From Candidatus Krumholzibacteriia bacterium (GTDB lineage: Bacteria > Krumholzibacteriota > Krumholzibacteriia > JAJRXK01): a stretch of DNA of 64,000 nt. The notes beneath the pieces are model-generated. The model was not told the origin of the DNA. It saw nothing but the letters and a program-made list of their open reading frames with translations, and did not search any database. The stretch is taken from the NCBI GenBank assembly GCA_035268685.1, contig DATFKK010000036.1, positions 5,510 through 69,509 of the forward strand. Reading direction: 5' to 3'. The position numbers and the translations under genes are program-made. Numbering within the stretch: the stretch's first letter is position 1; each line of letters starts with the position of its first letter. Shown here piece after piece: positions 1 to 64,000 of this stretch.

Positions 1-1716
1 CGACTTCATCACCGCGTCGTCCACGTGGTAGATCAGCAGGCCCTCGGCCTTGAGATTCACGTCGAATCCACGACGGCGGCGGTTCTCCACGAGCCAGTAC
101 TCGTCGACCGGATTGTCGGTCTCGTTGCGCGGGCAGTACCACCCCTCGCGATGTTCCTCGAAGTCGGCCGCGTACGACTCGCCCCCACCGACGACCGAGA
201 CCTCGTCGAAGGCGAAGGCCGCGCAGCTCGACGCGTAGGCACCGTCCTCGTTCGAGAAGGCCGTGTCCGACCGGAAGCGGAACTTCACGCGGTAGTCGAC
301 CGGGCCGGAGCCGAGCAGAGCGGTGAGATCGTGCGTAGCGGTTCCGCTGCTCGTCCAGTCGTAGACGTCGAGCTGGGCCTCCACACCGTCGACCTCCACG
401 ATCGCGAAGACGAAGTCGAAGCCTCCTTCGGTGTCGACGGCGTAGTCGTAGCTCAGCGTCACCGGGCCGTTGCCGTCGTAGTGGAAGTCACGCGCCACCG
501 TCTCGACCCAGCGATTGCCGTAGCCCTTCGGCTCGACCCATCCACGAGCGGTGCTCTCGTCGAGAGTCGCCCCCAGGGCCATGGATGCGTCTCCGGCGAT
601 CGCGCAGTCGGTCCGGACCCGCCAGCGGTCGTGGTCGAAGGGCAAGCGGTACACGGTGTCCGAATCGAACACCGGCGCGACGTCGGTCACGACGGGCTCG
701 GGGCCGATGTCGATCACGTCCACCCAGCCGAGCTCGGCCTTGGTCCACGCGCTCATGTGCGCGGGAGACTCGGGGCGGTTCCAGTTCCCCGACGCCATCA
801 GGCACCAGTGGCCCACGCCGTTGGCGCCACCGCCGTTCGTGTCGTAGAGATCGGGAAGGCCGAAGGCGTGGCCGAACTCGTGGCAGAACACGCCGATCTG
901 GATCATGTCGACTCCGTTGCAGTCGAGCCCGGGCTGCATGACGTAGTCGTCGATGACGATCGGTTCGCCGCTCGGTGAGAGGTCGTTGGTCTGCAGGGGC
1001 ACCTGGGCCCACGCCGGGTACCGCCAGCGATGGCTCCAGATGTGCGGATTGTCGCCACCGCACTCCCCCCCGAAGGCGGGGTGCACGAAGGCCACGAAGT
1101 CGACCCGACCGTCGTCGTCACCGCTGTTGGGGATTCCGTCGGGACCGTCGTTGTCGAACTGACCGAAGTCCACGGTGGCATCGTGCGCGGTGATCGTCTC
1201 GGCGATCAGTTCTCCGATCTTCGCGTCGGCCGGACTCAGCCCGTTCGACGCGCCGGCGTAGTAGCTCTCGTCCTCGTTCAACTGCGTCCAGCCGATCACC
1301 TGTCCGCCGACACTCGCGCGACCACCGCTGATCTCATGGTAGAAGTCGGTGAGGCTGGCCCCCTGGGCGTCGAACAGGCGCTGCTCGAGGTCCGCGGGAT
1401 TCCAGGGCACGGTGTCGGTGTCCGCGAAGCTCACGGTGAACACGGGCACCGAGTAGTTCCCGCTGACCGCGGTCTGCGCTCCACGGGCCAGGGCGCCGTC
1501 GGCCAGCGCTGCCCGCGCCGCCGCCGCGCGCTCGGCCACCCCGATCCAGGCGTGGCCGAAGGAGAAGGCGCGGGGGTCCCGCTCCATGAGCTCCCGCGCG
1601 GCGGGAGGCAGCTCGACACCGGGTCGAGGCGCGCACAACTGCGCCATCGAACCCGACGACTGGGTCAGGATCGTCAGCAGAACCGCGAATGTGGTGGCGA
1701 TGACGGGCCGTCGCAT
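1..1716 (-). CDS. M6 family metallopeptidase (immune inhibitor A-like), C-terminally truncated by the window edge. It is absent from the ORF track because it has no in-window stop codon.
   Basis: Manual reverse-strand translation (codon tops at positions 0 mod 3) gives a continuous ORF from ATG at 1716 to position 1. GGAGG lies 5 nt upstream (revcomp of 1721-1725). The translation contains HEFGHAFGLPDLYD (zinc HEXXH, revcomp of about 841-900), NRPESPAHMSAWTKAELGWV, HIWSHRW, and an N-terminal signal-like MRRPVIATTFAVLLTILTQ. All are typical of the M6/InhA family. Confidence 0.85.
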   Translation of the reverse strand, partial: MRRPVIATTFAVLLTILTQSSGSMAQLCAPRPGVELPPAARELMERDPRAFSFGHAWIGVAERAAAARAALADGALARGAQTAVSGNYSVPVFTVSFADTDTVPWNPADLEQRLFDAQGASLTDFYHEISGGRASVGGQVIGWTQLNEDESYYAGASNGLSPADAKIGELIAETITAHDATVDFGQFDNDGPDGIPNSGDDDGRVDFVAFVHPAFGGECGGDNPHIWSHRWRYPAWAQVPLQTNDLSPSGEPIVIDDYVMQPGLDCNGVDMIQIGVFCHEFGHAFGLPDLYDTNGGGANGVGHWCLMASGNWNRPESPAHMSAWTKAELGWVDVIDIGPEPVVTDVAPVFDSDTVYRLPFDHDRWRVRTDCAIAGDASMALGATLDESTARGWVEPKGYGNRWVETVARDFHYDGNGPVTLSYDYAVDTEGGFDFVFAIVEVDGVEAQLDVYDWTSSGTATHDLTALLGSGPVDYRVKFRFRSDTAFSNEDGAYASSCAAFAFDEVSVVGGGESYAADFEEHREGWYCPRNETDNPVDEYWLVENRRRRGFDVNLKAEGLLIYHVDDAVMKS

Positions 1717-1883
1717 GGAGCCTCCGGAAACTTCGGGACCTGACGACGAACACACACCGACCGAGGCACTGCACAGAACTGCAGTCGGCGCGCCACACGT
1801 CGCGTTCCGGGTCGCGGTCGAACACGGAACGGGGCTTCGGAGACGGGGGCCATGGGGGTTCTACTGTCCCAACAGGCGTGCGT

Positions 1884-3263
1884 CTAGATTCGCACACGAA
1901 GGGTGGCCGTGACCAGTGTCAGTCGAGCGTCGTCCTCTTCGTCCCGGTGTGATTCCGGCTCGTCGCTCAGGAACAGTTCGACCGATGTCGAAGCGCTGAT
2001 CCGGTAGCTGGCCAGTACAGTGCTTCTCAGGAACCAGTAGTCACTGTACAGGTCCAGGCCGCCACCGAGGGGCTCGCGGTAGTCCCGATGCCCCAGTTCC
2101 TCGCTCACCGACAGGAAGAGACGGTCTCCGCCGAAGCCGTCGAACGAGACCACCAGGCTCGGCTGGACGTACTCGTCCTCGTTGGGCGCGGGGGCACTCA
2201 GCCAGCTCAGACGAGGCTCCACGCTCCACTCCCAGGTGCTCCAGCGGCGCGCGACGGCGACGCCCGTCCGGCCCAGGGCGAGGTCGTAGTACGCATCGCG
2301 GCTCTCGTCGTAGTCCAGCCACTCCATGGCGGAGCGCCATCGCAGCTCCCAGTCCTCGTCGACTCGCAGGCGCACCTCGGGCTCGACCACCAGATTCAGC
2401 AGCGAGCTGCGCTGTTCCTCGTCGTCGTACACGCGGCGCTCGATCCAGTGCACCAGAGCCAGTCGCCAGGGCCCGGCCGTGTCGTGGGACCATTCGGCGA
2501 GCCCGAACCACCGGTCGTAGGCGAAGAGCGCCGGTCCCACCTCCTGTCCTTCTTCCGAGGTCGACGCGAAGTCGTCGACCGATCGACGACCGAGACCGAT
2601 CTCCAGATCGAGCCACTGGCCCAGGCCTCCCCGCAGCTGACTCGTGAGGGCGAGATCGAAGCGTTCGTTGTCGATCTCGAACTCACCGGGATCCTCGTAG
2701 CGCGTCACCCGGCCTCGAGTGCGCAGACCGACTTCCCAGCCCTGGTGGGCCGCCCAACGCCAGTGCGCACGGAGCCGTCCTTCGCCGACGTCCGAGCTCA
2801 GCGCGTAGTCGGTGTCGTCGCGGAAGCGACGCCCCTCGAAGTCCAACTGGAGGTCGAGGCGTTGGACCTCGTCGCGCAGATCCACGTCGAAGGTCGCGTC
2901 GCCACGCCAGGTGTCGGTGCCGGCCGAGAAACGGGTGCGGAGGTCGGCGCCGCGATCACGGTCGCCCACCCGCAGTCCGAACTCCGCGGCACCGCGCAGC
3001 TCGGTGAACACGTCGGTCTCGGTGCGCAGCGTGCTCTCGTCGCTGAGCAGCGACTCGCTGGCGAACTCGGTCAGGCGGTAGATCTGGGCGAAGCTGTCGA
3101 CGCCGAACTCGAAGGTCGCACGGGGCTGCCACCGCACCTCGGCCGGGACCTCCGACGCGGCCAACGTGGTCAGCAGGAACAAGGGCAGGATCGGGCGCAC
3201 GTCGACACGGGGCGGGAAGGGGGCCCTCCCGCCGAACCCCGGTCGGCGGGAAGCCGTGGACAC
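1884..3263 (-). CDS. Hypothetical secreted or outer-membrane protein, rich in D/E/R/W with beta-strand-like alternation.
   Basis: 459-aa ORF with an N-proximal hydrophobic stretch (RPILPLFLLTTLAASEV) and no recognisable catalytic motif. Its C-terminus ends LRVRI. The true start may be an internal GTG. Confidence 0.45.
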   Translation of the reverse strand: MSTASRRPGFGGRAPFPPRVDVRPILPLFLLTTLAASEVPAEVRWQPRATFEFGVDSFAQIYRLTEFASESLLSDESTLRTETDVFTELRGAAEFGLRVGDRDRGADLRTRFSAGTDTWRGDATFDVDLRDEVQRLDLQLDFEGRRFRDDTDYALSSDVGEGRLRAHWRWAAHQGWEVGLRTRGRVTRYEDPGEFEIDNERFDLALTSQLRGGLGQWLDLEIGLGRRSVDDFASTSEEGQEVGPALFAYDRWFGLAEWSHDTAGPWRLALVHWIERRVYDDEEQRSSLLNLVVEPEVRLRVDEDWELRWRSAMEWLDYDESRDAYYDLALGRTGVAVARRWSTWEWSVEPRLSWLSAPAPNEDEYVQPSLVVSFDGFGGDRLFLSVSEELGHRDYREPLGGGLDLYSDYWFLRSTVLASYRISASTSVELFLSDEPESHRDEEDDARLTLVTATLRVRI

Positions 3264-3284
3264 GACCTCGTGGCGCGTCGAGGT

Positions 3285-4397
3285 CTAGCCGCGGCCTCGG
3301 CCGACCTGGCGTTGCAGCCGGGCCAGCAGATCGGCGGCGGCGCGGATGTGCTGCTGGGCACGTGACTCGTCGTCGTCCTCCAGTGCCCGTCGGGCCCTGT
3401 CCCGCGCCTCGGCCGCCTGCCGCAGGAGACGGACGGCGGGATCGGGGAGGTCGTTCCCGAAGCGATCGCGGATCCGTTCGATCTGGGCATCGAGGCGGTC
3501 CAGGGCTCGCTCGGTGCGGCTGCCGGCCCGCGAGCCGGACCGCTCGGCTTCGTCCATCACGCGACGGGCGGTCAGGATCTGCTGCGCGCTCTCCCGTGGG
3601 CGACCGTTGCGGAGGGCGACCGCGGCGCGTTCGAGCAGACGTTCGAGGATCTTCGCCTCGGCCTCGGCCACGAGTCCCCCACCGCGCATGCGCTCGAACC
3701 GCTCCCGTGCCCGCTGCAGCGATGCCGCCACCCGCTCGGTGTCCGGGGCATCGCCCTCACGCTCGCGCAGCGTCTGCAGCACGGTCAGCGCGTTCTGGGC
3801 CAACCGCAGCGCCTGTTCGAAGCGACCGTCGCGCCACTGGAACCCCGCGCGATCGATGAGTTGCGCAGCCTGCGCCCGGAGACGCTCGTCGCCACCGTCG
3901 GCGCGTTCGAGCTGCTGCCGCGCGCGCTCCAGGGTGCGCCGCGCGTTCTCCTCCTGGCTCAGGTCCTCCCTCAACTGACGAGCCGCCCGCGTGGTCAGGT
4001 CCCGCGCACGCAGCGTGAAGGTGAGACTGTTGCGCAGGTGCAGGTTCGCCTGCGGGCTCAGGGCGGTGTCGCCGGACTCGCGGAAGGCGTCCTCGGCCGC
4101 GCGCAGGGCCTCCTTGGCCCGCACCTGGATCCGCCGCGCCTGGTCCACGAGCTCTCGGACAGCAGGGAGGTTCGACTGCGTGGCGCGCCCGTTGATCTCG
4201 ACCCACAGGTCCTGGGTGCGCTCGAGTTCACGCTCTACCCTGCTGTGGCGCTCCAGGAATCCCCGGAACTCGAAGCTCTGCGCGTCGGACGACCCCGCGG
4301 ATCCCACGAGGACCACGACGCACGCGACCAGCGACAGCGTCCGGGACGCGATCCGGCGGGAGGAGAGGCAGCGGTGATGGTGTCGTCGGCGGACCAT
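3285..4397 (-). CDS. Hypothetical secreted alpha-helical (coiled-coil-like, A/R/E/L-rich) protein.
   Basis: The track ORF 3285..4922 was trimmed to an internal ATG at 4397 (MVRRRHHHRCLSSRRIASRTLSLVACVVVLVGSAGSS, signal-peptide-like). GAGG lies 6 nt upstream. The rest is low-complexity helical repeats (ERARQQLERA, AQAAQLIDRAG). Confidence 0.5.
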   Translation of the reverse strand: MVRRRHHHRCLSSRRIASRTLSLVACVVVLVGSAGSSDAQSFEFRGFLERHSRVERELERTQDLWVEINGRATQSNLPAVRELVDQARRIQVRAKEALRAAEDAFRESGDTALSPQANLHLRNSLTFTLRARDLTTRAARQLREDLSQEENARRTLERARQQLERADGGDERLRAQAAQLIDRAGFQWRDGRFEQALRLAQNALTVLQTLREREGDAPDTERVAASLQRARERFERMRGGGLVAEAEAKILERLLERAAVALRNGRPRESAQQILTARRVMDEAERSGSRAGSRTERALDRLDAQIERIRDRFGNDLPDPAVRLLRQAAEARDRARRALEDDDESRAQQHIRAAADLLARLQRQVGRGRG

Positions 4398-4439
4398 GAT
4401 GAACCTCGTCGGGTGATCCCCAGGTACATCGAAGGGGGA

Positions 4440-4456
4440 TGCACGGTCCGTTCCCG
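4440..4456 (-). promoter_or_regulatory. Candidate sigma-54 (-24/-12) promoter, CGGAACggaccgTGCAT, about 42 nt upstream of the 4397 start.
   Basis: The revcomp of 4441-4454 reads GGAACGGACCGTGC. The GG and GC elements are at the canonical 12-nt offset and 9 of 12 consensus positions match TGGCACG-N4-TTGCA. The site lies directly downstream of an NtrC-family sigma-54 activator gene. Confidence 0.3.
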
Positions 4457-4621
4457 GCGCCGGAAGCGTCCGGACCCGGCCCGGCCGAGGTGACAAATCC
4501 TTCGTCGGCAACAGTTTGCGGGATGCACCGCCCGGGATCAACGTCGGGGAAGGTCGAGCGGACGGGCTCACGGTGTCCCTCAGCGTACAAGCGTGTCCCC
4601 TGGGGGGCGCCCCGATGCGGA

Positions 4622-5971
4622 TCAGGTCCCCGGATCGTCGATCGGAATCCTCAGCCGCTCCATCCTCGAGTAGAGGGCACGCCGGGTCAGGCCGAGCATC
4701 TCGGCCGCCTGGGTCTTGTTTCCCGCGGCCCGCCGCAGGGCGAGACGGATCAGACGACGCTCGTGCTCCTCGAGGTTCAGGTCGACGGGCTCGTCGCCGA
4801 CCTTCGCACCCGATCCGCGCGAACGCGGGAGCACCACGTGTTCGGGCCGAAGCGCCGTGTCGCCGGCGAGGATGTGCGCACGCTCGAGCGTGTTGCGCAG
4901 CTCGCGGACGTTTCCGGGCCACGAGTGCGCCCGCAGCGCTCGGAGCACTTCCGGCGAGAGTCGCTCGTCACGTCGGCCGAGATCGGTCATCAGGCGCGCG
5001 GCGACGATCTCGATGTCTTCGAGTCGATCGCGCAGCGCCGGCAGGTCGACCGGGAACACGTTGAAGCGGTAGTAGAGATCCTCGCGGAAGTCGCCGTCGT
5101 CGATCAACCGCTCGAGGTCCTTGTTCGTGGCCGCCACGATCCGCACGTCGACCTCGATCTCGCTGCGCCCCCCCACGGGGATGAACTTCCGTTCCTCGAG
5201 CGCACGCAGAAGCTTGCTCTGCACGCCGGCATTCGCCTCGCCGAGCTCGTCGAGGAAGATCGTCCCACCGTGCGCGAGCTCGAAGAACCCCTTCTTGTCC
5301 TGGTCGGCGCCCGTGAAGGCCCCCTTGGTGTAACCGAACAACTCGCTCTCGAGCAGCGAATCGGGGATCGCCGCGCAGTTCACCGGCACGAAGGGCCCGC
5401 CGGCGCGCTGGCTGTGCCGGTGGATGGCCTTGGCGCACAGCTCCTTGCCCGTGCCGCTCTCGCCGCGGATGAGCACCGTGGCGTCGGTGGGCGCCACGCG
5501 GAGGATCAACTCCTTCACCTGGTGCATGGCCGGACTCTCGCCGACCATGTCCCACTTCTCGGCCGTGCGTGTGTGCAGTTCGCGCTGACGCGCCTGCGCC
5601 GTCTTCATCTCGCTCTGCTGCACGAGCCGATCGGCGAGCAGGTTCAGCTCGTCGAGGTCGACCGGTTTGTTCAGGTAGTGCGCCGCACCGGCCTTCATCG
5701 CCGCGACCGCGGTCTCGACCTCACCGTAGGCGGTCATCATGACCACGGCCGTCTGCGGCCGACCGGCCTTGATGCGCTGCAGGAGTTCCATGCCGTCGAT
5801 CGGGTCCATCCGGTGGTCGGTGAACACGATGTCGGCGGGGGCTTCGTCCAGTTCCGCGAGGGCCTGGCGGCCGTTCGCAGCGGTGCGGACGTCGTGTCCG
5901 CGTCGGCCGAGGGATCGCGCGACCACGTCGCACATGCGCTGTTCGTCGTCCACCACCAGGATCCGGGCCAC
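4622..5971 (-). CDS. Sigma-54-dependent Fis-family response regulator (NtrC-like, receiver + AAA+ + HTH).
   Basis: The translation has the receiver motif ARILVVDDE, the sigma-54 interaction domain (GESGTGKE Walker A, GAFTGA sigma-54 contact motif, ELFGY) and a C-terminal HTH (LGLTRRALYSRM). The start was reassigned to GTG at 5971, preceded by AGGAGG at a 6-nt spacer. Confidence 0.9.
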   Translation of the reverse strand: MARILVVDDEQRMCDVVARSLGRRGHDVRTAANGRQALAELDEAPADIVFTDHRMDPIDGMELLQRIKAGRPQTAVVMMTAYGEVETAVAAMKAGAAHYLNKPVDLDELNLLADRLVQQSEMKTAQARQRELHTRTAEKWDMVGESPAMHQVKELILRVAPTDATVLIRGESGTGKELCAKAIHRHSQRAGGPFVPVNCAAIPDSLLESELFGYTKGAFTGADQDKKGFFELAHGGTIFLDELGEANAGVQSKLLRALEERKFIPVGGRSEIEVDVRIVAATNKDLERLIDDGDFREDLYYRFNVFPVDLPALRDRLEDIEIVAARLMTDLGRRDERLSPEVLRALRAHSWPGNVRELRNTLERAHILAGDTALRPEHVVLPRSRGSGAKVGDEPVDLNLEEHERRLIRLALRRAAGNKTQAAEMLGLTRRALYSRMERLRIPIDDPGT

Positions 5972-5972
5972 G

Positions 5973-7376
5973 TCAGTCCTCCTGCGCGACGTCGACCGAG
6001 CGGACGTCGTCGGGGACGGGAAGATCCACCGTGAAGGTACTGCCCCGTCCGGGTTCGGTCTCGAGCTCGATCCGGCCCCCGTGGTCCTCGACGATCCGCT
6101 GGACCACGTGGAGTCCGAGTCCCGAACCCTTCTCCTTGCTGGTGACGAAGGGCTCGAAGATATCCTGCGCCCGTGCAGGGTCCATGCCGGTGCCGGTGTC
6201 CCGCACATGCAGCGCGACGCGACCGTCCACCGAGTCGAGTCGCAGGTCGAGCGTACCACCCTCGGGCATGGCCTGCACCGCGTTCAGTACGAGGTTCAGG
6301 ACGACCTGTTGCAGACGGCGTGGATCGGCCCACAGCGCCAGCCGATCGACGGAGTCCAGGTTGGACCTCACCGCCACCCCCGCGCTCTGCAGGTCGCGCT
6401 CGACCAACTTCAGCGTCCGTCGTACCAGCCGCACCAGATCCACGGTCTCGGGGCGAAGGGGCGCGTCCCTGGCGAACTCGAGGTAACCGGTCAGCGTCTC
6501 GTTCAGTCGATCGACCTCTTCGGGAATGTAGCGGACGAGGTCGCTGTCGACGCCGGCATCGTCGAGTTCCTCGCGCAACAACTGCGCGGTGTTCTTGATG
6601 ATCCCCAGGGGATTCCGGATCTCGTGGGCGATTCCCGCCGCCATTCGGCCCATCGCACCCAGTTGTTCGCTGCGTGCCAGGGCCGCGTGCGCACGGGCGA
6701 GCCGCTGGGCGTAGAACAGATACACGGCGACCGCCGTCGTCAGGAGCACCACGAGAGCGACACCGACGAACACCAGGGTTCCCCGCAGCGTGCGCAGGGT
6801 GTCGAAGAAGTCCGGAGCGGCGTGGACCGCGACGTGGCCGAGCAATTCCGCCTCGGAGCCACCGGAATCCAGGATCGGCCAGAACGCCGCCTTCAGGTAC
6901 TCGTCCTGCTCGGTCGCGCGGGTGGGCAGATGAACCGGTTCGAGCGACGACAGGGCCAGGAAGGCTTCGCCGAACAGGAAGTCGTCGGGGCTGCCCGGTG
7001 TCCGCAGACCGGAGGTGTCGAGGAGAACCGTGCCCTCGAAGGAATACACGACGACGTAGTTGACGTCACGCCGCAGAGCCAGGTCCGTCAGGTGCGCCCG
7101 GAGACCGGCCGGCCGCAGGGGATCAAGGTCCTCTCCCTCGAGAGTCCACTGCGTCAGACTCTCGGGCGCCGCCGTGGCCGCGACCTCCTCGGCGATCAGC
7201 AGGAGGCGCTCGCCCATCTCGCGGTCGAGTGCTTCGCGACTGCGCTCGTAGATGGTCCAGAGCCCCGCGCCCGAAGCGATCGCCACGAGCACACCCAGGG
7301 TCAGGGCGCCCAGGACCTGCGCCCGCCGCCCGGGCACACCCGGATCAGCCGAGCGCCTGGGTCTGATCCGCGGCAT
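5973..7376 (-). CDS. Sensor histidine kinase (HisKA + HATPase_c) with two predicted TM segments.
   Basis: H-box AHEIRNPL, G-boxes DTGTGM and GSGLGL. Its stop abuts the regulator start. The start is ambiguous: ATG at 7376 overlaps lipA by 31 nt, and an alternative GTG at 7337 does not overlap. Confidence 0.8.
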   Translation of the reverse strand: MPRIRPRRSADPGVPGRRAQVLGALTLGVLVAIASGAGLWTIYERSREALDREMGERLLLIAEEVAATAAPESLTQWTLEGEDLDPLRPAGLRAHLTDLALRRDVNYVVVYSFEGTVLLDTSGLRTPGSPDDFLFGEAFLALSSLEPVHLPTRATEQDEYLKAAFWPILDSGGSEAELLGHVAVHAAPDFFDTLRTLRGTLVFVGVALVVLLTTAVAVYLFYAQRLARAHAALARSEQLGAMGRMAAGIAHEIRNPLGIIKNTAQLLREELDDAGVDSDLVRYIPEEVDRLNETLTGYLEFARDAPLRPETVDLVRLVRRTLKLVERDLQSAGVAVRSNLDSVDRLALWADPRRLQQVVLNLVLNAVQAMPEGGTLDLRLDSVDGRVALHVRDTGTGMDPARAQDIFEPFVTSKEKGSGLGLHVVQRIVEDHGGRIELETEPGRGSTFTVDLPVPDDVRSVDVAQED

Positions 7377-8211
7377 GATAGGAGCTGCGTACGAAGGGAC
7401 CCGACTCGACCCACGCGATGCCGGCGCGACGACCACGCTCGGCGATGCGATCGAAGTCCTCGGGATCGTAGAACCGCTCCACGCGGTGGTGTCTCGCCGA
7501 AGGCTGCAGGTACTGCCCCACGGTGAGGATGTCCGCACCCGCGCCGGCCACGTCGTCGAACAGGCGGTCGAGTTCGTCTTCGGTCTCTCCCAGACCGACC
7601 ATGATTCCTGTCTTCACCAGTGGCCGCGGGCGATGCATGTGCGCCCGACGAAGCACCTCCAGGGAACCGCGGTAGCTCGAGCGGGGGCGCACGCCGGCGT
7701 ACAGGCCCTCGACCGTCTCGAGGTTGTGCGCGAAGACGTCGGCGCCGACGGCCAGCACCGCTTCGAGCGCGCCGACCTTGTCGCGGAAGTCGGGCGCGAG
7801 CAGTTCGATCTTCGTGTCGGGACACTGGTCCCGCAGACGCTCCACGAGGTCGACGAACACCGCGGCCCCACCGTCGTCCAGGTCGTCGCGATCGACGGAG
7901 GTGATCACCACGTGGTCCAGCCCGATCTCCTGCACCGCGTCGACCAGGCGGCGCGGCTCGTCACGATCGACCTCGCCCGTCCACCCGTAACCCACGTCAC
8001 AGAAGGTGCAACGCCGGGTGCACTGGTGGCCCAGGATCAGGAAGGTGGCGGTCCGTGCGTTCCAGCACTCGCCGATGTTGGGACACCTGGCCTCTTCGCA
8101 GATCGTGTTCAGCCCCTGCTCGCGGAACAGACGCTTGAGTTCGAAGTAGTCCTTGCCCGTTCGCGAGCGCATGGTCAGCCACGAGGGCTTGCCCCGCCGC
8201 GGATCGCCCAT
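7345..8211 (-). CDS. lipA: Lipoyl synthase.
   Basis: Radical-SAM CTRRCTFC motif and auxiliary CEEARCPNIGEC cluster motif. KPSWL aligns with E. coli RKPEWMK. The start was trimmed to MGDPRRGKPSWL (8211). Confidence 0.9.
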   Translation of the reverse strand: MGDPRRGKPSWLTMRSRTGKDYFELKRLFREQGLNTICEEARCPNIGECWNARTATFLILGHQCTRRCTFCDVGYGWTGEVDRDEPRRLVDAVQEIGLDHVVITSVDRDDLDDGGAAVFVDLVERLRDQCPDTKIELLAPDFRDKVGALEAVLAVGADVFAHNLETVEGLYAGVRPRSSYRGSLEVLRRAHMHRPRPLVKTGIMVGLGETEDELDRLFDDVAGAGADILTVGQYLQPSARHHRVERFYDPEDFDRIAERGRRAGIAWVESGPFVRSSYHAADQTQALG

Positions 8212-8419
8212 GCGGTGCTTGCGCCGAAGGGGGCGCGGGGCGGGATCGGACTCGGCAGTGGATCGACGCACGGTGGCCTCGTTCGGGGGCGGAATCGGCG
8301 GCCCGGGGCCACGATCACATCTGAACCCTGGCAATCCGGCCGACGATCGTGGATGGTGCGCACGGTAGTCCAGGCCCTGGACATTGACAAGACGGCCCCT
8401 GCGGCCGCAGCGCCGAGCC

Positions 8420-9199
8420 ACCATGGATTCCTTCGCGACCGAATGGGGTCAGATCGTCGTCCTGGCCGTCGTGGGCTTCGTGGCCGGCTTCATGAACGTG
8501 TTCGCCGGCGGGGGCTCGCTGCTGACGCTGCCGATCATGCTGTGGCTCGGAATGCCCGCGCCGGTGGCCAATGCCACCAACCGCATCGGTCTGATCACCC
8601 AGAACATCGCCGCCACCACCGCCTTCCATCAGGGACACGTGCTGCCCCTGGGGACGGTGCTGAGATTGTCGCTCGTGGTGATCCCGGGATCGCTCCTGGG
8701 CGCCTGGCTGGCGATCGACATCGACGAGACCCTCTTCCGTCGGATCCTCGTCGGTGTCATGCTGGTTTCGCTGTGGGCGATCCTGCGCAGGAAGCCCGCG
8801 CGCGAGGTCTGGAAGCCGCGGACCGACGGGGTCACCTGGCAACTCGTACTCAGCTTCCTCGGCATGGGATTGTACGCGGGCTTCATCCAGGCGGGCCTGG
8901 GCTTCGTGATCATCGCGGTGCTCACCTCGGTCGGCCACTTCGACCTGATCCGGACGAACGCGATCAAGGTCGCGACCGTGCTGATCGCCCAACTGGTGGC
9001 CTTGACGGTCTTCGGACTGACCGGGACCGTGGACTGGGCCGCCGGGGCGGCGCTCGCCCTGGGCAGCACCACGGGTGCCTGGTCGGCTGCCCACGTCCAG
9101 CTCGCACAGGGGGCGCTGTGGGTGCGCCGGGTGGTGGTCGCCCTGCTGGTACTGTTCACCCTGCGCCTGGTGTACGAAGGATTCGTGGCGGGAGTGTGA
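8420..9199 (+). CDS. TauE/SafE (DUF81) family anion (sulfite/organosulfonate) exporter.
   Basis: Two half-repeats with G-rich motifs (FAGGGSLLTLPIM, GTVDWAAGAALALGSTTGAWS), about 8 TM segments. Start taken at MDSFATEWGQ. Confidence 0.7.
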   Translation, partial: TMDSFATEWGQIVVLAVVGFVAGFMNVFAGGGSLLTLPIMLWLGMPAPVANATNRIGLITQNIAATTAFHQGHVLPLGTVLRLSLVVIPGSLLGAWLAIDIDETLFRRILVGVMLVSLWAILRRKPAREVWKPRTDGVTWQLVLSFLGMGLYAGFIQAGLGFVIIAVLTSVGHFDLIRTNAIKVATVLIAQLVALTVFGLTGTVDWAAGAALALGSTTGAWSAAHVQLAQGALWVRRVVVALLVLFTLRLVYEGFVAGV

Positions 9200-10071
9200 T
9201 GGCTTCGAAGCGTTCGACCGGTGTGGTTCTCTGGATCCTCGCCCTCTTGATCATGCTGGCCGCGGCCACCTACCAACGCCGTACGGGACCGACCTACCCC
9301 CTGGACGTGACGGTCGACGTCGCGGGACAAACCGTCGAGGTCGAGTTGCCGCGCTCGGCAACCACCGATGCTCCGGCCACGGTGACCTGGCCGGCGCATG
9401 CCGACGTCGATCGCGTGTGGCTGGTCTGGAAACGCTACCCCTCCGAGGACCCTCCCAGCCGCGTCGCCTTCGGTCCCGACGGGACCGCCGAGCTCCCGGT
9501 CCAACCCGCCGCCGGCAAGCTCGAGTACCACCTGCTGGTCCGGACCCACGCAGGGCAGGACCTGCTCCTGCCACCGGGTCAGGACCCGCCCGTGCTGCGC
9601 TACAAGGACCCGGTTCCCCTCGCCGCCCTGCTCCCCCACGTGGTCATGATGTTCCTGAGCATGCTACTGGGCGTCCGCGCGGCCCTGGCTTCCGTCGCCG
9701 GCCGGAACGAGACCCGCTGGCTGGTCCCGCTGACGGCCGTCGGCCTCACCCTGGGCGGAATGATCCTGGGCCCGGTCGTGCAGAAGTACGCATTCGGTGC
9801 CTACTGGACGGGCTGGCCGCTCGGCGGCGACCTCACCGACAACAAGACGCTGCTCATGTGGGTGGTCTGGGCAGCGACGGCGATCGCGCTCGCCGTGCGT
9901 CCGTCGTTGCGCCCGCGCTGGACCGGACGGGCGATGATCCTCGTCGCGACGGCCGTCATGCTCGCCGTCTACCTGATCCCGCACAGTCTGCGCGGCAGTC
10001 AGCTCGACTACGAAGCCCTGGAGTCCGGTGTGGACGCCCACGAGGCCATCCGGACCGGCAAGACGGAGTGA
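9199..10071 (+). CDS. Membrane protein of unknown function (N-terminal TM segment, about 130-aa extracytoplasmic beta-rich domain, 4 C-terminal TM segments), translationally coupled to the TauE gene.
   Basis: ATG at 9199 overlaps the TGA of the upstream gene (tgATGg) and GGAG lies 5 nt upstream. This is the in-frame C-terminal part of the spurious 939-aa track ORF 7252..10071. Confidence 0.6.
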   Translation: MASKRSTGVVLWILALLIMLAAATYQRRTGPTYPLDVTVDVAGQTVEVELPRSATTDAPATVTWPAHADVDRVWLVWKRYPSEDPPSRVAFGPDGTAELPVQPAAGKLEYHLLVRTHAGQDLLLPPGQDPPVLRYKDPVPLAALLPHVVMMFLSMLLGVRAALASVAGRNETRWLVPLTAVGLTLGGMILGPVVQKYAFGAYWTGWPLGGDLTDNKTLLMWVVWAATAIALAVRPSLRPRWTGRAMILVATAVMLAVYLIPHSLRGSQLDYEALESGVDAHEAIRTGKTE

Positions 10072-10078
10072 TCCCGCC

Positions 10079-11509
10079 TCAGGGGCGTCCCCAGCGCACG
10101 GTGCCCAGACGATCGTCGGGATCGAAGTGCCTCTTCAACACGTCGCTCACGGCAACGGTCGCGGGATCGGCGTAGCGATCGTACACGCGCTGGTTGTGGG
10201 GCCCCACACCGTGCTCGGCACTGTAGCTGCCCCCGAAGTCCTCCACGCACAGGGCGTAGATCGAGTCCTGCAACGAGAGCCAGGACTCCGAGCCCGGACG
10301 GAGATCGCGCGTCGCGGGATCGTTCGGATCGATCAGCAGATTCACGTGGGTACCCCCGTCCCCCCAGTGGCCGTAGTCGCACACCCGCAGGCTCGGCCAC
10401 CGTTCCGCCACGCGCCGGCGGATCGCCTCCGAGAACTCGGCCAGTCGCGACCGCGGGACCGACAGGTCGAAGGCCAGGACCTCGCCCTCCAGACGAATCG
10501 CCTCGGTCACGGAGTGCCGCAGGTGCCAGAAGGCGTCGTCCTGTTCGAGCAGGATGGCGTCGTCGTCGACCCCGGCGACCGTCGCCGCGACGCCGGACAC
10601 GGTGCCCAGCACGAGCGTCGGCAGATCGAGTCGCTCGGGGGTGCAACTCGTCGCGAACTCGACGAGGGCGACCATGGACGGGTCGCGATCGGGGAAGGGA
10701 TCGCGCACGCGCGAACCGCGGCGCACCGTCACCTCGATCGCCTCGCGGCTGATCACCTCGAATGCGGCCAGGAAGTCACCCAGGGTGCGTTCCAGACGCG
10801 AAAGCAGGTCGAGCGCCACCGCCCCTTCGTCGATCGCGAACAACAGCGTGGTGGTCTGGACGGGCAGGGGCGCGAGATCCAGTGCTGCGCGAGTGATGAC
10901 GCCGAAGCTGCCGCTGGTGCCCACGAAGAGCTGGGCGGGATCCAGACCCGTGTTGTTCTTGCGGAGCGGTTGCAAACGCCGCATCACGGTTCCGTCGGCG
11001 AGGACGACCTCGACGCCCAGCAGGTTGCTGCGCACGTCACCGTAGCGGACCAGGCGGGTCCCGCCAGTGTTGGTGGCGACCATTCCCCCGACCTGGGGAT
11101 CGGCCCCGAGATCGATCGGATACCACAGGCCGTACTCGCGCAGCGCCTCGTTCAGAGTGCCCAGACCGACGCCCGCTTCGACGACGGCCACGCGGTCCAC
11201 CGGGTCGATCCCGACGATACGGTCGAGCCGTTGCAATCCCATCACGAGCTGTTCGCCGCTGGCGTCGGGATTGGAGGCTGCGACCAGACCGGTGTTCGCT
11301 CCCATCGGCTGGAGCCGCACGCCGTGCTCGGCGCAACGGCGCATGACGGCTGCGACCCCTTCCGTCGACGACGGCAACACCACCGCCCGGGCCCGCCCTT
11401 CGCCGTAGCGCCAGCCCTTCTCGTACGGCGCGCGGTCTTCGGGGACGGTCAGGACCGCCGACTCGCCGACGTCGGCACGCAGGGCTCCGAGCAGCGCGGA
11501 ATCGTTCAT
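10079..11509 (-). CDS. FAD-binding oxidoreductase (GlcD / D-lactate dehydrogenase-like, FAD_binding_4 + FAD-oxidase_C).
   Basis: 476 aa with typical family motifs (PMGANTGLVAAS, GTSGSFGVITRAAL, SAEHGVG). Its start overlaps the upstream gene's stop (ATGA). Confidence 0.85.
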   Translation of the reverse strand: MNDSALLGALRADVGESAVLTVPEDRAPYEKGWRYGEGRARAVVLPSSTEGVAAVMRRCAEHGVRLQPMGANTGLVAASNPDASGEQLVMGLQRLDRIVGIDPVDRVAVVEAGVGLGTLNEALREYGLWYPIDLGADPQVGGMVATNTGGTRLVRYGDVRSNLLGVEVVLADGTVMRRLQPLRKNNTGLDPAQLFVGTSGSFGVITRAALDLAPLPVQTTTLLFAIDEGAVALDLLSRLERTLGDFLAAFEVISREAIEVTVRRGSRVRDPFPDRDPSMVALVEFATSCTPERLDLPTLVLGTVSGVAATVAGVDDDAILLEQDDAFWHLRHSVTEAIRLEGEVLAFDLSVPRSRLAEFSEAIRRRVAERWPSLRVCDYGHWGDGGTHVNLLIDPNDPATRDLRPGSESWLSLQDSIYALCVEDFGGSYSAEHGVGPHNQRVYDRYADPATVAVSDVLKRHFDPDDRLGTVRWGRP

Positions 11510-13026
11510 CGCGTGCCCGCGCCCAGAGATTCACCGAACAGGATCGCGCGTGTCACCGCGTACACGTCGGTGTTCGTGAATCTCGACGCATACCGTCCGT
11601 GCACTTCTTCCGCGCGCCATCCGGCCAGGCGCGAAAGGATGCCCCCGTGGACGTCGACGGTGCCGATCCAGGCCACGGTGAATTCCATCTCGCGGCCGCT
11701 GTCGTCGGCGCTGGCCACGAAGGGTGCAGTGTCGCGTCCGAGCATCCCGTCGGTCGGAACCCGAACGTCGTCCTCGGACCGTCCGGTCGGATTCACGCGT
11801 ACGGTCGACCGCGGCGGCGACACCACCTGCAGCGAGCTGCCGTCGCTGTCGGCCGCGGTCAGGACGAAGGTCCGTGGGTTGCGCCGCACGAAGCGCAGAC
11901 TGGCATCGATCACCCGGTCTGCGCTGCGAAGACCGACGAGCGTGCCGAGAGCGTTGTTCTTGTTGCCGAAGTTGTCGGTGCTCTCGACCTCGCTGACCAG
12001 CAGGAAGGGCTTGCCCGCGGCTTCCGCGTGCCGGCGCAGGACCTCGAGCGCGACGTCGTGCATCTCCTCGGCACGCGGAGGGTCGTAGCCAGGCGTCCCC
12101 GGTGGCGAGCCGTGCGTGATCAACCGACCCGCGCGCGGATCGAGCCGCGACGGTTCGTCGCGTACCAGACCCGCTGCGACCATGCGTTCCTCGGTCGTGT
12201 CGTTGAACACGTCCTCGGCCGCGAACAGCCCGAGCACGCGCGGCGTCCAGCCGGGCTCGGCCCGCAGACGCCGCGCGAAGTCCTCGAACCCGGCTCGGGT
12301 CCGCAGGACCACCCAACCGTCGCCGAGGAGTTCACGGACCAGGTTGCGACCGTCTTCGCGCGCGGCCCGATCCCCGCTCAGCGGGTCGACGTGCAGGTAG
12401 CAGTCCGGAGTGATCCGGTCACCGCACGGCGGGGCGTCGTCGGGAAGGAAGAAGGCCTCGCCCCCACCCAGGGCGACGACCGGGCGCACGTCGACGTCCT
12501 CGAATCCGGGACGTCCGTCGACGAACTGTCGGGCGATCTCGTTCGCCTCGTCGCGGTGCGAAGCCTCGGCCCAGTACACTCCGGTGCCGGGCTCGGGCAG
12601 GTCACCGTCGTTGACCAGGCCCACGGGGTGACCGGTGTTGGCCGCCTCCCGCAGAACACTGCCGTGATAGCCCGAGGCCGCGGTGATCTCGACCGATTCC
12701 TCCCGTGATCCGTCGCGACCGAAGGAGCCGCCCCCCTTCACACGCTGCCCGAAGGCATGGGCGGTGGCTCCGCCGTTGGACGTCGCCCCCAGACGGTCGG
12801 ACATGTGCCCGCGGTAGACCAGCATCTCCGGCATGAGATCCCACGCCAATCGCCCGTCGGGACCTTTCCAGTAGGTCCGCGCGGCGTTCCACGAGTTGAG
12901 CGCCGCGCCGTCGGGATGGACGAAGATCACGTTGGCCGGCTGCGACTGCGACTGCGACTGAGCCCAGGCCGAGCCGACGGCGGTCACGAGGGAACCGAGG
13001 ACGAGAGCGAGGTGTTGAAGGCGCAT
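11506..13026 (-). CDS. Alkaline phosphatase family protein (PhoA-like), secreted.
   Basis: Signal peptide MRLQHLALVLGSLVTAVGSAWAQ (start trimmed to 13026, with GGAGAGG upstream). SEVESTDNFGNKNNALG aligns loosely with the PhoA metal-site region. Family-level call only. Confidence 0.65.
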   Translation of the reverse strand: MRLQHLALVLGSLVTAVGSAWAQSQSQSQPANVIFVHPDGAALNSWNAARTYWKGPDGRLAWDLMPEMLVYRGHMSDRLGATSNGGATAHAFGQRVKGGGSFGRDGSREESVEITAASGYHGSVLREAANTGHPVGLVNDGDLPEPGTGVYWAEASHRDEANEIARQFVDGRPGFEDVDVRPVVALGGGEAFFLPDDAPPCGDRITPDCYLHVDPLSGDRAAREDGRNLVRELLGDGWVVLRTRAGFEDFARRLRAEPGWTPRVLGLFAAEDVFNDTTEERMVAAGLVRDEPSRLDPRAGRLITHGSPPGTPGYDPPRAEEMHDVALEVLRRHAEAAGKPFLLVSEVESTDNFGNKNNALGTLVGLRSADRVIDASLRFVRRNPRTFVLTAADSDGSSLQVVSPPRSTVRVNPTGRSEDDVRVPTDGMLGRDTAPFVASADDSGREMEFTVAWIGTVDVHGGILSRLAGWRAEEVHGRYASRFTNTDVYAVTRAILFGESLGAGTR

Positions 13027-13119
13027 CCGCGTGTACCTCTCCTGACGACGATCGACCCGAACGGCGCGAATCGGTAGTCTACACGAGCGCTTCGCCCTTC
13101 CCAACCCATCGAGGCCCCC

Positions 13120-14031
13120 TTGACGTGGAATTCATCGCGCGTGCCGGCAGGCCTCGCGGCCGTGGTCGTCGCCTTCGGTCTGGCCGTGGCTCCACTCCCA
13201 CGTGAAGGCATCCTCACCAGCGAACTCCAGGACGCCCTGCACGCGATCGGCTTCGCCGTGTTCACATTCGTCCTGCTGCACGCGATCGAACGCTCGGCGC
13301 CCGCGACGCGACGCTGGACCCACCTCGGCCTCGCCCTGGCCTTCGCTCTCGCACTGGCCGTCGGCACCGAGGGGATCCAGAAGTTCACGCCCCGGGACTC
13401 CGATCCCTTCGACTTCGCTCGCGATCTGCTCGGCATCGCCATCGGCACCGCTGCCGCCGCGGTGCCGTGGGTCCGGACGCTGCCCGCACGCACGCTGCTG
13501 GTGGTCGCAGCCGTCATCGGCACCGGGGCGGCCTTGTCGCCGCTGTATTCCACGTTGCGCGCATTGGACGCCCGGCAGGCGCGCTTCCCCGTTCTGCACG
13601 ACTTCGAAGAGGCGTGGGAACGCCTCTTCCTGGCCACGCGCGGAGGCGACCTGCGCTTCGATTCGGAGGGCCACGCCCGGCTGACGCTGATCGAGGGGAA
13701 CTACCCCGCCCTCATCGTGCGCGAGTTCCCCTCGGACTGGTCCGGCTACGACCGACTGTCCTTCCGGATCGCAGCCGAGGGCGACGTCCCGACCGATGTC
13801 GCCATCCGGGTGGACGACGTGCTCCACGACGGGACGTACCACGACCGTTTCCAGACACGGGTCCGCGTGGACGCGGAATGGCGGGACGTCACGATCCCGC
13901 TCCGTGCGATCCGTGAGGGGCCGCGCGATCGACACCTGGACCTGAGCGCGGTGAAGACGGTGGTCCTGTTCGGTACGCCGAACACGCCTCGGCCACTCGT
14001 CCTGAGGGTCGACGACCTGCGGCTGGAGTGA
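13120..14031 (+). CDS. Hypothetical membrane protein (VanZ-like N-terminal TM region plus a C-terminal soluble beta domain).
   Basis: 303-aa ORF with four hydrophobic segments then a hydrophilic domain. The track start is TTG, and an internal GTG at 13141 (MPAGLAAVVVAF) is an alternative. Confidence 0.45.
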   Translation: MTWNSSRVPAGLAAVVVAFGLAVAPLPREGILTSELQDALHAIGFAVFTFVLLHAIERSAPATRRWTHLGLALAFALALAVGTEGIQKFTPRDSDPFDFARDLLGIAIGTAAAAVPWVRTLPARTLLVVAAVIGTGAALSPLYSTLRALDARQARFPVLHDFEEAWERLFLATRGGDLRFDSEGHARLTLIEGNYPALIVREFPSDWSGYDRLSFRIAAEGDVPTDVAIRVDDVLHDGTYHDRFQTRVRVDAEWRDVTIPLRAIREGPRDRHLDLSAVKTVVLFGTPNTPRPLVLRVDDLRLE

Positions 14032-14038
14032 GACGAGT

Positions 14039-14695
14039 TCAGCGGACGGGAAGCACCATCGCCTTCAGCGCGGTCCAGCTGATCGTGTCGTTCGCGCGCG
14101 CCGCGGGACCTCGGGATCCCGGCACCCCGAGGTCGTCCCAGGCGACCAGGCGGTACGAATCGACGGCCTGGCCGTCGACCATCGTGGACTCGCGCGCCAG
14201 GTACATGCGCTGCAGCCCGGCGACGTCGCGTGAGTCTGCGCCGAAATCGGCGGTCGCCCGCAGCGCGAGCACCGCGCGTACGTCGGCCTGGGGCGCCACG
14301 TCCGGCGCCAGGTCCTCGGTCCATTGCCCATCGAGATCGATCTCGAGGATCCGGAAGAATTCCACCGGTGGGCCGGTCCCCGTGGAATCGGAGAACAGTC
14401 CGGCGAAGGCCTCGAGTTCCGTCGTGCGATCCCAGGTCGGTGCGAGTCCGATCGCATCGACATCGGCCGGGGCGAGACGGAACACGAAGAGCGGGTGGAG
14501 GAGATCCGCGTAGACCTGCGCATCACGCTGCCCCCAGGCCGCCTCGAAGGCATCGAGCCACTCGGAGGGCGAAGTCGGCACCGTCGGCCCGTCGCCGTCG
14601 TCGGGACCGACCCCCACCACGTCGTCGTCGTCACTGCACCCCACGACGGACCACGACAGGATCGCGACGAGACCGATTGAACAGAGTGTGCGCAT
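14039..14695 (-). CDS. Hypothetical lipoprotein.
   Basis: Trimmed to ATG 14695 (MRTLCSIGLVAILSWSVVGCSDDDD: signal + lipobox Cys), with AGGA upstream. The long overlapping track ORFs 14039..15163 and 14065..16611 are otherwise junk frames. Confidence 0.6.
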   Translation of the reverse strand: MRTLCSIGLVAILSWSVVGCSDDDDVVGVGPDDGDGPTVPTSPSEWLDAFEAAWGQRDAQVYADLLHPLFVFRLAPADVDAIGLAPTWDRTTELEAFAGLFSDSTGTGPPVEFFRILEIDLDGQWTEDLAPDVAPQADVRAVLALRATADFGADSRDVAGLQRMYLARESTMVDGQAVDSYRLVAWDDLGVPGSRGPAARANDTISWTALKAMVLPVR

Positions 14696-14768
14696 GGAGT
14701 TCCTCGTGGCCAGAGTTCGGTTCCACGAACGGTAGCGACAGCGCCCGCGCCAGGGCAAGCCCCACGCG

Positions 14769-16592
14769 TCACCCTTCGTCGGTCGGTGCCTCGTCGCGCC
14801 GTCGCGCCCGGCCGGGAGGATCGGCATCGCCCGGGACCAGTCCCACGAGCTTCTGCCCCTCGCGCGCCTGCAACGGCAGCTTCGAATCGAAGGGGACGAT
14901 CGACTCGTCCTCCGACACCACGAACAGCGGCAGCGCGTCCGCCCCGTACAGCTCGTGGTAGTCGTCGATCGTGAAGTCCTGACTGAGCCGCGTGGACTTG
15001 AACACCCACCCCTCGCGGTGCCGGCGCGTGATGGATCGGTAGGTGACGTCCTCGTCGAACAGCCGCCTTCCTCCCACCTCGAGCTCGTCCTCGCCCTCCG
15101 TCGCGTCGGCCGTCTCGAGCTGGTACACGTTCGCGCGCCCGAAGACCTCGGCCAGACGGACACAGGCCAGCGAATTCACCTCGTCGTTCGGGGTCAGCGC
15201 CAGGAAGACCCCTCGGTCCGACAGATCGATGTCCTCCAGCGCCCCCTCGGTCAGGATGTTCTCGCCCACCGCTTCGAGTCCGGTCATCCGCGCCGCACCC
15301 ACGTGATTGCGGTTCGTGTCGACCAGTAGGACGTCGCCGCCGACACGCTGCAAGGTCTCGGCGAGGGCACGCGCCCACTCGTGCGCGCCCAGGATCAACA
15401 GGCCCTTGTGGGCGGCGGAGCTCACACCCAACCACCGTGCCACGAAGGGCGCACCGGTTCCGTAGACGAGCACGGTCCCCACGATCACGAAGAAGGCCAG
15501 GGGCACGATCATTGCCGCGTCGGCGACGTCGTGCTCGGCGAACTCCAGCGCGATGACCGATGCCAGAGCAGCCGAGACGATCCCCCGCGGGGCGACGAGC
15601 GCCACGAAGAATCGCTCCCGCCATGCCATGGGCGTGCCCAGGCCGCTCAGCAGGACGGAAACCGGTCGCACGACGACCACCAGGGCCCCCAGGAACAGCA
15701 CGTGCCGCCACGAGATCTCGAGCAGCATCTCGCGGTCGATCCGCGCGGCCAGCAGGACGAACAGGACCGCCAGCAACAGGACCTGAAGGCTCTCCTTGAA
15801 CTCGACGATGTGGCGGATGTCGACCCGACGCTGGTTGGCCAGGGTCACGCCCATGACCGTGACGGCCAACAGCCCCGACTCGGGCTGCAACTGCTCGCTC
15901 GCGCCGAAGACCACGAATACGAGCATGAGCGACACCGGGTTCTGCAGATGGTCGGGAAGCAGGTGACGGCGCAGCAGGAAGCCCATGCCCAGACCCGCCA
16001 GCACTCCGTAGAGGCTCCCCATTCCGAGCGTGAAGGCAACCCCCCGCACCGGATTCGCCCCTTCGAGGCCGTGCAGGATCACTTCGAACACGAGAATGGT
16101 GACCATCACACCCAGCGGGTCGGTGACGATCCCCTCCCACTTCAGCGCGGTTCCCACGCTGCGGTGGGGGCGGATCTGCCGCAGCATCGGGCCGATCACC
16201 GTGGGACCGGTGACGATGAACAGGGCACCGAGGAGGAGCGCCATGTTCCAGGGGACGTCGAAACACCACCGCGCGAAGAGCGTGCCCCCGGCCCACGTGA
16301 CGACGACTCCGATCGTGCACAGGTTCCGGACCATGGTGCCGACGTGGCGGAGTTCCCCCAGACGCAGGCTCAGACCACCCTCGTACAGGATCACCGCGAC
16401 CGACAACGAGACCAGTGGGAGCAGCAGGTCGCCGAAGAGAGCGTCGGGATCCAGCCACCCGAGAACCGGGCCGGCGAGGATCCCCACCGCCAGGAGCAGA
16501 AGAATGCTCGGCAGGCCGGCTCGCCACGCGATCCACTGGGCCAGCACGCCGGCCACGACGATCCCCGCCAGGCTCTGTACGATGGATTCCAT
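14769..16592 (-). CDS. Na+/H+ (cation:proton) antiporter, CPA1 family (NhaP-type) with a C-terminal cytoplasmic regulatory domain.
   Basis: 607 aa with about 12 TM segments, the TDP motif (GIVTDPLGVM) and a TrkA-C-like C-terminal tail. Confidence 0.85.
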   Translation of the reverse strand: MESIVQSLAGIVVAGVLAQWIAWRAGLPSILLLLAVGILAGPVLGWLDPDALFGDLLLPLVSLSVAVILYEGGLSLRLGELRHVGTMVRNLCTIGVVVTWAGGTLFARWCFDVPWNMALLLGALFIVTGPTVIGPMLRQIRPHRSVGTALKWEGIVTDPLGVMVTILVFEVILHGLEGANPVRGVAFTLGMGSLYGVLAGLGMGFLLRRHLLPDHLQNPVSLMLVFVVFGASEQLQPESGLLAVTVMGVTLANQRRVDIRHIVEFKESLQVLLLAVLFVLLAARIDREMLLEISWRHVLFLGALVVVVRPVSVLLSGLGTPMAWRERFFVALVAPRGIVSAALASVIALEFAEHDVADAAMIVPLAFFVIVGTVLVYGTGAPFVARWLGVSSAAHKGLLILGAHEWARALAETLQRVGGDVLLVDTNRNHVGAARMTGLEAVGENILTEGALEDIDLSDRGVFLALTPNDEVNSLACVRLAEVFGRANVYQLETADATEGEDELEVGGRRLFDEDVTYRSITRRHREGWVFKSTRLSQDFTIDDYHELYGADALPLFVVSEDESIVPFDSKLPLQAREGQKLVGLVPGDADPPGRARRRDEAPTDEG

Positions 16593-16628
16593 GGCCGCAG
16601 CGTCCGCCCACCCCCGAAGGGTGTCAAG

Positions 16629-18032
16629 TCAGTCCACGTAGCCCAGACTGCGCAGACGTTCGAGCTGCTCGGGACTCAGGGCGTCCAGATCGACGAACTC
16701 CCGGCCCCAGGTCGCGGTCTTTCCCTCTTCCCATTCCTGCAGAAGGGGGCGCAGTTCGCGCACCATTCGGTGTTCGGGGTCGTAGAGATCGTCTCGCTCG
16801 TAGGGGTCGTCCGATCGGTCGTAGAGTTCCCAGCTCCCGGCGGCCAGATCGTGGATCAGTTTCCAGTCTTCGCGTGTCACGGCCGTGAGGAAGGCTTCCT
16901 TCTCGATCACCTGGGGGTCGCGCTCGTCGCCGTCGACCAGGAACGACACCTCGGCGAACAGCGGCCGGCGCTGCCACTCGGATTCGGGGGCGCCGGCCAG
17001 GAGGGGCACGAGCGAGTCTCCGTCGAAGCCCGACCCGACGTCCTCACCCCCCAGGTCCAGCAGGGTGACCGGCACATCCACCAGGGACACCGGCGCCCTC
17101 ACCGTGTCGGGCGGGAGGTGGGAAGGCAGGCTCATGATCATCGGGACGTGCACGAAGGTGTCGTAGAGATAGCGCGTGTGCCCGATCCAACCCTGCTCCA
17201 TGAACGACTCGCCGTGGTCCGCGACCACGATCACCAACGTGTCGTCGTGCAGACCGGCGCGCTCGACGGCGTCGAGCAATCGTCCGACGTGGTGATCGGT
17301 GAAGGCGACCTCCTCGCGGTAGACGTCGCGGAAGTAGCGGACATCGTCGGGGGACATGTCGTGGCGCCGGCGCCGCAGCTCGTTGATCCGCGGATCCCAG
17401 TGCCGCGCGGGACCGTCGTACCAGTCGCTGCGCGAGAAGTCCTGGTGGTGCACGTAGACGTTGTGTGGGTCGAAGTAGTGCACGAAGAGGAAGAAGGAGT
17501 CGCCGGCCATGGCCTCGAGCTGGGCGATCGCACGGTCGGTGACCTCCCGCGACGACACTCCCCGGTGACCGGCGATCGGGGTCTCGTCGTAGCGGTCGAA
17601 ACCCTGCGCGTACCCCAGTTCGCGATCGATCAGGAAGTGGCTGATCACACCGCCCGTGCGCTTCCCACGGGCCTTCATCCACTCGGCCAGTGTCGTGTGC
17701 TCGTCGGACAGGGAATCCATCAGGTGGATGGCGCCGTGGTGCGAAGGGGTCAACCCGGTGAAGAGCGAACCGACGCTCGGCTGGGTCCAGGGCGCCGGCG
17801 CCTGCGCCCGCGTGAACAACACGCCGCCTCGTGCGAGTGCGTCGAGATTCGGTGTCGTGTCGAGACCCGGCTCGTCCTCGGGAGCCAGCGCCCCCACGTG
17901 ACCAGCACCGAGCGTGTCGATGCAGATGAGCAGTACGTTCAGATCTTCGAGCGGAGGCAACGGCGACTCGACACGCGGCGCGCACGCCACGAGCAGCACG
18001 ACGAAGACCAGGACGAGCCGGGAACGCACCAT
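16629..18032 (-). CDS. Alkaline-phosphatase-superfamily hydrolase (sulfatase / NPP-like) with a Thr nucleophile, secreted.
   Basis: Trimmed to MVRSRLVLVFVVLLVACAP (18032). LLICIDTLGAGH metal-site motif. The nucleophile region PWTQPSVGSLFTGLTPSHHG has T-x-P-S-V where formylglycine sulfatases have C-x-P-S-R, and it resembles the NPP/phosphodiesterase TFPN..TGLYPESHG region. C-terminal VADHGESF motif. Confidence 0.8.
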   Translation of the reverse strand: MVRSRLVLVFVVLLVACAPRVESPLPPLEDLNVLLICIDTLGAGHVGALAPEDEPGLDTTPNLDALARGGVLFTRAQAPAPWTQPSVGSLFTGLTPSHHGAIHLMDSLSDEHTTLAEWMKARGKRTGGVISHFLIDRELGYAQGFDRYDETPIAGHRGVSSREVTDRAIAQLEAMAGDSFFLFVHYFDPHNVYVHHQDFSRSDWYDGPARHWDPRINELRRRRHDMSPDDVRYFRDVYREEVAFTDHHVGRLLDAVERAGLHDDTLVIVVADHGESFMEQGWIGHTRYLYDTFVHVPMIMSLPSHLPPDTVRAPVSLVDVPVTLLDLGGEDVGSGFDGDSLVPLLAGAPESEWQRRPLFAEVSFLVDGDERDPQVIEKEAFLTAVTREDWKLIHDLAAGSWELYDRSDDPYERDDLYDPEHRMVRELRPLLQEWEEGKTATWGREFVDLDALSPEQLERLRSLGYVD

Positions 18033-18055
18033 GACGGGCCTCTCGGGAAGACGAA

Positions 18056-19426
18056 TCAGAAGTAGCCCAGCGACCGGAGCCGCTCGATCTCCTCGGGGTC
18101 GAGCTCCGGTGGCGCGACCGCCCGGTCGTTCATCTGCTCGAAGGTGGCCCGCGGATTCTCCAGTCGGAACTCGAGCACCTCGGCCAGATCGTCCACGGCG
18201 TCGGGTTCGATCCGGGTCAGATCCACCTGCTCGTGCGGATCTTCGACCAGATCGTAGGCCTCGTGGTCGCCGTCGCTCGAGTGGATGTACTTCCGCGGCC
18301 ACTCGATCATCACGCGGCGACTGCGATCGAAGCGATCGGCCCACGCCGAGCGCAGGTCCTTGATCCGCGTGAAGTGGTTCTCGGCGAGCACGGCCGACCC
18401 GGGCCATGCGTAGGGGAAGGCCTCGGCCGGCAGCACCTCGAGATGACGCGCCACGAGATGGGGCACGTGCACCAGGCTCGTCTCCCCGGACTCCACCCGC
18501 CCCTCGGTCTGCCCCGGTCCCTTGATCATCAGGGGCACGCGCAGCACCGGTTCGTACACGTCCTTCGAGTGCTCGATCAGATCGTGCTCACCCAGGAACT
18601 CGCCGTGATCGCTCAGCACCACGATCAGGGCGTCATCGAACCGCTCGAGCCGGCGCAGTCGTTCGAACAAGTCCCCGAGACCCGCGTCGAGGTTCGCGAC
18701 GGACAGGTCGTACAGATCGCGCAGGCGTCGAAGGTTCTTCTCGGGGTCGTCGCCGTCGAGGACCCGGGGGTACAGCGACTTCAACAATCGCACCCCTTCC
18801 TGCGGCGACCTCGGGGTCACGAATCCCTCGCGCGGGGTCAGGTTGTAGGGTCGGTGCGTGTCCATGTAGTTGAGGAACAGGAAGTCGGGCCGGTCGTCGT
18901 CGTGGCGTAGCCAGGCCTCGGCGGCGGCGTTCAGCGCGGGCGCGAAGCGCATCGAGACGTCGAAGTGCTCGAAGCCCTGGTCCATCCCGTAACGCGGCGT
19001 GACGTAGGCCTCGTTCGCGACGATCGCCCCGGTCCGGTACCCCATGCGTTGCAGACGCTCGGCCAGCGTGAGCGCGTTCTCGCTCAACGGCACCACGTTG
19101 TTGTTCTGCACGGCTGCGGTGTCCTCGAGCGCCACGGTGCGTGCTCCGTGCTCGAAGGCGTGCTGTCCGGTGAACATCGACGCGTGCGACGGCAGGGTCC
19201 ACGGAGAGGTCGCCCATGTGCGGGCATGGCGCGTGGACCTGCCGGCGAAGGCATCGAGGTGAGGGGTGATGCTCGGACTGCGACCGTAGCTGCCCAGCCG
19301 GTCCGCGCGCAGGGTGTCGAGGCAGATCAGGACGACGTCGGGCGGCGACGTGTCGTCGCTCGGCCCTCCACATGCGAGAAGGGCCACGAGAGCGACGAGC
19401 AGGAAGGTGCGTCGAAGGACAGCCAC
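18056..19426 (-). CDS. Paralogous alkaline-phosphatase-superfamily hydrolase (Thr-nucleophile sulfatase/NPP-like), lipoprotein-like signal.
   Basis: Signal with LLACGG. VVLICLDTLRADRL, SPWTLPSHASMFTGQHAFEHG (T-x-P-S-H) and SDHGEFLGEH motifs. Shares the C-terminal ERLRSLGY tail with the neighbouring paralog. Confidence 0.8.
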   Translation of the reverse strand: MAVLRRTFLLVALVALLACGGPSDDTSPPDVVLICLDTLRADRLGSYGRSPSITPHLDAFAGRSTRHARTWATSPWTLPSHASMFTGQHAFEHGARTVALEDTAAVQNNNVVPLSENALTLAERLQRMGYRTGAIVANEAYVTPRYGMDQGFEHFDVSMRFAPALNAAAEAWLRHDDDRPDFLFLNYMDTHRPYNLTPREGFVTPRSPQEGVRLLKSLYPRVLDGDDPEKNLRRLRDLYDLSVANLDAGLGDLFERLRRLERFDDALIVVLSDHGEFLGEHDLIEHSKDVYEPVLRVPLMIKGPGQTEGRVESGETSLVHVPHLVARHLEVLPAEAFPYAWPGSAVLAENHFTRIKDLRSAWADRFDRSRRVMIEWPRKYIHSSDGDHEAYDLVEDPHEQVDLTRIEPDAVDDLAEVLEFRLENPRATFEQMNDRAVAPPELDPEEIERLRSLGYF

Positions 19427-19583
19427 GCCGGATTCCGGAGGGTTGACGGGATCGGGCGCCGTCGCGCCCTGCGGCGGTCACGATAGCCCGGGCCCGGCTC
19501 CCCCCGCAAGGTCACCCCCCACGACGAGGACCCGCGGCCGGCCGGCCACGGGTCCCGTCGAACGCGGTCGAACCGATCCGGGG

Positions 19584-20105
19584 CTAGAAGCGTGCGCCAC
19601 CGGTCAGGATGAACTGCTCGGCTCCGCCGAGTTCGATCTTCAGCTCGGCGAAGGGCGTCACCGACGGGCCGGCGTCGAAGTCGACGCCACCGAGGATGTT
19701 CAGGCCCACCCCGCTGTCGTCGTTGTCGATCGAATCGGCGAAGGGTCCGAACTCGCTCTCGTCGAAGTCGACCGACACGTTGTAGATGTGCAGTCCGCCC
19801 CCGGCGTACACACCCACCGGGGAGTTCTCGATCGGGATCATGTAGTGACCATTGATGTTGATCTCCCAGAAACTCACATCGGCGCTGCCGGCGTCGTCGG
19901 GGAAATAGAAGTCGAAACTGGCCATGGCACGGGTGTTCTCCACGAACTCCCCGGTCCCCATCACCGCACGGGCTCCGATGCCCAGATCGAAGTCGTCGGC
20001 GTAGTTCAGCTGGCCGCCGAACGACACGGGTGTCTGGGCCGAAGCCACGGTGGCCGTCGTGCAGACCAGGGCGACGGCGAGGACCACGAGGGTACGCAGG
20101 TGCAT
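19584..20105 (-). CDS. Small outer-membrane beta-barrel protein (OmpW/OmpA-like, 8-strand type).
   Basis: 173 aa with signal peptide (LAVALVCTTATVASAQ), alternating amphipathic strands and a C-terminal Phe (GGARF). Confidence 0.65.
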   Translation of the reverse strand: MHLRTLVVLAVALVCTTATVASAQTPVSFGGQLNYADDFDLGIGARAVMGTGEFVENTRAMASFDFYFPDDAGSADVSFWEININGHYMIPIENSPVGVYAGGGLHIYNVSVDFDESEFGPFADSIDNDDSGVGLNILGGVDFDAGPSVTPFAELKIELGGAEQFILTGGARF

Positions 20106-20192
20106 GGAACCTCTCCTTGAAGAGATCGAGGGGGAACGGCAAGACGGCGAAGTGTAGGTCCGGCCCCCGATCGGCGCAACGCCGAAGCGCGG

Positions 20193-21452
20193 CTAGACCC
20201 TTGCCGGCTGCCCCCACATCTGGACCAGGTTGAGCAGGGCGCAGGTCGTGAGACCCAGGGCCCGCGTACTGATCCATTCCTGGGGACCGTGGAAGTTCAC
20301 ACCGCCGGCGAAGAGGTTCGGAGTCGGCAACCCCTTCGCCGTGAGCTGCGAGCCATCCGTCCCGCCCCGGATGGGAACCACCCGCGGCTGCAGCCCGGTC
20401 GCCGCGATCGCCCGCTCGAGCACCTCGCCGATCTCCGGACGGTCGCGGAGGTCGTTCGCCATGTTCCGGTACTGCTCGCTGATCTCGACCTCGACCTTCA
20501 GCCGAGGCTCCTCGGCCCGTAGCCCCTCGGCCATCGTCATGAGACGGCGGCCCCGCTCCGCCAGGGTGTCGTCGTCGAAGTCCCGCACGATGAGATCGAC
20601 ATGGCAGGCTGCGGCGTCGCCGCTCACGGCGAGTGGGTGGTAGAAGCCCTCGCGGTCGCGGGTCCCTTCGGGTGCCTCGGTGAGCGGTAGCCGTGCCAGG
20701 AACTTGCCGGCCCACGTGAGTGCGTTCACCATCTTGCCGTACGCGCGTCCCGGGTGGACCGATACGCCTTCGAAGGTCAGTCGTGCCTTGTCGGCACTGA
20801 AGGTCTCGACGTTCATCTCCCCCGGGAAGCCCCCGTCGACCGTGAAGGCGGCGGGAACGCCGAAGCGCTCGAAGGGGAAGCGGTGTGCCCCTCGCCCGAT
20901 CTCCTCGTCGGGCGTGAACCCGACCAGGATCGTGGGCCGCTCGATCTCCGGGTTCTGTTGCAACACCTCGAGCAGACTCATGATCGCGGCCACGCCGGCC
21001 TTGTCGTCGGCGCCGAGCAGGGTGGTTCCGTCGGTGGTGACGATGGTGTCACCGATGCACTGCTCGAGTTCGGGGTTGTCCTCGGGATCCAGCCGCAGCC
21101 CGTTGCCGATCTCGATCGGTCCGCCGCTGTAGTCCTCGTGCAACTGCGGATCCACGCCGGTTCCGGTGAACTGCGGCGCGGTGTCCATGTGCGCGACCAG
21201 GCCGATCCGGCCCTCGCGTGTCCCCGGGAGTCGCGCCGTGACGTAGCCGTTGTCGTCGAGGACGACGTCGTCGAGCCCCAGGCTCCGCAGTTCTTCCTCG
21301 AGCAGCCGCGCGAGATCGAACTGTTTCGCGGTGCTCGGACACGAGTCGCTGGACTCGTCGCTCTGCGTGTCGATGCGCACGTAGCGCAGGAAGCGATCGA
21401 GCAGATCCGTGGAATCGAGGACAGCTCGTGGGTCGTCGAAGACTCGGCTCAT
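20193..21452 (-). CDS. pepT: Peptidase T (tripeptide aminopeptidase, M20B).
   Basis: Trimmed to MSRVFDDPRAV (21452). VAHMDTAP, DDKAGVAAI and TPDEEIG metal-ligand motifs typical of PepT. Confidence 0.85.
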   Translation of the reverse strand: MSRVFDDPRAVLDSTDLLDRFLRYVRIDTQSDESSDSCPSTAKQFDLARLLEEELRSLGLDDVVLDDNGYVTARLPGTREGRIGLVAHMDTAPQFTGTGVDPQLHEDYSGGPIEIGNGLRLDPEDNPELEQCIGDTIVTTDGTTLLGADDKAGVAAIMSLLEVLQQNPEIERPTILVGFTPDEEIGRGAHRFPFERFGVPAAFTVDGGFPGEMNVETFSADKARLTFEGVSVHPGRAYGKMVNALTWAGKFLARLPLTEAPEGTRDREGFYHPLAVSGDAAACHVDLIVRDFDDDTLAERGRRLMTMAEGLRAEEPRLKVEVEISEQYRNMANDLRDRPEIGEVLERAIAATGLQPRVVPIRGGTDGSQLTAKGLPTPNLFAGGVNFHGPQEWISTRALGLTTCALLNLVQMWGQPARV

Positions 21453-21681
21453 GGTTCGCGCTCCGGTTTGGGTCGGAGCGAAGTGTAGACAGACGGCGAG
21501 GGCATCTCCAGAGGGTCCACGGGCGGGATCACGTTTCCGTTGGACACGTCCCCACGATCCGTGGATCGGCCGATCGCTTGGTGCGCACCGTCCCGATCGC
21601 TTATGATCATGGACACGAGCGAGGACGCCGCGAGCCACGCTCTGCCAACAGCGCTCCTGTCGTCGTCCGGGAAAGGGCACC

Positions 21682-22647
21682 GTGCCCCGCGTCAGTGTCG
21701 TCATCCCCTGCTACAATGCTGCGGACACGCTCGGGGAAGCGCTCGACAGCGTCCTGTCGCAGTCGTTCGACGATCTCGAGGTGATCGTCGTCGATGACGG
21801 ATCCGACGACGATCCACGGGCGGTGGTCGAGGCCCGCTCCGACCCACGAGTCCGTCACCACCGGATTCCGAGGAGTGGCGCCCCCTCGCGCCCACGGAAC
21901 GTCGGGGTCGCCGACGCCCGCGGCGACGTGGTGTTCTTCTGCGATGCCGACGACGTCATGCTTCCCGGAAAGATCGCGAAGCAGATGACCGTCCTCGACG
22001 CCCGACCTCTCGTGGGCATGGTGTTCACCGACTTCGAGGTGATCGACGCGTCGGGAAACGTGGTCCGGCCTTCGTTCCTGGCCCGCTTCCGGACGCTCCG
22101 CTGGGTCGCCGAGGGGGGTACGCGCGAAGGAGGTGGCTATGACCCCGGGCGCATGCTCCGAGGCCTGCATCGAGCGAACTTCGTGGGAATGTCCGGTGTC
22201 GCGATCCGCCGCTCGGTTCTGCGCGACGCCGGCGGCTTCGACGAATCCCTCGATTCGAGCGAGGACTTCGACCTCTGGCTCCGGGTGGCCGCCGTCACAC
22301 AGTGCCTTCACCTCGACGAACCGCTCCACAGGTACCGGGTCCACCGGAACGGCCTGATGCAGGAGAGTTCGGCCCGCCATCCCCTGGCGAGAATCGTCGT
22401 TCTCGAGCGTGAGAGGAACCGCGTGGCAGATCCCGGAAGCCGGCGCGACCTCGGGCAACGTATCGGCAGCAATCATTTCTCGGCGGGGTGGGCGTTCAGC
22501 AACCAGTACCGTTTCCCGGAGGCGCGGGCACACTACCGTCACGCATTCCGTCACCAGCGCAGCTGGAGATCGCTGAAGGCTCTCGTGACCACGCTCCCGA
22601 TCGTCGACCGTCTGGTCGCGCGCATCCGCACGCATCTTCGCGGCTGA
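21682..22647 (+). CDS. Family 2 glycosyltransferase (GT-A fold).
   Basis: GTG start. VSVVIPCYNAADTLGEALDSVLSQ and VVDDGSDD (DxD) motifs. Confidence 0.85.
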   Translation: MPRVSVVIPCYNAADTLGEALDSVLSQSFDDLEVIVVDDGSDDDPRAVVEARSDPRVRHHRIPRSGAPSRPRNVGVADARGDVVFFCDADDVMLPGKIAKQMTVLDARPLVGMVFTDFEVIDASGNVVRPSFLARFRTLRWVAEGGTREGGGYDPGRMLRGLHRANFVGMSGVAIRRSVLRDAGGFDESLDSSEDFDLWLRVAAVTQCLHLDEPLHRYRVHRNGLMQESSARHPLARIVVLERERNRVADPGSRRDLGQRIGSNHFSAGWAFSNQYRFPEARAHYRHAFRHQRSWRSLKALVTTLPIVDRLVARIRTHLRG

Positions 22648-22683
22648 CCTCACCCACCCGGTACCGTACGATCGCCGACTCGC

Positions 22684-23730
22684 TCAACTCGACCCCGGCC
22701 ACGCGTGGGCGGACAGGCCGTAGATCATGGCGCCACCGACGAACCCCGTGGCCAGGACGACGACCGCGAGCACGAACAACGCCACGCGATACGCCCGTGG
22801 ACCGGTTCGTGCGAGCCGCGCACGCTCCCCCATCGCGACGACCACGACGGCCCCGACGGCGAGCGCTGTCCCCGCCCACCGGTGTGCGGTCAGCATCCAC
22901 GCGCCGTCGGTGATCCGGAAGCCGGCGAAGAACCATCCGAGCACGGCCGCCACCACTGCGCTCGCAGCGCCCAGCCAGAGGCAGAAGCGTGCGGCGTGCA
23001 GGCTCGTCTCGTGCCACCGACCGCTCATCGCGAGCAATTCCGCCAGAGCCGCGGCCACGAGCAGGCCGATCGGAAAATGCACGACGGGCGGGTGGAAGGT
23101 CCCCAGCCACGAAATCACCCGGAGCCCGAAGGTGTCGGGGGAACGGACCTCGTCGTGCCGTGGAGGCACGTGCGCGCCCAGGTGGAAGGCCGGCCCTTCC
23201 TCGTCGGCCTGGCCGGCCTCGCCCTCCACCGGAGCGTCCGACGCGACCTCGCCCTCGGCGAGCACACGGATCGTTCCCACCATCCCCGCCCGTTCGTGCG
23301 GAATGCAGAAGTAGGTGTAGTCGCCCGGCACCTCGAAGGTCCGCGTGTAGCTCTCTCCCGGCCCGACGTTGCCCGAGTCGAAGGGCGGCGCGTTGCGCGG
23401 CCGGGACACGTGCGAGGGGTCGGCTGCCTTCGAGGAGTCGGCCGTCACGGTGTGCGGTACCGACCCGGGATTGACCCAACGGACGGTACCGCCGACCGCG
23501 ACCGTGGCGTGCTCCGGCGCGTACTCGAGGGTGTCGGTCATCTCGACGACGACCGTGTCCCGCGGAGCCGCATCACGGGCGGGCGCGGAGACGGGCCAGA
23601 GCACGCATGCGACCGCGGCGGCGGACAGTGCGAACGCCCACACGGTGGGTGTCCTCCACGAACGCCGTGGAGACGGGGACGAACGTGGACACCGAGGGAC
23701 ACCGCACTGCCGCCGCCGGGAATCACTCAT
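22684..23730 (-). CDS. Type-1 copper cupredoxin (plastocyanin/pseudoazurin-like) fused to a His-rich polytopic membrane domain.
   Basis: Start ATG at 23730 overlaps the upstream gene's TGA by 8 nt (ATGAGTGA). Signal-like TVWAFALSAAAVACVLWPVSAPA. Cupredoxin ligands PHTV...YFCIPHERAGM (His, Cys, His, Met). The C-terminal roughly 170 aa form 4-5 TM helices with several conserved His. Confidence 0.7.
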   Translation of the reverse strand: MSDSRRRQCGVPRCPRSSPSPRRSWRTPTVWAFALSAAAVACVLWPVSAPARDAAPRDTVVVEMTDTLEYAPEHATVAVGGTVRWVNPGSVPHTVTADSSKAADPSHVSRPRNAPPFDSGNVGPGESYTRTFEVPGDYTYFCIPHERAGMVGTIRVLAEGEVASDAPVEGEAGQADEEGPAFHLGAHVPPRHDEVRSPDTFGLRVISWLGTFHPPVVHFPIGLLVAAALAELLAMSGRWHETSLHAARFCLWLGAASAVVAAVLGWFFAGFRITDGAWMLTAHRWAGTALAVGAVVVVAMGERARLARTGPRAYRVALFVLAVVVLATGFVGGAMIYGLSAHAWPGSS

Positions 23731-24247
23731 CGTTGGCGAATACGTAGTCGTTCCCGCCGGCATTGGCGTGGCAAGAGCGACACGACGGAACCCGTCCCGC
23801 CACCTCGTTCCCACCCTGCTCGGCGACCTCGCCGGCGGCGGTGTACTTGGCGTACCACCAGTCGCGATGTTCGGTGTCGTAGCCCTCGACTCGCTTCATC
23901 ACCGTGATCGCCGCGAGTTCCTCTTCGGGCGAGTAGTTCTCCTTGACGATGATCGTGCCGTGCGGTGGGTCATCGGGGTTCGCCGCACCCACCCGATTCA
24001 CGTAGGTCTTGAGCAGGGCACCGTGGGGCCGGCTCCCTTCGTAGAAGCCCGCCGGCAGCCCGGGATACGGTGCCCAGTGCTCGTACTCGGCGTCGTCCAG
24101 CCAGCTCCATAACTCGGCCGGCTCCGGGGCCATCGAGCTCGAGCCTCCGTGGCTCTCCGAAGCCGAAGCTCCCGGTTCGACCGCGATGAGCGTTCCGGCC
24201 AGCAGGAGGCCGAGGCCCACGGTGACGGTGATCGACGTGATGCGCAT
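23723..24247 (-). CDS. Periplasmic monoheme c-type cytochrome, probably cytochrome P460 / c'-beta family (C-terminal CXXCH).
   Basis: Trimmed to MRITSITVTVGLGLLLAGTLIA (24247, with GGGAG upstream). A single CRSCH lies 16 aa from the C-terminus in a roughly 170-aa beta-rich secreted protein, the architecture of the P460/c'-beta family. Family assignment is from memory. Confidence 0.5.
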   Translation of the reverse strand: MRITSITVTVGLGLLLAGTLIAVEPGASASESHGGSSSMAPEPAELWSWLDDAEYEHWAPYPGLPAGFYEGSRPHGALLKTYVNRVGAANPDDPPHGTIIVKENYSPEEELAAITVMKRVEGYDTEHRDWWYAKYTAAGEVAEQGGNEVAGRVPSCRSCHANAGGNDYVFANDE

Positions 24248-24624
24248 GTTCGTGACTCCCACGTTCGAAGGGGTCGGGCCGGCGTCGCAAGCGCCGACCG
24301 GATCGGAACGGGAGTCTCGACGTGACGGAGGGTCGTCGACAGCGGGAGTGCGCCCGGGTTCGGGCGCGGGGGCCCGACCCACGACTCCATGGGGACTGCC
24401 CTTCCCCGTCTGGGGGAGGGCCCATGGGAGGAGCAACCCGGATCGGGTGTCCGGGTCCGAACTTCGCGCGAAGCCAGCGGCTCCGGGGACCGTCGTACAG
24501 CTCCGTCTGTCGCCGGAGGCACGGACGCCGCCCCTACCCGCGATCCCGTTGACACCCGCTGGATCGCGGACGCACATTCACGCCGTTCCCGGATCCGAAT
24601 CGACGTCCCGCTCCGGCGGCCACC

Positions 24625-27057
24625 ATGCACCGAGCCATCGCCTCCACCCTCGCCCTCGTGCTGTTCGCGGCCGGCTGCGCCGACGAAGCGCTCATCGGCG
24701 AACGCGTGCCGAACTCCGCGCCCGACACGCAGGTCGAGGCCACGCCACCCAACCTCGGCGCATCGACCTTCCGCATCACCCTGTTCTGGTCGGGCAGCGA
24801 CCTCGACGGCACCGTCGACGGCTACGAGTGGATCATCACCGACAACGGATCCGACGGGATCCTCTCACCCAGCGACACCACCGGGACCTGGAACTACACC
24901 GAGTCCACCGACTCGACCTTCGTCGTGTCAGCCGACATCCCGGACTTCGGACCGGACGTCGAGAATCCCGGTATCGACGACGTCGAGGACGTCCGCTACT
25001 GGCAGACGCACACCTTCCTCGTTCGCGCCGTCGACGACCGCGGTCGCCGGGACCCCAGCCCTGCGCACGTCAGCTTCACGGCCACCACGCTGGCCCCGAA
25101 GATCGAGATCGATCGGCCCACCGTCCCCGCGACACCGTCGTGCGTCGAGGGCCCGCTGGCCCTGTCGTTCGGCTGGACGGCCGAGGATCCGGACGACACC
25201 CGCGGCGGAGTGGCCGAGGTGCGTTACCTGCTGATCGAGATCGGCGGACCCGACGACCGCTGCCTCACCGACACACAGTTCCGCGACTCGAATCCAGTGG
25301 CCTCGGCGCCCGAGACCGCCTGGAGCGAGTGGATTCCCTACGAAGCCGGCCAGGACAGCGGACGGGTCAAACGCTATCGCATCCTCGAACAACCCGTGGG
25401 CACTTCGTACATCTTCGCGGTGCAGGCCCGGGACGTGGCCGGAGCCGTCACCCCCACCTTCGACTGGGGCGTGAACGTCCGCCACGTGAAGACGACACGG
25501 AACAAGTTTCCCCTGCTCACGGTCACCGAGAGCAACCTGGGAACCACGGTGGGCGCCGGAACTTCGACACTGCTGCGCTTCGACATCGTGGCCGGCCAGC
25601 CCCTCGACTTCTCCTGGCGAGCCGAAGCCGAGAGCTACGGCGGCGTGATCGAAGCCTTCCGCTACGGGTTCGGGGTCGTCGACCCGAACGACGAGGAAGA
25701 CCCGAACTGGTCCGTTCCCTGGGGACCGAGCTGGCGCACCGCGCGGCGGCCGACCGGATTCTCGCAGGGATCTCCGAACTTCGTCCTGCAGGTACGCGAC
25801 AACTCCGGATCGGTCTCGCGGATCAGCTATCAGTTCCAGGTGATCCAGATCAAGGCCCGCAAGGACCAGAGACCGCTCCTGGTGGTGGACGACGACACCG
25901 GAGGCGGCGAGATCCCGACCCCGATCCGCCGCATCGACCAGCAGTGGGACGAGGAGTGGCGCCGTACGCTCTTGCGCGTCCAGGGATTCGCCTCGGCCAG
26001 CGACATGATCGACACCGCCACCGACGCGAACCGTCTGACCTTCTCGCTGCTCAACGACTACCGCGCGGTGATCTGGTTGGTCCGAACGGGACAGTCATCG
26101 TTCATGACGACCCGATTCGCACCGCCGAACCCACGCGGTGCCCGCTTCAACTGGTTGCAGGTCTACCAGAAGTTCGTGGGGAACGTCATGCTGGCCGGGC
26201 CGGCGGCAGCAATGCAATCGGTGCAGACGAACACCTCGGACTTCACCGACTTCCCCATGCCGCTCGTGCTGAACACCTCCGACGGGGGCAACAACGGACT
26301 GGGCACGATCGTCGATGCAGAGGGCCGCACGGTGAACGTGGGAACACTCCGCTATGCGTACACCTCGTGGTGCCTCGACACGATCGACTGGGTGCGCCCG
26401 TTCAGGGTGTACGGCGAACGCGACGGCGCGCCGCGCCGTCGCCGGATCGGGTGTGAGAGCTACACGTACGCGCGCGTCTCCCCGGACTTCGTCTCCGAGT
26501 TCCGTCCGACGGTCCAGGAGGTGACCCACCTTCGCCCGACCGAGATCCGTCTGCGCGCCGGCGACACGACGGTCGACCCGCAGCTCCTCGACCGTCAGAA
26601 CCTCGCCGCGCTCGGCGCCGAGGAGTTCTACAACGTGAACGCGGCCAACCGGCCGGTCCTGGTGAGTCCCCGCGAGTGCCAGACGCCGATGTTCCTGGCC
26701 GTGGCCCGGATGGACGTCGACAATGCCGAGGTGATGGAGCCGGAGGACCTTCCCGAGCGCTATCGAGTCGGTGTGCAGGAACGACTGGTGAACCTGACCG
26801 AGTCGCCCCCGGGATCGGGACAGCTGGTCGACGACTGCCCCGCGGTGACGCTCGCGCGCCGGTCGACTTCGACGATCACCCATGCTCCCGTGGCCATCGC
26901 CAGCACCCAGTACCTCCGCGAACGCACCAAGCAGGGCGGCACGCTGCTCACCGAGGACTACATCTGGGGCTTCAATCCCCTCACCTTCGAGCGTGCGGAG
27001 TTCGACGCGGTCATGGATTGGATCCTGCTCACGCGATGGGGACTGAACGACGAGTAG
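24625..27057 (+). CDS. Large (810-aa) lipoprotein of unknown function.
   Basis: Signal with lipobox LFAAGCADE, several beta-sandwich-like segments, no catalytic motif recognised. Confidence 0.65.
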   Translation: MHRAIASTLALVLFAAGCADEALIGERVPNSAPDTQVEATPPNLGASTFRITLFWSGSDLDGTVDGYEWIITDNGSDGILSPSDTTGTWNYTESTDSTFVVSADIPDFGPDVENPGIDDVEDVRYWQTHTFLVRAVDDRGRRDPSPAHVSFTATTLAPKIEIDRPTVPATPSCVEGPLALSFGWTAEDPDDTRGGVAEVRYLLIEIGGPDDRCLTDTQFRDSNPVASAPETAWSEWIPYEAGQDSGRVKRYRILEQPVGTSYIFAVQARDVAGAVTPTFDWGVNVRHVKTTRNKFPLLTVTESNLGTTVGAGTSTLLRFDIVAGQPLDFSWRAEAESYGGVIEAFRYGFGVVDPNDEEDPNWSVPWGPSWRTARRPTGFSQGSPNFVLQVRDNSGSVSRISYQFQVIQIKARKDQRPLLVVDDDTGGGEIPTPIRRIDQQWDEEWRRTLLRVQGFASASDMIDTATDANRLTFSLLNDYRAVIWLVRTGQSSFMTTRFAPPNPRGARFNWLQVYQKFVGNVMLAGPAAAMQSVQTNTSDFTDFPMPLVLNTSDGGNNGLGTIVDAEGRTVNVGTLRYAYTSWCLDTIDWVRPFRVYGERDGAPRRRRIGCESYTYARVSPDFVSEFRPTVQEVTHLRPTEIRLRAGDTTVDPQLLDRQNLAALGAEEFYNVNAANRPVLVSPRECQTPMFLAVARMDVDNAEVMEPEDLPERYRVGVQERLVNLTESPPGSGQLVDDCPAVTLARRSTSTITHAPVAIASTQYLRERTKQGGTLLTEDYIWGFNPLTFERAEFDAVMDWILLTRWGLNDE

Positions 27058-27062
27058 CCGTC

Positions 27063-29333
27063 CTAGCGCTCGAAACCGATCCGCAGCGTGTCCTGTTTCA
27101 GCCGTTTGGCCATCTGCTCGTACTGGGCCTCGGTCTCGGCCGTGACCGAGGGCACGGTCTCCTCGATCGCGGCGAGGAATTCCTCGTGGCCGACACGCTC
27201 GGCCCGTGGATCGGTACGAAGTGCCAGCATGCCGGCACGGGTGCACACGCCTGCGATGTCGGCCCCACTGAATCGTGCCGTACGGGTGGTCAGATCATCC
27301 AGGTCGACGTCGTCGCCGACGTGCATGCCACGCAGCTGCGCCTCGAAGATCTTGCGCCGTTGCTCGGCGTCGGGCATCGGAACGTAGACCATCTCGTCGA
27401 GTCGGCCGGGGCGCAGCAGAGCCGGATCGACCCGGTCGGGGCGGTTGGTCGCGCCGAGGATGCACACGCCCTGAAGTTCCTCGACACCGTCGAGCTCGCT
27501 GAGAATCTGGTTGACCACGCGCTCGGTCACCGCGGGCTCCCCCAAGGACCCGCCACGCACCGGCGCCAGCGAGTCGAGCTCGTCGAAGAAGATCACGGCT
27601 GGCGCCACGTGCCGCGCACGCTGGAAGAGCTCTGCGATCTTCTTCTCGGACTCGCCGTACCACTTCGACAGCAGCGAACTGCCGCGTGCGGCGAGGAAAT
27701 TCGCCCCCGCCTGGTTGGCGACGGCCTTCGCCACCAGCGTCTTGCCCGTGCCCGGCGGCCCGTACAACAGGATCCCCTTCGGCGCGCGAATCCCCAACCG
27801 CAGGAACGCACCCGGATCCTGCAGCGGCAGCTCGACCATCTCGCTCAGCGCCCGCTTGACGTTCTCGAGCCCGCCGACGTCCTCCCAGGTGACACGCGGG
27901 ATCTCCACCATGACCTCGCGCAGCGCCGAGGGCTGGATCTCCTTGAAGGCCTCGTCGACATCGGCGTTGGTCACCTCGAGCTGCTCGAGCTTCTCGCTCG
28001 GAATGGTGTTCTGCTCGAGATCGAGTTCGGGAAGCATCCGGCGCAGCGTCTCCACGGCGGACTCGCGGGCCAATGCGCTGAGATCCGACCCCGTGTAACC
28101 GTGGGTGCGGGCTGCGATCCCCTCGAGGTCGACGTCCTCGTGCAGAGGCATGCCGCGCGTGTGGATCTGCAGGATCTGGAATCGGCCGTCCTGGTCGGGA
28201 ATCCCGGCCACGATCTCACGATCGAAGCGACCCGGGCGACGCAGGGCCTCGTCGACCGCGTCGATGCGGTTCGTGGCCCCGATCACCACGACGTTGCGTC
28301 GAGCCTTCAGTCCGTCCATCAGCGTGAGCAGCTGGGCGACGATCCGGCGCTCGGTCTCCCCGCTCACGTCACCCCGTTTCGGGGCGATCGAGTCCAGTTC
28401 GTCGATGAAGATGATCGCCGGGGCGTTCTTCTCGGCCTCTTCGAAGACCTGCCGCAGTCGTTCCTCCGACTCGCCGTAATGCTTGCCCATGATCTCGGGC
28501 CCGTTGACGACGGCGAAGTAGGAATCGGTCTCGTGGGCGACGGCCCGGGCCAGCAGGGTCTTGCCGGTTCCGGGTGGGCCGTGCAGCAGAACGCCCAGCG
28601 GAGGTTCGATACCGAGACGGTCGAAGAGCTCGGGGTGCCGCAACGGAAGTTCGATCATCTCGCGGACCTTGGCCACGGCGTGGTCCAGTCCGCCGATGTC
28701 GTCGTAGGTGATGACGTGGCCCTCGTCCTCGCGCACCTCGGTGTACTCGGGCGCGAGTTCGATCTCGGTCTCCGGGGTGACGCGCACCACGCCGCGGGGC
28801 TTGGTCGAAACCACGGTCAGCCGGATCTCCATGAGACCGAAGGCCGGCGATTCGAAGAAGTCGCGGAAGAAGTCGTCCCGGTAGCCGTCGGTGCCCACGC
28901 TCTGCCGTGGTCGCCGGAACACGCTCGTCGACACCAGGTCGCCCGACAGCACGGGACGGTGTAACAGAGTGGGGCGTAGGGCCTCGCCCGTGCCGGCCAC
29001 ACGCAGCCCCTTCTGGGCGGGCGCCACGACCACACGGGCAGCCGGACTCCACTCGGCCTCACGGATCTCGACATGCTCACCGATGCCGACACCGACGTTG
29101 TGCCGAGTGAGACCGTCCAGTCGCACGATCTCGAGTCCCACGTCCTCCTGCTCGACCGGAACGACGGTGGCGGCCGTGAGATGCTTGCCCTCGACCTCGA
29201 CCACGTCCCCGCGCTCGAGGCCGAGTGCCCGCATGCTCTCGGGTCCCAATCGGACGATTCCCTTGCCGACGTCGTTCTGGCGCATCTCCGCGACCTTCAG
29301 ACGGATCGCGTTCTGCGTCTGCTGGGGGGACAT
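27063..29333 (-). CDS. CDC48/VCP-like AAA+ ATPase (N-domain + two AAA domains).
   Basis: Two Walker A motifs (GPPGTGKT twice), two Walker B motifs (IIFIDELD, VIFFDELD), second-region-of-homology Arg residues, and a CDC48-N-like double-psi barrel N-terminus. Confidence 0.9.
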   Translation of the reverse strand: MSPQQTQNAIRLKVAEMRQNDVGKGIVRLGPESMRALGLERGDVVEVEGKHLTAATVVPVEQEDVGLEIVRLDGLTRHNVGVGIGEHVEIREAEWSPAARVVVAPAQKGLRVAGTGEALRPTLLHRPVLSGDLVSTSVFRRPRQSVGTDGYRDDFFRDFFESPAFGLMEIRLTVVSTKPRGVVRVTPETEIELAPEYTEVREDEGHVITYDDIGGLDHAVAKVREMIELPLRHPELFDRLGIEPPLGVLLHGPPGTGKTLLARAVAHETDSYFAVVNGPEIMGKHYGESEERLRQVFEEAEKNAPAIIFIDELDSIAPKRGDVSGETERRIVAQLLTLMDGLKARRNVVVIGATNRIDAVDEALRRPGRFDREIVAGIPDQDGRFQILQIHTRGMPLHEDVDLEGIAARTHGYTGSDLSALARESAVETLRRMLPELDLEQNTIPSEKLEQLEVTNADVDEAFKEIQPSALREVMVEIPRVTWEDVGGLENVKRALSEMVELPLQDPGAFLRLGIRAPKGILLYGPPGTGKTLVAKAVANQAGANFLAARGSSLLSKWYGESEKKIAELFQRARHVAPAVIFFDELDSLAPVRGGSLGEPAVTERVVNQILSELDGVEELQGVCILGATNRPDRVDPALLRPGRLDEMVYVPMPDAEQRRKIFEAQLRGMHVGDDVDLDDLTTRTARFSGADIAGVCTRAGMLALRTDPRAERVGHEEFLAAIEETVPSVTAETEAQYEQMAKRLKQDTLRIGFER

Positions 29334-29475
29334 GGCGGACCTCCTGGGGCTGCGCGGTAACGGTCGACAACATCGACCTTTCGCAGCAGAGGTACGCCAT
29401 CCGACCCGGATCAGGGGTCCGGGGAAATCCCGCCTCTGTCGTCATGGCCCCCCGGGGGGTGCGCGCGACGCCCGG

Positions 29476-29907
29476 TCACTCCCCGATCTGCACGACTTCG
29501 ACCTCGAAGTTCAAGGTCTCGCCCGCCAGCGGATGGTTGGCGTCGAGCACGACCGTGTCGTCGGTGACCGAGTCGACCTTCACCGGCACCGTCTGCCCCT
29601 GGGGCGTCTGCACCTGGAGCGGTGTGCCGATCTCGAGCGGGATGTCGTCGGGGATGTTGCTGCGCGGCACGGCCTGCTTCGCGTCCGGATTGATGTGGCC
29701 GTAGGCCTCCTCCGGCGGAACCGTGACCTTCTTCGTCTCGCCCTCGCTCATGCCCGGCAGTGCGCTGTCGAGTCCCGGGATGATCTGTCCCGACCCCACC
29801 TCGAACTGCAGCGGGTCGCGCTCGCGCGAGCTGTCGAAGACGGTCCCGTCCTCGAGCGTTCCCGTGTAATGGATGCTGACGGTGTCGCCCGTCTTGACCT
29901 GTTCCAT
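29476..29907 (-). CDS. FKBP-type peptidyl-prolyl cis-trans isomerase (SlyD-like).
   Basis: 143 aa with GDTVSIHYTGTLEDGTVFDSS and LQFEVGSGQIIPGLD FKBP motifs plus an IF-like insert. Confidence 0.9.
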   Translation of the reverse strand: MEQVKTGDTVSIHYTGTLEDGTVFDSSRERDPLQFEVGSGQIIPGLDSALPGMSEGETKKVTVPPEEAYGHINPDAKQAVPRSNIPDDIPLEIGTPLQVQTPQGQTVPVKVDSVTDDTVVLDANHPLAGETLNFEVEVVQIGE

Positions 29908-30234
29908 GGCGTCTCCAATGCGCGTGCGTGCTGGGGGTCCGGGTCGCCGGGACCGCGGATCGACCGGGGACGGACCCGCTGCGGGTCAGGCAGGGTAACA
30001 CGAGAGTTCGTCGTGTAAAGGCGACCCCGGAAGTTCGTCCGGAAGGGCCGGGGGCGATGAATGGGGGAAGACCCCAGGCCGGGGAGCACTCGCGCGGCGG
30101 TGGTCGGATCCGCGAACGAGCCCGAGATCACACCTCCGCCATCGGCGCTCTCCGGTTCGGCCCACGCGACTGGAGCTGGAACTCGGACCGGGAAGCCGGC
30201 CGACGGCGTGCTCCGTGTCGGACTTCCGATCGTG

Positions 30235-30702
30235 TCACTGCAACACGCCACGCACCCGCATCGCCCGTGCATACAGCCACAGGAACACCGCGACCACGAC
30301 GATCACCGCGCTGAAGGCGATCATCTGGGATCCGCCCATGAGCTCCCATGCGCCGCTGACCGAGGTCCGGACCGTATTGACCAGCAGTGCGATCAATGCC
30401 ACCAGGAACACCGGCTCCGCGAGCTTCTTACGAAGCAGCAACAACACCGATCCGAGCACGGCACCCCAGATGGCGATCGCCCAGACCGACGTGGCCCAGA
30501 CCGGGAACCCCTCGTAGTAGGCGAGTTGCTCCGCGGTGAGTTCGGCCGTGTAGGCCGCGTTCCCGGTCTGGATCATGAGGTAGTCGTAGGCGCCGAAGCC
30601 GTTCCACAACAGGGCGAGGACACCGACGATCCAGAGGTGCACGGGAGTCGGGCGGCCGGGTCCGGCCGCTCCGGGACGAGGTTCCTTCGCTTCGGACACG
30701 GG
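30235..30702 (-). CDS. Small integral membrane protein (4 TM segments), unknown function.
   Basis: The track ORF was trimmed to an internal GTG at 30702 preceded by GGAGG at 6 nt (revcomp of 30709-30713). MSEAKEPRPG then HLWIVGVLALLW. Confidence 0.5.
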   Translation of the reverse strand, partial: PVSEAKEPRPGAAGPGRPTPVHLWIVGVLALLWNGFGAYDYLMIQTGNAAYTAELTAEQLAYYEGFPVWATSVWAIAIWGAVLGSVLLLLRKKLAEPVFLVALIALLVNTVRTSVSGAWELMGGSQMIAFSAVIVVVAVFLWLYARAMRVRGVLQ

Positions 30703-30887
30703 AGACCTCCGGTCGAGCACGCAGGTGGGCGCGAGATTTCGTTCGGGAACATCGAAGTCCCGGAACGGGATCATCCGATGAACCGAACGAATTCGTCAAT
30801 GGCTCCGGTGCGGACGACCATCGCGGGGCTTCGCTCCGGCCGAACGTCTGCTAGACTGCTCGACAGCCCGCGTCGGGAGTGGTGTCC

Positions 30888-31409
30888 ATGCGTCCGTCCG
30901 TCGTCCTGCGTACATCCCGCTTGCGTCTGCGCCGTCTGCAGCCCGACGACGTCGACTGGATGGTCCATCTACACGCCGATCCGAAGGTCATGCGTCAGAT
31001 CCGCCCTCCCGACGACCGTGAGGCGACGGAACGAAGAATCACGGAGCTGCTCGAGGAGCAGTCCAGGGATCCGCGCTTCGGCGTCTTCCCCGCCGAGGCC
31101 ACACGGACGTCCGAGGTCGTCGGATGGTTCGTGCTCAGCCCTCTCGAGAACGGGCCGGAGATCGAACTGGGCTACCGTCTCTTCCCCGAGCACTGGGGCC
31201 GCGGCTACGCCACCGAGGGCGCCCGTGCACTCGCCCGGCACGCATTCGAGACGATCGGCCTCGAACGCCTGGTGGCGGTCACGCGCGAGGACAACGAAGC
31301 CTCGATCCGCGTGCTCGAGAAGATCGGCTTCGTCCGCGCCGGCATGCGTCATGTCTACGGGGCCGATCTCGTCGTGTTCGAGGCCACCCCCGACCAGATC
31401 CACACCTGA
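30888..31409 (+). CDS. GNAT family N-acetyltransferase (RimJ/RimL-like).
   Basis: LRLRRLQPDDVDWM, GYRLFPEHWGRGYATEGARAL acetyl-CoA binding motif. ATG 30888 with GGGAG 8 nt upstream. Confidence 0.85.
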   Translation: MRPSVVLRTSRLRLRRLQPDDVDWMVHLHADPKVMRQIRPPDDREATERRITELLEEQSRDPRFGVFPAEATRTSEVVGWFVLSPLENGPEIELGYRLFPEHWGRGYATEGARALARHAFETIGLERLVAVTREDNEASIRVLEKIGFVRAGMRHVYGADLVVFEATPDQIHT

Positions 31410-31562
31410 AGGGTACCGCTGCCACCGATCCCGAGCCGGGATCCAGAGCGGTGACGCCCGGCACGGTTGGTGCTAGGTTCCAGGCTCCCGAACCACCACG
31501 GACCCTTGCGCCCCGACGACGGTCCCGGTCCGTGGACGTACCCCATGATCCCGGAGGAATCC

Positions 31563-32432
31563 ATGCGCATGCGCACGCTCGGGTCGCTGTCGGCGACCCT
31601 TCTCCTGAGTGGAACGATCCTGCTCGCCGGTTGCGGTGACGACGACGACGGTGGCACCGGTCCCACCGGAGGCAACGACGCCGACGTCCCCCAGGGTGTC
31701 GCCGAGGAGCAGGTCGGAACCACCGTCGAGCTCGCGACCGATCTGGTCGTCTCGGTCCAGGACCTGGCGACCAACGGGAGCAGCGCCCTCACCGGATTCG
31801 GCGGAGGCTTCTTCCCCTTCGAGAAGGCAGCGGCCGACGACCCGACCGAGTCGAGGACCTATGACGACCAGTCCGGACAGTGGAACTACACCTACGTCGA
31901 GAGCTTCGCCGAAGGTGGGTCGTCGTCCTCGATCGACATGACGGGGACCCTTCGGTTCCTCGACGCCATGGCGAATCCCCAACAGGAGCCCGACGCCTCG
32001 ACCACATCGATGAGTTACGACCTCGACGCCGTGTTCGGCTTCGACCTCAGCTTCACCGATCAGGGTGGCAACACGACGACGACCACGCTCGACATGGACT
32101 ACACCGCCCAGACCACCGTGACCGGCCTCGACTCGTCGATCCTCCGCGTGGACAGCAGCGGATCGCAGGTCGTGAGCACGTCGACCGACACCGGACAGGG
32201 AGCGAGCTCCTACGACTTCTCCATGGATTGGGACATGAACGTGGATGCACCCACCACGCCCGGTGGTTGCCCGACCGGCACCGTCACGTTCGACTTCGCC
32301 CAGTGGTCCGTGGCCGTCACCTACGACGGCTCGCCCAGCGCGTCGTGGCAGATGCTCGACAACGGCGTGCCCGTGGCGGACGGCAGCGAGACGCTGCCCT
32401 GTGGCGGGATCACCTCGGCGTCGATCGACTGA
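31563..32432 (+). CDS. Hypothetical lipoprotein (Thr/Ser/Asp-rich).
   Basis: ATG 31563 with GGAGG 5 nt upstream. MRMRTLGSLSATLLLSGTILLAGCGDDDD lipobox. Confidence 0.65.
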   Translation: MRMRTLGSLSATLLLSGTILLAGCGDDDDGGTGPTGGNDADVPQGVAEEQVGTTVELATDLVVSVQDLATNGSSALTGFGGGFFPFEKAAADDPTESRTYDDQSGQWNYTYVESFAEGGSSSSIDMTGTLRFLDAMANPQQEPDASTTSMSYDLDAVFGFDLSFTDQGGNTTTTTLDMDYTAQTTVTGLDSSILRVDSSGSQVVSTSTDTGQGASSYDFSMDWDMNVDAPTTPGGCPTGTVTFDFAQWSVAVTYDGSPSASWQMLDNGVPVADGSETLPCGGITSASID

Positions 32433-32519
32433 TCCCCGGGCCGCGGCCCCGTGTCACGCGGCCCGGGATCGGCGATTCCCGGGCCGCGGACGCGCCCTTC
32501 GCGCGTTCACGCATCCTCT

Positions 32520-33357
32520 TCAGCGCAGCAACACGACCTTGCGCGTCCGCGAGACCTCGTCCGCACCTACCCGCACGAGATAGGTCCCGGACGCGACAGG
32601 TCGACCGTGTAGGAGCGGGCGACACCATCGGCGATCACCGGGACCTCGATCGCCCGGCCACTACCGAAACTCTCTCCCGGGGCGGCGAAGAACAGTTGCG
32701 CTCGATCGTCGCCGGTCCGGTGCGCTGCCCGGATCTCGATCGCCGGAACGAGCTCGGCCTTCCAGTGCGCCGGCGGCAGGATCACCTGCGGGTCGGGCGC
32801 GTCGAGACGCAGGGTCCACGCCCCGCCGTAGGGCGGTGCGTCGTCGCTCAGGTTGCGCGGCACGCAGTGCTGCCGGTCGTGTCGGGCCGCGCGCTCACCA
32901 ACCGGTTGCGCACGTTCACCCGGTTGGCCTCGAGCGTGATCCACTGTTCCATGGTGCAGGCGGTGTCGACGTCGTCGAGCGCCCACTGCTTGGGCACGCT
33001 CTTCACGTACAGGGTGTCGTTGCGGGTCCACGGCTCCAGCGTGGTCGACGCGTTCCGGTACACCGAACCCGCCTGCACGGGATTCCAGCCCCATCCCGCG
33101 TAGGCCGGATGTTGGCGCGTACCGTCGGGCAGGTAGGGATCGGGCCCCGAGTAGTAGGACTGCTGCACGTAACGGCCCAGGTCGCGGATGTTCACCACGT
33201 TGCGCGACGATCCGCTCTCGCCGAGGTGCGAGATGGCACCCCCGCGCGAGAGGTCGGCGCCCACGCGGACGACACCGTTGTCCAGGTATTCGACCTGCGC
33301 ACCCGCAGGCACGCCGACGAGGACACAGAGGGCCAGAACCACGAATCTCGAGACCAT
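32520..33357 (-). pseudogene. Secreted protein with a FlgD-Ig-like C-terminal sorting-type domain, apparently interrupted by two frameshifts (possibly sequencing or assembly errors).
   Basis: Frame A runs from ATG 33357 (MVSRFVVLALCVLVGVPAGAQV signal) to a stop at 32848. Frame B continues with protein-like sequence (...RNLSDDAPPYGGAWTLRLDAPDPQVILPPAHWKAEL...VDLSRPGP). Frame C ends GRPVASGTYLVRVGADEVSRTRKVVLLR*, close to the C-terminus of the 60255..61625 protein (GRPAASGIYRARL...TLVR). Confidence 0.45.
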
Positions 33358-33413
33358 GTGACAGCACTCGGGGGACGAAGCAGAACACGATCCTACCACG
33401 AATCCGACCCAGG

Positions 33414-36505
<3,092 letters not shown>

Positions 36506-36509
<4 letters not shown>

Positions 36510-37666
36510 GACGACTCCTCGGCGGTGCGCAGCGGGGCCCCGTCGACGACGGTGGTGAGATTCGTGGTGACCACCCGGTCTCCGTCCTCGAGTCCTTCGC
36601 TCACGTAGACGTACTGCTGGTCGCGCACCTCGATCCGGACGTCACGGACGTCGAGTGCTCCGTCCTGCATCACCCACACGGTGTCGTCCGCGCGCAGGTA
36701 CTCGCGCGGAAGACGGACCGCTCCCTCGACGGGCCGGCCCTCGATCCGTGCCTCGACGAAGGAGCCGAGGATCAGCGGCCGACGATCCGCGTCGCCGTCT
36801 TCGCGCACGAGTGGGTCGTCGACCGTCACCAGCACCCGCGCGAGACGCGTGCGGCCCTCCAGCGAGCCGATCAGCCGATGCAGACGGCCTTCGCGGAACG
36901 CGCCCTCGGGCCACGCGGTGCGATTGCGCACCCGTACCCGCGCCCCGGCTTCGCCGTCCTCGGGGAAGCGCAGCCAGTCGAGCTTCGGCACGGGAACGGC
37001 CACGACGACCCAGTAGGTGTCGACACCCACCAACCGCGCCAGGGTGTCGCCCGGCCGCACGTGGGACCCGAGGTCGGCGGTGCGCTCGAGCACGTGGGCG
37101 TCGAAGGGCGCGAGCACCGTGGTGCGCTCGAGTTCCAGCTCGGCCTGTTCCAGCGCCGCGCGCGCGGCCTCGACCCGGGCGCGCGCGGTCTCGAGCTGGG
37201 GCTCGCGCAGCACCAGCGCCTCGTTGCCGGGCTCGAGTTCGGTGTCGAGCAGCTCGTAGTCCTGGCGCGCCACGTTCTGCCGCCCCATCTCGACGTCGAG
37301 GTCCGCCTGGGCCTGCGCCAGATCGCTACGCCGCTGCCGCACCTGGTTGCGGTAGTCGCTGGGATCGATGCGCACGAGCAACTCGCCCGCGTCGATGAAG
37401 CCCCCGGGCTCGAACGACGGTGCGACCTCCACGATCTGCCCCTCGATCCGCGGGGCCGCCACGACGTCGCGCGCCGGCTCGACCACCCCGGTGACCACGA
37501 CCGTGGGGCGATAGGTCCCCCGACGGACCTCGAGCAGATCGACGAGCATCGCCGTCTGCTTCGTGGCTCCTTCGCGCTTCGCCTCGGGTTCGGTGGCGAA
37601 GAGGATGGCAATCGCACCGGCCCCCGCCGCGACGATCGCCACGCAGATGATCAGGGTCCTCTTCAT
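36506..37666 (-). CDS. RND efflux periplasmic adaptor subunit (HlyD/MFP family).
   Basis: N-terminal TM/signal, coiled-coil hairpin ([30 protein letters not shown]...) and a beta-barrel/MP domain. Its start overlaps the OMF gene's stop (ATGA). Confidence 0.9.
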
Positions 37667-39066
37667 CGGCTCTGCCCTTCCTGGGCGTCGGGAACTCGTG
37701 GATCGTGGATGGGCCCCGCGAGCGCGCGGTACAGGGCGATGCGCGTCTCCAGACGTGCGCGCTGCACGGCCAGTCGGGCCCGGCGGAGCTCCTGCGTCTC
37801 GGTCAGGGCCGTGAGGACGTCGAGATAGCCGCCGAGACCGTTCAGGTACTGGCTGCGCAGCTGCTCGTAGGACTGCACGGCCAGTTCGATCTGCCGGTCG
37901 AGGCTGCGGATCCGCTCCGACTGCTTCTGCTCGAGGACCAGCGCGTCCTCGACCTCGCGGAAGGCCTCGAGAACGGCCTGAACGTAGTCGAACAGGCGTT
38001 GGGCGCGGACGGCATCGGTCCGCTCGACCTCGGCTCGGAGCGCCCCACCGCGGAAGATCGGCGCCAACAGGTCCCCCGCGAGCCGCGCGATCCAGTCTTC
38101 GAACAGACCGGACGGCTCCGATGCAGTCGTGGTGATCGAAGCGGTGAGATCGATCCGGGGATACCGCTCACGGATCGCCGTGGCGAGATCGCGATCGGCC
38201 GCCTGCACGTCGAACCAGGCGCGGCGCACGTCGGGCCGGCGCTCGACCAGCGCGGCCGGAACGCCCGTGGCCGGGAGCGGTGGCAGAGCCGGCAGCTCGA
38301 CCGTTCCCGTTGCCATCGCACTGCCGGCCGGCCGTCCGAGCAGCACCGCGAGCGCATGCTCCGACGTGCGCAGGCGACCCTCGGCCTCATGGATCCGCTC
38401 CCGCGTGGACTCCACGAGCTGACGTTGGCGCAGGACGTCCACGCTACGGATCCGGCCGCTGCCGAAGCGAGCCCCGAGCAACTCCAGCACGGCGACGTTC
38501 GTCTCCTCCTGCCGACGCAGGAGATCCACCTGACTGCGGGCCTCCACCACGCGACACCACGTCGACGCGACCTCCGCCGCCACGACGTGTTCCACCGCGC
38601 GCAGGTCGGCCCGGACGGCGGCCGCGCGGAAGCGATCGGCCTCGACCGAGGCGTCGACCGCACCGAAGAGATCGAGTTCGTAGCTCGATCGGAGACCGAG
38701 CGACATCTCCTCGCCGAAGACGAATCCCTCGCCTTCGCGCAGCTCACCCGTCGCGGTGGCGTCCAGCGAGGGAAGACGCCGGGCGGATTCGATTCCCAGA
38801 ACGGCATCGGCCTCGCGAATCCGTTCCCGTGCAGTCCGGACGTCGAGGTTCGATTCGAGAGCGCTGTCGACCAGCGAGTCGAGGGCCGTGGCTCCGAAGT
38901 CGGTCCACCAGCGGGCGGAAGGGGGCTCCGCGCCGGTCCGCGCGAAGCGCTCGGGGGCGCTCACGCCGGTGTCGACGGGCGTCGGCGAGGGTCCGCACGC
39001 AGCCAGGAGGGCGATCCACAGCAGTGCGGTGGTGCGGCGCGGGGCGCGGGAAGGCATCGTCGGCAT
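37663..39066 (-). CDS. Efflux outer-membrane factor lipoprotein (TolC/NodT family).
   Basis: Trimmed to MPTMPSRAPRRTTALLWIALLAACGPSP (lipobox). Two TolC-type repeat halves with long helical segments. Confidence 0.85.
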   Translation of the reverse strand: MPTMPSRAPRRTTALLWIALLAACGPSPTPVDTGVSAPERFARTGAEPPSARWWTDFGATALDSLVDSALESNLDVRTARERIREADAVLGIESARRLPSLDATATGELREGEGFVFGEEMSLGLRSSYELDLFGAVDASVEADRFRAAAVRADLRAVEHVVAAEVASTWCRVVEARSQVDLLRRQEETNVAVLELLGARFGSGRIRSVDVLRQRQLVESTRERIHEAEGRLRTSEHALAVLLGRPAGSAMATGTVELPALPPLPATGVPAALVERRPDVRRAWFDVQAADRDLATAIRERYPRIDLTASITTTASEPSGLFEDWIARLAGDLLAPIFRGGALRAEVERTDAVRAQRLFDYVQAVLEAFREVEDALVLEQKQSERIRSLDRQIELAVQSYEQLRSQYLNGLGGYLDVLTALTETQELRRARLAVQRARLETRIALYRALAGPIHDPRVPDAQEGQSR

Positions 39067-39246
39067 TCGGCCGGGGACGGGAGAGTGCGACCCGCACATC
39101 ATAGCGGGAAGTGCGCGTTCGTCATATCCGACACGACTCGGACCGTGACCCCGCCGCCAACGAGAACACCCGGCCACCTCACGGCGACCGGGCGTCTCTT
39201 TCGGACTCGGCGGAACCGGGGCGACGGCCCGGACCGCGTCGTTCAC

Positions 39247-39699
39247 TCAGTCCTTCGCGTGGCAGTCGTTGCAACGCGTCGGCGCGGCGTAAGCCTCTTC
39301 GCCCGTGTCCATGTCCTTGTGGCAACCCACACAGCTGATGTGGTAGGCGTTCTTCTTGAGACTCATCGACGAGCAGTCGGGCACACCGTCCCCGGCGGGC
39401 TCGAAGTGGCACGACACGCAGGTCTCGACCTCGGTCTCGGCGACGTTCTCGAGCGTCAGGCCTTCGGTCGTGTGGTGGCAGGTGACGCAGTCGCTGACTT
39501 CGAAGTGGGCCGTGTGCGGGAACTCCACGAGCCCCTTCTTCTCGCCACAGCCGTCGAGGGTCATGACGTCCGGCAGACCGCCCTCTTCTTCTTCGGCAGC
39601 ATTGGCCGGCACGTAGGTCGCGCCCCAGACGAGGGCGAACACGGCGGCGACGGCGAGACATGCGAAAGCCGCGGTGCGGATACCTCTGGAATCGATCAT
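39247..39699 (-). CDS. Periplasmic tetraheme cytochrome c3 (class III).
   Basis: ATG 39699 with GGAGG 7 nt upstream. Signal MIDSRGIRTAAFACLAVAAVFALVWG. Four CXXCH motifs (CVTCHH, CVSCH, CVGCH, CNDCH) in about 120 mature residues plus a bis-His ligand motif FPHTAHF. Confidence 0.8.
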   Translation of the reverse strand: MIDSRGIRTAAFACLAVAAVFALVWGATYVPANAAEEEEGGLPDVMTLDGCGEKKGLVEFPHTAHFEVSDCVTCHHTTEGLTLENVAETEVETCVSCHFEPAGDGVPDCSSMSLKKNAYHISCVGCHKDMDTGEEAYAAPTRCNDCHAKD

Positions 39700-39916
39700 G
39701 GTTGGTTCCTCCGAGTTCGGAAAGAGGGTCGCGGGTGCGAGATGAAAACGGTGATCAAAATCTTCCCGACCAACGCCGCGATCCTCGTTGAGCCTACGCT
39801 CAGATCGTGAAATTCCTAGAGTGAGGCTGTACCGATTCGGTGATCCGCACGGAAGTGACACGGGAAGATTCCGACATAACGTCAGGATTCCGTGAAGTGC
39901 GCCCGGTCTCCGATCG

Positions 39917-41104
39917 TCACCGGAGTCGCGCCAGGATCGCGTCGGTGACCTGCTGGGTGGTCGCCGCGCCCCGTCCCACCACATCGGGGCCTCCCGGCAG
40001 ACGCATCATGTCGTAGGTGCGGACCCTGCCCTCGACCACGACGTCGCCGACGGCGCGGCGCACCGCCTCGGCCCGTCTGGTCTCGCCGACGTGGTCGAGC
40101 AGCATCGCCGCCGACAGGATCATGGCAATGGGATTCACGATGCTCGGCTCGAGCTCGGCGTACCGGGGCGCCGAACCGTGCGTGGGCTCGAACACCGCCA
40201 CGTCGTCGCCGATGTTCCCCGAACCCGCGAAGCCCAGCCCCCCCACCAGCCCGGCAAAGGCATCGCTGACGATGTCGCCGAAAAGGTTGCCGGCCACGAC
40301 CACCCCGTAGTCCTCGGGGTTCCGGGTCAGCCACATCATCTGCGCGTCGACGTTCGTACTCCGGAGCTCGATCTCGGGGAAGTCGGCGTGCACCTTCCCG
40401 GCTTCTTCCACCATCATGCCGCCGGTCTCGCGCAGCACGTTCGGCTTCTCGCACACGGTCACCGAGCGGTACCCGTGCTCACGCGCGTAGCCGAAGGCGG
40501 CGGTCAGGATCCGGCGCACGGCGCGGCGCGTGAACAGGCGAACGGAGACGGCCAGATCCTCTTCCGGTGTCTCGGCGAAGCGTCGCCAATTCGGATGCAG
40601 GGACAGGGCATCGCGCACCGCCTGCGGGGGATCGGTCCATTCGATGCCGGCGTACAGGCCCTCGGTGTTCTGACGGAAGATCACCACGTCGATCATGGGT
40701 TCGTCGATCGGCTCGGCACTCCCGCGGCGGACGAAGTTCAGTGGATTGCCGGCGAAGCTACGGCACGGGCGGATGCAGACGTCGAGGTCGAAGTGCTGCC
40801 GCAGGCCGACGATCGGACTGGAGTAGTCGAAGCCGTGGTCGCGCAGATCCGCGTCGAGATCCTCGGCGGCTTCCTTCTTCGGTTTGCTCGTGATCGCACC
40901 GAAGAGGCCGAGCCGGTGGCGTTCCAGGAGAGCGATCGTCGCGTCGGGCAGCGGATCGCCGGTGCGCCTCCAGCACTCCCAGCCGATGTCGGCGTGGAGG
41001 TAGTCGGCGTCGAAGCCCACTTTCTCGAGGACGCGGACCGCTTCGGGCAGGACGATGGCACCGATCCCGTCCCCGGGCATGGTGACGACGGTGTGCCTGG
41101 CCAT
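39917..41104 (-). CDS. Isocitrate/isopropylmalate dehydrogenase family protein (LeuB- or homoisocitrate-DH-like).
   Basis: Trimmed to MARHTVVTMPGDGIGAIV (41104, with GAGGAGG upstream). Family motifs include the Rossmann-like N-terminus GDGIG and the metal/substrate motif GNLFGDIVSDAFAGLVGGLG. Confidence 0.85.
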   Translation of the reverse strand: MARHTVVTMPGDGIGAIVLPEAVRVLEKVGFDADYLHADIGWECWRRTGDPLPDATIALLERHRLGLFGAITSKPKKEAAEDLDADLRDHGFDYSSPIVGLRQHFDLDVCIRPCRSFAGNPLNFVRRGSAEPIDEPMIDVVIFRQNTEGLYAGIEWTDPPQAVRDALSLHPNWRRFAETPEEDLAVSVRLFTRRAVRRILTAAFGYAREHGYRSVTVCEKPNVLRETGGMMVEEAGKVHADFPEIELRSTNVDAQMMWLTRNPEDYGVVVAGNLFGDIVSDAFAGLVGGLGFAGSGNIGDDVAVFEPTHGSAPRYAELEPSIVNPIAMILSAAMLLDHVGETRRAEAVRRAVGDVVVEGRVRTYDMMRLPGGPDVVGRGAATTQQVTDAILARLR

Positions 41105-41121
41105 GACCGCGAACCTCCTCG

Positions 41122-43074
41122 TCAGAACTTCAGTTCGCGCCGGATCATGGATTCGATTCCTCCCGCTGCCACCAGCGACTGGGGAAGCTCGCCCATCGGT
41201 GGGAAGGGATACTCGCGACCGTCGTAGCGGACGACGCCGGCCACGAAGTCGACGGTCACCGTCGCCGGGGCGACGACGGTGCGGAGGTCCTGTGCGGAGC
41301 GCACCGAGCGGATGGACTCGACGAACTCGGGGCACGTGATGCAGGGAAGGCCGTTGTTGTACGCGTTGCGCAGGAAGGTCTGCGCAAAGCTCCCAGCGAT
41401 GACCAACCGGATCCCGGCTGCGGTGAGTGCGGTGGCGGCCTGTTCGCGGCTGCTGCCGGTGCCGAAGCCGAATCCACCGACCAGGACGTCGCCCTCGCGA
41501 ACGATCGAGGCGAAGTCGGGGTCGTGGTTCTCCAGGACCACACGGGCCATCTCCCCGGCGCTCAGGTCACGGTAGGTGTGGTCCTTTCCGTACATGGCGT
41601 CGGTGTCGAGGTCGTCGGCGGGCACGACGATCGCACGACCCTCGATGCGCTCGGGAAAGCCCTCGAGGATCTCGACCGGTTCGACGAGCGCGGCGTCGGT
41701 CTCCACACCGCATTCGAACCGGGCCGTCGCCACCGGCCCCTCGGTCCGCACGCCCGACGGCGCGGTGATCTCGCCCTCGAGCGCCGAGGCCGCCACGACG
41801 GCGGGACCGGCCAGAAAGGCCCTCGCGTCGCGCGAACCCATGCGTCCTGGAAAATTGCGATTGGTCGCGCTGATCGCGACCTCGCCCGGCTCGAGCGATC
41901 CCTCGCCCAGACCGATGCACGGCCCACAACCCGGCGGCAACGCGTGGGCGCCCGCGTCGAGCAGCGTCTGCCAGGTCCCGTCGGCCTCGGCCGCCGCCTG
42001 CACGTCGGCACTCGCGGCCGCCACGTAGAACGACACCCCGTCGTGCACGTGACGCCCCCTCAGAACACGTGCCGCGGCCTGCAGGTCCTCGAGCCTCCCG
42101 TTCACGCAACCCAGCAGATAGGCCTTGTCGATCTTCGTGTGTCGCGCACCGACCTCGGCCACCGTGGCCAGGGCGCGGACGCTGTCGGGACCTGCGACCA
42201 CGGGCCGCAGGGTCGAGAGATCGAACTCGATGCGACCGGCGTAGACCGCATCGGGGTCGGCAGCCGGAGGGTCGGTGGACCAGTGCATCAGATCGGCCTC
42301 GCAGAAACGCTGTTCCCCACACGCGGCCAGGGCGTTGCGCACTCGACGCATGTGGTCGACGGTCACCTCGTCCACGGGGAAGATTCCCGCCAGCCCACCC
42401 CACTCGGTGGTCATGTTGGCGATGCTCAGCCGCGCGTCCATGCCGAGCGAGGCGACGCCGTCGCCGGTGAACTCGACGACCGCGTTCAGCACCTCACCGG
42501 CCGCGAACATGCCGCACAGGGCCAGGATCACGTCCTTGCCCGCCACTCCCGTGGCCAGTTCTCCACGAAGTTCCACCCGCAGGGTCCGCGGCACCTGCCA
42601 CCAGAACGTACCGGTGCTCCAGACCGCCGCGGCGTCGGTGCGGACGATCGGCGTGCCCAGAGCACCCAGTGCACCGTACGTGGTGGCGTGGGAATCGCTG
42701 GCCACACACAACGATCCCGGAACCACGTAGCCGCGCGACACCATGATCTGATGGCCGATGCCGGTGCCGGCGGGGTAGAAGTCCACGCCGTGGCCGCGCG
42801 CGAAGCCCTCGATCGAAGCGTACCTGCGCTGGTTGGCCTCGCTGCGGTTCTGGACGTCGTGGTCGAGCGCGAACACGGGCTGGGTCGGGTCGTGGATCCT
42901 GCCCACGCCGATCGCACGGAACTTCTCGATGACCGCGGCCGTGTTGTCGTGGGTGAGGACGTGCCGGGGACACAGACCGACGACGTCGCCGGCACGGATC
43001 CGGCGCCGCGGTCCGCGCGTCATGTGCGCCTGGACGATCTTCTCGGCCAGGGTCTGGCCGCCGACGGTGTTCAC
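41122..43074 (-). CDS. Aconitase-family dehydratase with fused large (LeuC-like) and small (LeuD-like) subunits.
   Basis: N-terminal roughly 420 aa carry the LeuC Fe-S ligand region (ASDSHATTYGALGALG, CGPCIG). The C-terminal roughly 190 aa are LeuD-like (swivel domain, GGFGFGTGSSREQAATAL). Start reassigned from the track TTG (43092) to GTG at 43074, overlapping the upstream gene's TGA (GTGA). Confidence 0.85.
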   Translation of the reverse strand: MNTVGGQTLAEKIVQAHMTRGPRRRIRAGDVVGLCPRHVLTHDNTAAVIEKFRAIGVGRIHDPTQPVFALDHDVQNRSEANQRRYASIEGFARGHGVDFYPAGTGIGHQIMVSRGYVVPGSLCVASDSHATTYGALGALGTPIVRTDAAAVWSTGTFWWQVPRTLRVELRGELATGVAGKDVILALCGMFAAGEVLNAVVEFTGDGVASLGMDARLSIANMTTEWGGLAGIFPVDEVTVDHMRRVRNALAACGEQRFCEADLMHWSTDPPAADPDAVYAGRIEFDLSTLRPVVAGPDSVRALATVAEVGARHTKIDKAYLLGCVNGRLEDLQAAARVLRGRHVHDGVSFYVAAASADVQAAAEADGTWQTLLDAGAHALPPGCGPCIGLGEGSLEPGEVAISATNRNFPGRMGSRDARAFLAGPAVVAASALEGEITAPSGVRTEGPVATARFECGVETDAALVEPVEILEGFPERIEGRAIVVPADDLDTDAMYGKDHTYRDLSAGEMARVVLENHDPDFASIVREGDVLVGGFGFGTGSSREQAATALTAAGIRLVIAGSFAQTFLRNAYNNGLPCITCPEFVESIRSVRSAQDLRTVVAPATVTVDFVAGVVRYDGREYPFPPMGELPQSLVAAGGIESMIRRELKF

Positions 43075-44450
43075 GACCGGTCCCTCTGACAAAGGGACAT
43101 GAAGTTCCGCGCCGAGCCGAAGTCGTCGAGCATCCAGACCGTCTCCTTCACTCGCTTCCGGGCGATCTCACTGAGGACGGGATCGGACAGGGCGTCGAAC
43201 TTGGCCTCGATCTCGTGATCGCTCAGGGGATTGCGAGGATCACCCTTCGGGTGGTCCAGCTTCTCGGAGAACTCGCGCCCGTCCTTGGTCCGGATCCTCA
43301 CGACCGCCTGCTGGAGCTCGGGGAACACGGCCTCGACGTCGGGATCGGGCATGACCTCCACCTTGCCCAGCTGCGCCCGCAACACCGGATCGGCGATCCT
43401 CTCGGGCGTGAACTGCGCCGGGGTGACGTTCCGGTCCACGAGGACGGCTGCGATCACGTAGGGCAACGAGTGGTCGGCCGTCTCCTTGCTCTGCGGATCG
43501 TACTTGCTGGGATCGGCGAGGATGTCCGCGGCGCGCGCCGTCGTTCGGACCAGAACGCTCTCGATCTCGTCGGGTGCGAGATCGTTGTCGCGGACGATGT
43601 CGAGCGTGGCCGAGATCGGCGCGTGGGTGAGCGCCTCGGTCGGAAAGGCCTTCATGCCACATCGTTCGATCCGCCAGGTCTCGCCCAGTCCGTCGGTCAG
43701 CACGTCGAGATCCCACTCCGGTCCCAGGCAGTGCACCAACCCCTCCTTGCCGTCGATCACGTGCCGCGGGCCGGTGTACCCCCGCTCGGCCAGCAGCGCG
43801 GCCGTCATTCCCGACTGGGTGGCCATCGGGTCGACCGAATTCTTCGTCATGGTCAGTTCGCCCGCCGTGACCGCTCCGAAGGTCGCGTTGTGCGACGCCG
43901 CGATGCCGATGGCGTGCTGGATGCGCTCGGTGTCGAGTCCCAGCAACCGGCCCGCTACGATCGGGGAGACGACGGCCGTCAGGGTGGCGTGGTGCCAACC
44001 GCGTTCCCTGATCCCGGGAAAGGCGGCCTCGGCCAGCCGCATCTCGAACTCGTGACCCAGCACCACTCCCAGCAGCAGATCGCGTGCATCGAGGTCCTGA
44101 CGTTCGCAGGCGGCCATGGCGGCCGGGATCACGTCGCTCGGATGCACCGGATCCTGCCGCCAGTAGATGTCGTTGTAGTCCATGGAACGGATCATCAACG
44201 CGTTCGCGAGTGTGGCCGACACGGGATCGGCCTTCTCGCCACTGGCCAGGACGGTGCACTCACCGGTGCCCGCGCACTCGGCGAGCACATCCAATGCGAT
44301 CCCGCAGTCCTCCTGCAGGAATCCACCGAACGCGCACCCCACCGAATCCAGGAGGAAGCGCTTGGCCTGGTGCAGGACCTCGGGTGGAATGTCGTCGAAG
44401 CGCAGGCCGGCAGCCCACCGGGCCATGGTCGCGGTGACGGTGTCGGACAT
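43071..44450 (-). CDS. MmgE/PrpD family protein (2-methylcitrate dehydratase-like).
   Basis: Trimmed to MSDTVTATMARWAAGLRFDDIPPEVLHQAKRFLLDSVGCAFGG, the typical PrpD N-terminus, with GGAAGG upstream. 459 aa. Confidence 0.85.
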   Translation of the reverse strand: MSDTVTATMARWAAGLRFDDIPPEVLHQAKRFLLDSVGCAFGGFLQEDCGIALDVLAECAGTGECTVLASGEKADPVSATLANALMIRSMDYNDIYWRQDPVHPSDVIPAAMAACERQDLDARDLLLGVVLGHEFEMRLAEAAFPGIRERGWHHATLTAVVSPIVAGRLLGLDTERIQHAIGIAASHNATFGAVTAGELTMTKNSVDPMATQSGMTAALLAERGYTGPRHVIDGKEGLVHCLGPEWDLDVLTDGLGETWRIERCGMKAFPTEALTHAPISATLDIVRDNDLAPDEIESVLVRTTARAADILADPSKYDPQSKETADHSLPYVIAAVLVDRNVTPAQFTPERIADPVLRAQLGKVEVMPDPDVEAVFPELQQAVVRIRTKDGREFSEKLDHPKGDPRNPLSDHEIEAKFDALSDPVLSEIARKRVKETVWMLDDFGSARNFMSLCQRDRS

Positions 44451-44730
44451 TGCGAACCCTTCCGTCCGGAACGCGGCCGGACGTACGCAGAGGAGCCGGA
44501 CACGGAGGCGATCGCCACGACGCCCCCGGTCCGTCGGATTCGGAGATGAGACCCAGCGTGGCACCGCCACCACCACGGTCGACAGCGTGGAACTGTGAGA
44601 ACCGCGCAGGCCGTCGGGCCGAAAATGTGAGCTCGCGCGTCGCCGTGATGCACGTGCACCGGGCAGGCAGAGCGGAGGGACGATCCGACCGGGTCCCTCC
44701 GCCCCGGGGGGCACACGTACGGGGAGTACG

Positions 44731-45921
44731 CTAGAACGCAGCCGTGAAGCCGACGACCGCGCGTGTCTCCTCGATCTCGAGGTCGTAGGTCAGCTCGGCG
44801 ATCATCCGCAGATTCCGGGCGTGCAGATGCGACCACGACGCGGTCACCGTCTCGTAGTCGGTGGCGTCGTCGTCGGAGTCGATCCAGTTGTACAAGAGGA
44901 CGACGGCATCCATGCCGTCGGGACCGGCCGGCATGATCGTCAGTTCGCCGATCACGCCGTCGGTCTCGATCTCCGATCCCGAGCCCGTGGCGTCGCTGTC
45001 GGTTCGATGCAGGTATTGCACGCTCGCCGAGACCTTGTCGAAGCCCACGTGCACGTCGGGACCGAAGACTTCGACATCGTTCTCGAAGCCGGTACCGCTC
45101 GCGCTCAGGGCCTCGGTCGTGGCGTAGTAGGTTCCGGCCGCGGTGACCGGACCCGCCGCGTAGACCAGGCGCCCGAGGTAGCCCTTGTCTGGGTCACGAT
45201 CGAAGAAGTCGTCTCCTCCGTCTTCCGCGGCGGCCAGGCCGTTGCCGTTGACCACCTCACCCACGAGGGACAGACCGATCGGCGTGTCGTAGGTGACCAG
45301 CACTCCACGATCGTAGGTGAGCCGTGCGACCGATCCTCCGGGTTGCGCCTTGTAGATCTCGTAGTCCTCGAAGGTCAGGCGCAGCTCGCGCTTCATCATG
45401 GGGTCGGAGATCTGGAACTGACCGACCATCACGTCGAGAGGTTGCCCCCCGAGATCGTTGAAGTGCAGGTAGGCGTCTTCCACCCCGGCGACCTCGCCCT
45501 CCTCGGCCATGTAGAAGTAGACGTAGTAGCCCACGTCGTCCATCACACTGCCACCACTCAGGAGCTTGATACCCCACGGAACCTGCAGATCGGGGACGTT
45601 CTCGTCGTCCTCCCGTGTCTCGTAGACGCCGTAGGCGTCCAGACGCACGGCCAGGGGCAGGTCGCGTTGGAGCAACAACTCCGGGTCGCCCGTGTCCTGG
45701 TAGGCTCGACGTGGTTCCTCGCCGTCGGGAAGACGGAAGCCGTTGCCGGCGAACTCGTCACCGTAGTCCTTCAGACGCGGAGCCGGCGCGTGGCACGTCG
45801 TACACGAGAGATTGTACTTGCGGGCGAAGGCGGGTATCGCGTTCGCCTCGGACACGAAGGTACTCACGAGCACCAGTGCCGCGATCATCGGGAACACAAG
45901 GTTCTTCGTCGTCTTCATCAC
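44731..45921 (-). CDS. Cyc2-like fused monoheme cytochrome c - outer-membrane beta-barrel porin.
   Basis: Signal (LVFPMIAALVLVSTFVSEANA), then a single heme motif CTTCH at about residue 42 in the context PAFARKYNLSCTTCH. The roughly 350-aa remainder has alternating amphipathic beta-strands and a C-terminal aromatic residue (VGFTAAF), the defining architecture of Cyc2 iron oxidases. Its start overlaps the upstream cytochrome gene's stop. Confidence 0.65.
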   Translation of the reverse strand: MMKTTKNLVFPMIAALVLVSTFVSEANAIPAFARKYNLSCTTCHAPAPRLKDYGDEFAGNGFRLPDGEEPRRAYQDTGDPELLLQRDLPLAVRLDAYGVYETREDDENVPDLQVPWGIKLLSGGSVMDDVGYYVYFYMAEEGEVAGVEDAYLHFNDLGGQPLDVMVGQFQISDPMMKRELRLTFEDYEIYKAQPGGSVARLTYDRGVLVTYDTPIGLSLVGEVVNGNGLAAAEDGGDDFFDRDPDKGYLGRLVYAAGPVTAAGTYYATTEALSASGTGFENDVEVFGPDVHVGFDKVSASVQYLHRTDSDATGSGSEIETDGVIGELTIMPAGPDGMDAVVLLYNWIDSDDDATDYETVTASWSHLHARNLRMIAELTYDLEIEETRAVVGFTAAF

Positions 45922-47333
45922 CAGTTCACCACCTCGACGGAAGTATCGGCTTCGCCGACGACGACGGCCTCGGTCTCCTCTGCGGGGACGTCGAGGAAGT
46001 CACCGACGGACTTCACGAGTTTGCGATAGCGGAGCACGGCCTCGAACCGCAGCTCCCCGTAGGGCACGTCCTGCGGGACCGTGAACAGATAGGTTTCGGT
46101 CTTGGTCTCTCGGGGCGCGATCCGGTAGTCGGTCCCCAGGCTCGCCGTGTTCCACTGCATGATGGTGCGGCGACCCTGCTCGTCGAAGTAGGGCAGGCAG
46201 AAGATCCGGTCGCCTTCGTAGGCCGTGGAGTCCCGGGGCAGGCCGGCGAAGTCCGGATCGTCCAGAGGTTCGCCCATGTCCTGGTAGGCCAGCTCGTTGC
46301 TGGTGATGGTCTGCTCCTCGCCCTCGAAGCCCTTCTTCTCGACCGGGAGGTGATACCGATTGCCATCGGCGTCGACGGCGTGGACGGTCACCCACAGCTG
46401 TCGCTCCTCGGCCGAGCCCGAAGGCACCTTGTGCCCGGCCTTGCCGTTGAACAGCGCCAGCTTCAGGGTCACCGGATCGCCGGGAAGACACTCAGGATGC
46501 TCGGTCCACATGACCATCTCGACCACACCGGCGAGCTTGCTCTGGTGATGGGCACCGTGGAAGAGGTGGTTCCGCCGATCGTCGACCACCTCGGCCCCCA
46601 TGATCGCGAGGCGCCCGTGCCCCGGCGGCATGTGGCAGTCGTGACAGGTGATCCCCATGTCCGGGTACGGACCCTCGGCGTACTCGAGCTGTGTGCTCTT
46701 CACCCAGACGTCGTAGGGACTCTTCTCGTTGTGGCAGGTCCCGCAGAACTCCGCACTCTGGATGAACTCGCTCTTGGCGGTGAGGTGGTGCGGCGACTCC
46801 ATGCCCTCGCGCCCGCCCCACTTCGTGCGACCGGGCTTCACGAGGTAGTTGTAGTTGTGGGGAACCTCTCCGGCGAAACCCACGACCTGATGGCACATGT
46901 CACAGTTCACGGCCTCGTCGGCCATGCTCCCCTCACCGGGCCGCGGCGGCGGGGTGTCGCCCGCGAGGAACGAGACGGGCGCGTGGCAGCCGTTGCAGCC
47001 GTGCTTCACCTCGGCCACCTTCTCCTTCCGCTCGGCGTGGGGTACGGCGAGCCGGAAGTATTCGATCTCGTCCCAGTGGTGCGTGTAGGCCTGGCTCATG
47101 AGCGAGCGGCGCCACTGCCCGGCGATGTCCAGATGACAGCCGGTGCACTGCTGGGCAGGTTGGAAGTCGTCGTAGGAGAACTGACCGTGGGCGTCGTCCC
47201 CGGAGGGGATCGCCCGGAGTTCCTCCTCGGGCAGGACCCCCGTCACGGGCTGGGCGAGAACCGGACAGGTCAGGAGCAGAACGAGGAATCCCGCTACGCA
47301 CGAGGCGAAGCGGGAGATCGCGGGGATGGGCAT
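45918..47333 (-). CDS. Periplasmic pentaheme c-type cytochrome.
   Basis: Trimmed to MPIPAISRFASCVAGFLVLLLTCPVLAQP (47333, with GGAGG upstream). Five CXXCH motifs: CTGCH, CNGCH, CDMCH, CGTCH, CHDCH. Confidence 0.8.
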   Translation of the reverse strand: MPIPAISRFASCVAGFLVLLLTCPVLAQPVTGVLPEEELRAIPSGDDAHGQFSYDDFQPAQQCTGCHLDIAGQWRRSLMSQAYTHHWDEIEYFRLAVPHAERKEKVAEVKHGCNGCHAPVSFLAGDTPPPRPGEGSMADEAVNCDMCHQVVGFAGEVPHNYNYLVKPGRTKWGGREGMESPHHLTAKSEFIQSAEFCGTCHNEKSPYDVWVKSTQLEYAEGPYPDMGITCHDCHMPPGHGRLAIMGAEVVDDRRNHLFHGAHHQSKLAGVVEMVMWTEHPECLPGDPVTLKLALFNGKAGHKVPSGSAEERQLWVTVHAVDADGNRYHLPVEKKGFEGEEQTITSNELAYQDMGEPLDDPDFAGLPRDSTAYEGDRIFCLPYFDEQGRRTIMQWNTASLGTDYRIAPRETKTETYLFTVPQDVPYGELRFEAVLRYRKLVKSVGDFLDVPAEETEAVVVGEADTSVEVVNW

Positions 47334-47509
47334 GAGTCCTCCGATATGTCGAGCACCCACCGGAATGGGCGCCGGATCGCGCGACGCGGAAGCCTGGTCG
47401 AGGACAGGTGGCTCCCGGCGTCACGCTCTCGATTCACTGCGCGAGGCATTCCATCTATACCAGCCTCGGCCGATCGAACCCATGATGCATGTGGATCAGA
47501 TCGGTGGGA

Positions 47510-47998
47510 TCACTCGCTCTCGCCGAGACGATGATCACGTAGATGCTCGAGCTCCTCGGGGCCGAAGTACGCCGCACTGAACTCCGAGATCAGCTCGTCG
47601 AGCTTCTCGGTGTGCGCCGTTTCCGTGGTCTGCTTCGACTTCATGGCGTGCACGAGCATCTCGTGAAGCAGTGTGAGCTGCTTCACGTAGTCCGAGTCGT
47701 CGGCACCGGCCGGCTTGATCCGCTGGTGCAGGAAGTACTGGCTGACGATGTGCTGGAACTCGACGGCGTGCTGTTCCTTGTTGGTGATCCAGCGCACGAT
47801 CTGATTGTAGTTCTTGTCGCCCTCGGCGGTCAGGGCGTCGATCTGGTTCATGGCTTTCTCGATCGTGGTCACGTGCTCGCGCAGCATCTCGATGCGCATG
47901 GCGTCGCCGTAGATCCCGCACGGGATCTCGCAGTGGGCGCGCACGGTGGCGGGAGCGAGAAGGACGAGCAACAGGGCGGCGCTCAGGGCACGGCGCAT
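47510..47998 (-). CDS. sodN: Nickel superoxide dismutase with a Sec-type signal peptide (periplasmic).
   Basis: MRRALSAALLLVLLAPATVRA | HCEIPCGIYGDA. The Ni-hook motif H-C-x-x-P-C-G-x-Y directly follows a predicted AxA signal-peptidase site, so His1 becomes the N-terminus. The rest is a four-helix-bundle-length (about 140 aa) sequence. Confidence 0.85.
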   Translation of the reverse strand: MRRALSAALLLVLLAPATVRAHCEIPCGIYGDAMRIEMLREHVTTIEKAMNQIDALTAEGDKNYNQIVRWITNKEQHAVEFQHIVSQYFLHQRIKPAGADDSDYVKQLTLLHEMLVHAMKSKQTTETAHTEKLDELISEFSAAYFGPEELEHLRDHRLGESE

Positions 47999-48132
47999 GG
48001 GAGTACCTCTCGTGGGGGGACGGGTTCTCGTTGCGTGCCATGCAGTCTAGGCCGAGGCGCGAGGGGACGCCACGCGCACCACGCCGTGGCCCCCTCCTTC
48101 CCCGGGACGCCGTCTGGGGGTCCTCCGGCTCG

Positions 48133-48687
48133 TCAGTTCGGCGGGTTGCCGAAGGGCTCGAAGCTCATGAAGTCGGCGTGGTGGACGATACAGGCTTCGG
48201 TAGAACGACCCACCATGTCCCCTTCGCCGGCATGCGTGGCGATCACGTGGCAGACCGCGTCCGGGATCCCGCACTCCATGGCCAGCGACACACCGGTGAA
48301 GGGGTGCCTCAGGGCTTTGCCACGATCGCTCTGCACCGCGATTCCGTCGATCCGATCGTACTCCAGGAGCTTTCCGACGTCGGCGAGGATCGCCCCCGCC
48401 ACGACGGTGTCGAGGTCGATCCGCAGCGCGCGCCCCAGGAAGTCCTGCATCGATTCGGCGCTGCGTCGAGCGATGTGCACCACGCACCGTTTGTGTTCCA
48501 TGAACGTCGCCGTGCAGTTCTGCACGCGCAGCGTGAAGGGGATCTGCCGGAGGTCGTCGGGGGTCAGGGGACTGCGTTCGAAGGCGAGTTCCCAGGTACG
48601 GGCGACGCGTTCGCGCAGATCCTCGTTCTCGATCCAGCCCAGCTCCGGCCAGAGATCCTCGAGATCGGCCCGGGTGACGGCGGTCAT
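48133..48687 (-). CDS. HD-domain (HDIG-type) metal-dependent phosphohydrolase.
   Basis: Trimmed to MTAVTRADLEDLW (48687). H...HD motif region VCHVIATHAGEGD and IVHHADFMS. Confidence 0.7.
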   Translation of the reverse strand: MTAVTRADLEDLWPELGWIENEDLRERVARTWELAFERSPLTPDDLRQIPFTLRVQNCTATFMEHKRCVVHIARRSAESMQDFLGRALRIDLDTVVAGAILADVGKLLEYDRIDGIAVQSDRGKALRHPFTGVSLAMECGIPDAVCHVIATHAGEGDMVGRSTEACIVHHADFMSFEPFGNPPN

Positions 48688-48983
48688 CGCGTGTCTCCAT
48701 CGCGGCGGGAAAGCATCCGGAATCCACTGCGAGAGCAAAGCATAGCGGACGCGCCGACGACACGCCGGAATCGTGAGATCACCGTTCCACTCCGGACCGG
48801 AAAGGGGAGCGTCTCGGGGAATCCCCCACCCCACCCACGAGTGCGTCCCAGGGCTCCCGCCACCGTCCACCGGGACGTCATCGCGACCGGCCGGACGCAA
48901 ACTGTGGAACGTTCCGCGGCCGGACCCCGGCCATGATCCACGTGAATCCGCCCGGTGACCCGGACGCGTGCCAGGAGGCCTCG

Positions 48984-49754
48984 ATGATCCGCACCATGCT
49001 CGAACTCACGGACTTCGAACTCCGAGCTGCCGACGGCCCCCTGGGCCCGCTGCAGGACCTGTACTTCGAAGATGTGGAGTGGGTCGTTCGTTACCTCACC
49101 GCCGACGTCTCGGCATGGTTGCCCGGACTGACCGTCCTGCTGGCTCCTTCTGCACTCGACTCCGTCGACCGTGAACACCGCACCATGCGGACCCGCTTCG
49201 ATCGGCGGCAGATGCAGAACAGCCCGACGGCGATCGAGGACGACGCGGTCTCGAAGCGCAACATGGAACACGTGGGGGATCCCACCTGGCAGCCCTTCTG
49301 GTTGACGACCTCGAGCCAGCTCGGTGCCACCGCGCCGATCACCCCGCTGCGGTCCGGGGTCTCCGGGGAGAAGACCGGCGAGACCGGGAGCGGCGCCGAC
49401 CTGCGGAGCGCGCAGGAACTGCTGGGGTACGCCGTCGAATGCGAAGGACAGCGGGTCGGAAGAGTGTCGGATCTCGCCTACGACGACGAGACCTGGAAGA
49501 TCCAGTACCTCGTGGTGGACACCGTGGCCCCGGCCGAGGAACGCCGGATCCTGATTGCCCCGGACTGGACGGAAGCGATCGACTGGGTCGAGCCGGTGGT
49601 CCGCCTGGACCTCGACTGCGAAGCAGTGGGCCGGGCACCGGGCTTCGAGGCCTCCACCCGCGTCGACGAGGCGTACCGCCGTCGGCTGCTCGAACACTAC
49701 GGACGCACCGCGTCCCGACTCCACGAAACCCGACCCGCGGAGGGATCGCCATGA
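48984..49754 (+). CDS. PRC-barrel domain protein (two PRC-like beta-barrel repeats).
   Basis: Start taken at MIRTMLELTDFELRAADGPLGPLQDLYFED. The same pattern recurs as LLGYAVECEGQRVGRVSDLAYDDETWKIQYLVVD. Confidence 0.55.
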   Translation: MIRTMLELTDFELRAADGPLGPLQDLYFEDVEWVVRYLTADVSAWLPGLTVLLAPSALDSVDREHRTMRTRFDRRQMQNSPTAIEDDAVSKRNMEHVGDPTWQPFWLTTSSQLGATAPITPLRSGVSGEKTGETGSGADLRSAQELLGYAVECEGQRVGRVSDLAYDDETWKIQYLVVDTVAPAEERRILIAPDWTEAIDWVEPVVRLDLDCEAVGRAPGFEASTRVDEAYRRRLLEHYGRTASRLHETRPAEGSP

Positions 49755-50128
49755 ACCCCGAGCGCACCGACACGAGCATCAAGAAGGTCGACGCCTCGCA
49801 CTCGCCACAGGGCACGATGGGACAGCGCCACCTGGTCACGGGCAAGTCCATGTCGATGCGGCTGTGGGACGAGCTGCCTCCCACCACGTCGAAGGAGCCA
49901 CGCCGCCGCGACTACGAGACCGTCGGCTTCGTGGTCGCTGGGCGCGCCGAACTCGAGATCGAAGGACAGGTCGCGATCCTCGAGCCGGGCGACAGCTGGG
50001 TGATCCCGGCCGGTGCCGAGCACACCTACCGGGTCCTCGAGACCTTCACCGCGGTCGAGGCGACGTCTCCGCCGGCCGAGATCCACGCCCGTGACGAGGA
50101 CCCCGACACGGGGCCGCGTGGATCGTGA
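49751..50128 (+). CDS. Cupin-domain protein.
   Basis: ATG 49751 overlaps the upstream gene's TGA (ATGA), with GGAGGG upstream. Small beta-barrel motif GDSWVIPAGAEHTY. Confidence 0.65.
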   Translation: MNPERTDTSIKKVDASHSPQGTMGQRHLVTGKSMSMRLWDELPPTTSKEPRRRDYETVGFVVAGRAELEIEGQVAILEPGDSWVIPAGAEHTYRVLETFTAVEATSPPAEIHARDEDPDTGPRGS

Positions 50129-50730
50129 TCGATCCCGCACCCGACGTCGACCACCCCACGCTGCGGGAGCGCTGGGACGAACTGAAGGCGAATGGCGACC
50201 GCGCCGTCGCGATCGCGGGATCGCTCACCCCCTCGCAGTTGTGGGAACGCCCCCGGCCGAAACGATGGTCGGTCGGCGAGTGTCTCGACCATCTCGTCCG
50301 CGCCGGCGACGCCTACCTGGAGGTGATCGACGAAGCGGTCACCCACGCGCGCCCCGCCGAACACGCCGACGCCGCACGGAAGCCTCAACCGAACGTCCTC
50401 GAGCGGATCCTCCTGCACGGGCTGGAGCCCCCGGCCCGGCTGCGGATCCCGGCACCGGCCCGGATCCGCCCTCGGCGACCCCACTCCGCGGTCGAACCGG
50501 CCCGATCCGAGAACGACGACCCCACCGACCCGCGCGTACGGTTCCAGGAGAAACGGCAGGACTACGCCCGCCGACTCGAGGCGGCGGAGGGACTCGACCT
50601 CGGTGCGGTCGATGTCCGGTCTCCCTTCGTTCCGGTCGTCCGTATCTCGTTGGACACCGCCTTCCGGATCGTGTGCGGCCACGAGCGCCGGCACCTGGAG
50701 CAGGCGGAGAAGGCGCTCGAAGGAAACTGA
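50125..50730 (+). CDS. DinB/YfiT-like (DinB_2 superfamily) four-helix-bundle metal-binding protein.
   Basis: Its start overlaps the cupin gene's stop. GECLDHLVRAGDAYLE and CGHERRHLEQAEKAL His-containing motifs. Confidence 0.6.
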   Translation: MIDPAPDVDHPTLRERWDELKANGDRAVAIAGSLTPSQLWERPRPKRWSVGECLDHLVRAGDAYLEVIDEAVTHARPAEHADAARKPQPNVLERILLHGLEPPARLRIPAPARIRPRRPHSAVEPARSENDDPTDPRVRFQEKRQDYARRLEAAEGLDLGAVDVRSPFVPVVRISLDTAFRIVCGHERRHLEQAEKALEGN

Positions 50731-50782
50731 TCGCCACTCTTCGAGCTGGTCAGGAGACGAACGATCGTCGTACAGTCGCATC

Positions 50783-51478
50783 ATGAACGGCCCTCGAACC
50801 TCCGGAGTCGTCGTGTTCCGACTGTGCCTGTCGCTCGTCGTCGGCCTTCTCCTGGCCACACCGGACGGAGCGCGTGCGGTCGAGGTGCGTCTCGGACTGA
50901 CCGGCTCCGTCCACGCGAGCAGCAGCGCGGCCACCTCCGCCAACGTGGCGACCGAAGAGATCGACACCACGGTGCCCGCACTGGGCACCGAGCTCCGCGT
51001 GCGACTCCCCTATGGTCTGCGCGTCGGGGGCCACTACGCCCACCACCGACGGACCGTCGGCGGAATCTACGACAGCGCGTTCGGAGCGGGAGACGTGGAG
51101 TTCGATCTCGACGCCGACGAGTTCGGTGTCTTCGCCGAGGCCCACCTGAGACTGGCCCCGTGGTCGTGGGAGGATCCCTTCGTCGGGATCGGCCTCGGCT
51201 ACGTGCGCCTGGTCACCGACGGACGCCTCCGTTTCACGTCACGGATCACCTCCACCGACCCTCTCGACGTCTCGATCGACCTGGCACGGTTGTACGGGGT
51301 CGGGGGGGTCGACCTCACCGATCGACTGGGACTGATCCTGCGCGCGGGCTACACCTTCGGCGACGAGCGAACGTTGGGCACCGCGGTGCTGCAACGGATC
51401 ACCGGCGGGCCGGCCGCGGCCACGTGGGATCACGAGGGGCTGTACGGGTCGGCCGGTCTGGTCGTCGTGGTCCACTGA
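50783..51478 (+). CDS. Hypothetical outer-membrane beta-barrel protein.
   Basis: Trimmed to MNGPRTSGVVVFRLCLSLVVGLLLATPDGARA, followed by amphipathic beta-strands. Confidence 0.5.
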   Translation: MNGPRTSGVVVFRLCLSLVVGLLLATPDGARAVEVRLGLTGSVHASSSAATSANVATEEIDTTVPALGTELRVRLPYGLRVGGHYAHHRRTVGGIYDSAFGAGDVEFDLDADEFGVFAEAHLRLAPWSWEDPFVGIGLGYVRLVTDGRLRFTSRITSTDPLDVSIDLARLYGVGGVDLTDRLGLILRAGYTFGDERTLGTAVLQRITGGPAAATWDHEGLYGSAGLVVVVH

Positions 51479-51653
51479 CCGCTGCGGCTCCAAAGCCGTG
51501 AGGTCGACTCGCGCGGTACATCGAATTCGTGAATCACCCTCCCTCGCCCCGGAGCGAGGGAATATCCTGTCGGTGTCCTTTCTCCCAGGGTGTCGACGTA
51601 CGCCCTGATCCGTTCGCATCAGCGACCGGCGACCTACCACCGAGGACGGCGCC

Positions 51654-52997
51654 ATGGACGCGACACGGCTGCAGAAGTTCTTGTCCGACTCCGCGCGGAC
51701 GGCCACGCGCAACGAGATCCGCGAACTCCTCAAGCTGATCGCCAAACCCGACATGATCAGCCTCGCCGGCGGGTTGCCCGCCCCGGCGAGTTTTCCCGTG
51801 CCGGAGCTGAAGGAGGTCACCCAGCGTGTCCTCGACGAGTTCGGTCCGGCGGCCCTGCAGTACGGGCCCACGGAGGGCGACGTCGGACTCCGCGAAGAGC
51901 TCATCGGTCTGATGGAGGCCGACGGCTGCGAGAACGTCGCGCTCGAGAACGTGCTGGTGACCACGGCCAGCCAGCAGGCGCTCGACCTGTGTTCACGTGT
52001 GTTCATCGCGCCGGGAGACACGGTCGTGTGCGGATTGCCCAGTTACCTGGGCGCACTCGGTGCCTTCGTCGCCTGCGGCGCGCGCCTCAGCGGTGTCCCT
52101 CTCGACGACGAGGGGATGCGCACCGACCTGCTCGAGCACCGTCTCCTCACACTTCGGCGTGAGGGCGTGCATCCGAAGTTCCTGTACCTGGTGCCGGACT
52201 TCCAGAACCCGGCGGGGGTCACGCTGAGCGTCGAACGACGCCACGAGGTCCTTTCCATCGCCCGCGAGTTCGACCTGCTCATCGTCGAGGACAATCCGTA
52301 CCGGCAGTTGCGCTACATCGGCGAAACGCCCCCGGCCCTCGGGGCACTCGACCGCGACGGGCGTGTGATCACGCTCTACAGCTTCTCCAAGGTCTTCTGC
52401 CCCGGACTGCGCCTGGGATACGTGCTGGCCCACCCCGAGGTGATCCAACGCCTGGTCATGGCCAAACAACCGGTGGACCTGTGCACGAGCAGCTTCAATC
52501 AGATCATCGCCCGCGAGTACGTGAAGGGCGGGCACCTGTGGCCGCGTCTGGAACGCACACGCGAACTCTACGCCCGCAAGCGCGAGATCATGCTGACCGC
52601 GCTGTCCGAGCACGTCGATCCCGACTGGGGCGTCCGCTGGACCAACCCCGAGGGTGGCATGTTCCTGTGGATGACGCTTCCCAAGCACCTCGACGCGCGA
52701 GATCTGTTCCGCCTCGCGCTCGAGCGCAACGTGGCCTTCGTGATCGGCAACGCTTTCTACTGCGACAGCGGCGGCCACAACACGCTACGGCTGAACTTCT
52801 CGTACCCGAGCGAGGACCAGCTCGTGATCGCGGTCAAGCGACTGAGCGACGCCATCGACCAGTTGATCACCGACAACCCGGCCCCGAAGGCCGACACCGC
52901 CGAGGTGCGTGGATTCAGCGAAGGTCTGACCACCGGCAGCGATCACGCCCTCACGCATCTTCCACTGAATCTCGCGCTGCACGAAGTGCTCGAGTAG
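51654..52997 (+). CDS. PLP-dependent aminotransferase, class I/II fold (2-aminoadipate / aromatic aminotransferase-like, MocR-type catalytic domain without HTH).
   Basis: LAGGLPAPASFP, YLVPDFQNPAGVTLS and catalytic-Lys region YSFSKVFCPGLRLGYV. Confidence 0.85.
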   Translation: MDATRLQKFLSDSARTATRNEIRELLKLIAKPDMISLAGGLPAPASFPVPELKEVTQRVLDEFGPAALQYGPTEGDVGLREELIGLMEADGCENVALENVLVTTASQQALDLCSRVFIAPGDTVVCGLPSYLGALGAFVACGARLSGVPLDDEGMRTDLLEHRLLTLRREGVHPKFLYLVPDFQNPAGVTLSVERRHEVLSIAREFDLLIVEDNPYRQLRYIGETPPALGALDRDGRVITLYSFSKVFCPGLRLGYVLAHPEVIQRLVMAKQPVDLCTSSFNQIIAREYVKGGHLWPRLERTRELYARKREIMLTALSEHVDPDWGVRWTNPEGGMFLWMTLPKHLDARDLFRLALERNVAFVIGNAFYCDSGGHNTLRLNFSYPSEDQLVIAVKRLSDAIDQLITDNPAPKADTAEVRGFSEGLTTGSDHALTHLPLNLALHEVLE

Positions 52998-53010
52998 AGG
53001 AGGCCGTACG

Positions 53011-53589
53011 ATGACCGACTATGACGCCGAAGGACGGCTGGCGTTCGCCATGGGACTCGAGCTGCGCGGTGAGTTCGACAAGGCCGTGCAGGCCTTCGAG
53101 GACATCGTCGAGGCGGGCGACAAGGGCGAGAACGAAGCCCTGGTACGCAAGCACCTCGGCAACCTGCACCTGCGGCAGGGCCATCTGCGACGGGCACGGG
53201 AACACCTCAACGTCGCCTGCGAACTCGAGCCGGACAACGCCACGTTCTGGCACGACCTCGGTGTGGCCCACTACTACCTGGCCGACTTCGACCAGTGCGT
53301 GCAGTGCATGCGCAAGGCCCTGGAGATCGACGGCGACCTGCAGCTCAGCTACTTCTGGCTGGGCAATGCTCTGTACCATCGGGGCGACCTCGGCGACGCC
53401 GCGGCCACCTTCCAGGAACTCCTCGATCGCTACCCGAACTTCACCATCGGCAACTTCCACCTGGGCGTGATCTACCAGCGACAAGGCAAGGAAGACGAAG
53501 CCCAGGAGCAGTTCCAGACCGTGCTGTTGAAGAATCCCGACGACGCCGCGGCCCAGCACTACGTCAACGGCAACGACGGGTCGTCCTGA
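53011..53589 (+). CDS. Tetratricopeptide-repeat protein.
   Basis: Four to five 34-residue TPR units (AHYYLADFDQCVQCMRKALEID, YFWLGNALYHRGDLGDAAATFQELLDRYP...). GAGGAGG upstream, 13 nt after the aminotransferase stop. Confidence 0.8.
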   Translation: MTDYDAEGRLAFAMGLELRGEFDKAVQAFEDIVEAGDKGENEALVRKHLGNLHLRQGHLRRAREHLNVACELEPDNATFWHDLGVAHYYLADFDQCVQCMRKALEIDGDLQLSYFWLGNALYHRGDLGDAAATFQELLDRYPNFTIGNFHLGVIYQRQGKEDEAQEQFQTVLLKNPDDAAAQHYVNGNDGSS

Positions 53590-53599
53590 GCCACGCGAT

Positions 53600-53627
53600 G
53601 CGGGCGGGTGTCCGCGCACCCGCCCGG
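53600..53627. terminator. GC-rich hairpin between convergent genes (possible bidirectional terminator).
   Basis: gggcgggtg-tccgcg-cacccgccc, a perfect 9-bp stem with 6-nt loop at 53602-53625, between a + gene end (53589) and a - gene end (53636). No U-tract. Confidence 0.4.
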
Positions 53628-53635
53628 CGTCGGCC

Positions 53636-54229
53636 TCAGTAGGCCAGCCCCACCAGAACGACGTTCACGCTGATCGCGTTCGACGAGACGTCGAAGCCAC
53701 CTTCTTCGGTACTCGGCTCGCCCCAACCGAGCGAGAGCTCCACCGCGAAGTGCGAGTGGAACTCGTAGCCCACGCCGCCGCGCAGACCGAGCCCGATCCA
53801 GGGATCGCCCGAGTCCTCCTCGAAGGGCAGGTCCCAGGTCGAGAAGCCCACCCCCATGGAGTAGTAGAAGGACGGTGCGACCGGTCGCCGGTACTGGGTC
53901 AGGGCCACGGTTCCGAGAGCGTGCGTCACGGTGACGTCGTCACCGCGGAGGTTCACGATCGAGAACCAACTGACGCGGGCGCTGTAGGCGAGCACGGTGG
54001 TCTCGTTCAATCCGGCCCCGATGACGAACCCGGTGGCGAGGGCCCCCTCCTCCTGACGCTCGGTGCTGACCGTCAGTCCCCCTCCGGAGATCTCCTGCTC
54101 GAAACTGACCAGACCTGCACCGAGGCCACCGCCGAGCACGAACCCTTCGCGCTGGCCGTCGAAGGCGAGAGAGGACGACGGGAGCGCCAGCGTCCACAGG
54201 ACGAGGAGGGCCCGGGCGACTCGGAGCAT
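53636..54229 (-). CDS. Small outer-membrane beta-barrel protein.
   Basis: Trimmed to MLRVARALLVLWTLALPSSSLA. C-terminal ...VVLVGLAY. Confidence 0.55.
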   Translation of the reverse strand: MLRVARALLVLWTLALPSSSLAFDGQREGFVLGGGLGAGLVSFEQEISGGGLTVSTERQEEGALATGFVIGAGLNETTVLAYSARVSWFSIVNLRGDDVTVTHALGTVALTQYRRPVAPSFYYSMGVGFSTWDLPFEEDSGDPWIGLGLRGGVGYEFHSHFAVELSLGWGEPSTEEGGFDVSSNAISVNVVLVGLAY

Positions 54230-54380
54230 CGCTTCATCTTCCGGTGAGAGATCGCGGCCGGAACGGATACCAGCCGATGGTCCCACCCCGAACCGCTCAC
54301 GACAACGAAAACCCATGCCTTGCCAACGACGCAGATTCGTCGTTGCTCTTCATCTGGAGCTCCCCCTCGAGGAGACGCCC

Positions 54381-55343
54381 ATGAAGGTCGGAATCGTAGG
54401 AACCGGATTCGTCGGCTCGACCGTGGCTTTCGCTCTCGTCGCGCGCGGCGTGGGCCGAGAGGTCGTCCTGGTCGACGTGAACCGAGAGCGCGCCGAAGCC
54501 GAGGCCGACGACATCCTGCACGCCGTACCCTTCGCCGAACCCCTGCAGGTCCGCGCCGGCGACTACGACGACCTGCGGGGCAGCCGCGTCGTCGTCATCG
54601 GAGCCGGCGTGGGACAGAAACCGGGCGAGACCCGCCTGCACCTGCTCGCCCGCAACGCCCGGGTCTTCCGCGACGTCGTGCCCTCGGTCCTGAGCGCAGC
54701 CCCCGACGCGCTGCTGATCATCGCCAGCAATCCGGTCGACGTGATGACCCACGTGGCATCGGAGTTCGCGGCCGATTTCGGAGTTCCGTCGCGACGTGTG
54801 ATCGGATCGGGAACCATGCTCGACACCGCACGCTTCCGGGCACTGCTCGGCCGACACCTGGGCATCGACTCCCGGCACGTGCACGCCTACGTGGTGGGCG
54901 AACACGGCGACAGCGAGGTCCTGGCGTGGTCGACGGCACGCGTCGGCGGAATCGCGCTCGACGAGTTCGTGAAGCGCCGCGGACCGGAGCTCGGCGACGA
55001 CGACCGACGTCACGTCGAAGACGCCGTTCGCAACGCCGCCTATCGGATCATCGCGGGAAAGGGCGCCACCTACTACGGGGTCGCGAGTGCACTCGCGCAT
55101 CTGACGGAAGTCGTCCTGAACGATCGCCGGGCGATCGCCACCGTGTGCACACCTCGGGCGAAGATCGCCGGGGTCGAAGACGTCACCATCTCCATGCCCC
55201 ACGTGATCGGCGGCGACGGCGTGATCGGAGCGCCGCATCCACTGCAGCTCCAGGAAGACGAGCAGCACGCACTGGAGGCGTCGGCACGGACCGTGCGCCG
55301 CGCGATCGACGATCTCCATGCCGAGGACGCGGCCGAGGCCTGA
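54381..55343 (+). CDS. ldh: L-lactate dehydrogenase (LDH/MDH family; Gln at the specificity position).
   Basis: ATG 54381 with GGAG 6 nt upstream. MKVGIVGTGFVGST Rossmann motif. GAGVGQKPGETRL loop carries Gln (LDH-type) rather than Arg (MDH-type). IASNPVD, catalytic His in GEHGDS. Confidence 0.8.
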   Translation: MKVGIVGTGFVGSTVAFALVARGVGREVVLVDVNRERAEAEADDILHAVPFAEPLQVRAGDYDDLRGSRVVVIGAGVGQKPGETRLHLLARNARVFRDVVPSVLSAAPDALLIIASNPVDVMTHVASEFAADFGVPSRRVIGSGTMLDTARFRALLGRHLGIDSRHVHAYVVGEHGDSEVLAWSTARVGGIALDEFVKRRGPELGDDDRRHVEDAVRNAAYRIIAGKGATYYGVASALAHLTEVVLNDRRAIATVCTPRAKIAGVEDVTISMPHVIGGDGVIGAPHPLQLQEDEQHALEASARTVRRAIDDLHAEDAAEA

Positions 55344-56960
55344 TCAGTTCGGGCTCCGGCGTTCCGCCATGCGCCTGCGCTCGACATGCCGCGCACCGAC
55401 GATGTCGACGAGTCGTGCGTGGCGTCCGGTGTTGAAGTCCCAGATCGTGCGCAGGCGCTCCCAGGACCACACCGGATGCCGGGTGATGACGTGCAGGATC
55501 CCCACCAGGTCCACCAGGGCATCGTCCTGCATCTGGTTCACGCCGCTCTTCAGGGTCTCCCGATAACCCTCGGGCGGTTCGCGATGGATGTGCCCGATCC
55601 GCCAGGGGCGCGCGGGATCCGGCGGAAGCCGCGACATGAGAGGATCGCCCAGGCCGTAGCGATCGATGAAGTGCACACGTGGCCCGGCGAAGAAGGCACG
55701 CATGCCGGCCGCGCTGACCACGGCGATCCCCGTGGCTCGCTGGTCGCGCGCACGTCGGCCCCAGTCGGCCCATTCGTGTGCCGGCATCTCTCCGCGGCCG
55801 CCGGCCAGCATCGGGCTGGTGCCACGGAAGTAGAAGCTACGCTCGTCGGCGATGCCGTGCCCGTCCAGGAACCGCGCGTCTTCGGGCAGGTCGAGGTAGG
55901 ACCTGGGGTCGGTTCGCAGTGGACTCGAGGGGACCAGCACCGACCAGCCCAGGGCCACGGCGAGCACCACCATCGCCCATCGCGGTCGAAAGGCGGCCCC
56001 GACGTGCAGGACCAGGACCACGGAGGCCAGGATCGGCAGCGTGAAGAAACGACCCCGCATGAAGTCACCGCCGACGTTGACCACGTACACGACGTAGGCG
56101 ACGACACCCAACGCGATCGCGATCGGCATGCCGCGGCGCGCCCGGACCGCGACGACGATTCCCCCGATCAGGGTCACGAGGGCCAACGTGTCGTGCCGCG
56201 CGAAGTTGGCGACATAGCGCAGGCCCTGGGCCCAGAGCTCGGCGCGCGGGATCCCGGCGCCGAGCTTGGCATAGGCGGTGTTCGGGAACGGGAACCCGTA
56301 ATAGAGAGTGGCGAACACCATCCACGCCACGAAGGGCGTCATTCCGAGGGCCACCGTCGCCAGCGCCCGCCGACGCGACGGCGCACGGACCACGCTCCAC
56401 ACCAGCGGCGGCGCGACGATCAGGAGCATGTCCATGCGGTTGACCATCAGCAACGCCGCCAGCACCGAGGCCAGCAGCAACCGCCGTCCGACCGGCTCAC
56501 CGCGCAACACCGCGACCAGGAACGCGGCCAGCAGGAGATGTCCGAGAGCGTTCTCCAGCCCCGAGGTCGAATAGTCCACGAACGCACGGGACGAGAGCAG
56601 CAGGCCGACCGCCGCCGCCGCCGCCCAGGCACCACGGGCCTGCAGCACCACGAGCAGCACCGCACCGATCGTCGCGACCAGACTCAGCACGAGCGAGGTG
56701 TAGTAGAACTCGCGAGTGAAGAATGCCCCGCCGGCCACCACGAGGGTCCACAGCGGATTCGTGAAGGCCTGCACCCTCTCGGCCACGTTCCAACGCAGGC
56801 CGTAGCCCTCGACGAGGTTCTCGGCCACGCGGAAGGAGATGAAGGCGTCGTCTCCCAGCCAGGCGTTGCGCCAGACCACGATCACGAAGACGACGAGGAG
56901 AAGACACACCAGTGCGACCGGCGCTCGGCGCGAGGCCGCGAGGAATTCCGGGACCATCAT
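55344..56960 (-). CDS. GT-C fold polytopic membrane glycosyltransferase (ArnT/PMT-like; family unclear).
   Basis: 538 aa with about 12 TM segments. N-proximal motif WRNAWLGDDAFISFRVAENLVEGYG with the DD/E characteristic of GT-C enzymes, and a C-terminal soluble domain. Confidence 0.55.
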   Translation of the reverse strand: MMVPEFLAASRRAPVALVCLLLVVFVIVVWRNAWLGDDAFISFRVAENLVEGYGLRWNVAERVQAFTNPLWTLVVAGGAFFTREFYYTSLVLSLVATIGAVLLVVLQARGAWAAAAAVGLLLSSRAFVDYSTSGLENALGHLLLAAFLVAVLRGEPVGRRLLLASVLAALLMVNRMDMLLIVAPPLVWSVVRAPSRRRALATVALGMTPFVAWMVFATLYYGFPFPNTAYAKLGAGIPRAELWAQGLRYVANFARHDTLALVTLIGGIVVAVRARRGMPIAIALGVVAYVVYVVNVGGDFMRGRFFTLPILASVVLVLHVGAAFRPRWAMVVLAVALGWSVLVPSSPLRTDPRSYLDLPEDARFLDGHGIADERSFYFRGTSPMLAGGRGEMPAHEWADWGRRARDQRATGIAVVSAAGMRAFFAGPRVHFIDRYGLGDPLMSRLPPDPARPWRIGHIHREPPEGYRETLKSGVNQMQDDALVDLVGILHVITRHPVWSWERLRTIWDFNTGRHARLVDIVGARHVERRRMAERRSPN

Positions 56961-57013
56961 GCCGGAAGGCTAGCACAAGCCGGCCCTCCCGGAAGGGGCA
57001 ACCTGGGCCGCCG

Positions 57014-57745
57014 TCAGGCCTCCACCGTCATCGTCCGCGGAATCGACTTCAGCGCGATCCCGATCAGATCCGCGCAGGTGCCGACGCCGAGCGTCTCGGT
57101 GTCGAGCACCATGTCGTAGGCGTGCACGTCCCGCAGGTCCTGGTGCAGGATGTGGCGCACGAGCTCGTTCTGACTGCGGTCGGCCTGCTCGATCCACAGT
57201 TCCGCCTCGCGCGCCGTGCACTTCCGCCGTTTCGCCACGTTCTCGATCCGGCGCTCCGGCGAGGCGACGAGACGGAGACAGAGCCCGTGGTCTCTCGGCA
57301 GGACGAAGTGCAGACCACGGCCGATCAGGATCACGTTGCCACGGGCCGCCAGCGCGGTCCCGATCGCCACCAGACGCTTGAGGTAGGTGTAGTGACCCGG
57401 ATAGGCGCGGTCCAACGAGAGGAACACGGCTTCGCGGAGCGAATCGTGGGGACCGCGCTCGACCCGCTCGAACGCGGCCCGGGCGATCGGACCGCCCTCG
57501 GCCATGCGCTCGAGCAACTCGCGGCCGTAGACGTCGTATCCGAGGCGCCGGGAAAGGACTTCGGCCAGTTCTCGCGCTCCCGATCCCGGCTCACGGGAAA
57601 TGGTGATCCAGGGGGAGACGGGCGGTACACGCCGACGAGGACCGAAGTCCCGGCGTTCGTCGGCGGCGCGAGCCTCGATGGCCCATTTGTTCAACTGCCG
57701 TGAAACGATGCGCTGCACGGCGGGGATCTCGAGCGAGTCGTCCAT
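57014..57745 (-). CDS. Cytidylate-kinase-like family protein (P-loop NTPase fold).
   Basis: Trimmed to MDDSLEIPAVQRIV. ITISREPGSGARELAEVLSRRLGYDVYGRELLERMAEG. Confidence 0.65.
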   Translation of the reverse strand: MDDSLEIPAVQRIVSRQLNKWAIEARAADERRDFGPRRRVPPVSPWITISREPGSGARELAEVLSRRLGYDVYGRELLERMAEGGPIARAAFERVERGPHDSLREAVFLSLDRAYPGHYTYLKRLVAIGTALAARGNVILIGRGLHFVLPRDHGLCLRLVASPERRIENVAKRRKCTAREAELWIEQADRSQNELVRHILHQDLRDVHAYDMVLDTETLGVGTCADLIGIALKSIPRTMTVEA

Positions 57746-57884
57746 GGCGAAGCCTCCGTTCGGGGCCCCGCGCCACAGCGCGGAGCGTGGAGTCCGGCTG
57801 CACCTCCAGTGTAGCACCGCCGCGGGGCCTTCCCGCTCTGATCAACCTGCACCAACCCCGTGCCGCGGCTTGCCCGCCGCCGGC

Positions 57885-58075
57885 GGAGCCGTTATGGTCC
57901 TGCCACTCGAAACCGACGCCCGGCGGGTCCAACCGGGAAGCTGGTGCGATTCCAGCGCGGCCCCGCCACTGTGACCGGCGACGGCCTCCGCACACGCCAC
58001 TGGAACACGGGTTCTGGGAAGGCGCGGAGAGCCGGCTCGAGCCGGAAGCCAGGAGACCGACCCCGGGCGTTTCCA
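57885..58075 (+). ncRNA. Cobalamin (adenosylcobalamin) riboswitch in the 5' leader of the TonB-dependent receptor.
   Basis: Core GGGAAGCTGGTGCGATTCCAGCGCGGCCCCGCCACTGTGACCGG, containing the conserved GGTGxGAxTCC element and the B12 box GCCACTG (57965-57971). About 130 nt before the receptor ATG. Confidence 0.6.
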
Positions 58076-58206
58076 CCTGGTCCTTCGGGGGAAGGAAGGG
58101 TGGGTTTCGCGCACGCGGAGGTGGGCACTCCCACCGGCCGTCACCCCTGCTGCGCGCGACCGACCGTACCGACCTACCGGGACGCAACCTCCGGCGGTGA
58201 TGGGCC

Positions 58207-60258
58207 ATGCCCAACACGCGCGCACGGGGGCTGCTCCTCGGTCTGTTCGCACTGGCGTGCGGAGGAACGACGATCCCGGCGGCGAGAGCCGCCGACGCCG
58301 ATTCCACGACCGGAGCATCCCCGACCACCGTCGACGCCGACTCGACGGGCGATCTCGTGGCACCCGTGCTCGAGGTGCGTGGACGTCGGATCACGGCCCA
58401 GGGTCGCGTGGATCGCGACACCGGCTTCGCCAGCGTGCTCGAAGCCTCGAGCTGGCGCGGCGAGTCCTACGACACCGCCGAGGTCCTCTCGCGCGCGGTC
58501 GGTGTGCACGTGCGCGACAGCGGAGGCGTGGGCGGACACGCGACCGTCAGCCTGCGCGGATCGACACCGGCGCAGGTCCCGATCTACCTCGACGGAGTGC
58601 TCCTGAACGGACCCGACAGCGGAGCCGTGGACCTGGCCGACCTCCACCTGGCCCACCTCGAACGGATCGAGGTCTACCGTGGAAGCGCTCCCCTCGTGCT
58701 CGGCGGTGGCTCGCTCGGAGGCGCCATCCACCTGTACAGCCTCGACGGACGCGAGAGCTGGAACGGTTCGCTCACGCGTGGTTCCTTCGACACGTGGAAC
58801 GCGGAGGGGGGTGGTGCGTGGCGACTGGCAGACTGGTCGGTCGCGGCACGCGGTCGATTCGTGCGCAGCGAGAACGACTGGGACTACCTCGACGACCGCC
58901 GCACGCCCTACAACCCCGACGACGATCGCGTCGTCGGCCGCGTCAACAACGATGCCACCGGCTTCGGCGGACAACTGCAGCTCAGCCGTCCCGCCTTCGG
59001 AGGCACGCTACGGCTGAGCGAGATCCTCGACACGCGCGAACAGGGCCTGCCCGGACGTGGGGTACTCCAGTCGGAGACCGCACGGAGCCGGTCGCTGACG
59101 CACCACGCGCAGATCGCCTGGCGCAGTGAACGGCGTGCCCGCGGCGTCCTCCGGGAGGTCTCCCTCCACCAGCGGACCGAACGACAGGCCGTCCGCGACC
59201 TCGGCGGCGACCTGTCGGGGACCCCGCGCGACCGCGTCGACGTGCTGCACGCCGTGGGCCTGAACGCGAGCGGCGCCGCGAGACCCTTCGGGCCGACCGT
59301 CTGGAACGTCCAGAGCCGGGTCGCGCGGCTCCGCAGCGTCGACGAAGCCCTCCTCGACGGCGAGGGCGAACCCCAGTGGCGCTGGACCACCACCGCTGCC
59401 CTCGAACCGAAGTGGCGCGTCCTCGGCGACCGCCTCTTGCTGTCGCCCGGAGTCCGCGTGGAGCACCACGAGCAGTGGTGGAACGAGAGTTCGTCGCTCG
59501 AGTCCCTGCCGCGTGGCGACGAACAGAGGACGGGACTGTTCGCCTACACCGCCCAGTTCGGGACGCGCTACGCGATCAGCGACGAGGTGTCGCTGAAGGC
59601 GAACCTGGGAGTCTACCGTCGTGTCCCCACGCTGCTCGAGCTCTTCGGCGACCGGGGAACGACCACCGCGAACCCCGACCTGCGTCCCGAAGAGGGTGTG
59701 AACCGCGACGTGGGCCTGGTCTGGTCACGCCCACTCGAGGGGCGGCGCTTCGCCCTGAGTGCCTTCGCCAACGACGCCTTCGACCTGATCACCTTCGTGA
59801 AGACCTCGCCGGTCACCGCCCGGGCCCGGAACCTGGGTCGCGCCGAGATCCGCGGCCTCGAATTCGAGGCCGACTTCGGTCGATTCGGGCCCTTCGGATT
59901 CCGTGCGGCCATCACCCGCCTCTGGAGTGAGGACCGGACCGACGACACCGTCGCCGGCGGGAAGCAGTTGCCCTTCCGGCCCGGGATCGAGGTGGAGTTG
60001 CAACAGAGCCTGCACGTGGGACACCTGCGTGCCGACTTCGACCTGTTCGCGATGGGCGAGAACTACCAGCAGACCGGCGAGCGCCTGGCCGTCCCCGCAC
60101 GTGTGATCGGCTCGATCGGACTCCGCTGGAGACTGAGCTCCGACTGGGCCCTGCACGGGCGGGTCGACAACGTCTCCGACGCCGAGGTCCACGACTTCCT
60201 GGGTGATCCCCTGCCCGGACGTCAGGTCTCGCTGAGCCTGCAGGCGGGTGGACGATGA
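58207..60258 (+). CDS. TonB-dependent outer-membrane receptor, probably a BtuB-like vitamin B12 transporter.
   Basis: Signal peptide, TonB box-like DLVAPVLEV, plug domain then a 22-strand barrel, and a C-terminal TonB-receptor signature. The upstream B12 riboswitch supports the cobalamin assignment. Confidence 0.8.
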   Translation: MPNTRARGLLLGLFALACGGTTIPAARAADADSTTGASPTTVDADSTGDLVAPVLEVRGRRITAQGRVDRDTGFASVLEASSWRGESYDTAEVLSRAVGVHVRDSGGVGGHATVSLRGSTPAQVPIYLDGVLLNGPDSGAVDLADLHLAHLERIEVYRGSAPLVLGGGSLGGAIHLYSLDGRESWNGSLTRGSFDTWNAEGGGAWRLADWSVAARGRFVRSENDWDYLDDRRTPYNPDDDRVVGRVNNDATGFGGQLQLSRPAFGGTLRLSEILDTREQGLPGRGVLQSETARSRSLTHHAQIAWRSERRARGVLREVSLHQRTERQAVRDLGGDLSGTPRDRVDVLHAVGLNASGAARPFGPTVWNVQSRVARLRSVDEALLDGEGEPQWRWTTTAALEPKWRVLGDRLLLSPGVRVEHHEQWWNESSSLESLPRGDEQRTGLFAYTAQFGTRYAISDEVSLKANLGVYRRVPTLLELFGDRGTTTANPDLRPEEGVNRDVGLVWSRPLEGRRFALSAFANDAFDLITFVKTSPVTARARNLGRAEIRGLEFEADFGRFGPFGFRAAITRLWSEDRTDDTVAGGKQLPFRPGIEVELQQSLHVGHLRADFDLFAMGENYQQTGERLAVPARVIGSIGLRWRLSSDWALHGRVDNVSDAEVHDFLGDPLPGRQVSLSLQAGGR

Positions 60259-61625
60259 AGATCCTGTTGATCGCGTTCGCCCTCCTCCTGAGCTCCCGGG
60301 CAGGGGCGACCGAAGAACTCTTCGTGGTCACCACCACCTTCGAGGTCGTGGGAAGCACCGGACGGATCGGAATCGACGGCGGCTATCCGACGGTGGCCGA
60401 CGAGTTCCAGGTCCACAGCGATGCCGTCGTCCGCCAGCAGAACGGCTTCGTGTTCGTGATCAACCGCCTGTTCGCCGACAACGTGCTCGTGCTCGACGCC
60501 GCCGACGACTACGGCGTGGTCACGCAGTTCGGCGTGAGCGGAACGGGCCTCAACCCGCGCGACCTCGAACTGGTCGGCGACGATCGTGCCTACGTCACGC
60601 TGTACGAGAGCAACGAACTCCTGATCTGCAACCCCTTCACCGGAACGACGCTCGGGACGATCGACCTGTCCGCCTTCGCCGTGGCCGACGGTCTGGTCGA
60701 AATGGATCAGATCGCCCGCGTCGGCGATCGCGTGTTCGTCACCCTGCAGAACGTGGATCGGCGCGTGACGCCGTGGGCGGTGACCGGCGCGTCGACGATC
60801 GCGGTGATCGACACGAACACCGACACCCTGGTCGACGCCGATCCGGGGGCCCCCGGCGTACAGGGCATCGAACTACAGATCCAGAATCCCTACTGGCGCT
60901 TCGAGTACGATCCGGGCCGACAGCGCCTGTTCATGATCGGCGCGGGCTCGTTCCAACAGAGCGACGGCGGACTCGAACGGATCCATCCCTTCACCCTGCG
61001 CTCGGAAGGACCGGTGCTGACCGAGGCCGGCCTCGACGGCGACCTGCTGGACGTCGCGCTGGTGGACGACGCCACGGGATGGGCCCTGATCAACGACCCG
61101 ACCTTCAACACCTGTCTGGTGCGCTTCGATCCCACGACCGGCGAGCGCACCGACACCGTGCTGTGCACGAGCGGCTTCCTCCTGAGCGATCTGGAGCTGT
61201 CGCGCGACGGTCGGATCTTCGTGGGCGACCGCACGCCGTCGAATCCGGGAATCCGGGTGTACGACGCCTCCACGGCCCAATTGTTGAGCGGTCCGTTGGA
61301 CGTCGGGCTGCCACCCTTCGACGCCACGCTGATCGAAGGGGTCCCGACCGGCGCACCCGTTCCCACGCGCCCTGCCCGGCTCGCGGCCCACCCGAATCCC
61401 TTCAATCCGCGGGTGACGATCGGACTCGACGGCGCCGAGCACGACGGGGTGGTCGAGATCGTCGACGCGCGGGGGCGAAGAGTTCGGACACTGGCGCTGG
61501 AAGCCGGGACCGCGATCTGGAACGGCATGGATTCCGAGGGACGGCCCGCGGCCAGTGGGATCTACCGGGCCCGCCTGCGCGGACGGGACGACGTGACGGC
61601 CGTCCCGCTCACACTGGTGCGTTGA
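60255..61625 (+). CDS. Secreted YVTN-type beta-propeller protein with a C-terminal FlgD-Ig-like sorting-type domain.
   Basis: Its start overlaps the receptor gene's stop (ATGA). Signal peptide MKILLIAFALLLSSRAGA. YVTN-like repeats (RAYVTLYESNELLICNPFTG, RVFVTLQNVDRRV). C-terminus HPNPFNPRVTIGL...GRPAASGIYRARLRGRDDVTAVPLTLVR. Confidence 0.7.
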   Translation: MKILLIAFALLLSSRAGATEELFVVTTTFEVVGSTGRIGIDGGYPTVADEFQVHSDAVVRQQNGFVFVINRLFADNVLVLDAADDYGVVTQFGVSGTGLNPRDLELVGDDRAYVTLYESNELLICNPFTGTTLGTIDLSAFAVADGLVEMDQIARVGDRVFVTLQNVDRRVTPWAVTGASTIAVIDTNTDTLVDADPGAPGVQGIELQIQNPYWRFEYDPGRQRLFMIGAGSFQQSDGGLERIHPFTLRSEGPVLTEAGLDGDLLDVALVDDATGWALINDPTFNTCLVRFDPTTGERTDTVLCTSGFLLSDLELSRDGRIFVGDRTPSNPGIRVYDASTAQLLSGPLDVGLPPFDATLIEGVPTGAPVPTRPARLAAHPNPFNPRVTIGLDGAEHDGVVEIVDARGRRVRTLALEAGTAIWNGMDSEGRPAASGIYRARLRGRDDVTAVPLTLVR

Positions 61626-61632
61626 GCTCCCG

Positions 61633-62793
61633 CTAGGGCAGCATGATCGAGCGGCCCTCGACCTTCTCCATGCGCACGCGGTACTCGGCACCGTCGTAGT
61701 AATCACCGATGTTGCAGGGCCGTGCCCCACCCCGCACCACCTCGAGCGGCACGGCACGGTACTGACCGTCGACGAGCGCGGTCATGTGACCACTGCGGTC
61801 GTTCTTCAGGAGATCGTAGGCGAGCGTGGCGTAGGCCCGGCCGACCATGCGGTCGAGCGAGTCGGGTGAGCCCGACCGCATGAGGTAGGCCAGCTTCTGC
61901 TGCAGGGTCTCGCGCCCGGTGTGGGCCCTCACCTGCTTGGCGAACCACTCGCCGATACCACCCAGTTTCTTGTGACCATAGGCGTCCTCCTCGCCCCCTT
62001 CGAAGGGAGCACCGGCCTTCGGGTAGGCGCCCTCGCTGATCACGCACACGGCGTAGTCGCTCGGACTGGCGTCCTGGTCCGCTGCGAGCAGGTCGGCGGC
62101 CTTCTCGGGCTCGAAGGGAACCTCGCTCAACAACACGCGGTCGGCGGCCGAGAGCATTCCGACGTACAGCGCGGTGGCCCCGCTGTTGCGACCGAAGAGC
62201 TCGATGATCGCGATACGCTCGTGACTCCCGGCCGGTGTGCGGACCTGGTGGATCAGATCGACCGATCGTGTGATCGCCGTCGAGAAACCCAGGCAGTACT
62301 CGGTGCCCCGAACGTCGTTGTCCATGGTCTTGGGCACGCCGACGATCGGGAAGCCCGCCGCGTGCAGCTTGGCGGCGTAGCCGAGTGTGTCATCCCCGCC
62401 CGTCACCACCAGGGCGTCCACGCCGAGCTTCTCGAGATTGCGCATCACGACGGGTGTGAGGTCGCGCCGCCCCTTGTCGTTCTGGGGGTAGTCCGTGGCG
62501 TCGAAGCCGGCCGGGAGGTCCTTCTCGCGCATGTCGCCCGGGTTGGTCCTCGCGCTGTGGAGAATGGTCCCGCCCGAGCGGTCGATCGGACGCACGTCGC
62601 GTGAGTTCAGGGAAGCGGTGTACCGCTGGACCGAGACGGGGTCGTCGGGGTCGACGTGGACGATTCCCTTCCAGCCGTTGCGGATTCCCAGGACCTCCTG
62701 TCCGTTCGCGAAGGCGTGGTCGGCGACGGTCTTGATGACGACGTTCAGGCCCGGGACGTCGCCGCCTCCGGTCAGGATCCCGATCCGCTTCAT
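61633..62793 (-). CDS. pfk: 6-phosphofructokinase, probably pyrophosphate-dependent (PfkA family).
   Basis: MKRIGILTGGGDVPGLN. TGGDDTLG (Asp where ATP-PFKs have Gly) and PKTMDNDV (Lys at the equivalent of E. coli residue 124). Both are PPi-PFK signatures. Confidence 0.85.
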   Translation of the reverse strand: MKRIGILTGGGDVPGLNVVIKTVADHAFANGQEVLGIRNGWKGIVHVDPDDPVSVQRYTASLNSRDVRPIDRSGGTILHSARTNPGDMREKDLPAGFDATDYPQNDKGRRDLTPVVMRNLEKLGVDALVVTGGDDTLGYAAKLHAAGFPIVGVPKTMDNDVRGTEYCLGFSTAITRSVDLIHQVRTPAGSHERIAIIELFGRNSGATALYVGMLSAADRVLLSEVPFEPEKAADLLAADQDASPSDYAVCVISEGAYPKAGAPFEGGEEDAYGHKKLGGIGEWFAKQVRAHTGRETLQQKLAYLMRSGSPDSLDRMVGRAYATLAYDLLKNDRSGHMTALVDGQYRAVPLEVVRGGARPCNIGDYYDGAEYRVRMEKVEGRSIMLP

Positions 62794-63043
62794 GGCGTCC
62801 TCCCATTCGCGGCGGACCGGGTCCGCCGCCGTCAGGCTGGGTCTGCGAGGGTTTCCGGCCGCGCCCGGGCGCGCCGGCGAGGGGGGCCGCGAGAGCCTAC
62901 GGGAGGCTCGGCGCGGCGCCCACCGGGTCCCCTGTCGATCTCACAAGTTCGCTGCGACCGCAAGCCCCGGCGTGACGTTCCCGCGCCGACGCATTACCCT
63001 GAGTCGTCCGCCCGCCGCGTTCCCCTTCCCGCCCCTCGATTCC

Positions 63044-64000
63044 ATGGAACTGCTCGCACACACCGACGAAGTGACCGGATTCTGCCGCCAGGCCCGCGCC
63101 GAGGGCCTTGTGGGCCTCGACATGGAGTTCGAGCGGGAACGGACCTACCGGCCCGTGCTCCAGCTCGTCCAGGCGGCCACCCGCGAGCGGGCCGTCCTGA
63201 TCGATCCACTCGCCATCGACGACCTCTCACCCCTCTGGGAGTTGATCGCCGATCCGGCCGTCGAGCTGATCGTCCACGCCGGCATGCAGGACATGGAGAT
63301 CGCCTTCGCCGAGAGCGGTGGCCTGGTGCCGGCGAACGTGTTCGACACCCAGATCGCCGCCGCACTGCTGGGCATGGGCGAGCAACCGGGCTACGCCGAC
63401 GTCGTACGCCGGATCACGGGCGTCCACCTCAAGAAGGGCGAGCGCACGACCGACTGGTCGCGACGACCGCTGAGCAAGGCCCAGGCGCAGTACGCGCTGG
63501 ACGACGTCCTGTACCTGCACCAGCTCTACGACGAGATCGACTCCGAACTCGAGAACCGCGGACGACGGCCCTGGCTCGACGAGGAGCTCGGATTCTACGA
63601 GCAGCGGGAGAACTACGAGAGGGATCCCGGCCAGCTCTGGCTCCGCGTCTCGCGCCATCGGTCCCTCAAGGGCAAGCAGCTCGCCGTACTACGCGAGTTG
63701 GCGATCTGGCGCGAGGAAGCGGCCGCGGCCCGCAACGTACCCCGGATGCGCGTGGTCGCCGACGACGTCCTCGTCGACCTCGCCCGCCGCAATCCGCAGA
63801 CCGTGGAAGACCTCCAGCAACTGCGCCGTCTGCACCACCGCGAGATCGAGCGCGGCGCCGACGAGATCCTGGCCGCCGTCGCCCGGGGCCTGGCCTGTCC
63901 TCCCGACGAGCATCCGAAGTTGCCCAAGGTCCACGACGACGACCCCGAGCTCAACGTGACCGTCGACCTGTTGGCGACCTTCGTGAAGTACCGCGCCCGC
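63044..64000 (+). CDS. rnd: Ribonuclease D (DEDDy 3'-5' exonuclease + HRDC), truncated by the window end.
   Basis: ATG 63044. The ORF is open to the end of the window (319 codons). GLDMEFER, LVQAATRERAVLIDPL, HAGMQDMEI, YALDDVLYLHQLY exonuclease motifs. Confidence 0.85.
   Translation, partial: MELLAHTDEVTGFCRQARAEGLVGLDMEFERERTYRPVLQLVQAATRERAVLIDPLAIDDLSPLWELIADPAVELIVHAGMQDMEIAFAESGGLVPANVFDTQIAAALLGMGEQPGYADVVRRITGVHLKKGERTTDWSRRPLSKAQAQYALDDVLYLHQLYDEIDSELENRGRRPWLDEELGFYEQRENYERDPGQLWLRVSRHRSLKGKQLAVLRELAIWREEAAAARNVPRMRVVADDVLVDLARRNPQTVEDLQQLRRLHHREIERGADEILAAVARGLACPPDEHPKLPKVHDDDPELNVTVDLLATFVKYRAR

What the first reader, a model, noticed from the sequence alone, without database searches (positions are those of the whole stretch)
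22684..24247. Translationally coupled pair: cytochrome P460/c'-beta-like protein and a cupredoxin fused to a His-rich membrane domain
A roughly 170-aa secreted monoheme cytochrome with its only CXXCH 16 aa from the C-terminus (the P460/c'-beta architecture) overlaps by 8 nt (ATGAGTGA) with a gene for a complete type-1 copper site (H, C-x-x-H-x-x-x-x-M) fused to a roughly 170-aa polytopic domain carrying multiple conserved histidines. P460 and c'-beta proteins handle hydroxylamine/NO. A membrane-anchored blue-copper partner suggests a dedicated electron-transfer route, for example NO or NH2OH detoxification coupled to the membrane. The fusion architecture itself appears uncommon.
Basis: partly seen in the sequence, partly recalled or inferred. 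Interest (0 to 1): 0.6.

Follow-up and report, generated by a model that had tools for sequence, protein, structure and literature searches.

The report
P460-type cytochrome with membrane-tethered blue-copper partner
A two-gene unit in an uncultured Krumholzibacteria genome pairs an uncharacterised variant of the hydroxylamine/NO-handling cytochrome P460 family with a blue-copper electron carrier anchored by a membrane domain of unknown function, and the same partnership recurs in other phyla, which points to a natural redox partner for this cytochrome family.

Summary
Both genes exist on the minus strand at the stated coordinates. Gene A (23723-24247, 174 aa) belongs to the P460/c'-beta superfamily by Pfam, PDB profile search and predicted fold. 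It sits in a large uncharacterised clade, found in at least 429 species genomes. That clade has Lys at the haem cross-link position, His at the distal cap (Phe or Arg in every characterised member) and Thr where active P460s have the proton-relay carboxylate. Gene B has a complete type-1 copper site (H93, C142, H145, M150) fused to a four-helix DUF2231 domain. The domain's invariant His pair faces the periplasm.

The ATGAGTGA overlap is present, but NCBI's start for gene B is a GTG 87 nt downstream behind a GGAGGA. Translational coupling is therefore unproven.

The pairing is real. The closest P460 relatives form one clade, and every member with readable flanks sits next to a cupredoxin/DUF2231 gene. 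Elsewhere the same cupredoxin type is fused directly to the P460 domain (Fibrobacterota) or to a cytochrome c placed next to a P460 gene.

Function is inferred, not shown. DUF2231 has no literature. Its nearest relatives lie in copper-resistance islands or carry cytochrome c domains. I rate this a new variant of a known kind, of moderate interest.

The parts
23723..24247 (-). Gene A: 174-aa secreted mono-haem c protein of the P460/c'-beta superfamily
   Evidence: ORF and translation. Pfam PF16694 at 35.6 bits against a cut-off of 27. Profile hits to c'-beta and P460 PDB chains, best E 6e-9. The AF2 model (pLDDT 82) matches only P460/c'-beta structures in Foldseek.
24256..24260 (-). GGGAG Shine-Dalgarno sequence 8 nt upstream of the gene A ATG
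   Evidence: Read from the sequence. The start agrees with the 99% identical database protein P0001, also 174 aa.
24161..24247 (-). Signal peptide of gene A (MRITSITVTVGLGLLLAGTLIAVEPGASA)
   Evidence: Read from the sequence. The region has low pLDDT and an N-terminal helix in the model.
24023..24025 (-). His75, at the distal capping position above the haem iron
   Evidence: Aligns to Phe29 of TtCP-beta, Phe32 of McCP-beta and Phe41 of NeP460. These are the capping residues in Table 2 of PMC11928373. His in 117 of 118 family members.
23942..23944 (-). Lys102 in the VKENY motif, at the position of the haem-Lys cross-link
   Evidence: Aligns to Lys70 of N. europaea P460 (TVTVKE), and to Phe61 of McCP-beta and Met79 of NeCP-beta. 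Invariant in the 31-sequence alignment A1.
23903..23905 (-). Thr115, at the position of the proton-relay carboxylate of active P460s
   Evidence: Aligns to Ala109 of NeCP-beta and Gly82 of McCP-beta. These equal Glu96 and Asp102 in NeP460 and McP460. Thr in 116 of 118 family members.
23768..23782 (-). CRSCH, the only haem c attachment motif (C156-H160)
   Evidence: Invariant in the family.
23723..23730 (-). ATGAGTGA: the gene A stop (TGA) overlapping a possible ATG start of gene B
   Evidence: There is no Shine-Dalgarno sequence upstream of this ATG.
22684..23730 (-). Gene B, long form (348 aa): cupredoxin, His-containing linker and DUF2231
23641..23643 (-). Alternative GTG start of gene B (319-aa form, as annotated by NCBI)
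   Evidence: P0033 is 100% identical and 319 aa long. The GTG lies 80 nt after the gene A stop in the window, L001 and L088.
23652..23657 (-). GGAGGA Shine-Dalgarno-like hexamer 8 nt upstream of the GTG (also codons W-R-T of the long form)
   Evidence: Conserved in L001 and L088.
23644..23722 (-). Conserved 79-nt stretch between the gene A stop and the GTG. It is either an untranslated leader or the n-region of a Tat-like signal (SPRRSWRTP).
   Evidence: Nucleotide alignment with L001 and L088. 7 of about 14 substitutions are synonymous third-position changes, which is inconclusive.
23263..23547 (-). Plastocyanin-like type-1 copper domain (residues 62-156). Ligand codons: H93 23452-23454, C142 23305-23307, H145 23296-23298, M150 23281-23283.
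   Evidence: Pfam PF00127 at 56.4 bits. Alignment to plastocyanins with ligands in register. Codon positions checked.
23101..23262 (-). Acidic linker ending in a His-containing segment (FHLGAHVPPRH) and an amphipathic helix
   Evidence: Read from the sequence. The motif is shared with P0034. His-rich segments also precede DUF2231 in the copper-island relatives.
22711..23100 (-). DUF2231 four-helix membrane domain (residues 211-340). Invariant H213 (23092-23094) and H283 (22882-22884). Conserved E231, C250, G265-W266, R284-W285, G329, G332 and G333.
   Evidence: Pfam PF09990 at 28.7 bits against 26.4 for the whole gene B protein, and 32.7 bits on the domain alone. The AF2 model has four long helices. 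Invariant columns. The Arg-rich loops between helices 1-2 and 3-4 place the N-terminus and the His pair on the periplasmic side (read from the sequence).

Best explanation
The locus is a self-contained two-gene unit. It has a divergent gene upstream and a convergent gene downstream, and neither neighbour is redox-related. I read it as a periplasmic redox module held at the membrane.

Gene A is exported. It carries one c-type haem in a P460/c'-beta fold, ligated by the His of CRSCH, with an open distal side. I take this haem to be the ligand-binding or catalytic centre. The distal pocket is a combination not seen in any characterised member: Lys102 at the cross-link position, so probably a true haem-Lys P460 cofactor; His75 as the cap directly above the iron; and Thr115 in place of the proton-relay carboxylate.

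Gene B places a plastocyanin-like blue-copper domain on the periplasmic face, tethered by a flexible linker to a four-helix DUF2231 bundle. I infer that the copper domain is the dedicated one-electron partner of the haem. Because characterised P460 haems have very low Fe(III)/Fe(II) potentials, a high-potential cupredoxin fits best as an acceptor. It would take electrons from substrate-bound intermediates during oxidation of a small nitrogen compound, with NH2OH or NO the leading candidates and His75 acting as the base.

DUF2231 then either passes the electrons on to the membrane through a cofactor held by its periplasm-side His pair (haem b or copper), or only anchors the carrier.

Shown: family membership, fold, the diagnostic residues, the copper ligands, membrane topology, and the conserved linkage of the two proteins.

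Inferred: the cross-link itself, the substrate, the direction of electron flow, and any cofactor in DUF2231.
For: **Family and fold of gene A**
- Pfam, PDB profile search and Foldseek all give P460/c'-beta and nothing else.

**Diagnostic residues**
- K102, H75 and T115 were mapped through three independent profile alignments onto the positions tabulated in PMC11928373.
- H75 and T115 are near-invariant in 118 family members.

**Gene B**
- The type-1 copper ligands are complete and conserved.
- The positive-inside rule, and the occurrence of both domain orders (cupredoxin-DUF2231 and DUF2231-cupredoxin), both require N- and C-termini on the outside.

**Linkage of the two proteins**
- A P460 gene lies next to a cupredoxin/DUF2231 gene in the window and in L001, L003, L081, L082/L083, L088 and L173. 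It lies divergent in L086 and downstream as two copies in L089.
- In a neighbour-joining tree the window, L001, L003, P0004 (the L081 partner), L086, L089 and L173 fall in one clade, and all readable members are paired.
- The same cupredoxin subtype (HTVTAD...FDSG...YFCIPHExAGM) is fused to the P460 domain in one ORF in two Fibrobacterota MAGs (L023, L042).
- It is also fused to a class-I cytochrome c that directly follows a P460 gene in L038.

**DUF2231 as a partner of periplasmic redox or metal domains**
- Of 75 nearest representatives without a cupredoxin, 22 carry cytochrome c domains and 14 carry YHS domains.
- The invariant residues (two His, Arg, Trp and several Gly) cluster at the periplasmic end of the bundle.
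Against: - No experiment exists on any member of this clade or on DUF2231. Literature searches found nothing relevant.
- Thr at the carboxylate position predicts no NH2OH oxidase activity under the rule established for NsP460 versus NeP460.
- Most members of the wider VKENY family have no cupredoxin nearby. Only 6 of the best 80 genome loci do. Their neighbours are TrxR-like oxidoreductases, TetR, AhpD-like, ECF sigma and Crp genes.
- None of the 80 metagenomic DUF2231 loci has a P460 gene. These include about 7 cupredoxin fusions with more than 1 kb of flank.
- The nearest DUF2231 relatives lie in copper-resistance islands, which suggests copper handling rather than quinone-linked electron transfer.
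- The window contains no nitrogen-cycle genes near the pair.
Confidence: 0.5

Rival explanations
1. Copper-homeostasis module. DUF2231 binds or moves periplasmic copper through its His cluster and the His-containing linker. The fused cupredoxin acts like a CopI or CopC-type periplasmic copper protein, or as a Cu(I)/Cu(II) redox site. The P460-like haem protein is an accessory electron sink or source for Cu(I) oxidation.
For: - The closest DUF2231 domains (40-56% identity) lie next to YHS proteins (25 loci), outer-membrane efflux proteins (19), RND pumps (12), multicopper oxidases (12) and YHS/HMBD P1B-ATPases (10).
- L090 and L091 are CusCBA-like operons with CsoR or an ECF sigma factor.
- L086 carries MbnB/HvfC genes nearby.
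- His-rich segments precede the domain.
- There is a weak NCBIfam hit to CopI.
Against: - The window and the paired loci themselves contain no copper-efflux genes.
- 22 of 75 relatives carry cytochrome c domains instead of copper-binding domains.
- The cupredoxin has a canonical, fully conserved electron-transfer type-1 site.
- The CopI model scores 19 bits against a cut-off of 280.
- This reading gives no reason for the specific, repeated coupling to a P460-fold haem protein, including direct fusions that lack DUF2231.
Confidence: 0.2
2. Pure electron-transfer chain with no catalysis. The invariant His75 ligates the haem iron as a sixth ligand, so gene A encodes a low-spin bis-His cytochrome in a P460 fold. 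It only shuttles electrons to or from the tethered cupredoxin and an unidentified terminal enzyme.
For: - His75 occupies the capping position that lies directly over the iron in all solved structures, and it is near-invariant.
- In L038 the partner is a cytochrome c-cupredoxin fusion, which looks like a carrier chain.
Against: - Every characterised member of the fold is five-coordinate and binds ligands (PMC11928373).
- The strictly conserved Lys at the cross-link position, and the KENY motif around it, would be unnecessary for a simple carrier.
- No candidate terminal enzyme is conserved next to the pair.
Confidence: 0.15
3. Periplasmic peroxide or oxidant detoxification. The haem, with a distal His acting as an acid-base catalyst, works as a peroxidase. 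The cupredoxin donates electrons to it, as pseudoazurin or azurin does to bacterial cytochrome c peroxidase.
For: - A distal His is the classical peroxidase catalyst (established knowledge).
- NeCP-beta of this fold has peroxidase-like activity.
- AhpC/Redoxin, AhpD-like (CMD), VKOR and TrxR-like genes recur near family members.
Against: In NeP460 the Lys, or the cross-link it forms, suppresses peroxidase-like activity, and that activity appears only in the K70A mutant. This clade keeps the Lys invariantly.
Confidence: 0.1
4. Chance adjacency of two unrelated genes.
For: The pair is absent from most loci of either family.
Against: - Adjacency recurs in at least 9 distinct loci.
- The partnership also recurs with changed gene order, changed domain order, and as two kinds of fusion.
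- The genome-derived cases span several lineages: Krumholzibacteria (window), Thermoanaerobaculia (L003), Fibrobacterota (L023, L042) and a proteobacterium (L038).
Confidence: 0.02

Closest known systems
Cytochrome P460 of Nitrosomonas europaea and Methylococcus capsulatus (PDB 2JE2/2JE3, 6HIU)
   Same: Same beta-sheet fold. Single C-terminal CXXCH. Lys in a V-K-E motif at the cross-link position. Periplasmic location.
   Different: - Sequence identity is only 17-21% in the structural alignments.
- The cap is His, not Phe or Arg.
- Thr replaces the Glu96/Asp102 proton relay.
- The host is a non-nitrifying, non-proteobacterial lineage.
- It has a dedicated cupredoxin partner gene. The 2025 review of the superfamily (PMC11928373) does not mention a redox partner or electron acceptor for characterised P460s.
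Nitrosomonas sp. AL212 cytochrome P460 (6AMG), the 'half-way house' P460
   Same: Lys at the cross-link position but no distal carboxylate (Ala131, against Thr115 here).
   Different: NsP460 has a hydrophobic Phe76 cap and is inactive on NH2OH. Here the cap is an ionisable His that could replace the missing base.
Cytochromes c'-beta (McCP-beta 6HIH, TtCP-beta 7EAD, NeCP-beta 7S5O)
   Same: These are the best sequence and fold matches (E 6e-9; Foldseek E 2e-5). They lack the carboxylate, as this protein does.
   Different: They have Phe or Met where this protein has Lys, and Phe or Arg where it has His. They are NO/CO binders, or in one case a peroxidase mimic.
Plastocyanin, amicyanin and pseudoazurin-type cupredoxins
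   Same: Same fold and the same His-Cys-His-Met type-1 site. E about 1e-12 to plastocyanins.
   Different: - It scores below the plastocyanin equivalog cut-off (68.6 against 87.85 bits).
- It is membrane-tethered by a polytopic domain.
- It belongs to a subtype that is also fused to P460 domains or cytochrome c, or repeated 5-12 times in giant proteins.
CopC-CopD (YcnJ-type) fusions. This is an analogy recalled from general knowledge, not tested here.
   Same: A periplasmic beta-sandwich copper domain joined to a His-bearing inner-membrane domain. Relatives lie in copper-resistance loci.
   Different: CopC is not a type-1 electron-transfer site. CopD is a different and larger membrane family. 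No sequence relationship was detected.
Four-helix haem-binding membrane bundles (haem A synthase CtaA/COX15, cytochrome b561, CcmF/CcsBA)
   Same: - A four-helix transmembrane bundle with a conserved His pair on two helices at one membrane face.
- Weak Pfam COX15-CtaA hits over the DUF2231 region in 7 of 75 and 6 of 24 members.
   Different: - The hits are below Pfam thresholds.
- No HMM hit to any solved structure.
- No evidence of a bound haem.

Membership tests
Cytochrome P460 / c'-beta superfamily (Pfam PF16694) | Sequence match above the curated Pfam threshold | tested here: met
   35.6 bits against a cut-off of 27, E 1.4e-8. All 32 database homologues carry PF16694.
Cytochrome P460 / c'-beta superfamily (Pfam PF16694) | Beta-sheet fold shared by P460 and c'-beta | tested here: met
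   The AF2 model (pLDDT 82) has as its nine best Foldseek PDB hits only P460 and c'-beta structures, with probability 1.00.
Cytochrome P460 / c'-beta superfamily (Pfam PF16694) | Single CXXCH near the C-terminus providing the proximal His | tested here: met
   CRSCH at residues 156-160 of 174 aligns with the CXXCH of the PDB members.
Cytochrome P460 sensu stricto | Lys at the haem cross-link position | tested here: met
   K102 aligns with Lys70 of NeP460, and with Phe61 and Met79 of the c'-beta proteins.
Cytochrome P460 sensu stricto | Covalent Lys-porphyrin bond and a Soret band at about 440-460 nm | not testable with these tools
   This needs purified protein, UV-visible spectroscopy and mass spectrometry.
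Cytochrome P460 sensu stricto (NH2OH-oxidising) | Distal carboxylate proton relay (Glu96 in NeP460, Asp102 in McP460) | tested here: not met
   T115 occupies the position aligned to Ala109 (NeCP-beta) and Gly82 (McCP-beta). It is Thr in 116 of 118 family members.
Cytochrome c'-beta | Hydrophobic residue (Phe, Met, Leu, Val or Ile) replacing the cross-link Lys | tested here: not met
   Lys is invariant at this position in the 31-sequence alignment A1. In the 80 genome loci it was imposed by the search pattern.
Cytochrome P460 / c'-beta (all characterised members) | Phe or Arg as the distal capping residue | tested here: not met
   H75 sits at the cap position, and is His in 117 of 118 members.
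Type-1 (blue) copper protein, plastocyanin/azurin family (PF00127) | Pfam match and the His, Cys, His, Met ligand set | tested here: met
   56.4 bits against a cut-off of 21.2. H93, C142, H145 and M150 align with the plastocyanin ligands.
Plastocyanin proper (TIGR02656 equivalog) | Score above the NCBIfam equivalog cut-off | tested here: not met
   68.6 bits against a cut-off of 87.85.
CopI copper-resistance cuproprotein (NF051440) | Score above the NCBIfam cut-off | tested here: not met
   19.1 bits against a cut-off of 280.
DUF2231 (PF09990) | Pfam match above the gathering score, with a four-helix membrane domain | tested here: met
   28.7 bits against 26.4 on the whole protein, and 32.7 bits on the domain alone. 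The AF2 model shows four long helices.
Haem-b-binding four-helix membrane cytochromes (CtaA/COX15, b561-like) | Detectable homology and a bis-His haem site | tested here: inconclusive

The most novel reading that the evidence does not exclude
DUF2231 is an unrecognised membrane redox module. It would be a four-helix bundle holding a haem b or a copper ion between its invariant periplasm-side His pair, and it would wire periplasmic one-electron carriers (cupredoxin, cytochrome c, YHS-bound copper) to the membrane or quinone pool. Together with the His-capped, Lys-type P460 clade it would form a previously undescribed membrane-linked oxidoreductase for hydroxylamine, NO or a related small molecule. 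That enzyme would be widespread outside nitrifiers, and its blue-copper domain would identify the long-missing type of physiological redox partner of P460 cytochromes.
Probability: 0.25. Interest if true: 0.75.

Novelty: new variant of a known kind. Interest (0 to 1): 0.55.

Why it matters
Cytochromes P460 matter because they turn hydroxylamine into N2O or NO. Only a few proteobacterial examples have been studied, and their natural electron acceptor is not established. This locus shows three things:
- A very large, taxonomically broad clade of the family has a new distal-pocket chemistry: Lys, a His cap and no carboxylate.
- Part of that clade is genetically welded to one particular cupredoxin type, by adjacency, by direct fusion, or through a cytochrome c-cupredoxin fusion. 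This gives a directly testable redox partner.
- The unstudied DUF2231 membrane domain is consistently attached to periplasmic redox or copper-binding domains, and is common in copper-resistance islands. This offers a first functional handle on that family.

Each point can be tested with recombinant proteins.

Tried and rejected
- A single-sequence phmmer search of gene A against the PDB found nothing relevant. Only the profile of 31 homologues reached the P460 and c'-beta structures.
- HMM searches of DUF2231 profiles against the PDB gave only cupredoxin hits (A2) or nothing (A4).
- The AlphaFold-database fold libraries were not available.
- A third word-index homologue search, using the DUF2231 domain alone, returned only 13 proteins and added little.
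- Literature searches for DUF2231, PF09990, P460 plus cupredoxin, and YHS plus Cus found nothing on this system.
- The promoter and terminator scan found no sites.
- Codon-position analysis of the 80-nt stretch before the GTG start could not separate coding from non-coding conservation.
- I considered c552 or c6-type cytochromes and rejected them, because there was no such Pfam or PDB hit. I considered CopI and rejected it at 19 against 280 bits. I considered plastocyanin proper and rejected it because it scores below the equivalog cut-off.
Full report
**1. What is in the sequence**

Both genes lie on the minus strand.

Gene A runs from the ATG at 24247 to the TGA at 23723 and encodes 174 aa.
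- A GGGAG lies 8 nt upstream of the ATG.
- The protein has a Sec-type signal peptide (MRITSITVTVGLGLLLAGTLIAVEPGASA).
- It has one haem-attachment motif, CRSCH, at residues 156-160.
- A 99% identical 174-aa protein (P0001) lies on a 322-kb metagenomic contig.

Gene B ends at 22684.
- Read from the ATG at 23730 it is 348 aa, and its start overlaps the stop of gene A as ATGAGTGA.
- The identical NCBI protein is annotated as a plastocyanin/azurin family protein of a Candidatus Krumholzibacteria MAG. It is 319 aa long and starts at the GTG at 23643.
- That GTG is preceded by GGAGGA with an 8-nt spacer. The ATG has no ribosome-binding site.
- In two close relatives (L001, L088) the same GTG and GGAGGA sit exactly 80 nt after the stop of gene A. 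The stretch in between is almost identical, stays in frame, and encodes SPRRSWRTP immediately before the hydrophobic core.
- The short form has no charged n-region, so a long form with a twin-arginine-like signal cannot be dismissed.
- Seven of about 14 substitutions in this stretch are synonymous third-position changes, which does not decide the matter.
- In more distant pairs the intergenic gap is 11-120 nt.

The genes are clearly one co-directional unit, but translational coupling by overlap is neither established nor conserved.

The flanking genes are a convergent family-2 glycosyltransferase and a divergent 810-aa ORF with no Pfam match. Further out are a peptidase, sulfatases, an outer-membrane beta-barrel protein, a CDC48-type ATPase and an FKBP. 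None is redox- or nitrogen-related. No promoter or terminator consensus was found.

**2. Gene A is a P460/c'-beta superfamily protein with an undescribed haem pocket**

Family and fold:
- Pfam gives Cytochrome_P460 at 35.6 bits against a cut-off of 27. NCBIfam has no model for it.
- A single-sequence search of the PDB found nothing.
- A profile of 31 homologues (A1) hit only c'-beta and P460 chains: 7EAD at 6e-9, 2JE2 at 7e-8, then 7S5O, 6HIH, 6HIU and 6AMG.
- The AlphaFold2 model (pLDDT 82, core above 90) matches only those structures in Foldseek, all with probability 1.00.

The 2025 review of the superfamily (PMC11928373) tabulates three diagnostic positions. The profile alignments place this protein's residues on them as follows:

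| Position | Characterised members | This protein |
|---|---|---|
| Cross-linking Lys | Lys70 NeP460, Lys78 McP460; Phe61 or Met79 in c'-beta | K102, aligned to Lys70 of NeP460, Phe61 of McCP-beta and Met79 of NeCP-beta |
| Distal proton-relay carboxylate | Glu96 or Asp102 in active P460s; Ala or Gly in inactive proteins | T115, aligned to Ala109 of NeCP-beta and Gly82 of McCP-beta |
| Capping residue above the iron | "Either Phe or Arg" in all structures | H75, aligned to Phe29 of TtCP-beta, Phe32 of McCP-beta and the single loop Phe of NeP460 |

The chain-index offsets reproduce the published numbering for each c'-beta chain. The NeP460 loop Phe comes out one position off (index 41, published Phe41, with an offset of -1 for Lys70 and Arg44), but it is the only Phe in that loop.

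The protein is therefore Lys-type, like a P460. It lacks the carboxylate, like the inactive NsP460. It has a His cap that no characterised member has.

Distribution:
- Across 118 family members H75 is His in 117 and T115 is Thr in 116.
- K102 is invariant in the unbiased alignment A1. In the genome loci it was imposed by the search pattern.
- The family is large and broad. 429 of the species-representative genomes encode a relative with the VKENY motif. These include Planctomycetota, Gemmatimonadota, Thermaceae, Desulfuromonadales and other 'Deltaproteobacteria', Deferribacteres, Rhodothermales, Fibrobacterota, Methylomirabilia and others.
- The review describes the analysed P460 and c'-beta sequences as coming from proteobacteria.

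**3. Gene B is a type-1 cupredoxin tethered by a DUF2231 membrane domain**

The cupredoxin:
- Pfam gives Copper-bind at 56.4 bits for residues 62-156.
- The copper domain aligns with plastocyanins at about 1e-12, with His93, Cys142, His145 and Met150 in register with the four ligands.
- It falls below the plastocyanin equivalog cut-off and far below CopI.

The linker is acidic and ends in FHLGAHVPPRH followed by a short amphipathic helix.

The membrane domain:
- Pfam gives DUF2231 at 28.7 bits for residues 211-340.
- The AlphaFold2 model (pLDDT 87) shows four long helices.
- The Arg-rich loops between helices 1-2 and 3-4 put those loops in the cytoplasm. The N-terminus, with the cupredoxin, is then in the periplasm.
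- Both domain orders occur in nature: 10 cupredoxin-DUF2231 and 8 DUF2231-cupredoxin clusters among the best 150 representatives. This requires both ends of the bundle to be outside.
- Invariant residues are H213, P220, E231, W266, H283, G287 and several Gly in helix 4. C250, G265, R284 and W285 are conserved at 90% or more.
- The second His of HPxxVHFP (H218) and the C-terminal His (H342) are not invariant.
- Except for E231 and C250, the conserved positions lie at the periplasmic end of the bundle.

**4. Is the pair conserved?**

Viewed from the cytochrome, among the best 80 genome loci:
- Only L001 and L003 have a cupredoxin-DUF2231 gene directly downstream.
- L023 and L042 (two Fibrobacterota MAGs) encode the P460 domain and the same cupredoxin subtype in one ORF. 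The sequences retain H, K, T and all copper ligands.
- L038 has a cytochrome c-cupredoxin fusion immediately after the P460 gene.
- L053 has a cupredoxin nearby.

Viewed from gene B:

| Protein or locus | Identity to gene B | P460 gene |
|---|---|---|
| P0034 (L088) | 67% | directly upstream |
| P0035 (L081) | 47% | directly upstream |
| P0036 (L082/L083) | 45% | directly upstream |
| P0075 (L173) | 50% | directly upstream |
| P0037 (L086, reversed domain order) | 47% | divergent |
| P0039 (L089, reversed domain order) | about 50% | two copies downstream |
| P0038 | 40% | none |
| P0041 | 44% | none |

A neighbour-joining tree of 119 family members places the window, L001, L003, P0004 (the L081 partner), L086, one L089 copy, L173 and their nearest database relatives in one clade. 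Every member with readable flanks is paired. The fusions, L038, L082 and the second L089 copy lie elsewhere in the tree.

The association is therefore inherited within one clade, and it has also been assembled in other arrangements in other branches. That is the classical signature of a functional, probably physical, partnership between the P460-fold haem protein and this cupredoxin subtype.

The association is not universal:
- Most family members have other neighbours: TrxR-like FAD oxidoreductase in 17 of 80 loci, plus histidine kinases, TetR, AhpD-like CMD, ECF sigma with anti-sigma, DUF3179 and Crp-type regulators.
- None of the 80 metagenomic DUF2231 loci has a P460 gene.

**5. What DUF2231 relatives do elsewhere**

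The 80 metagenomic loci carry the closest DUF2231 domains, at 40-56% identity. They are dominated by copper-homeostasis genes:
- YHS-domain proteins immediately upstream, in 25 loci
- outer-membrane efflux proteins, in 19
- RND pumps, in 12
- multicopper oxidases, in 12
- YHS/HMBD P1B-type ATPases, in 10

L090 and L091 are CusCBA-like operons with an ECF sigma factor or a CsoR-type repressor.

Among 75 representatives without a cupredoxin, 22 carry class-I cytochrome c domains and 14 carry YHS domains. Planctomycete cytochrome (PSCyt1) fusions also occur.

DUF2231 is thus always joined to a periplasmic redox or copper-binding domain. The cytochrome c and cupredoxin fusions argue for an electron-transfer role. 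The copper-island context and the His-rich leaders argue for copper handling. The two readings meet in the idea of a membrane site that exchanges electrons with periplasmic carriers or with bound copper, but this remains inference.

**6. Most likely mechanism and rivals**

My best reading has confidence about 0.5. Gene A protein is a ligand-binding or catalytic P460-type haem. The gene B cupredoxin is its dedicated one-electron partner. DUF2231 anchors that partner and possibly relays electrons to or from the membrane.

Characterised P460 haems have Fe(III)/Fe(II) potentials of about -300 to -400 mV. A blue-copper protein is therefore much more plausible as an acceptor during substrate oxidation, for example the Fe-NH2OH to {FeNO}7 to {FeNO}6 steps, than as a reductant of the resting haem. 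His75 could replace the missing carboxylate as the base. This last point draws on my general knowledge of Asp/His pairs in hydroxylamine oxidoreductase and was not tested here.

Rivals:
- A copper-homeostasis role (0.2).
- A purely electron-carrying, His75-ligated low-spin cytochrome (0.15).
- A cupredoxin-dependent peroxidase (0.1). This is weakened because Lys70 or its cross-link suppresses peroxidase activity in NeP460.
- Chance adjacency (0.02), effectively excluded by the fusions.

**7. Novelty and verdict**

Each part belongs to a catalogued family, so nothing here is categorically new. Three things appear undescribed in the searchable literature:
- the Lys / His-cap / Thr pocket in a very widespread non-proteobacterial clade
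- the repeated genetic coupling of that clade to one cupredoxin subtype
- the context evidence for DUF2231

The family assignment, the Lys and the conserved partnership hold. The NH2OH/NO function remains a hypothesis that the missing carboxylate makes less straightforward.

I rate this a new variant of a known kind, with interest 0.55.

Noticed in passing
L090-L171 (for example L091:2311-7006, L115:195-3933, L149:7294-8625, L108:761-3148): The DUF2231 domains closest to that of gene B sit in copper-resistance islands. They are usually preceded by a YHS-domain gene or fused to a YHS domain, and lie next to CusCBA-like pumps, multicopper oxidases, YHS/HMBD P1B-ATPases and CsoR or ECF regulators. 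No publication on DUF2231 was found.
   Followed up: partly
Proteins P0073 (1452 aa), P0074 (3670 aa), P0077 (2938 aa) and 50 others: The cupredoxin subtype of gene B also occurs as 5-12 tandem copies in giant proteins. These make up 53 of the best 150 representatives. Their function and context were not examined.
   Followed up: no
window 23644-23722 (-), L001:727-806, L088:119-198: The stretch between the stop of gene A and the annotated GTG start of gene B is nearly identical in three genomes and stays in frame. It encodes a twin-arginine-like SPRRSWRTP, and the GGAGGA 'Shine-Dalgarno' sequence doubles as the W-R-T codons. It is either a conserved leader or an unannotated Tat signal.
   Followed up: partly
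L023:2749-3669 and L042:5782-6804: In two Fibrobacterota MAGs a single ORF fuses the P460-like domain to the cupredoxin. The ORF retains H, K, T, CXXCH and all four copper ligands, and has no DUF2231.
   Followed up: yes
L038:5905-7379: A P460-like gene is followed directly by a class-I cytochrome c-cupredoxin fusion (300 aa) in 'Proteobacteria bacterium 005FR1'. A similar fusion, P0050 (L172), follows a second small cupredoxin gene.
   Followed up: partly
L089:221-3797: This locus has DUF3179 genes, then DUF2231-cupredoxin, then two tandem P460-like paralogues. DUF3179 also lies next to six other family members, and a TrxR-like FAD oxidoreductase is the commonest neighbour of the family (17 of 80 loci).
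   Followed up: no
L086:4831-6659: MbnB/TglH-like and HvfC-like genes, which suggest a peptide-modification cluster for a metal-binding peptide, lie about 2 kb from a DUF2231-cupredoxin / P460 pair.
   Followed up: no
window 24625-27057 (+): An 810-aa ORF lies divergent from gene A. It has a lipoprotein-like signal (…LVLFAAGC) and no Pfam match.
   Followed up: no
window 27063-29333 (-): A CDC48/VCP-type double AAA+ ATPase with CDC48_N and CDC48_2 domains. This architecture is better known from archaea and eukaryotes.
   Followed up: no
Protein P0025 (291 aa): A tandem duplication of the P460-like domain with degenerate motifs (VKENL, and CVAAACH in place of CXXCH in the first copy).
   Followed up: no

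What the first reader, a model, noticed from the sequence alone, without database searches (positions are those of the whole stretch)
39917..44450. PrpD-like / fused LeuCD / LeuB-like operon without an adjacent synthase: a non-canonical 2-oxoacid or (methyl)citrate-type pathway?
Three tightly linked minus-strand genes (GTGA overlap between the first two, 15-nt gap to the third) encode an MmgE/PrpD dehydratase-family protein, an aconitase-family dehydratase with large and small subunits fused in one polypeptide, and an isocitrate/isopropylmalate dehydrogenase-family enzyme. Canonical leucine or AAA-lysine chain elongation uses only LeuCD-type isomerase plus dehydrogenase after a synthase, and canonical methylcitrate cycles use PrpD plus aconitase plus lyase. 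Combining PrpD with LeuCD and a LeuB-like oxidative decarboxylase suggests a hybrid route. A PLP aminotransferase of the LysN/aromatic type lies 7 kb away.
Basis: inference. Interest (0 to 1): 0.5.

Follow-up and report, generated by a model that had tools for sequence, protein, structure and literature searches.

The report
PrpD-homoaconitase-dehydrogenase trio of a conserved module
Three linked genes in an uncultured Krumholzibacteria genome are not leucine genes: they are part of a conserved, undescribed six-gene module found in several soil and sediment phyla, which probably interconverts homocitrate and 2-oxoadipate and is normally paired with a citrate-lyase-like enzyme instead of a synthase.

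Summary
Three co-directional minus-strand genes encode an MmgE/PrpD-family protein (43071-44450), a fused aconitase-family protein (41122-43074) and an Iso_dh protein (39917-41104). They join by a GTGA overlap and a 17-nt gap.

They are not LeuCD/LeuB. The fused protein passes NCBI's fungal-type homoaconitase model. The dehydrogenase has the substrate loop of S. pombe homoisocitrate dehydrogenase but an NADP-type cofactor motif. The PrpD-like protein is nearer to cis-aconitate decarboxylase and IDS epimerase than to true PrpD.

The linkage is strongly conserved. In 80 loci from Gemmatimonadota, Acidobacteriota, Rhodothermales and Latescibacterota, the order is HD-domain protein, PrpD-like, homoaconitase, dehydrogenase, fused CitD-CitE, CitF. 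No LeuA/homocitrate-synthase homologue was detected. This window's lineage keeps the trio under purifying selection, with the HD gene 3.7 kb upstream and no CitDE/CitF within 64 kb.

Best reading (inferred): homocitrate <-> cis-homoaconitate <-> homoisocitrate <-> 2-oxoadipate. The PrpD-like enzyme supplies the half-reaction that Lys4-type homoaconitases cannot do. The lyase suggests a catabolic direction, from 2-oxoadipate to 2-oxoglutarate plus acetate. I found no published description.

The parts
43071..44450 (-). MmgE/PrpD-family protein (459 aa). Proposed role: Fe-S-independent homocitrate/cis-homoaconitate (de)hydratase, the 'citrate-mode' half-reaction.
   Evidence: Pfam MmgE_PrpD_N and _C. 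Scores far below all PrpD equivalog cut-offs (85 vs 950, 77 vs 575, 54 vs 458). PDB best matches are IDS epimerase and cis-aconitate decarboxylase (E 1e-32 and 1e-31), against PrpD at 1e-13. The equivalents of CAD residues D93, H103, H159, K207 and K272 are kept; T97 is Ile and H277 is Glu. It sits directly upstream of the homoaconitase in 59 of 71 assessable loci. dN/dS is 0.13 against L090.
41122..43074 (-). Fused large+small aconitase-family protein (650 aa) of the Lys4 (fungal) homoaconitase type. Proposed reaction: cis-homoaconitate <-> homoisocitrate.
   Evidence: TIGR00139 h_aconitase 675 bits, above the 529.9 cut-off. LeuC (196 vs 560), AcnA, AcnB and Aquifex-type aconitase models are all far below their cut-offs. 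Three invariant Cys (C323, C383, C386) are available for the Fe-S cluster. The small-domain loop NTD[AG]IYGKDYTYR[DE] is conserved in 79 orthologues. NCBI names orthologues 'homoaconitase'. dN/dS is 0.26.
39917..41104 (-). Iso_dh-family beta-decarboxylating dehydrogenase (395 aa). Proposed function: NADP-type homoisocitrate dehydrogenase / 2-oxoadipate reductive carboxylase.
   Evidence: Pfam Iso_dh. Best NCBIfam hits are the homoisocitrate-dehydrogenase models AksF2 and AksF, but below their cut-offs; LeuB scores 157 against 353. The substrate loop DYSSPIVGLRQ matches S. pombe HICDH 3ty3 GYSSPIVALRK. Ile replaces IDH Asn115, and Val replaces Thermus HICDH Arg85. The cofactor motif is HGSAPRYAE here and HGSAPKYAEL in most of the 71 orthologues, where NAD-dependent homologues have HGSAPDIA. 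It follows the homoaconitase in 71 of 73 loci.
48133..48687 (-). HD-domain protein (184 aa), the sixth conserved member of the module. Here it is separated from the trio by three inserted genes. Its role is unknown.
   Evidence: It is 69-72% identical to the ~180-aa protein found directly upstream of the PrpD-like gene in 49 loci. Pfam HD E 2.5e-8. AF2 model pLDDT 87; Foldseek finds only generic HD phosphohydrolases. The canonical 'HD' doublet reads 'AD' (LADVGK, invariant). dN/dS is 0.12.
51654..52997 (+). LysN/KAT-II-family PLP aminotransferase (447 aa). A possible but unproven 2-aminoadipate/2-oxoadipate link.
   Evidence: PDB matches: 1wst, 1x0m and 3aov at E 1e-110; T. thermophilus 2-aminoadipate transaminase 2egy at 1e-90; human KAT/AadAT at 1e-49. 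It is conserved next to the locus in the close relative L090. Among 89 loci, a 37%-identical relative lies near the module only in L076.
44451..44730 (-). 280-nt intergenic region upstream of the PrpD-like gene (presumed promoter region).
   Evidence: No Rfam match at E<=1. No sigma-70-like or terminator-like site on the relevant strand.

Best explanation
The trio encodes the reversible segment homocitrate <-> cis-homoaconitate <-> homoisocitrate <-> 2-oxoadipate + CO2. The Lys4-type Fe-S homoaconitase does only the homoaconitate/homoisocitrate half. The PrpD-family protein supplies the homocitrate/homoaconitate half, a tertiary-alcohol ('citrate-mode') dehydration. Fungi and Thermus use TCA aconitase for that step, and true PrpD does the analogous step for 2-methylcitrate. 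The Iso_dh protein links homoisocitrate to 2-oxoadipate using NADP(H). The trio is a fragment of a conserved six-gene module: HD protein, PrpD-like, homoaconitase, dehydrogenase, fused CitD(ACP)-CitE, CitF. The C-C-bond enzyme of that module is a citrate-lyase-like complex, not a homocitrate synthase. I therefore think the module most likely runs 'backwards' as a catabolic shunt: 2-oxoadipate + CO2 + NADPH -> homoisocitrate -> homocitrate -> acetate + 2-oxoglutarate. Shown here: the gene families, the conserved synteny, the specificity motifs and purifying selection. Inferred: the substrates, the role of the PrpD-like protein and the direction.
For: Family assignment: TIGR00139 homoaconitase is passed (675 vs 529.9), while the LeuC, LeuD, LeuB, Acn and IDH equivalogs fail.
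Substrate motif: the dehydrogenase loop YSSPIVxLR is identical to that of S. pombe homoisocitrate dehydrogenase and lacks the IDH Asn115.
Missing half-reaction: fungal and Thermus homoaconitases catalyse only homoaconitate <-> homoisocitrate, and a second enzyme is needed for homocitrate -> homoaconitate (PMC3556520). That paper itself draws the parallel to methylcitrate dehydratase.
Synteny: the PrpD-like gene is adjacent in 59 of 71 loci and within the locus in 9 more. IsoDH is adjacent in 71 of 73, CitDE follows in 61 of 65 and CitF in 56 of 60, across Gemmatimonadota, Acidobacteriota, Rhodothermales and Latescibacterota, and in other Krumholzibacteria.
No synthase: no LeuA/HCS-like gene was detected in 89 loci or in the window.
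Polycarboxylate pocket: the PrpD-like protein keeps five residues of the CAD pocket.
Direction: the NADP-type K/R-Y motif replaces the Asp of NAD-dependent HICDH/IPMDH. Both known ACP-dependent lyases of this type, citrate lyase and citramalate lyase, are catabolic (my own knowledge).
Selection: the trio is under purifying selection in the lyase-less lineage, dN/dS 0.13-0.26.
Against: There is no biochemical evidence for any step. The PrpD-like protein is closer to a decarboxylase and an epimerase than to a proven dehydratase. The dehydrogenase misses every curated homoisocitrate-dehydrogenase cut-off. CitE and CitF score closest to genuine citrate lyase, and CitF only just below its cut-off (476.5 vs 501). 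Reductive carboxylation is thermodynamically uphill. No transporter, regulator or lysine-catabolic gene is conserved beside the module. This window's lineage lacks CitDE/CitF within 64 kb, so the trio may work with another partner here. No CitC/CitX/CitG-like activating gene showed up among the conserved neighbours.
Confidence: 0.4

Rival explanations
1. Same chemistry, biosynthetic direction. The trio makes 2-oxoadipate from homocitrate, for alpha-aminoadipate/lysine or for further 2-oxoacid elongation. Homocitrate would come from a synthase encoded elsewhere, or from the CitDE/CitF complex working as an ATP-independent, acetate-dependent condensing enzyme.
For: The homoaconitase and the dehydrogenase loop are of the type used in fungal lysine biosynthesis. 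A LysN-family aminotransferase lies 7 kb away here and next to the module in L076. The absence of a conserved transporter or regulator, and the 56-87% identity across phyla, look like housekeeping genes. The LysW-type alpha-aminoadipate (AAA) lysine pathway exists in at least one FCB-group bacterium, Caldithrix (PMC5317091).
Against: No HCS/LeuA homologue was detected in 89 loci. No lysine riboswitch was found. The NADP-type cofactor motif is unlike that of known biosynthetic NAD-dependent HICDHs. Condensing free acetate with 2-oxoglutarate is unfavourable at physiological concentrations (my own knowledge). At least one acidobacterium has riboswitch-controlled DAP-pathway genes (PMC5584792).
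Confidence: 0.2
2. The substrates are citrate and isocitrate. The module would be an alternative aconitase/isocitrate-dehydrogenase set coupled to a true citrate lyase, for example reductive carboxylation of 2-oxoglutarate followed by citrate cleavage to acetate plus oxaloacetate.
For: CitF (476.5 vs 501) and CitE score best on the citrate-lyase models. The dehydrogenase has an EcIDH-like clasp insert and an NADP motif. In L075 the module is flanked by histidine-to-glutamate catabolic genes: a Pfam-confirmed FTCD, plus ORFs that I read by eye as urocanase and histidase from their N-terminal sequences. Thermus HICDH is known to accept isocitrate (my own knowledge).
Against: The dehydrogenase lacks the Asn115 equivalent of IDH and the Arg85 that lets Thermus HICDH use isocitrate. 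The hydratase passes the homoaconitase model and fails all aconitase models.
Confidence: 0.1
3. The module acts on a different, unidentified tricarboxylate or carboxyalkyl-malate, and the PrpD-like protein is an epimerase, isomerase or decarboxylase rather than a (de)hydratase.
For: Its closest solved relatives are IDS epimerase and cis-aconitate decarboxylase. Two of the CAD catalytic residues differ. The HD-domain partner has no role in the homocitrate scheme. The HD and PrpD-like genes travel together as a pair when separated from the rest (L001, L042, L052, L057).
Against: The specificity signatures of the two flanking enzymes both point to the homoisocitrate skeleton. A dehydratase is precisely what is missing for Lys4-type enzymes.
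Confidence: 0.2
4. Ordinary leucine biosynthesis (leuCD, leuB) with an unrelated PrpD neighbour.
For: The Pfam families are the same as for LeuC, LeuD and LeuB. Whether the genome holds other leuBCD copies could not be checked.
Against: LeuC 196 vs 560, LeuD 82 vs 246 and LeuB 157 vs 353 bits. The dehydrogenase lacks the IPMDH Leu-Leu pocket motif (my own knowledge, compared). Synteny with the PrpD-like gene and a citrate-lyase-like complex is conserved in about 90% of loci. No leuA was detected nearby.
Confidence: 0.02

Closest known systems
Upper alpha-aminoadipate pathway of fungi (Lys20/21 homocitrate synthase, aconitase Aco2/AcoA, Lys4 homoaconitase, Lys12 homoisocitrate dehydrogenase)
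   Same: A fused Lys4-type homoaconitase (passes TIGR00139). The dehydrogenase substrate loop is identical to S. pombe HICDH. A second enzyme is needed for homocitrate -> homoaconitate.
   Different: The second enzyme is a PrpD-family protein, not an aconitase. The dehydrogenase has an NADP-type motif and an IDH-like insert. No homocitrate synthase is nearby; relatives carry a CitD-CitE/CitF lyase and an HD protein instead. The hosts are bacteria, most of which probably use the DAP route for lysine.
2-Methylcitrate cycle (PrpC, PrpD, AcnB/AcnA, PrpB)
   Same: The same division of labour: a PrpD-family, Fe-S-independent enzyme dehydrates the tertiary alcohol, and an aconitase-family enzyme rehydrates in 'isocitrate mode'.
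   Different: The PrpD-like protein fails all PrpD equivalog models and is nearer to CAD and IDS epimerase. There is no PrpC or PrpB nearby. An oxidative decarboxylase follows, not a methylisocitrate lyase.
Citrate lyase (CitD, CitE, CitF) and citramalate lyase complexes
   Same: In relatives, the module has an ACP domain with a conserved Ser, a CitE-type lyase and a CitF-type acyl-ACP:carboxylate transferase.
   Different: CitD is fused to CitE. Both CitE and CitF score below the curated cut-offs. No CitC/CitX/CitG is adjacent. The complex is embedded with homoaconitase-type genes. It is absent from this 64-kb window.
Methanogen 2-oxoacid elongation (AksA, AksD/E, AksF)
   Same: The best NCBIfam hits of the dehydrogenase are AksF2 and AksF. 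The overall chemistry is 2-oxoacid + C2 <-> next homologue.
   Different: The Aks homoaconitase is split into two subunits and does both half-reactions. AksA is a LeuA-type synthase. There is no PrpD or lyase.
Reductive TCA citrate-cleavage arm (IDH in reverse, aconitase, ATP-citrate lyase or CCS/CCL)
   Same: The proposed logic is the same: reductive carboxylation of a 2-oxoacid, isomerisation, then lyase cleavage to a C2 unit plus a shorter 2-oxoacid.
   Different: The proposed substrate is one carbon longer. The lyase is ATP-independent and ACP-dependent. Isomerisation is split between two unrelated enzymes.

Membership tests
Isopropylmalate isomerase LeuC/LeuD | Scores above the curated LeuC (TIGR00170) and LeuD (TIGR02084, PRK01641) cut-offs | tested here: not met
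   196 vs 560; 82 vs 246; 67 vs 167 bits
Lys4-type (fungal) homoaconitase, TIGR00139 | Whole-protein score above the curated equivalog cut-off | tested here: met
   675.2 bits vs 529.9; NCBI names orthologues 'homoaconitase'
Lys4-type (fungal) homoaconitase, TIGR00139 | Large and small domains fused in one chain, with three Cys ligands for the 4Fe-4S cluster | tested here: met
   Aconitase (11-434) plus Aconitase_C (530-580) in one 650-aa chain; C323, C383 and C386 invariant in 16 sequences
Lys4-type (fungal) homoaconitase, TIGR00139 | Catalyses cis-homoaconitate <-> homoisocitrate only | not testable with these tools
   Property of the characterised fungal and Thermus enzymes (PMC3556520); needs an enzyme assay
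Homoisocitrate dehydrogenase | Substrate-recognition loop as in a structurally characterised HICDH | tested here: met
   DYSSPIVGLRQ here vs S. pombe 3ty3 GYSSPIVALRK; SPIV is conserved in the 71 orthologues
Homoisocitrate dehydrogenase | Curated HMM cut-offs (AksF2, AksF, iso_homocit_dh) | tested here: not met
   262 vs 540; 258 vs 500; 141 vs 680 bits
Homoisocitrate dehydrogenase | NAD-type Asp after the HGSAP motif | tested here: not met
   HGSAPRYAE here and HGSAPKYAEL in orthologues, vs HGSAPDIA in Thermus HICDH and 6lky
Isocitrate dehydrogenase | Ser113-x-Asn115 contacts to the isocitrate gamma-carboxylate (E. coli numbering) | tested here: not met
   The aligned motif is S-P-I; Asn is replaced by Ile
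3-Isopropylmalate dehydrogenase LeuB | TIGR00169 cut-off | tested here: not met
   157 vs 353 bits
2-Methylcitrate dehydratase PrpD | MmgE/PrpD fold (both Pfam domains) | tested here: met
   PF03972 at 235 bits and PF19305 at 160 bits
2-Methylcitrate dehydratase PrpD | Equivalog HMM cut-offs, and linkage to prpC/prpB | tested here: not met
   85 vs 950; 77 vs 575; 54 vs 458 bits. No citrate-synthase-like or methylisocitrate-lyase family appears among the conserved neighbours
Cis-aconitate decarboxylase (CAD/Irg1) | The full set of catalytic-pocket residues (human D93, T97, H103, H159, K207, K272, H277; Y318 not examined) | tested here: not met
   Five of seven kept; T97 is Ile and H277 is Glu
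Citrate lyase CitDEF (module partner in relatives) | The genes are present, and they score above the curated cut-offs | tested here: not met
   Absent from the window. In L005, CitE scores 267 vs 443, CitD 55 vs 63.5 and CitF 476.5 vs 501
Alpha-aminoadipate lysine biosynthesis cluster | Homocitrate synthase and LysW/X/Y/Z/J/K (or Lys2/Lys9/Lys1) linked or present in the genome | tested here: inconclusive
   No LeuA/HCS-like hit in the window or in 89 loci. None of the window genes I scanned with Pfam is LysW/X-like. The rest of the genome could not be searched

The most novel reading that the evidence does not exclude
A widespread, undescribed 'reverse alpha-aminoadipate' shunt in Acidobacteriota, Gemmatimonadota, Krumholzibacteriota, Latescibacterota and Rhodothermales. 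In it, 2-oxoadipate is reductively carboxylated by an NADP-type homoisocitrate dehydrogenase. The product is isomerised by a Lys4-type homoaconitase plus the first PrpD-family homocitrate hydratase. It is then split by the first ACP-dependent homocitrate lyase into acetate and 2-oxoglutarate. This would be a carbon-conserving route for lysine and 2-aminoadipate catabolism, with a dedicated HD-domain accessory protein.
Probability: 0.3. Interest if true: 0.8.

Novelty: new variant of a known kind. Interest (0 to 1): 0.62.

Why it matters
If the reading is right, it assigns a function to a large, highly conserved clade of 'MmgE/PrpD family' proteins: a homocitrate/homoaconitate (de)hydratase. 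That would show a second, non-aconitase solution to the half-reaction that homoaconitases cannot perform.

It would also predict a third member of the ACP-dependent lyase family, a homocitrate lyase. It would define a new link between 2-oxoadipate and 2-oxoglutarate in abundant but poorly understood soil and sediment phyla.

It also corrects automatic annotation. 'Homoaconitase' in these genomes need not mean lysine biosynthesis, and '2-methylcitrate dehydratase' here is probably wrong. All the predictions can be tested directly with five recombinant proteins.

Tried and rejected
- HD protein: an AlphaFold2 model (pLDDT 87) followed by a Foldseek search of the PDB gave only generic HD phosphohydrolases (YhaM, PgpH, Ddi2), so no role could be assigned.
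- Rfam: scans of the whole window, the region 44300-49000, and six related loci found no riboswitch near the module, and in particular no lysine riboswitch.
- Promoter and terminator scan of 39200-45000: nothing useful.
- tblastn of the homoaconitase against plasmids: only distant (35-37% identity) split LeuCD-type genes, so no annotated cultured example was found.
- Literature searches for 'homocitrate lyase', 'homocitrate dehydratase', homoaconitase+PrpD, homoaconitase+citrate lyase, homoaconitase+Acidobacteria and homoisocitrate+reductive carboxylation found no description of this module.
- Aminotransferase association: a relative lies near the module in only one locus (L076) of the 89 searched, apart from this window's own lineage, so I do not count it as part of the module.
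- Conserved neighbours beyond the six genes (Ig-domain protein, SAM hydroxide adenosyltransferase, GalT, PNP, MnmG and others) are lineage-specific and unrelated.
- Leucine-biosynthesis reading: rejected on HMM cut-offs and synteny.


Full report
**1. The observation**

The region holds three co-directional minus-strand genes.
- A 459-aa MmgE/PrpD-family protein at 43071-44450.
- A 650-aa protein with the aconitase large and small domains in one chain at 41122-43074. Its GTG start overlaps the upstream stop as GTGA.
- A 395-aa Iso_dh protein at 39917-41104, 17 nt downstream and behind a GAGGAGG ribosome-binding site.

The Pfam hits are unambiguous. The window is about 68% G+C and comes from a Candidatus Krumholzibacteria MAG, on the evidence of 100% identical proteins. 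The flanking genes are unrelated to this chemistry: a c3-type cytochrome and an RND efflux system downstream, and a 396-aa unknown protein, a multihaem cytochrome and a Ni-superoxide dismutase upstream.

**2. What the three proteins are**

*The fused protein.* On the NCBIfam curated models it passes the fungal-type homoaconitase equivalog TIGR00139 (675 bits, cut-off 529.9). It fails every LeuC, LeuD, AcnA, AcnB and Aquifex-type aconitase model. It keeps three invariant Cys for the Fe-S cluster.

*The dehydrogenase.* It scores best on homoisocitrate-dehydrogenase models but below their cut-offs, and it fails LeuB and the IDH models.
- In alignments to solved structures, its substrate loop DYSSPIVGLRQ is the loop of S. 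pombe homoisocitrate dehydrogenase (GYSSPIVALRK).
- It has Ile where E. coli IDH has Asn115, and Val where Thermus HICDH has Arg85.
- After HGSAP it reads R-Y, and K-Y in most of the 71 orthologues. NAD-dependent HICDH and NAD-IDH read D-I at this position.
- From established knowledge, K344/Y345 is the NADP signature of E. coli IDH.
- It also carries an IDH-like insert after YAGIEW.

So it is a mosaic: an HICDH-type substrate site with an NADP-type cofactor site.

*The PrpD-like protein.* It is far below all three PrpD equivalog cut-offs. It is closer to IDS epimerase and cis-aconitate decarboxylase (E 1e-32 and 1e-31) than to 2-methylcitrate dehydratase (1e-13). It keeps five of the seven CAD pocket residues that I examined.

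**3. Conservation of the linkage**

The best 80 loci came from Acidobacteriota (59), Gemmatimonadota (16, counting Ca. Benthicola), Rhodothermales (2), Latescibacterota (1) and unclassified bacteria (2).

I ran tblastn with the window proteins, and with proteins from a Gemmatimonadota chromosome first seen. It shows one fixed, co-directional order: PrpD-like, homoaconitase, Iso_dh, fused CitD(ACP)-CitE, CitF. Counting only loci with enough flanking sequence:

| Gene | Position | Loci |
|---|---|---|
| PrpD-like | directly upstream of the homoaconitase | 59 of 71 |
| PrpD-like | elsewhere in the locus | 9 of 71 |
| PrpD-like | absent | 3 of 71 |
| Iso_dh | adjacent downstream | 71 of 73 |
| CitD-CitE | within 3 kb downstream | 61 of 65 |
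| CitF | within 5.5 kb downstream | 56 of 60 |

De novo clustering of all neighbouring ORFs found one further conserved gene. It is a ~180-aa HD-domain protein directly upstream of the PrpD-like gene in 49 loci. Nothing else is shared widely: no transporter and no regulator.

**4. How this window differs**

Other Krumholzibacteria carry the complete six-gene module (L087 and L088). The window's own lineage is a derived, fragmented version, seen in L002-L004, in L090 (85-91% identity) and in L089 (70%).
- The HD gene is present at 48133-48687, 69-72% identical to the module's HD. Three inserted genes separate it from the trio.
- No CitDE or CitF lies within the 64 kb.
- The trio is nevertheless intact and under purifying selection: dN/dS is 0.13, 0.26 and 0.23 against L090.

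Trio-only or decayed versions also occur sporadically in Acidobacteriota. In L035 the lyase genes are absent. In L070 the genes are frameshifted or truncated. In L083 the homoaconitase and dehydrogenase read as one ORF. The 'solitary' PrpD-like gene of Gemmatimonadota CP070812.1 is followed by a 33-aa remnant of the homoaconitase, so that case is a secondary loss.

**5. Mechanism**

Fazius et al. (PMC3556520) showed that fungal homoaconitases, like the Thermus enzyme, catalyse only homoaconitate <-> homoisocitrate. A second enzyme, TCA aconitase in those organisms, is needed for homocitrate -> homoaconitate. They note the parallel with the methylcitrate cycle, where PrpD performs the dehydration that aconitase cannot.

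Here a PrpD-family gene is translationally coupled to a Lys4-type homoaconitase and followed by an HICDH-like dehydrogenase. The simplest reading is homocitrate <-> cis-homoaconitate (PrpD-like) <-> homoisocitrate (homoaconitase) <-> 2-oxoadipate + CO2 (dehydrogenase). This is inference from family membership, specificity motifs and synteny. No step has been shown biochemically.

**6. Direction**

The conserved C-C enzyme is a citrate-lyase-like complex, whose components score below the curated citrate-lyase cut-offs:
- an ACP domain with a conserved Ser in a DVRSD motif;
- a CitE domain at 267 bits against a cut-off of 443;
- a CitF at 476.5 bits against 501.

Several points favour a catabolic route, 2-oxoadipate + CO2 + NADPH -> homoisocitrate -> homocitrate -> acetate + 2-oxoglutarate:
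- Both known ACP-dependent lyases of this kind, citrate lyase and citramalate lyase, are catabolic (my own knowledge).
- The dehydrogenase is of the NADP type.
- No synthase is ever linked.

Several points remain compatible with biosynthesis of 2-oxoadipate:
- The sequences are highly conserved across phyla.
- No transporter or regulator is conserved beside the module.
- A LysN-family aminotransferase is nearby here and in L076.
- LysW-type alpha-aminoadipate (AAA) lysine-pathway genes exist in another FCB bacterium.

At least one acidobacterium has riboswitch-controlled DAP genes, which argues mildly against a lysine-biosynthetic role in that phylum. I rate the chemistry at about 0.6. Given that chemistry, I rate the catabolic direction at about 0.55-0.65.

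**7. Rivals**

- Leucine biosynthesis is excluded for practical purposes.
- A citrate/isocitrate-level pathway is disfavoured by the missing Asn115 and Arg85 equivalents and by the homoaconitase model. The lyase's similarity to citrate lyase keeps it alive.
- The PrpD-like protein might instead be an epimerase, isomerase or decarboxylase acting on an unknown tricarboxylate. This cannot be excluded, because its nearest solved relatives are not dehydratases, the HD partner has no place in my scheme, and HD and PrpD-like travel as a pair when detached.

**8. Novelty and limits**

Full-text searches found no paper describing a homocitrate lyase, a PrpD-family homocitrate dehydratase or this gene cluster. 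Public annotation calls the proteins 'homoaconitase', '2-methylcitrate dehydratase' or 'MmgE/PrpD family protein', and 'HD domain-containing protein'. I class the finding as a new variant of a known kind: 2-oxoacid chain elongation or shortening chemistry built with two non-orthologous enzymes.

The limits are these:
- All carriers seen are MAGs.
- The rest of this genome could not be searched for CitDE/CitF, HCS or leuBCD.
- The residue numbering for E. coli IDH, Thermus HICDH and human CAD comes from my own knowledge, mapped onto the alignments printed.

Noticed in passing
window 57878-58079 (+): A cobalamin riboswitch (Rfam RF00174, 91.8 bits) lies directly upstream of a TonB-dependent receptor at 58201-60258. 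This is probably a BtuB-type B12 uptake gene.
   Followed up: no
window 44731-47998 (-): Three genes are inserted between the module's HD gene and the PrpD-like gene: Ni-superoxide dismutase (47510-47998), a multihaem cytochrome c (45918-47360) and a 396-aa protein with no Pfam match (44731-45921). The same three genes recur in the relatives L089 and L090.
   Followed up: partly
window 48133-48687 and alignment A2: In the conserved HD-domain protein, the canonical 'HD' metal-binding doublet reads 'AD' (LADVGK, invariant in 24 sequences). Several other His and Asp residues are invariant. This suggests an altered metal site or a non-hydrolytic role.
   Followed up: partly
L005 13171-21565; L009; L010 (Gemmatimonadota): In three Gemmatimonadota loci, an ADP-forming acyl-CoA synthetase-like protein (743 aa), a thiolase and a 696-aa ECH-like protein follow CitF. 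In L017, L007 and L075 the module instead adjoins three ORFs that I read by eye, from N-terminal sequences only, as an archaeal-type thiolase / HMG-CoA-synthase-like / DUF35 trio (not confirmed by Pfam). This is a recurrent acetyl-CoA-related neighbourhood.
   Followed up: partly
L083 9995-13243; L070 8876-13242: In L083 the homoaconitase and the dehydrogenase read as one 1082-aa ORF, which is either a real fusion or an assembly error. In L070 the PrpD-like gene is truncated and the dehydrogenase is split in two. Both loci lack CitDE/CitF.
   Followed up: no
L001 11494-11592: A 33-aa remnant of the homoaconitase N-terminus (61% identity) follows the 'solitary' HD/PrpD-like pair of Gemmatimonadota CP070812.1. 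The rest of the module was probably lost there.
   Followed up: partly
L075 1742-4995 and 16154-17974: In one Gemmatimonadaceae MAG the module has no PrpD-like gene (HD is directly followed by the homoaconitase) and is flanked by histidine-catabolism genes. The formiminotransferase-cyclodeaminase was confirmed by Pfam. The urocanase- and histidase-like ORFs were judged from N-terminal sequence only.
   Followed up: partly
window 27063-29441 (-): A Cdc48/VCP-like double-AAA ATPase with CDC48_N and CDC48_2 domains, which is unusual in a bacterium.
   Followed up: no
window 10079-11530 (-): An FAD-linked oxidase (FAD_binding_4 plus FAD-oxidase_C), the family of D-lactate and D-2-hydroxyglutarate dehydrogenases. 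It is not linked to the module.
   Followed up: no
L088 14552-15904: A Band_7 (stomatin-like) gene is inserted between CitD-CitE and CitF in one relative.
   Followed up: no

What the first reader, a model, noticed from the sequence alone, without database searches (positions are those of the whole stretch)
44731..47998. Candidate outer-membrane electron-transfer module: periplasmic NiSOD, pentaheme cytochrome c and a Cyc2-like cytochrome-porin fusion
Three consecutive minus-strand genes encode a Sec-exported nickel SOD (47510..47998), a periplasmic cytochrome c with five CXXCH motifs (45918..47333), and a 396-aa protein (44731..45921) with a signal peptide, a single CXXCH (CTTCH) about 40 residues in, then a beta-barrel body ending in an aromatic residue. 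The last two genes overlap at stop/start. The final protein has the architecture of Cyc2, the fused cytochrome-porin that oxidises Fe(II) at the cell surface in Acidithiobacillus and Zetaproteobacteria. The motif around the heme site (PAFARKY..SC..CH) resembles what I recall as conserved in Cyc2. A partner periplasmic multiheme cytochrome would complete a porin-cytochrome conduit, and an adjacent periplasmic SOD would fit ROS produced by Fe(II)/O2 chemistry. Such a module in a high-GC, probably Gemmatimonadota-like genome would be unusual.
Basis: partly seen in the sequence, partly recalled or inferred. Interest (0 to 1): 0.8.

Follow-up and report, generated by a model that had tools for sequence, protein, structure and literature searches.

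The report
Cyc2-type cytochrome-porin with pentaheme partner
Two overlapping genes encode an outer-membrane pore carrying one heme and a five-heme periplasmic partner; the pore type is already used as an iron-oxidation marker, but its fixed pairing with this partner, seen in hundreds of uncultured bacteria, seems not to have been described.

Summary
The three minus-strand genes are real and at the stated coordinates. The 396-aa protein meets every sequence and fold criterion published for Cyc2 that could be tested here. It has a signal peptide, one CXXCH, the AxPxFAR[K/Q][Y/T] and PxL motifs, and a 16-strand barrel whose closest solved fold is OprP. FeGenie HMM scoring and tree placement could not be run.

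The two genes form a fixed cassette. The partner was present in 79 of 79 genome loci with room, and in 76 of 76 metagenome loci found from the pentaheme side. No other neighbour is conserved. More distant Cyc2 relatives lack the partner.

The NiSOD is adjacent only in two near-identical relatives, so that link is incidental. The host is labelled Krumholzibacteria, not Gemmatimonadota. Cyc2 homologs in these phyla are already published.

Verdict: a Cyc2-family member in a distinct, apparently undescribed two-component form. It is probably an outer-membrane electron conduit. Its direction and substrate are unproven.

The parts
44731..45921 (-). Cyc2-family fused monoheme cytochrome-porin. 396 aa from the GTG at 45921; more likely 395 aa from the ATG at 45918. 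The stop codon is 44731-44733.
   Evidence: ORF and junction. No Pfam or NCBIfam family matched. More than 3,239 homologs were found. A profile search found 3,465 representative clusters at E<=1e-3.
45838..45921 (-). Sec-type signal peptide (residues 1-28, MMKTTKNLVFPMIAALVLVSTFVSEANA), with predicted cleavage before IPAFARKY.
   Evidence: Read directly from the sequence. The A-x-A | IPAFAR junction is conserved in the 120 closest homologs. No signal-peptide predictor was run.
45775..45840 (-). Cytochrome motif AIPAFARKY-NLS-CTTCH-APA-PRL (residues 28-49). The CXXCH itself lies at 45790-45804.
   Evidence: It matches the AXPXFAR[Q/K][T/Y] and PXL motifs that Keffer et al. 2021 give as defining Cyc2. 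It is invariant or nearly so in 120 homologs. It aligns with Methylocystis, Caballeronia and Ralstonia Cyc2-like proteins and with distant representatives.
44734..45651 (-). 16-strand beta-barrel porin domain (residues 91-396), ending in Phe.
45918..47333 (-). Periplasmic pentaheme c-type cytochrome (471 aa), the dedicated partner of the cytochrome-porin. Its stop codon overlaps the start of the porin gene.
   Evidence: ORF and start codon. Five CXXCH motifs at fixed spacing in 120 homologs. A homolog lies directly upstream of the porin gene in 79 of 80 genome loci. The porin gene lies downstream in 76 of 80 metagenome loci, and the other 4 are cut short.
46530..47249 (-). Helical five-heme domain of the pentaheme protein (about residues 29-268). 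It is preceded by a signal-peptidase-I type leader at 47250-47333.
   Evidence: Model with pLDDT 89. Five further invariant His residues (four of them in this domain, the fifth, H301, in the Ig-like domain) and no extra conserved Cys in a 50-sequence alignment. No conserved lipobox. Weak Pfam matches to Cytochrom_NNT and Cytochrome_C554.
45921..46529 (-). C-terminal Ig-like beta-sandwich domain of the pentaheme protein (about residues 269-471), with the conserved loop N-x-K-A-G-H-K-x-P-S-G-S.
47510..47998 (-). Nickel superoxide dismutase with a Sec-like leader. It is a neighbour here, not part of the conserved module.
   Evidence: Pfam Sod_Ni 1.5e-31. It is adjacent to the pair only in L001 and L002.
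39247..39705 (-). Tetraheme class III cytochrome c with a signal peptide. It is a possible loosely linked periplasmic carrier; the evidence is weak.
   Evidence: Pfam Cytochrom_CIII 5.1e-13. Homologs lie within 6 kb of the pair in L001, L002, L008, L014 and L022 only.

Best explanation
The two overlapping genes encode a self-contained, two-protein electron conduit across the outer membrane.

The downstream product is a member of the Cyc2 family. It is a 16-strand porin whose short N-terminal extension carries a single c-type heme.

The upstream product is a soluble periplasmic cytochrome. It has a five-heme helical domain and an Ig-like domain, the fold of T. tepidum cytochrome c552.

Inferred mechanism: a small dissolved redox species, most probably iron, exchanges an electron with the heme held at or in the pore. 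The electron then passes to or from the five-heme chain of the partner. The partner links to the periplasmic and inner-membrane respiratory chain.

By homology with the three Cyc2-family proteins that have been tested, the most likely direction is inward, that is Fe(II) oxidation. The partner's hemes are probably all bis-His ligated, so the conduit could plausibly run either way.

Shown here: family membership by motif and fold, the fold of the partner, and the obligate gene pairing. Inferred only: the physical complex, the substrate and the direction.
For: Cyc2 identity:
- The motif AIPAFARKY-x3-CTTCH-x3-PRL is the published Cyc2-defining motif.
- The protein is 396 aa, above the 365-aa threshold.
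- hhalign against proteobacterial Cyc2-like proteins that sit next to c-type cytochrome genes (one also next to a HiPIP gene) gives probability 98%, E 2.7e-13.
- The N-terminal motif aligns across distant family representatives.
- MAGs from the same studies as loci L017, L035, L044 and L033, L050 were reported to carry Cyc2 homologs, mostly cluster III.

Partner:
- Five CXXCH motifs at fixed spacing and a signal-peptidase-I type leader in 120 homologs.
- Five additional invariant His residues.

Coupling:
- The stop and start codons overlap in the window.
- The partner lies upstream in 79 of 80 genome loci; the exception has only 19 nt of contig upstream.
- The median intergenic gap is 13 nt, and 61 of 79 gaps are 30 nt or less.
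- Searching from the pentaheme side, 76 of 80 metagenome loci have the porin gene downstream, and the other 4 have no room.
- No other neighbour is conserved.
- Pairwise identity matrices of the two proteins correlate, r 0.70, Mantel 0 of 999.
Against: - There is no functional evidence for this clade.
- Cluster 3 Cyc2 is the least certain cluster. It also occurs in iron reducers such as Geobacter.
- The hosts are mostly heterotrophs. Some lineages carrying the pair belong to groups with known Fe(III) reducers, such as Melioribacteraceae and Ignavibacteria.
- The high-potential carriers typical of Fe(II) oxidation systems (Cyc1, rusticyanin, HiPIP) and terminal oxidase genes are not linked to the pair.
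- Fur and FNR boxes are not enriched upstream of 142 pentaheme genes.
- The heme-bearing N-terminal segment is modelled with low confidence (pLDDT below 50 for residues 25-61), so the position of the heme relative to the pore is not established.
Confidence: 0.5

Rival explanations
1. The architecture is the same but the flow is outward. The pair is a minimal six-heme conduit that exports respiratory electrons from the periplasm to soluble or chelated Fe(III), humic quinones or another small acceptor at the pore. A variant of this idea is reductive iron uptake, where Fe(III) is reduced at the pore and Fe2+ passes inward.
For: - The partner has five extra invariant His residues and no conserved Met or Cys ligand set, which suggests bis-His hemes.
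- Its structural homolog 5ze8 is, as I recall from the original paper, a low-potential cytochrome.
- Carriers include lineages with known Fe(III) reducers, and many sediment anaerobes and heterotrophs.
- FeGenie itself lists cluster 3 Cyc2 as 'possible iron reduction', and Geobacter and Rhodoferax iron reducers carry it.
- No terminal oxidase or high-potential carrier is linked to the pair.
Against: - Every Cyc2-family protein tested so far oxidises Fe(II).
- Bis-His multiheme cytochromes such as MtoA and PioA also work in the uptake direction (established knowledge), so ligation does not fix the direction.
- The heme potentials are unknown.
Confidence: 0.28
2. The pentaheme protein is a periplasmic enzyme like MccSep/ExtKL, a polysulfide or selenite reductase, and the barrel mainly admits its small anionic substrate. 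The porin heme would be incidental or only a relay.
For: - It shares the five-heme cap plus Ig-like stem architecture of MccSep.
- It gives a weak NCBIfam ExtKL hit of 44 bits over residues 151-345.
- The closest solved fold of the barrel is the anion-selective OprP.
- The MccSep authors state that the route of polysulfide across the outer membrane is unknown.
Against: - The two residues that define MccSep catalysis, the heme-ligating Cys239 and the Sec/Cys325, have no conserved counterpart. A 50-sequence alignment has no invariant Cys outside the five CXXCH motifs, and five invariant His residues fill the ligand count.
- The NCBIfam score is far below the cutoff of 250.
- The porin heme motif is invariant, so it is under selection and not incidental.
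Confidence: 0.07
3. One reading: NiSOD, pentaheme cytochrome and Cyc2 act together, with the SOD removing superoxide made by Fe(II)/O2 chemistry at the conduit.
For: - The genes lie on the same strand, and the NiSOD gene ends 176 nt before the pentaheme gene starts.
- The NiSOD has a Sec-like leader, so it is probably periplasmic.
- The arrangement is kept in L001 and L002.
Against: - No NiSOD homolog was found in the other 79 genome loci.
- L001 and L002 are 91-99% identical relatives, so they add no independent support.
- No neighbour beyond the pair is conserved.
- Exported NiSODs occur independently of this module.
Confidence: 0.05
4. The protein is an ordinary porin with a chance CXXCH.
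For: - No Pfam or NCBIfam family matched.
- The porin domain resembles general porins.
Against: - CXXCH and about 20 flanking residues are invariant or nearly so in 120 homologs down to 44% identity and across distant representatives.
- The gene is always paired with a multiheme cytochrome gene.
Confidence: 0.01

Closest known systems
Cyc2 fused cytochrome-porins: Acidithiobacillus ferrooxidans Cyc2, Mariprofundus ferrooxydans PV-1 Cyc2, Leptospirillum Cyt572; clusters 1-3 of McAllister 2020 and Keffer 2021
   Same: - Signal peptide, then a single N-terminal CXXCH.
- AXPXFAR[Q/K][T/Y] before the heme site and PXL after it.
- A barrel of about 16 strands with an OprP/OprO-like fold.
- Length of about 400 aa and a C-terminal Phe.
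   Different: - The canonical systems are encoded next to mono- or diheme class I cytochromes (Cyc1) and oxidase or rusticyanin genes. The proteobacterial relatives examined here sit next to c-type cytochrome genes, and the Caballeronia one also next to a HiPIP gene.
- This clade is always preceded by a 450-aa pentaheme cytochrome with an Ig-like domain.
- It occurs mainly in FCB-group heterotrophs.
- Fe(II) oxidase activity has not been tested.
Thermochromatium tepidum pentaheme cytochrome c552 (PDB 5ZE8)
   Same: - Sequence profile E 5.8e-14.
- A soluble exported protein.
   Different: - Only distant sequence similarity.
- As far as I know, the function of c552 is itself unknown.
- Whether its gene has a porin neighbour could not be checked here.
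MccSep / ExtKL of Geobacter sulfurreducens (GSU2937-2936), a pentaheme selenoprotein polysulfide reductase (bioRxiv 10.1101/2025.11.18.688581)
   Same: - Five CxxCH motifs in an alpha-helical cap and a C-terminal Ig-like stem; periplasmic.
- Weak NCBIfam hit.
- Encoded in the extHIJKL cluster. The presence of an outer-membrane barrel gene (extI) there is from my own knowledge of Jimenez Otero 2018 and was not read here.
   Different: - No conserved equivalent of the heme-ligating Cys239 or of Sec/Cys325.
- The score is far below the family cutoff (44 against 250 bits).
- The partner barrel here carries its own heme.
Porin-cytochrome complexes: MtrCAB, MtoAB/PioAB, Geobacter Pcc
   Same: - The operon logic: a periplasmic multiheme cytochrome gene next to an outer-membrane barrel gene.
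- The presumed trans-outer-membrane electron transfer.
   Different: - Those barrels have 20-26 strands, carry no heme, and sheathe an inserted 8-10-heme cytochrome. Many also have an extracellular lipoprotein cytochrome.
- The partner has five hemes and no lipobox.
- No third cytochrome gene is conserved next to the pair.

Membership tests
Cyc2 fused cytochrome-porin family (criteria of Keffer et al. 2021 and FeGenie) | N-terminal signal peptide | tested here: met
   The leader has a basic n-region, a hydrophobic core and A-N-A before IPAFARKY. The same junction is present in the 120 closest homologs. This was judged by inspection; no predictor was run.
Cyc2 fused cytochrome-porin family (criteria of Keffer et al. 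2021 and FeGenie) | Exactly one CXXCH heme-binding motif, near the N terminus | tested here: met
   CTTCH at residues 40-44. There is one motif in each of 120 homologs.
Cyc2 fused cytochrome-porin family (criteria of Keffer et al. 2021 and FeGenie) | AXPXFAR[Q/K][T/Y] motif just upstream of CXXCH (stated to be unique to Cyc2) | tested here: met
   AIPAFARKY, three residues before CTTCH. The spacing is the same in Methylocystis, Caballeronia and Ralstonia Cyc2-like proteins.
Cyc2 fused cytochrome-porin family (criteria of Keffer et al. 2021 and FeGenie) | PXL motif 4 residues downstream of CXXCH | tested here: met
   CTTCH-APA-PRL. P48 is invariant and L50 nearly so.
Cyc2 fused cytochrome-porin family (criteria of Keffer et al. 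2021 and FeGenie) | Length of at least 365 aa | tested here: met
   396 aa, or 395 aa from the ATG.
Cyc2 fused cytochrome-porin family (criteria of Keffer et al. 2021 and FeGenie) | C-terminal beta-barrel porin of about 16 strands, structurally like OprO/OprP | tested here: met
   [not shown]
Cyc2 fused cytochrome-porin family (criteria of Keffer et al. 2021 and FeGenie) | Score above cutoff with a FeGenie Cyc2 cluster HMM, and placement in the Cyc2 reference tree | not testable with these tools
Indirect evidence: hhalign probability 98% to proteobacterial Cyc2-like proteins. Published studies whose MAGs supplied loci L017, L035, L044 and L033, L050 report Cyc2 homologs in these phyla, mostly cluster III.
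Cyc2 fused cytochrome-porin family (criteria of Keffer et al. 2021 and FeGenie) | Fe(II) oxidase activity | not testable with these tools
   This requires biochemistry or genetics.
MccSep / ExtKL multiheme (seleno)protein family | Five conserved CxxCH motifs and a C-terminal Ig-like domain | tested here: met
MccSep / ExtKL multiheme (seleno)protein family | Strictly conserved Cys as the distal ligand of heme 2 (C239) | tested here: not met
   A 50-sequence alignment has no invariant or nearly invariant Cys outside the five CXXCH motifs. MccSep itself could not be aligned directly.
MccSep / ExtKL multiheme (seleno)protein family | Conserved Sec or Cys catalytic residue in the Ig-like domain loop (U325) | tested here: not met
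   There is no conserved Cys and no in-frame TGA. The conserved loop in the Ig-like domain is G-H-K-x-P-S-G-S, with H301 invariant.
MccSep / ExtKL multiheme (seleno)protein family | NCBIfam NF040886 score above the curated cutoff | tested here: not met
   44.4 bits against a cutoff of 250.
MtrAB / Pcc type porin-cytochrome complex | A heme-free barrel of 20-26 strands that sheathes a periplasmic cytochrome of 8 or more hemes | tested here: not met
   The barrel has 16 strands and carries its own heme. The partner has 5 hemes.
Nickel superoxide dismutase (SodN) | Sod_Ni domain with the N-terminal Ni-hook H-C-x-x-P-C-G-x-Y exposed after leader cleavage | tested here: met
   Pfam 1.5e-31. HCEIPCGIY follows VRA directly. 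The NCBIfam sodN score of 42.7 is below the equivalog cutoff of 90, so it is a divergent member.

The most novel reading that the evidence does not exclude
The pentaheme-coupled clade is not an Fe(II) oxidase. It is instead a previously unrecognised minimal six-heme, two-protein outer-membrane conduit. With it, FCB-group heterotrophs would send electrons outward to soluble Fe(III) chelates, humics or another small acceptor, or would reduce Fe(III) at the pore for iron uptake. If so, 'cyc2' hits in these phyla are being misread as iron-oxidation potential in metagenomic surveys.
Probability: 0.3. Interest if true: 0.7.

Novelty: new variant of a known kind. Interest (0 to 1): 0.5.

Why it matters
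Cyc2 hits are the main marker used to infer iron-oxidation potential from metagenomes. Most hits in sediment and subsurface heterotrophs (Krumholzibacteriota, Latescibacterota, KSB1, Zixibacteria, Calditrichota, Ignavibacteria, Gemmatimonadota) fall in the functionally uncertain cluster 3.

This clade always travels with one specific pentaheme cytochrome, while more distant Cyc2 relatives do not. That gives a concrete, separable subtype to test. It also identifies the likely periplasmic electron partner, which is usually unknown for Cyc2. Cultured carriers such as Rosettibacter primus offer a place to establish the direction and substrate.

The result also gives a candidate role to the T. tepidum c552-type pentaheme fold, whose function is open.

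Tried and rejected
- Pfam and NCBIfam gave no family for the cytochrome-porin.
- A sequence search of the PDB with it gave only noise.
- The afdb50 fold library, which would have shown UniProt Cyc2 entries, was unavailable.
- No reference Cyc2 sequences (PV-1, A. ferrooxidans, Cyt572) could be obtained. The supplements of Keffer 2021 hold no sequences. Cluster placement therefore rests on publications and on proteobacterial Cyc2-like genes recovered from plasmid records.
- A look-up of names for distant representatives gave only 'hypothetical protein'.
- A search for conserved neighbours beyond the pair found none. The tetraheme c3 gene is nearby in only 5 loci.
- Fur-box and FNR/CRP-box searches upstream of 142 pentaheme genes showed no enrichment over shuffles, and the commonest 8-mers were only A/T runs.
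- H153 was considered as a family-wide distal heme ligand and rejected. It is specific to the subfamily.
- The promoter and terminator scan between sodN and the pentaheme gene was uninformative.
- The Melioribacter roseus multi-omics paper does not mention the pair.
- Literature searches for 'Cyc2' with 'pentaheme' found no description of the pairing.

Full report
**Observation.** The ORF list shows three consecutive minus-strand ORFs at the stated coordinates.
- 44731-45921 encodes a 396-aa protein.
- 45918-47360 encodes a multiheme protein.
- 47510-47998 encodes a 162-aa protein.

The junction reads TGGTGATGAAG. The pentaheme stop TGA therefore overlaps the next gene's ATG by 1 nt, or its GTG by 4 nt. 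The pentaheme protein has five CXXCH motifs.

The 396-aa protein has a Sec-type leader ending ANA, then IPAFARKY-NLS-CTTCH-APA-PRL, and it ends in Phe. The third protein is a nickel SOD (Pfam Sod_Ni 1.5e-31). Its Ni-hook HCEIPCGIY lies directly after a hydrophobic leader.

**The cytochrome-porin.** Pfam and NCBIfam have no model for it. The protein database holds more than 3,239 relatives. All 120 closest relatives, down to 44% identity, keep exactly one CXXCH and the surrounding residues.

Keffer et al. 2021 (PMC8406198) define Cyc2 by these features:
- a signal peptide;
- one CXXCH;
- an AXPXFAR[Q/K][T/Y] motif upstream, which they state is unique to Cyc2;
- a PXL motif four residues downstream;
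- a length of at least 365 aa;
- a 16-strand porin resembling OprO/OprP.

Reference Cyc2 sequences were not obtainable, so I recovered proteobacterial Cyc2-like genes from plasmid records (Methylocystis, Caballeronia, Ralstonia). The Methylocystis and Caballeronia genes are followed by c-type cytochrome genes, and the Caballeronia gene is also preceded by a HiPIP gene. No annotation was available for the Ralstonia region. This resembles the classical cyc2-cyc1 context.

A profile-profile comparison with them gives probability 98% and E 2.7e-13 over residues 1-132. A joint alignment shows the same spacing of every motif element, including in distant representatives.

A full HMMER scan of 1.84 billion representatives finds 3,465 clusters at E<=1e-3 and 180 at E<=1e-30.

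**The partner.** The upstream protein has five heme motifs at fixed spacing in 109 of 120 homologs. The other 11 have only four CXXCH; ten of these carry a CX3CH in place of the first motif and one is N-terminally truncated. The leader is of the signal-peptidase-I type, with no conserved lipobox. It is therefore probably a soluble periplasmic protein.

A 50-sequence alignment shows five further invariant His residues and no conserved Cys outside the heme motifs. This fits five bis-His hemes.

The same architecture, a five-heme cap plus an Ig-like stem, was recently described for MccSep/ExtKL. That protein is the selenoprotein polysulfide reductase of Geobacter (bioRxiv 10.1101/2025.11.18.688581). 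NCBIfam gives a weak ExtKL hit of 44 bits against a cutoff of 250. MccSep is defined by a heme-ligating Cys and a Sec/Cys in the Ig-like domain, and neither is conserved here. The protein belongs to the same fold class but is not an MccSep. It looks like an electron carrier rather than that enzyme.

**The pairing.** The 80 loci kept come from Krumholzibacteriota, Latescibacterota, KSB1, Zixibacteria, Calditrichota, Ignavibacteria/Melioribacteraceae (including the cultured Rosettibacter primus), Gemmatimonadota, Eisenbacteria, Fibrobacteraceae-labelled MAGs and Bacteroidota.
- In 79 of 80 loci a homolog of the pentaheme gene lies upstream. The exception has only 19 nt of contig before the gene.
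- The median gap is 13 nt. In 61 of 79 loci it is 30 nt or less. In one locus it is 3.1 kb.
- Starting instead from the pentaheme protein in metagenome contigs, 76 of 80 loci have the cytochrome-porin gene directly downstream. The other four contigs end too soon.
- Clustering all flanking ORFs found no other gene shared by more than about 10 loci. A tetraheme class III cytochrome, present in the window at 39247-39705, lies within 6 kb in five loci.
- Pairwise identity matrices of the two proteins over 64 genomes correlate, r 0.70, Mantel 0 of 999. This fits inheritance as a unit, although shared species phylogeny alone would also produce it.
- Six more distant family members, scoring 145-271 bits against the profile, lack the pentaheme gene. 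The pairing therefore marks a clade, not the whole Cyc2 family.

**NiSOD.** Homologs of the SOD, the HD-domain protein and the PrpD-like protein flank the pair only in L001 and L002. These are 91-99% identical relatives. NiSODs with Sec leaders ending just before His1 are already known (PMC12537917). The SOD is a neighbour and not a conserved component.

**Host and prior knowledge.** A CDC48-type ATPase in the window is 100% identical to a protein named from a Candidatus Krumholzibacteria MAG.

Cyc2 homologs have been reported in these groups:
- Krumholzibacteria (PMC7914226);
- Ignavibacteriaceae and Bacteroidetes (PMC6344600);
- Zixibacteria, Ignavibacteriales, Gemmatimonadota and Latescibacterota MAGs of the DeMMO site, mostly as Cyc2_repCluster3 (PMC8478452);
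- Calditrichota, Eisenbacteria, Gemmatimonadota, Krumholzibacteriota, KSB1 and Bacteroidota of a hydrothermal chimney, with 75% of the homologs in cluster III (PMC9769843).

Several of my loci come from MAGs of those studies (L017, L035, L044; L033, L050). I could not confirm gene-for-gene identity with the reported hits.

The Cyc2 authors call cluster 3 function the most uncertain. [quoted passage not shown] I found no paper that describes the fixed pairing with this pentaheme cytochrome. The searchable library is incomplete.

**Mechanism.** Three things are shown here: Cyc2-family membership by motif and fold, the c552/MccSep-type fold of the partner, and obligate operonic pairing.

The rest is inferred. 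The two proteins would form a conduit in which a dissolved redox species exchanges an electron with the single heme at the pore. The five-heme chain would carry that electron to or from the respiratory chain.

Direction remains open.
- For Fe(II) oxidation: all tested family members are Fe(II) oxidases.
- For outward flow: the partner's hemes are probably bis-His. The hosts are mostly heterotrophs, some from lineages that include Fe(III) reducers. No high-potential carrier or oxidase is linked to the pair.
- Neutral: no Fur or FNR box enrichment was found upstream.

I put about 0.5 on an iron-exchanging conduit with inward flow as the default. I put about 0.28 on outward flow, 0.07 on a catalytic MccSep-like role, and 0.05 on a real functional tie to the SOD.

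**Novelty and interest.** The cytochrome-porin itself is a new member of a known and already surveyed family. The fixed two-component form with a c552-type pentaheme partner appears to be an undescribed variant. It is widespread and can be tested in cultured carriers. Interest is moderate at 0.5. It refines a widely used metagenomic marker and names a likely periplasmic partner, but it does not establish a new kind of system.

Noticed in passing
window 47510-47998 (-): The nickel SOD leader looks like a Sec (possibly Tat-like, MRRAL...) signal ending VRA just before the Ni-hook His1, and no SodX-type peptidase gene was seen in the genes examined next to it. This implies maturation by signal peptidase and a periplasmic location. 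Such exported NiSODs are already reported (PMC12537917).
   Followed up: partly
window 39247-39705 (-); L008 104-427, L014 784-1101, L022 1612-1998: A tetraheme class III (c3-type) cytochrome with a signal peptide lies between an isocitrate/isopropylmalate-dehydrogenase-like gene and an RND efflux operon. Homologs lie within 6 kb of the pentaheme/Cyc2 pair in three other loci (two labelled Krumholzibacteria, one an unclassified bacterium), which hints at a loose association.
   Followed up: partly
window 39917-44714 (-): Directly downstream of the pair lies a trio of genes: MmgE/PrpD-family dehydratase, aconitase-family protein and Iso_dh-family dehydrogenase. It looks like a tricarboxylate-type pathway module of unassigned specificity. 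The PrpD-like gene, the only one of the three tested, is found next to the pair only in close relatives.
   Followed up: no
window 27066-29333 (-): A bacterial CDC48-family double-AAA ATPase is 100% identical to a protein of a Candidatus Krumholzibacteria MAG. This gives the taxonomic label of the window.
   Followed up: yes
window 48933-49754 (+): A 273-aa protein gives a weak PRC-barrel match and a weak NCBIfam match to reaction-centre subunit H (PuhA, 28.7 bits against a cutoff of 200). It is probably just a PRC-barrel domain protein, not evidence of phototrophy.
   Followed up: no
L083 3070-4278 (Caballeronia sp. SBC1 plasmid pSBC1_3, WP_206366205.1): The RefSeq CDS annotated 'cytochrome C' starts after the heme motif. 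The in-frame upstream extension encodes the signal peptide and LPAFARQTGLACVACH, so the annotated start is probably too far downstream and drops the Cyc2 heme site.
   Followed up: partly
P0178, P0187, P0199, P0210, P0221, P0222, P0230, P0231, P0238, P0239 (pentaheme homologs): In ten of 120 homologs the first heme motif is CX3CH instead of CXXCH, at the same position. An eleventh homolog with only four motifs (P0142, 394 aa) is N-terminally truncated.
   Followed up: no
L165, L167, L169, L170, L171: More distant Cyc2-family genes (P0376, P0396, P0297, P0308, P0337) keep the PxFAR...CxxCH...PxL motif but have unrelated neighbours and no pentaheme gene. P0308 is preceded by an unannotated 152-aa ORF. 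P0376 sits near YHS and DUF411 (copper-related) genes.
   Followed up: partly
window 44731-45921, residue H153 (strand EDAYLHFND): A nearly invariant His in the barrel wall is specific to the pentaheme-coupled clade and absent from other Cyc2 relatives. It is a candidate clade-specific heme ligand or partner contact.
   Followed up: partly
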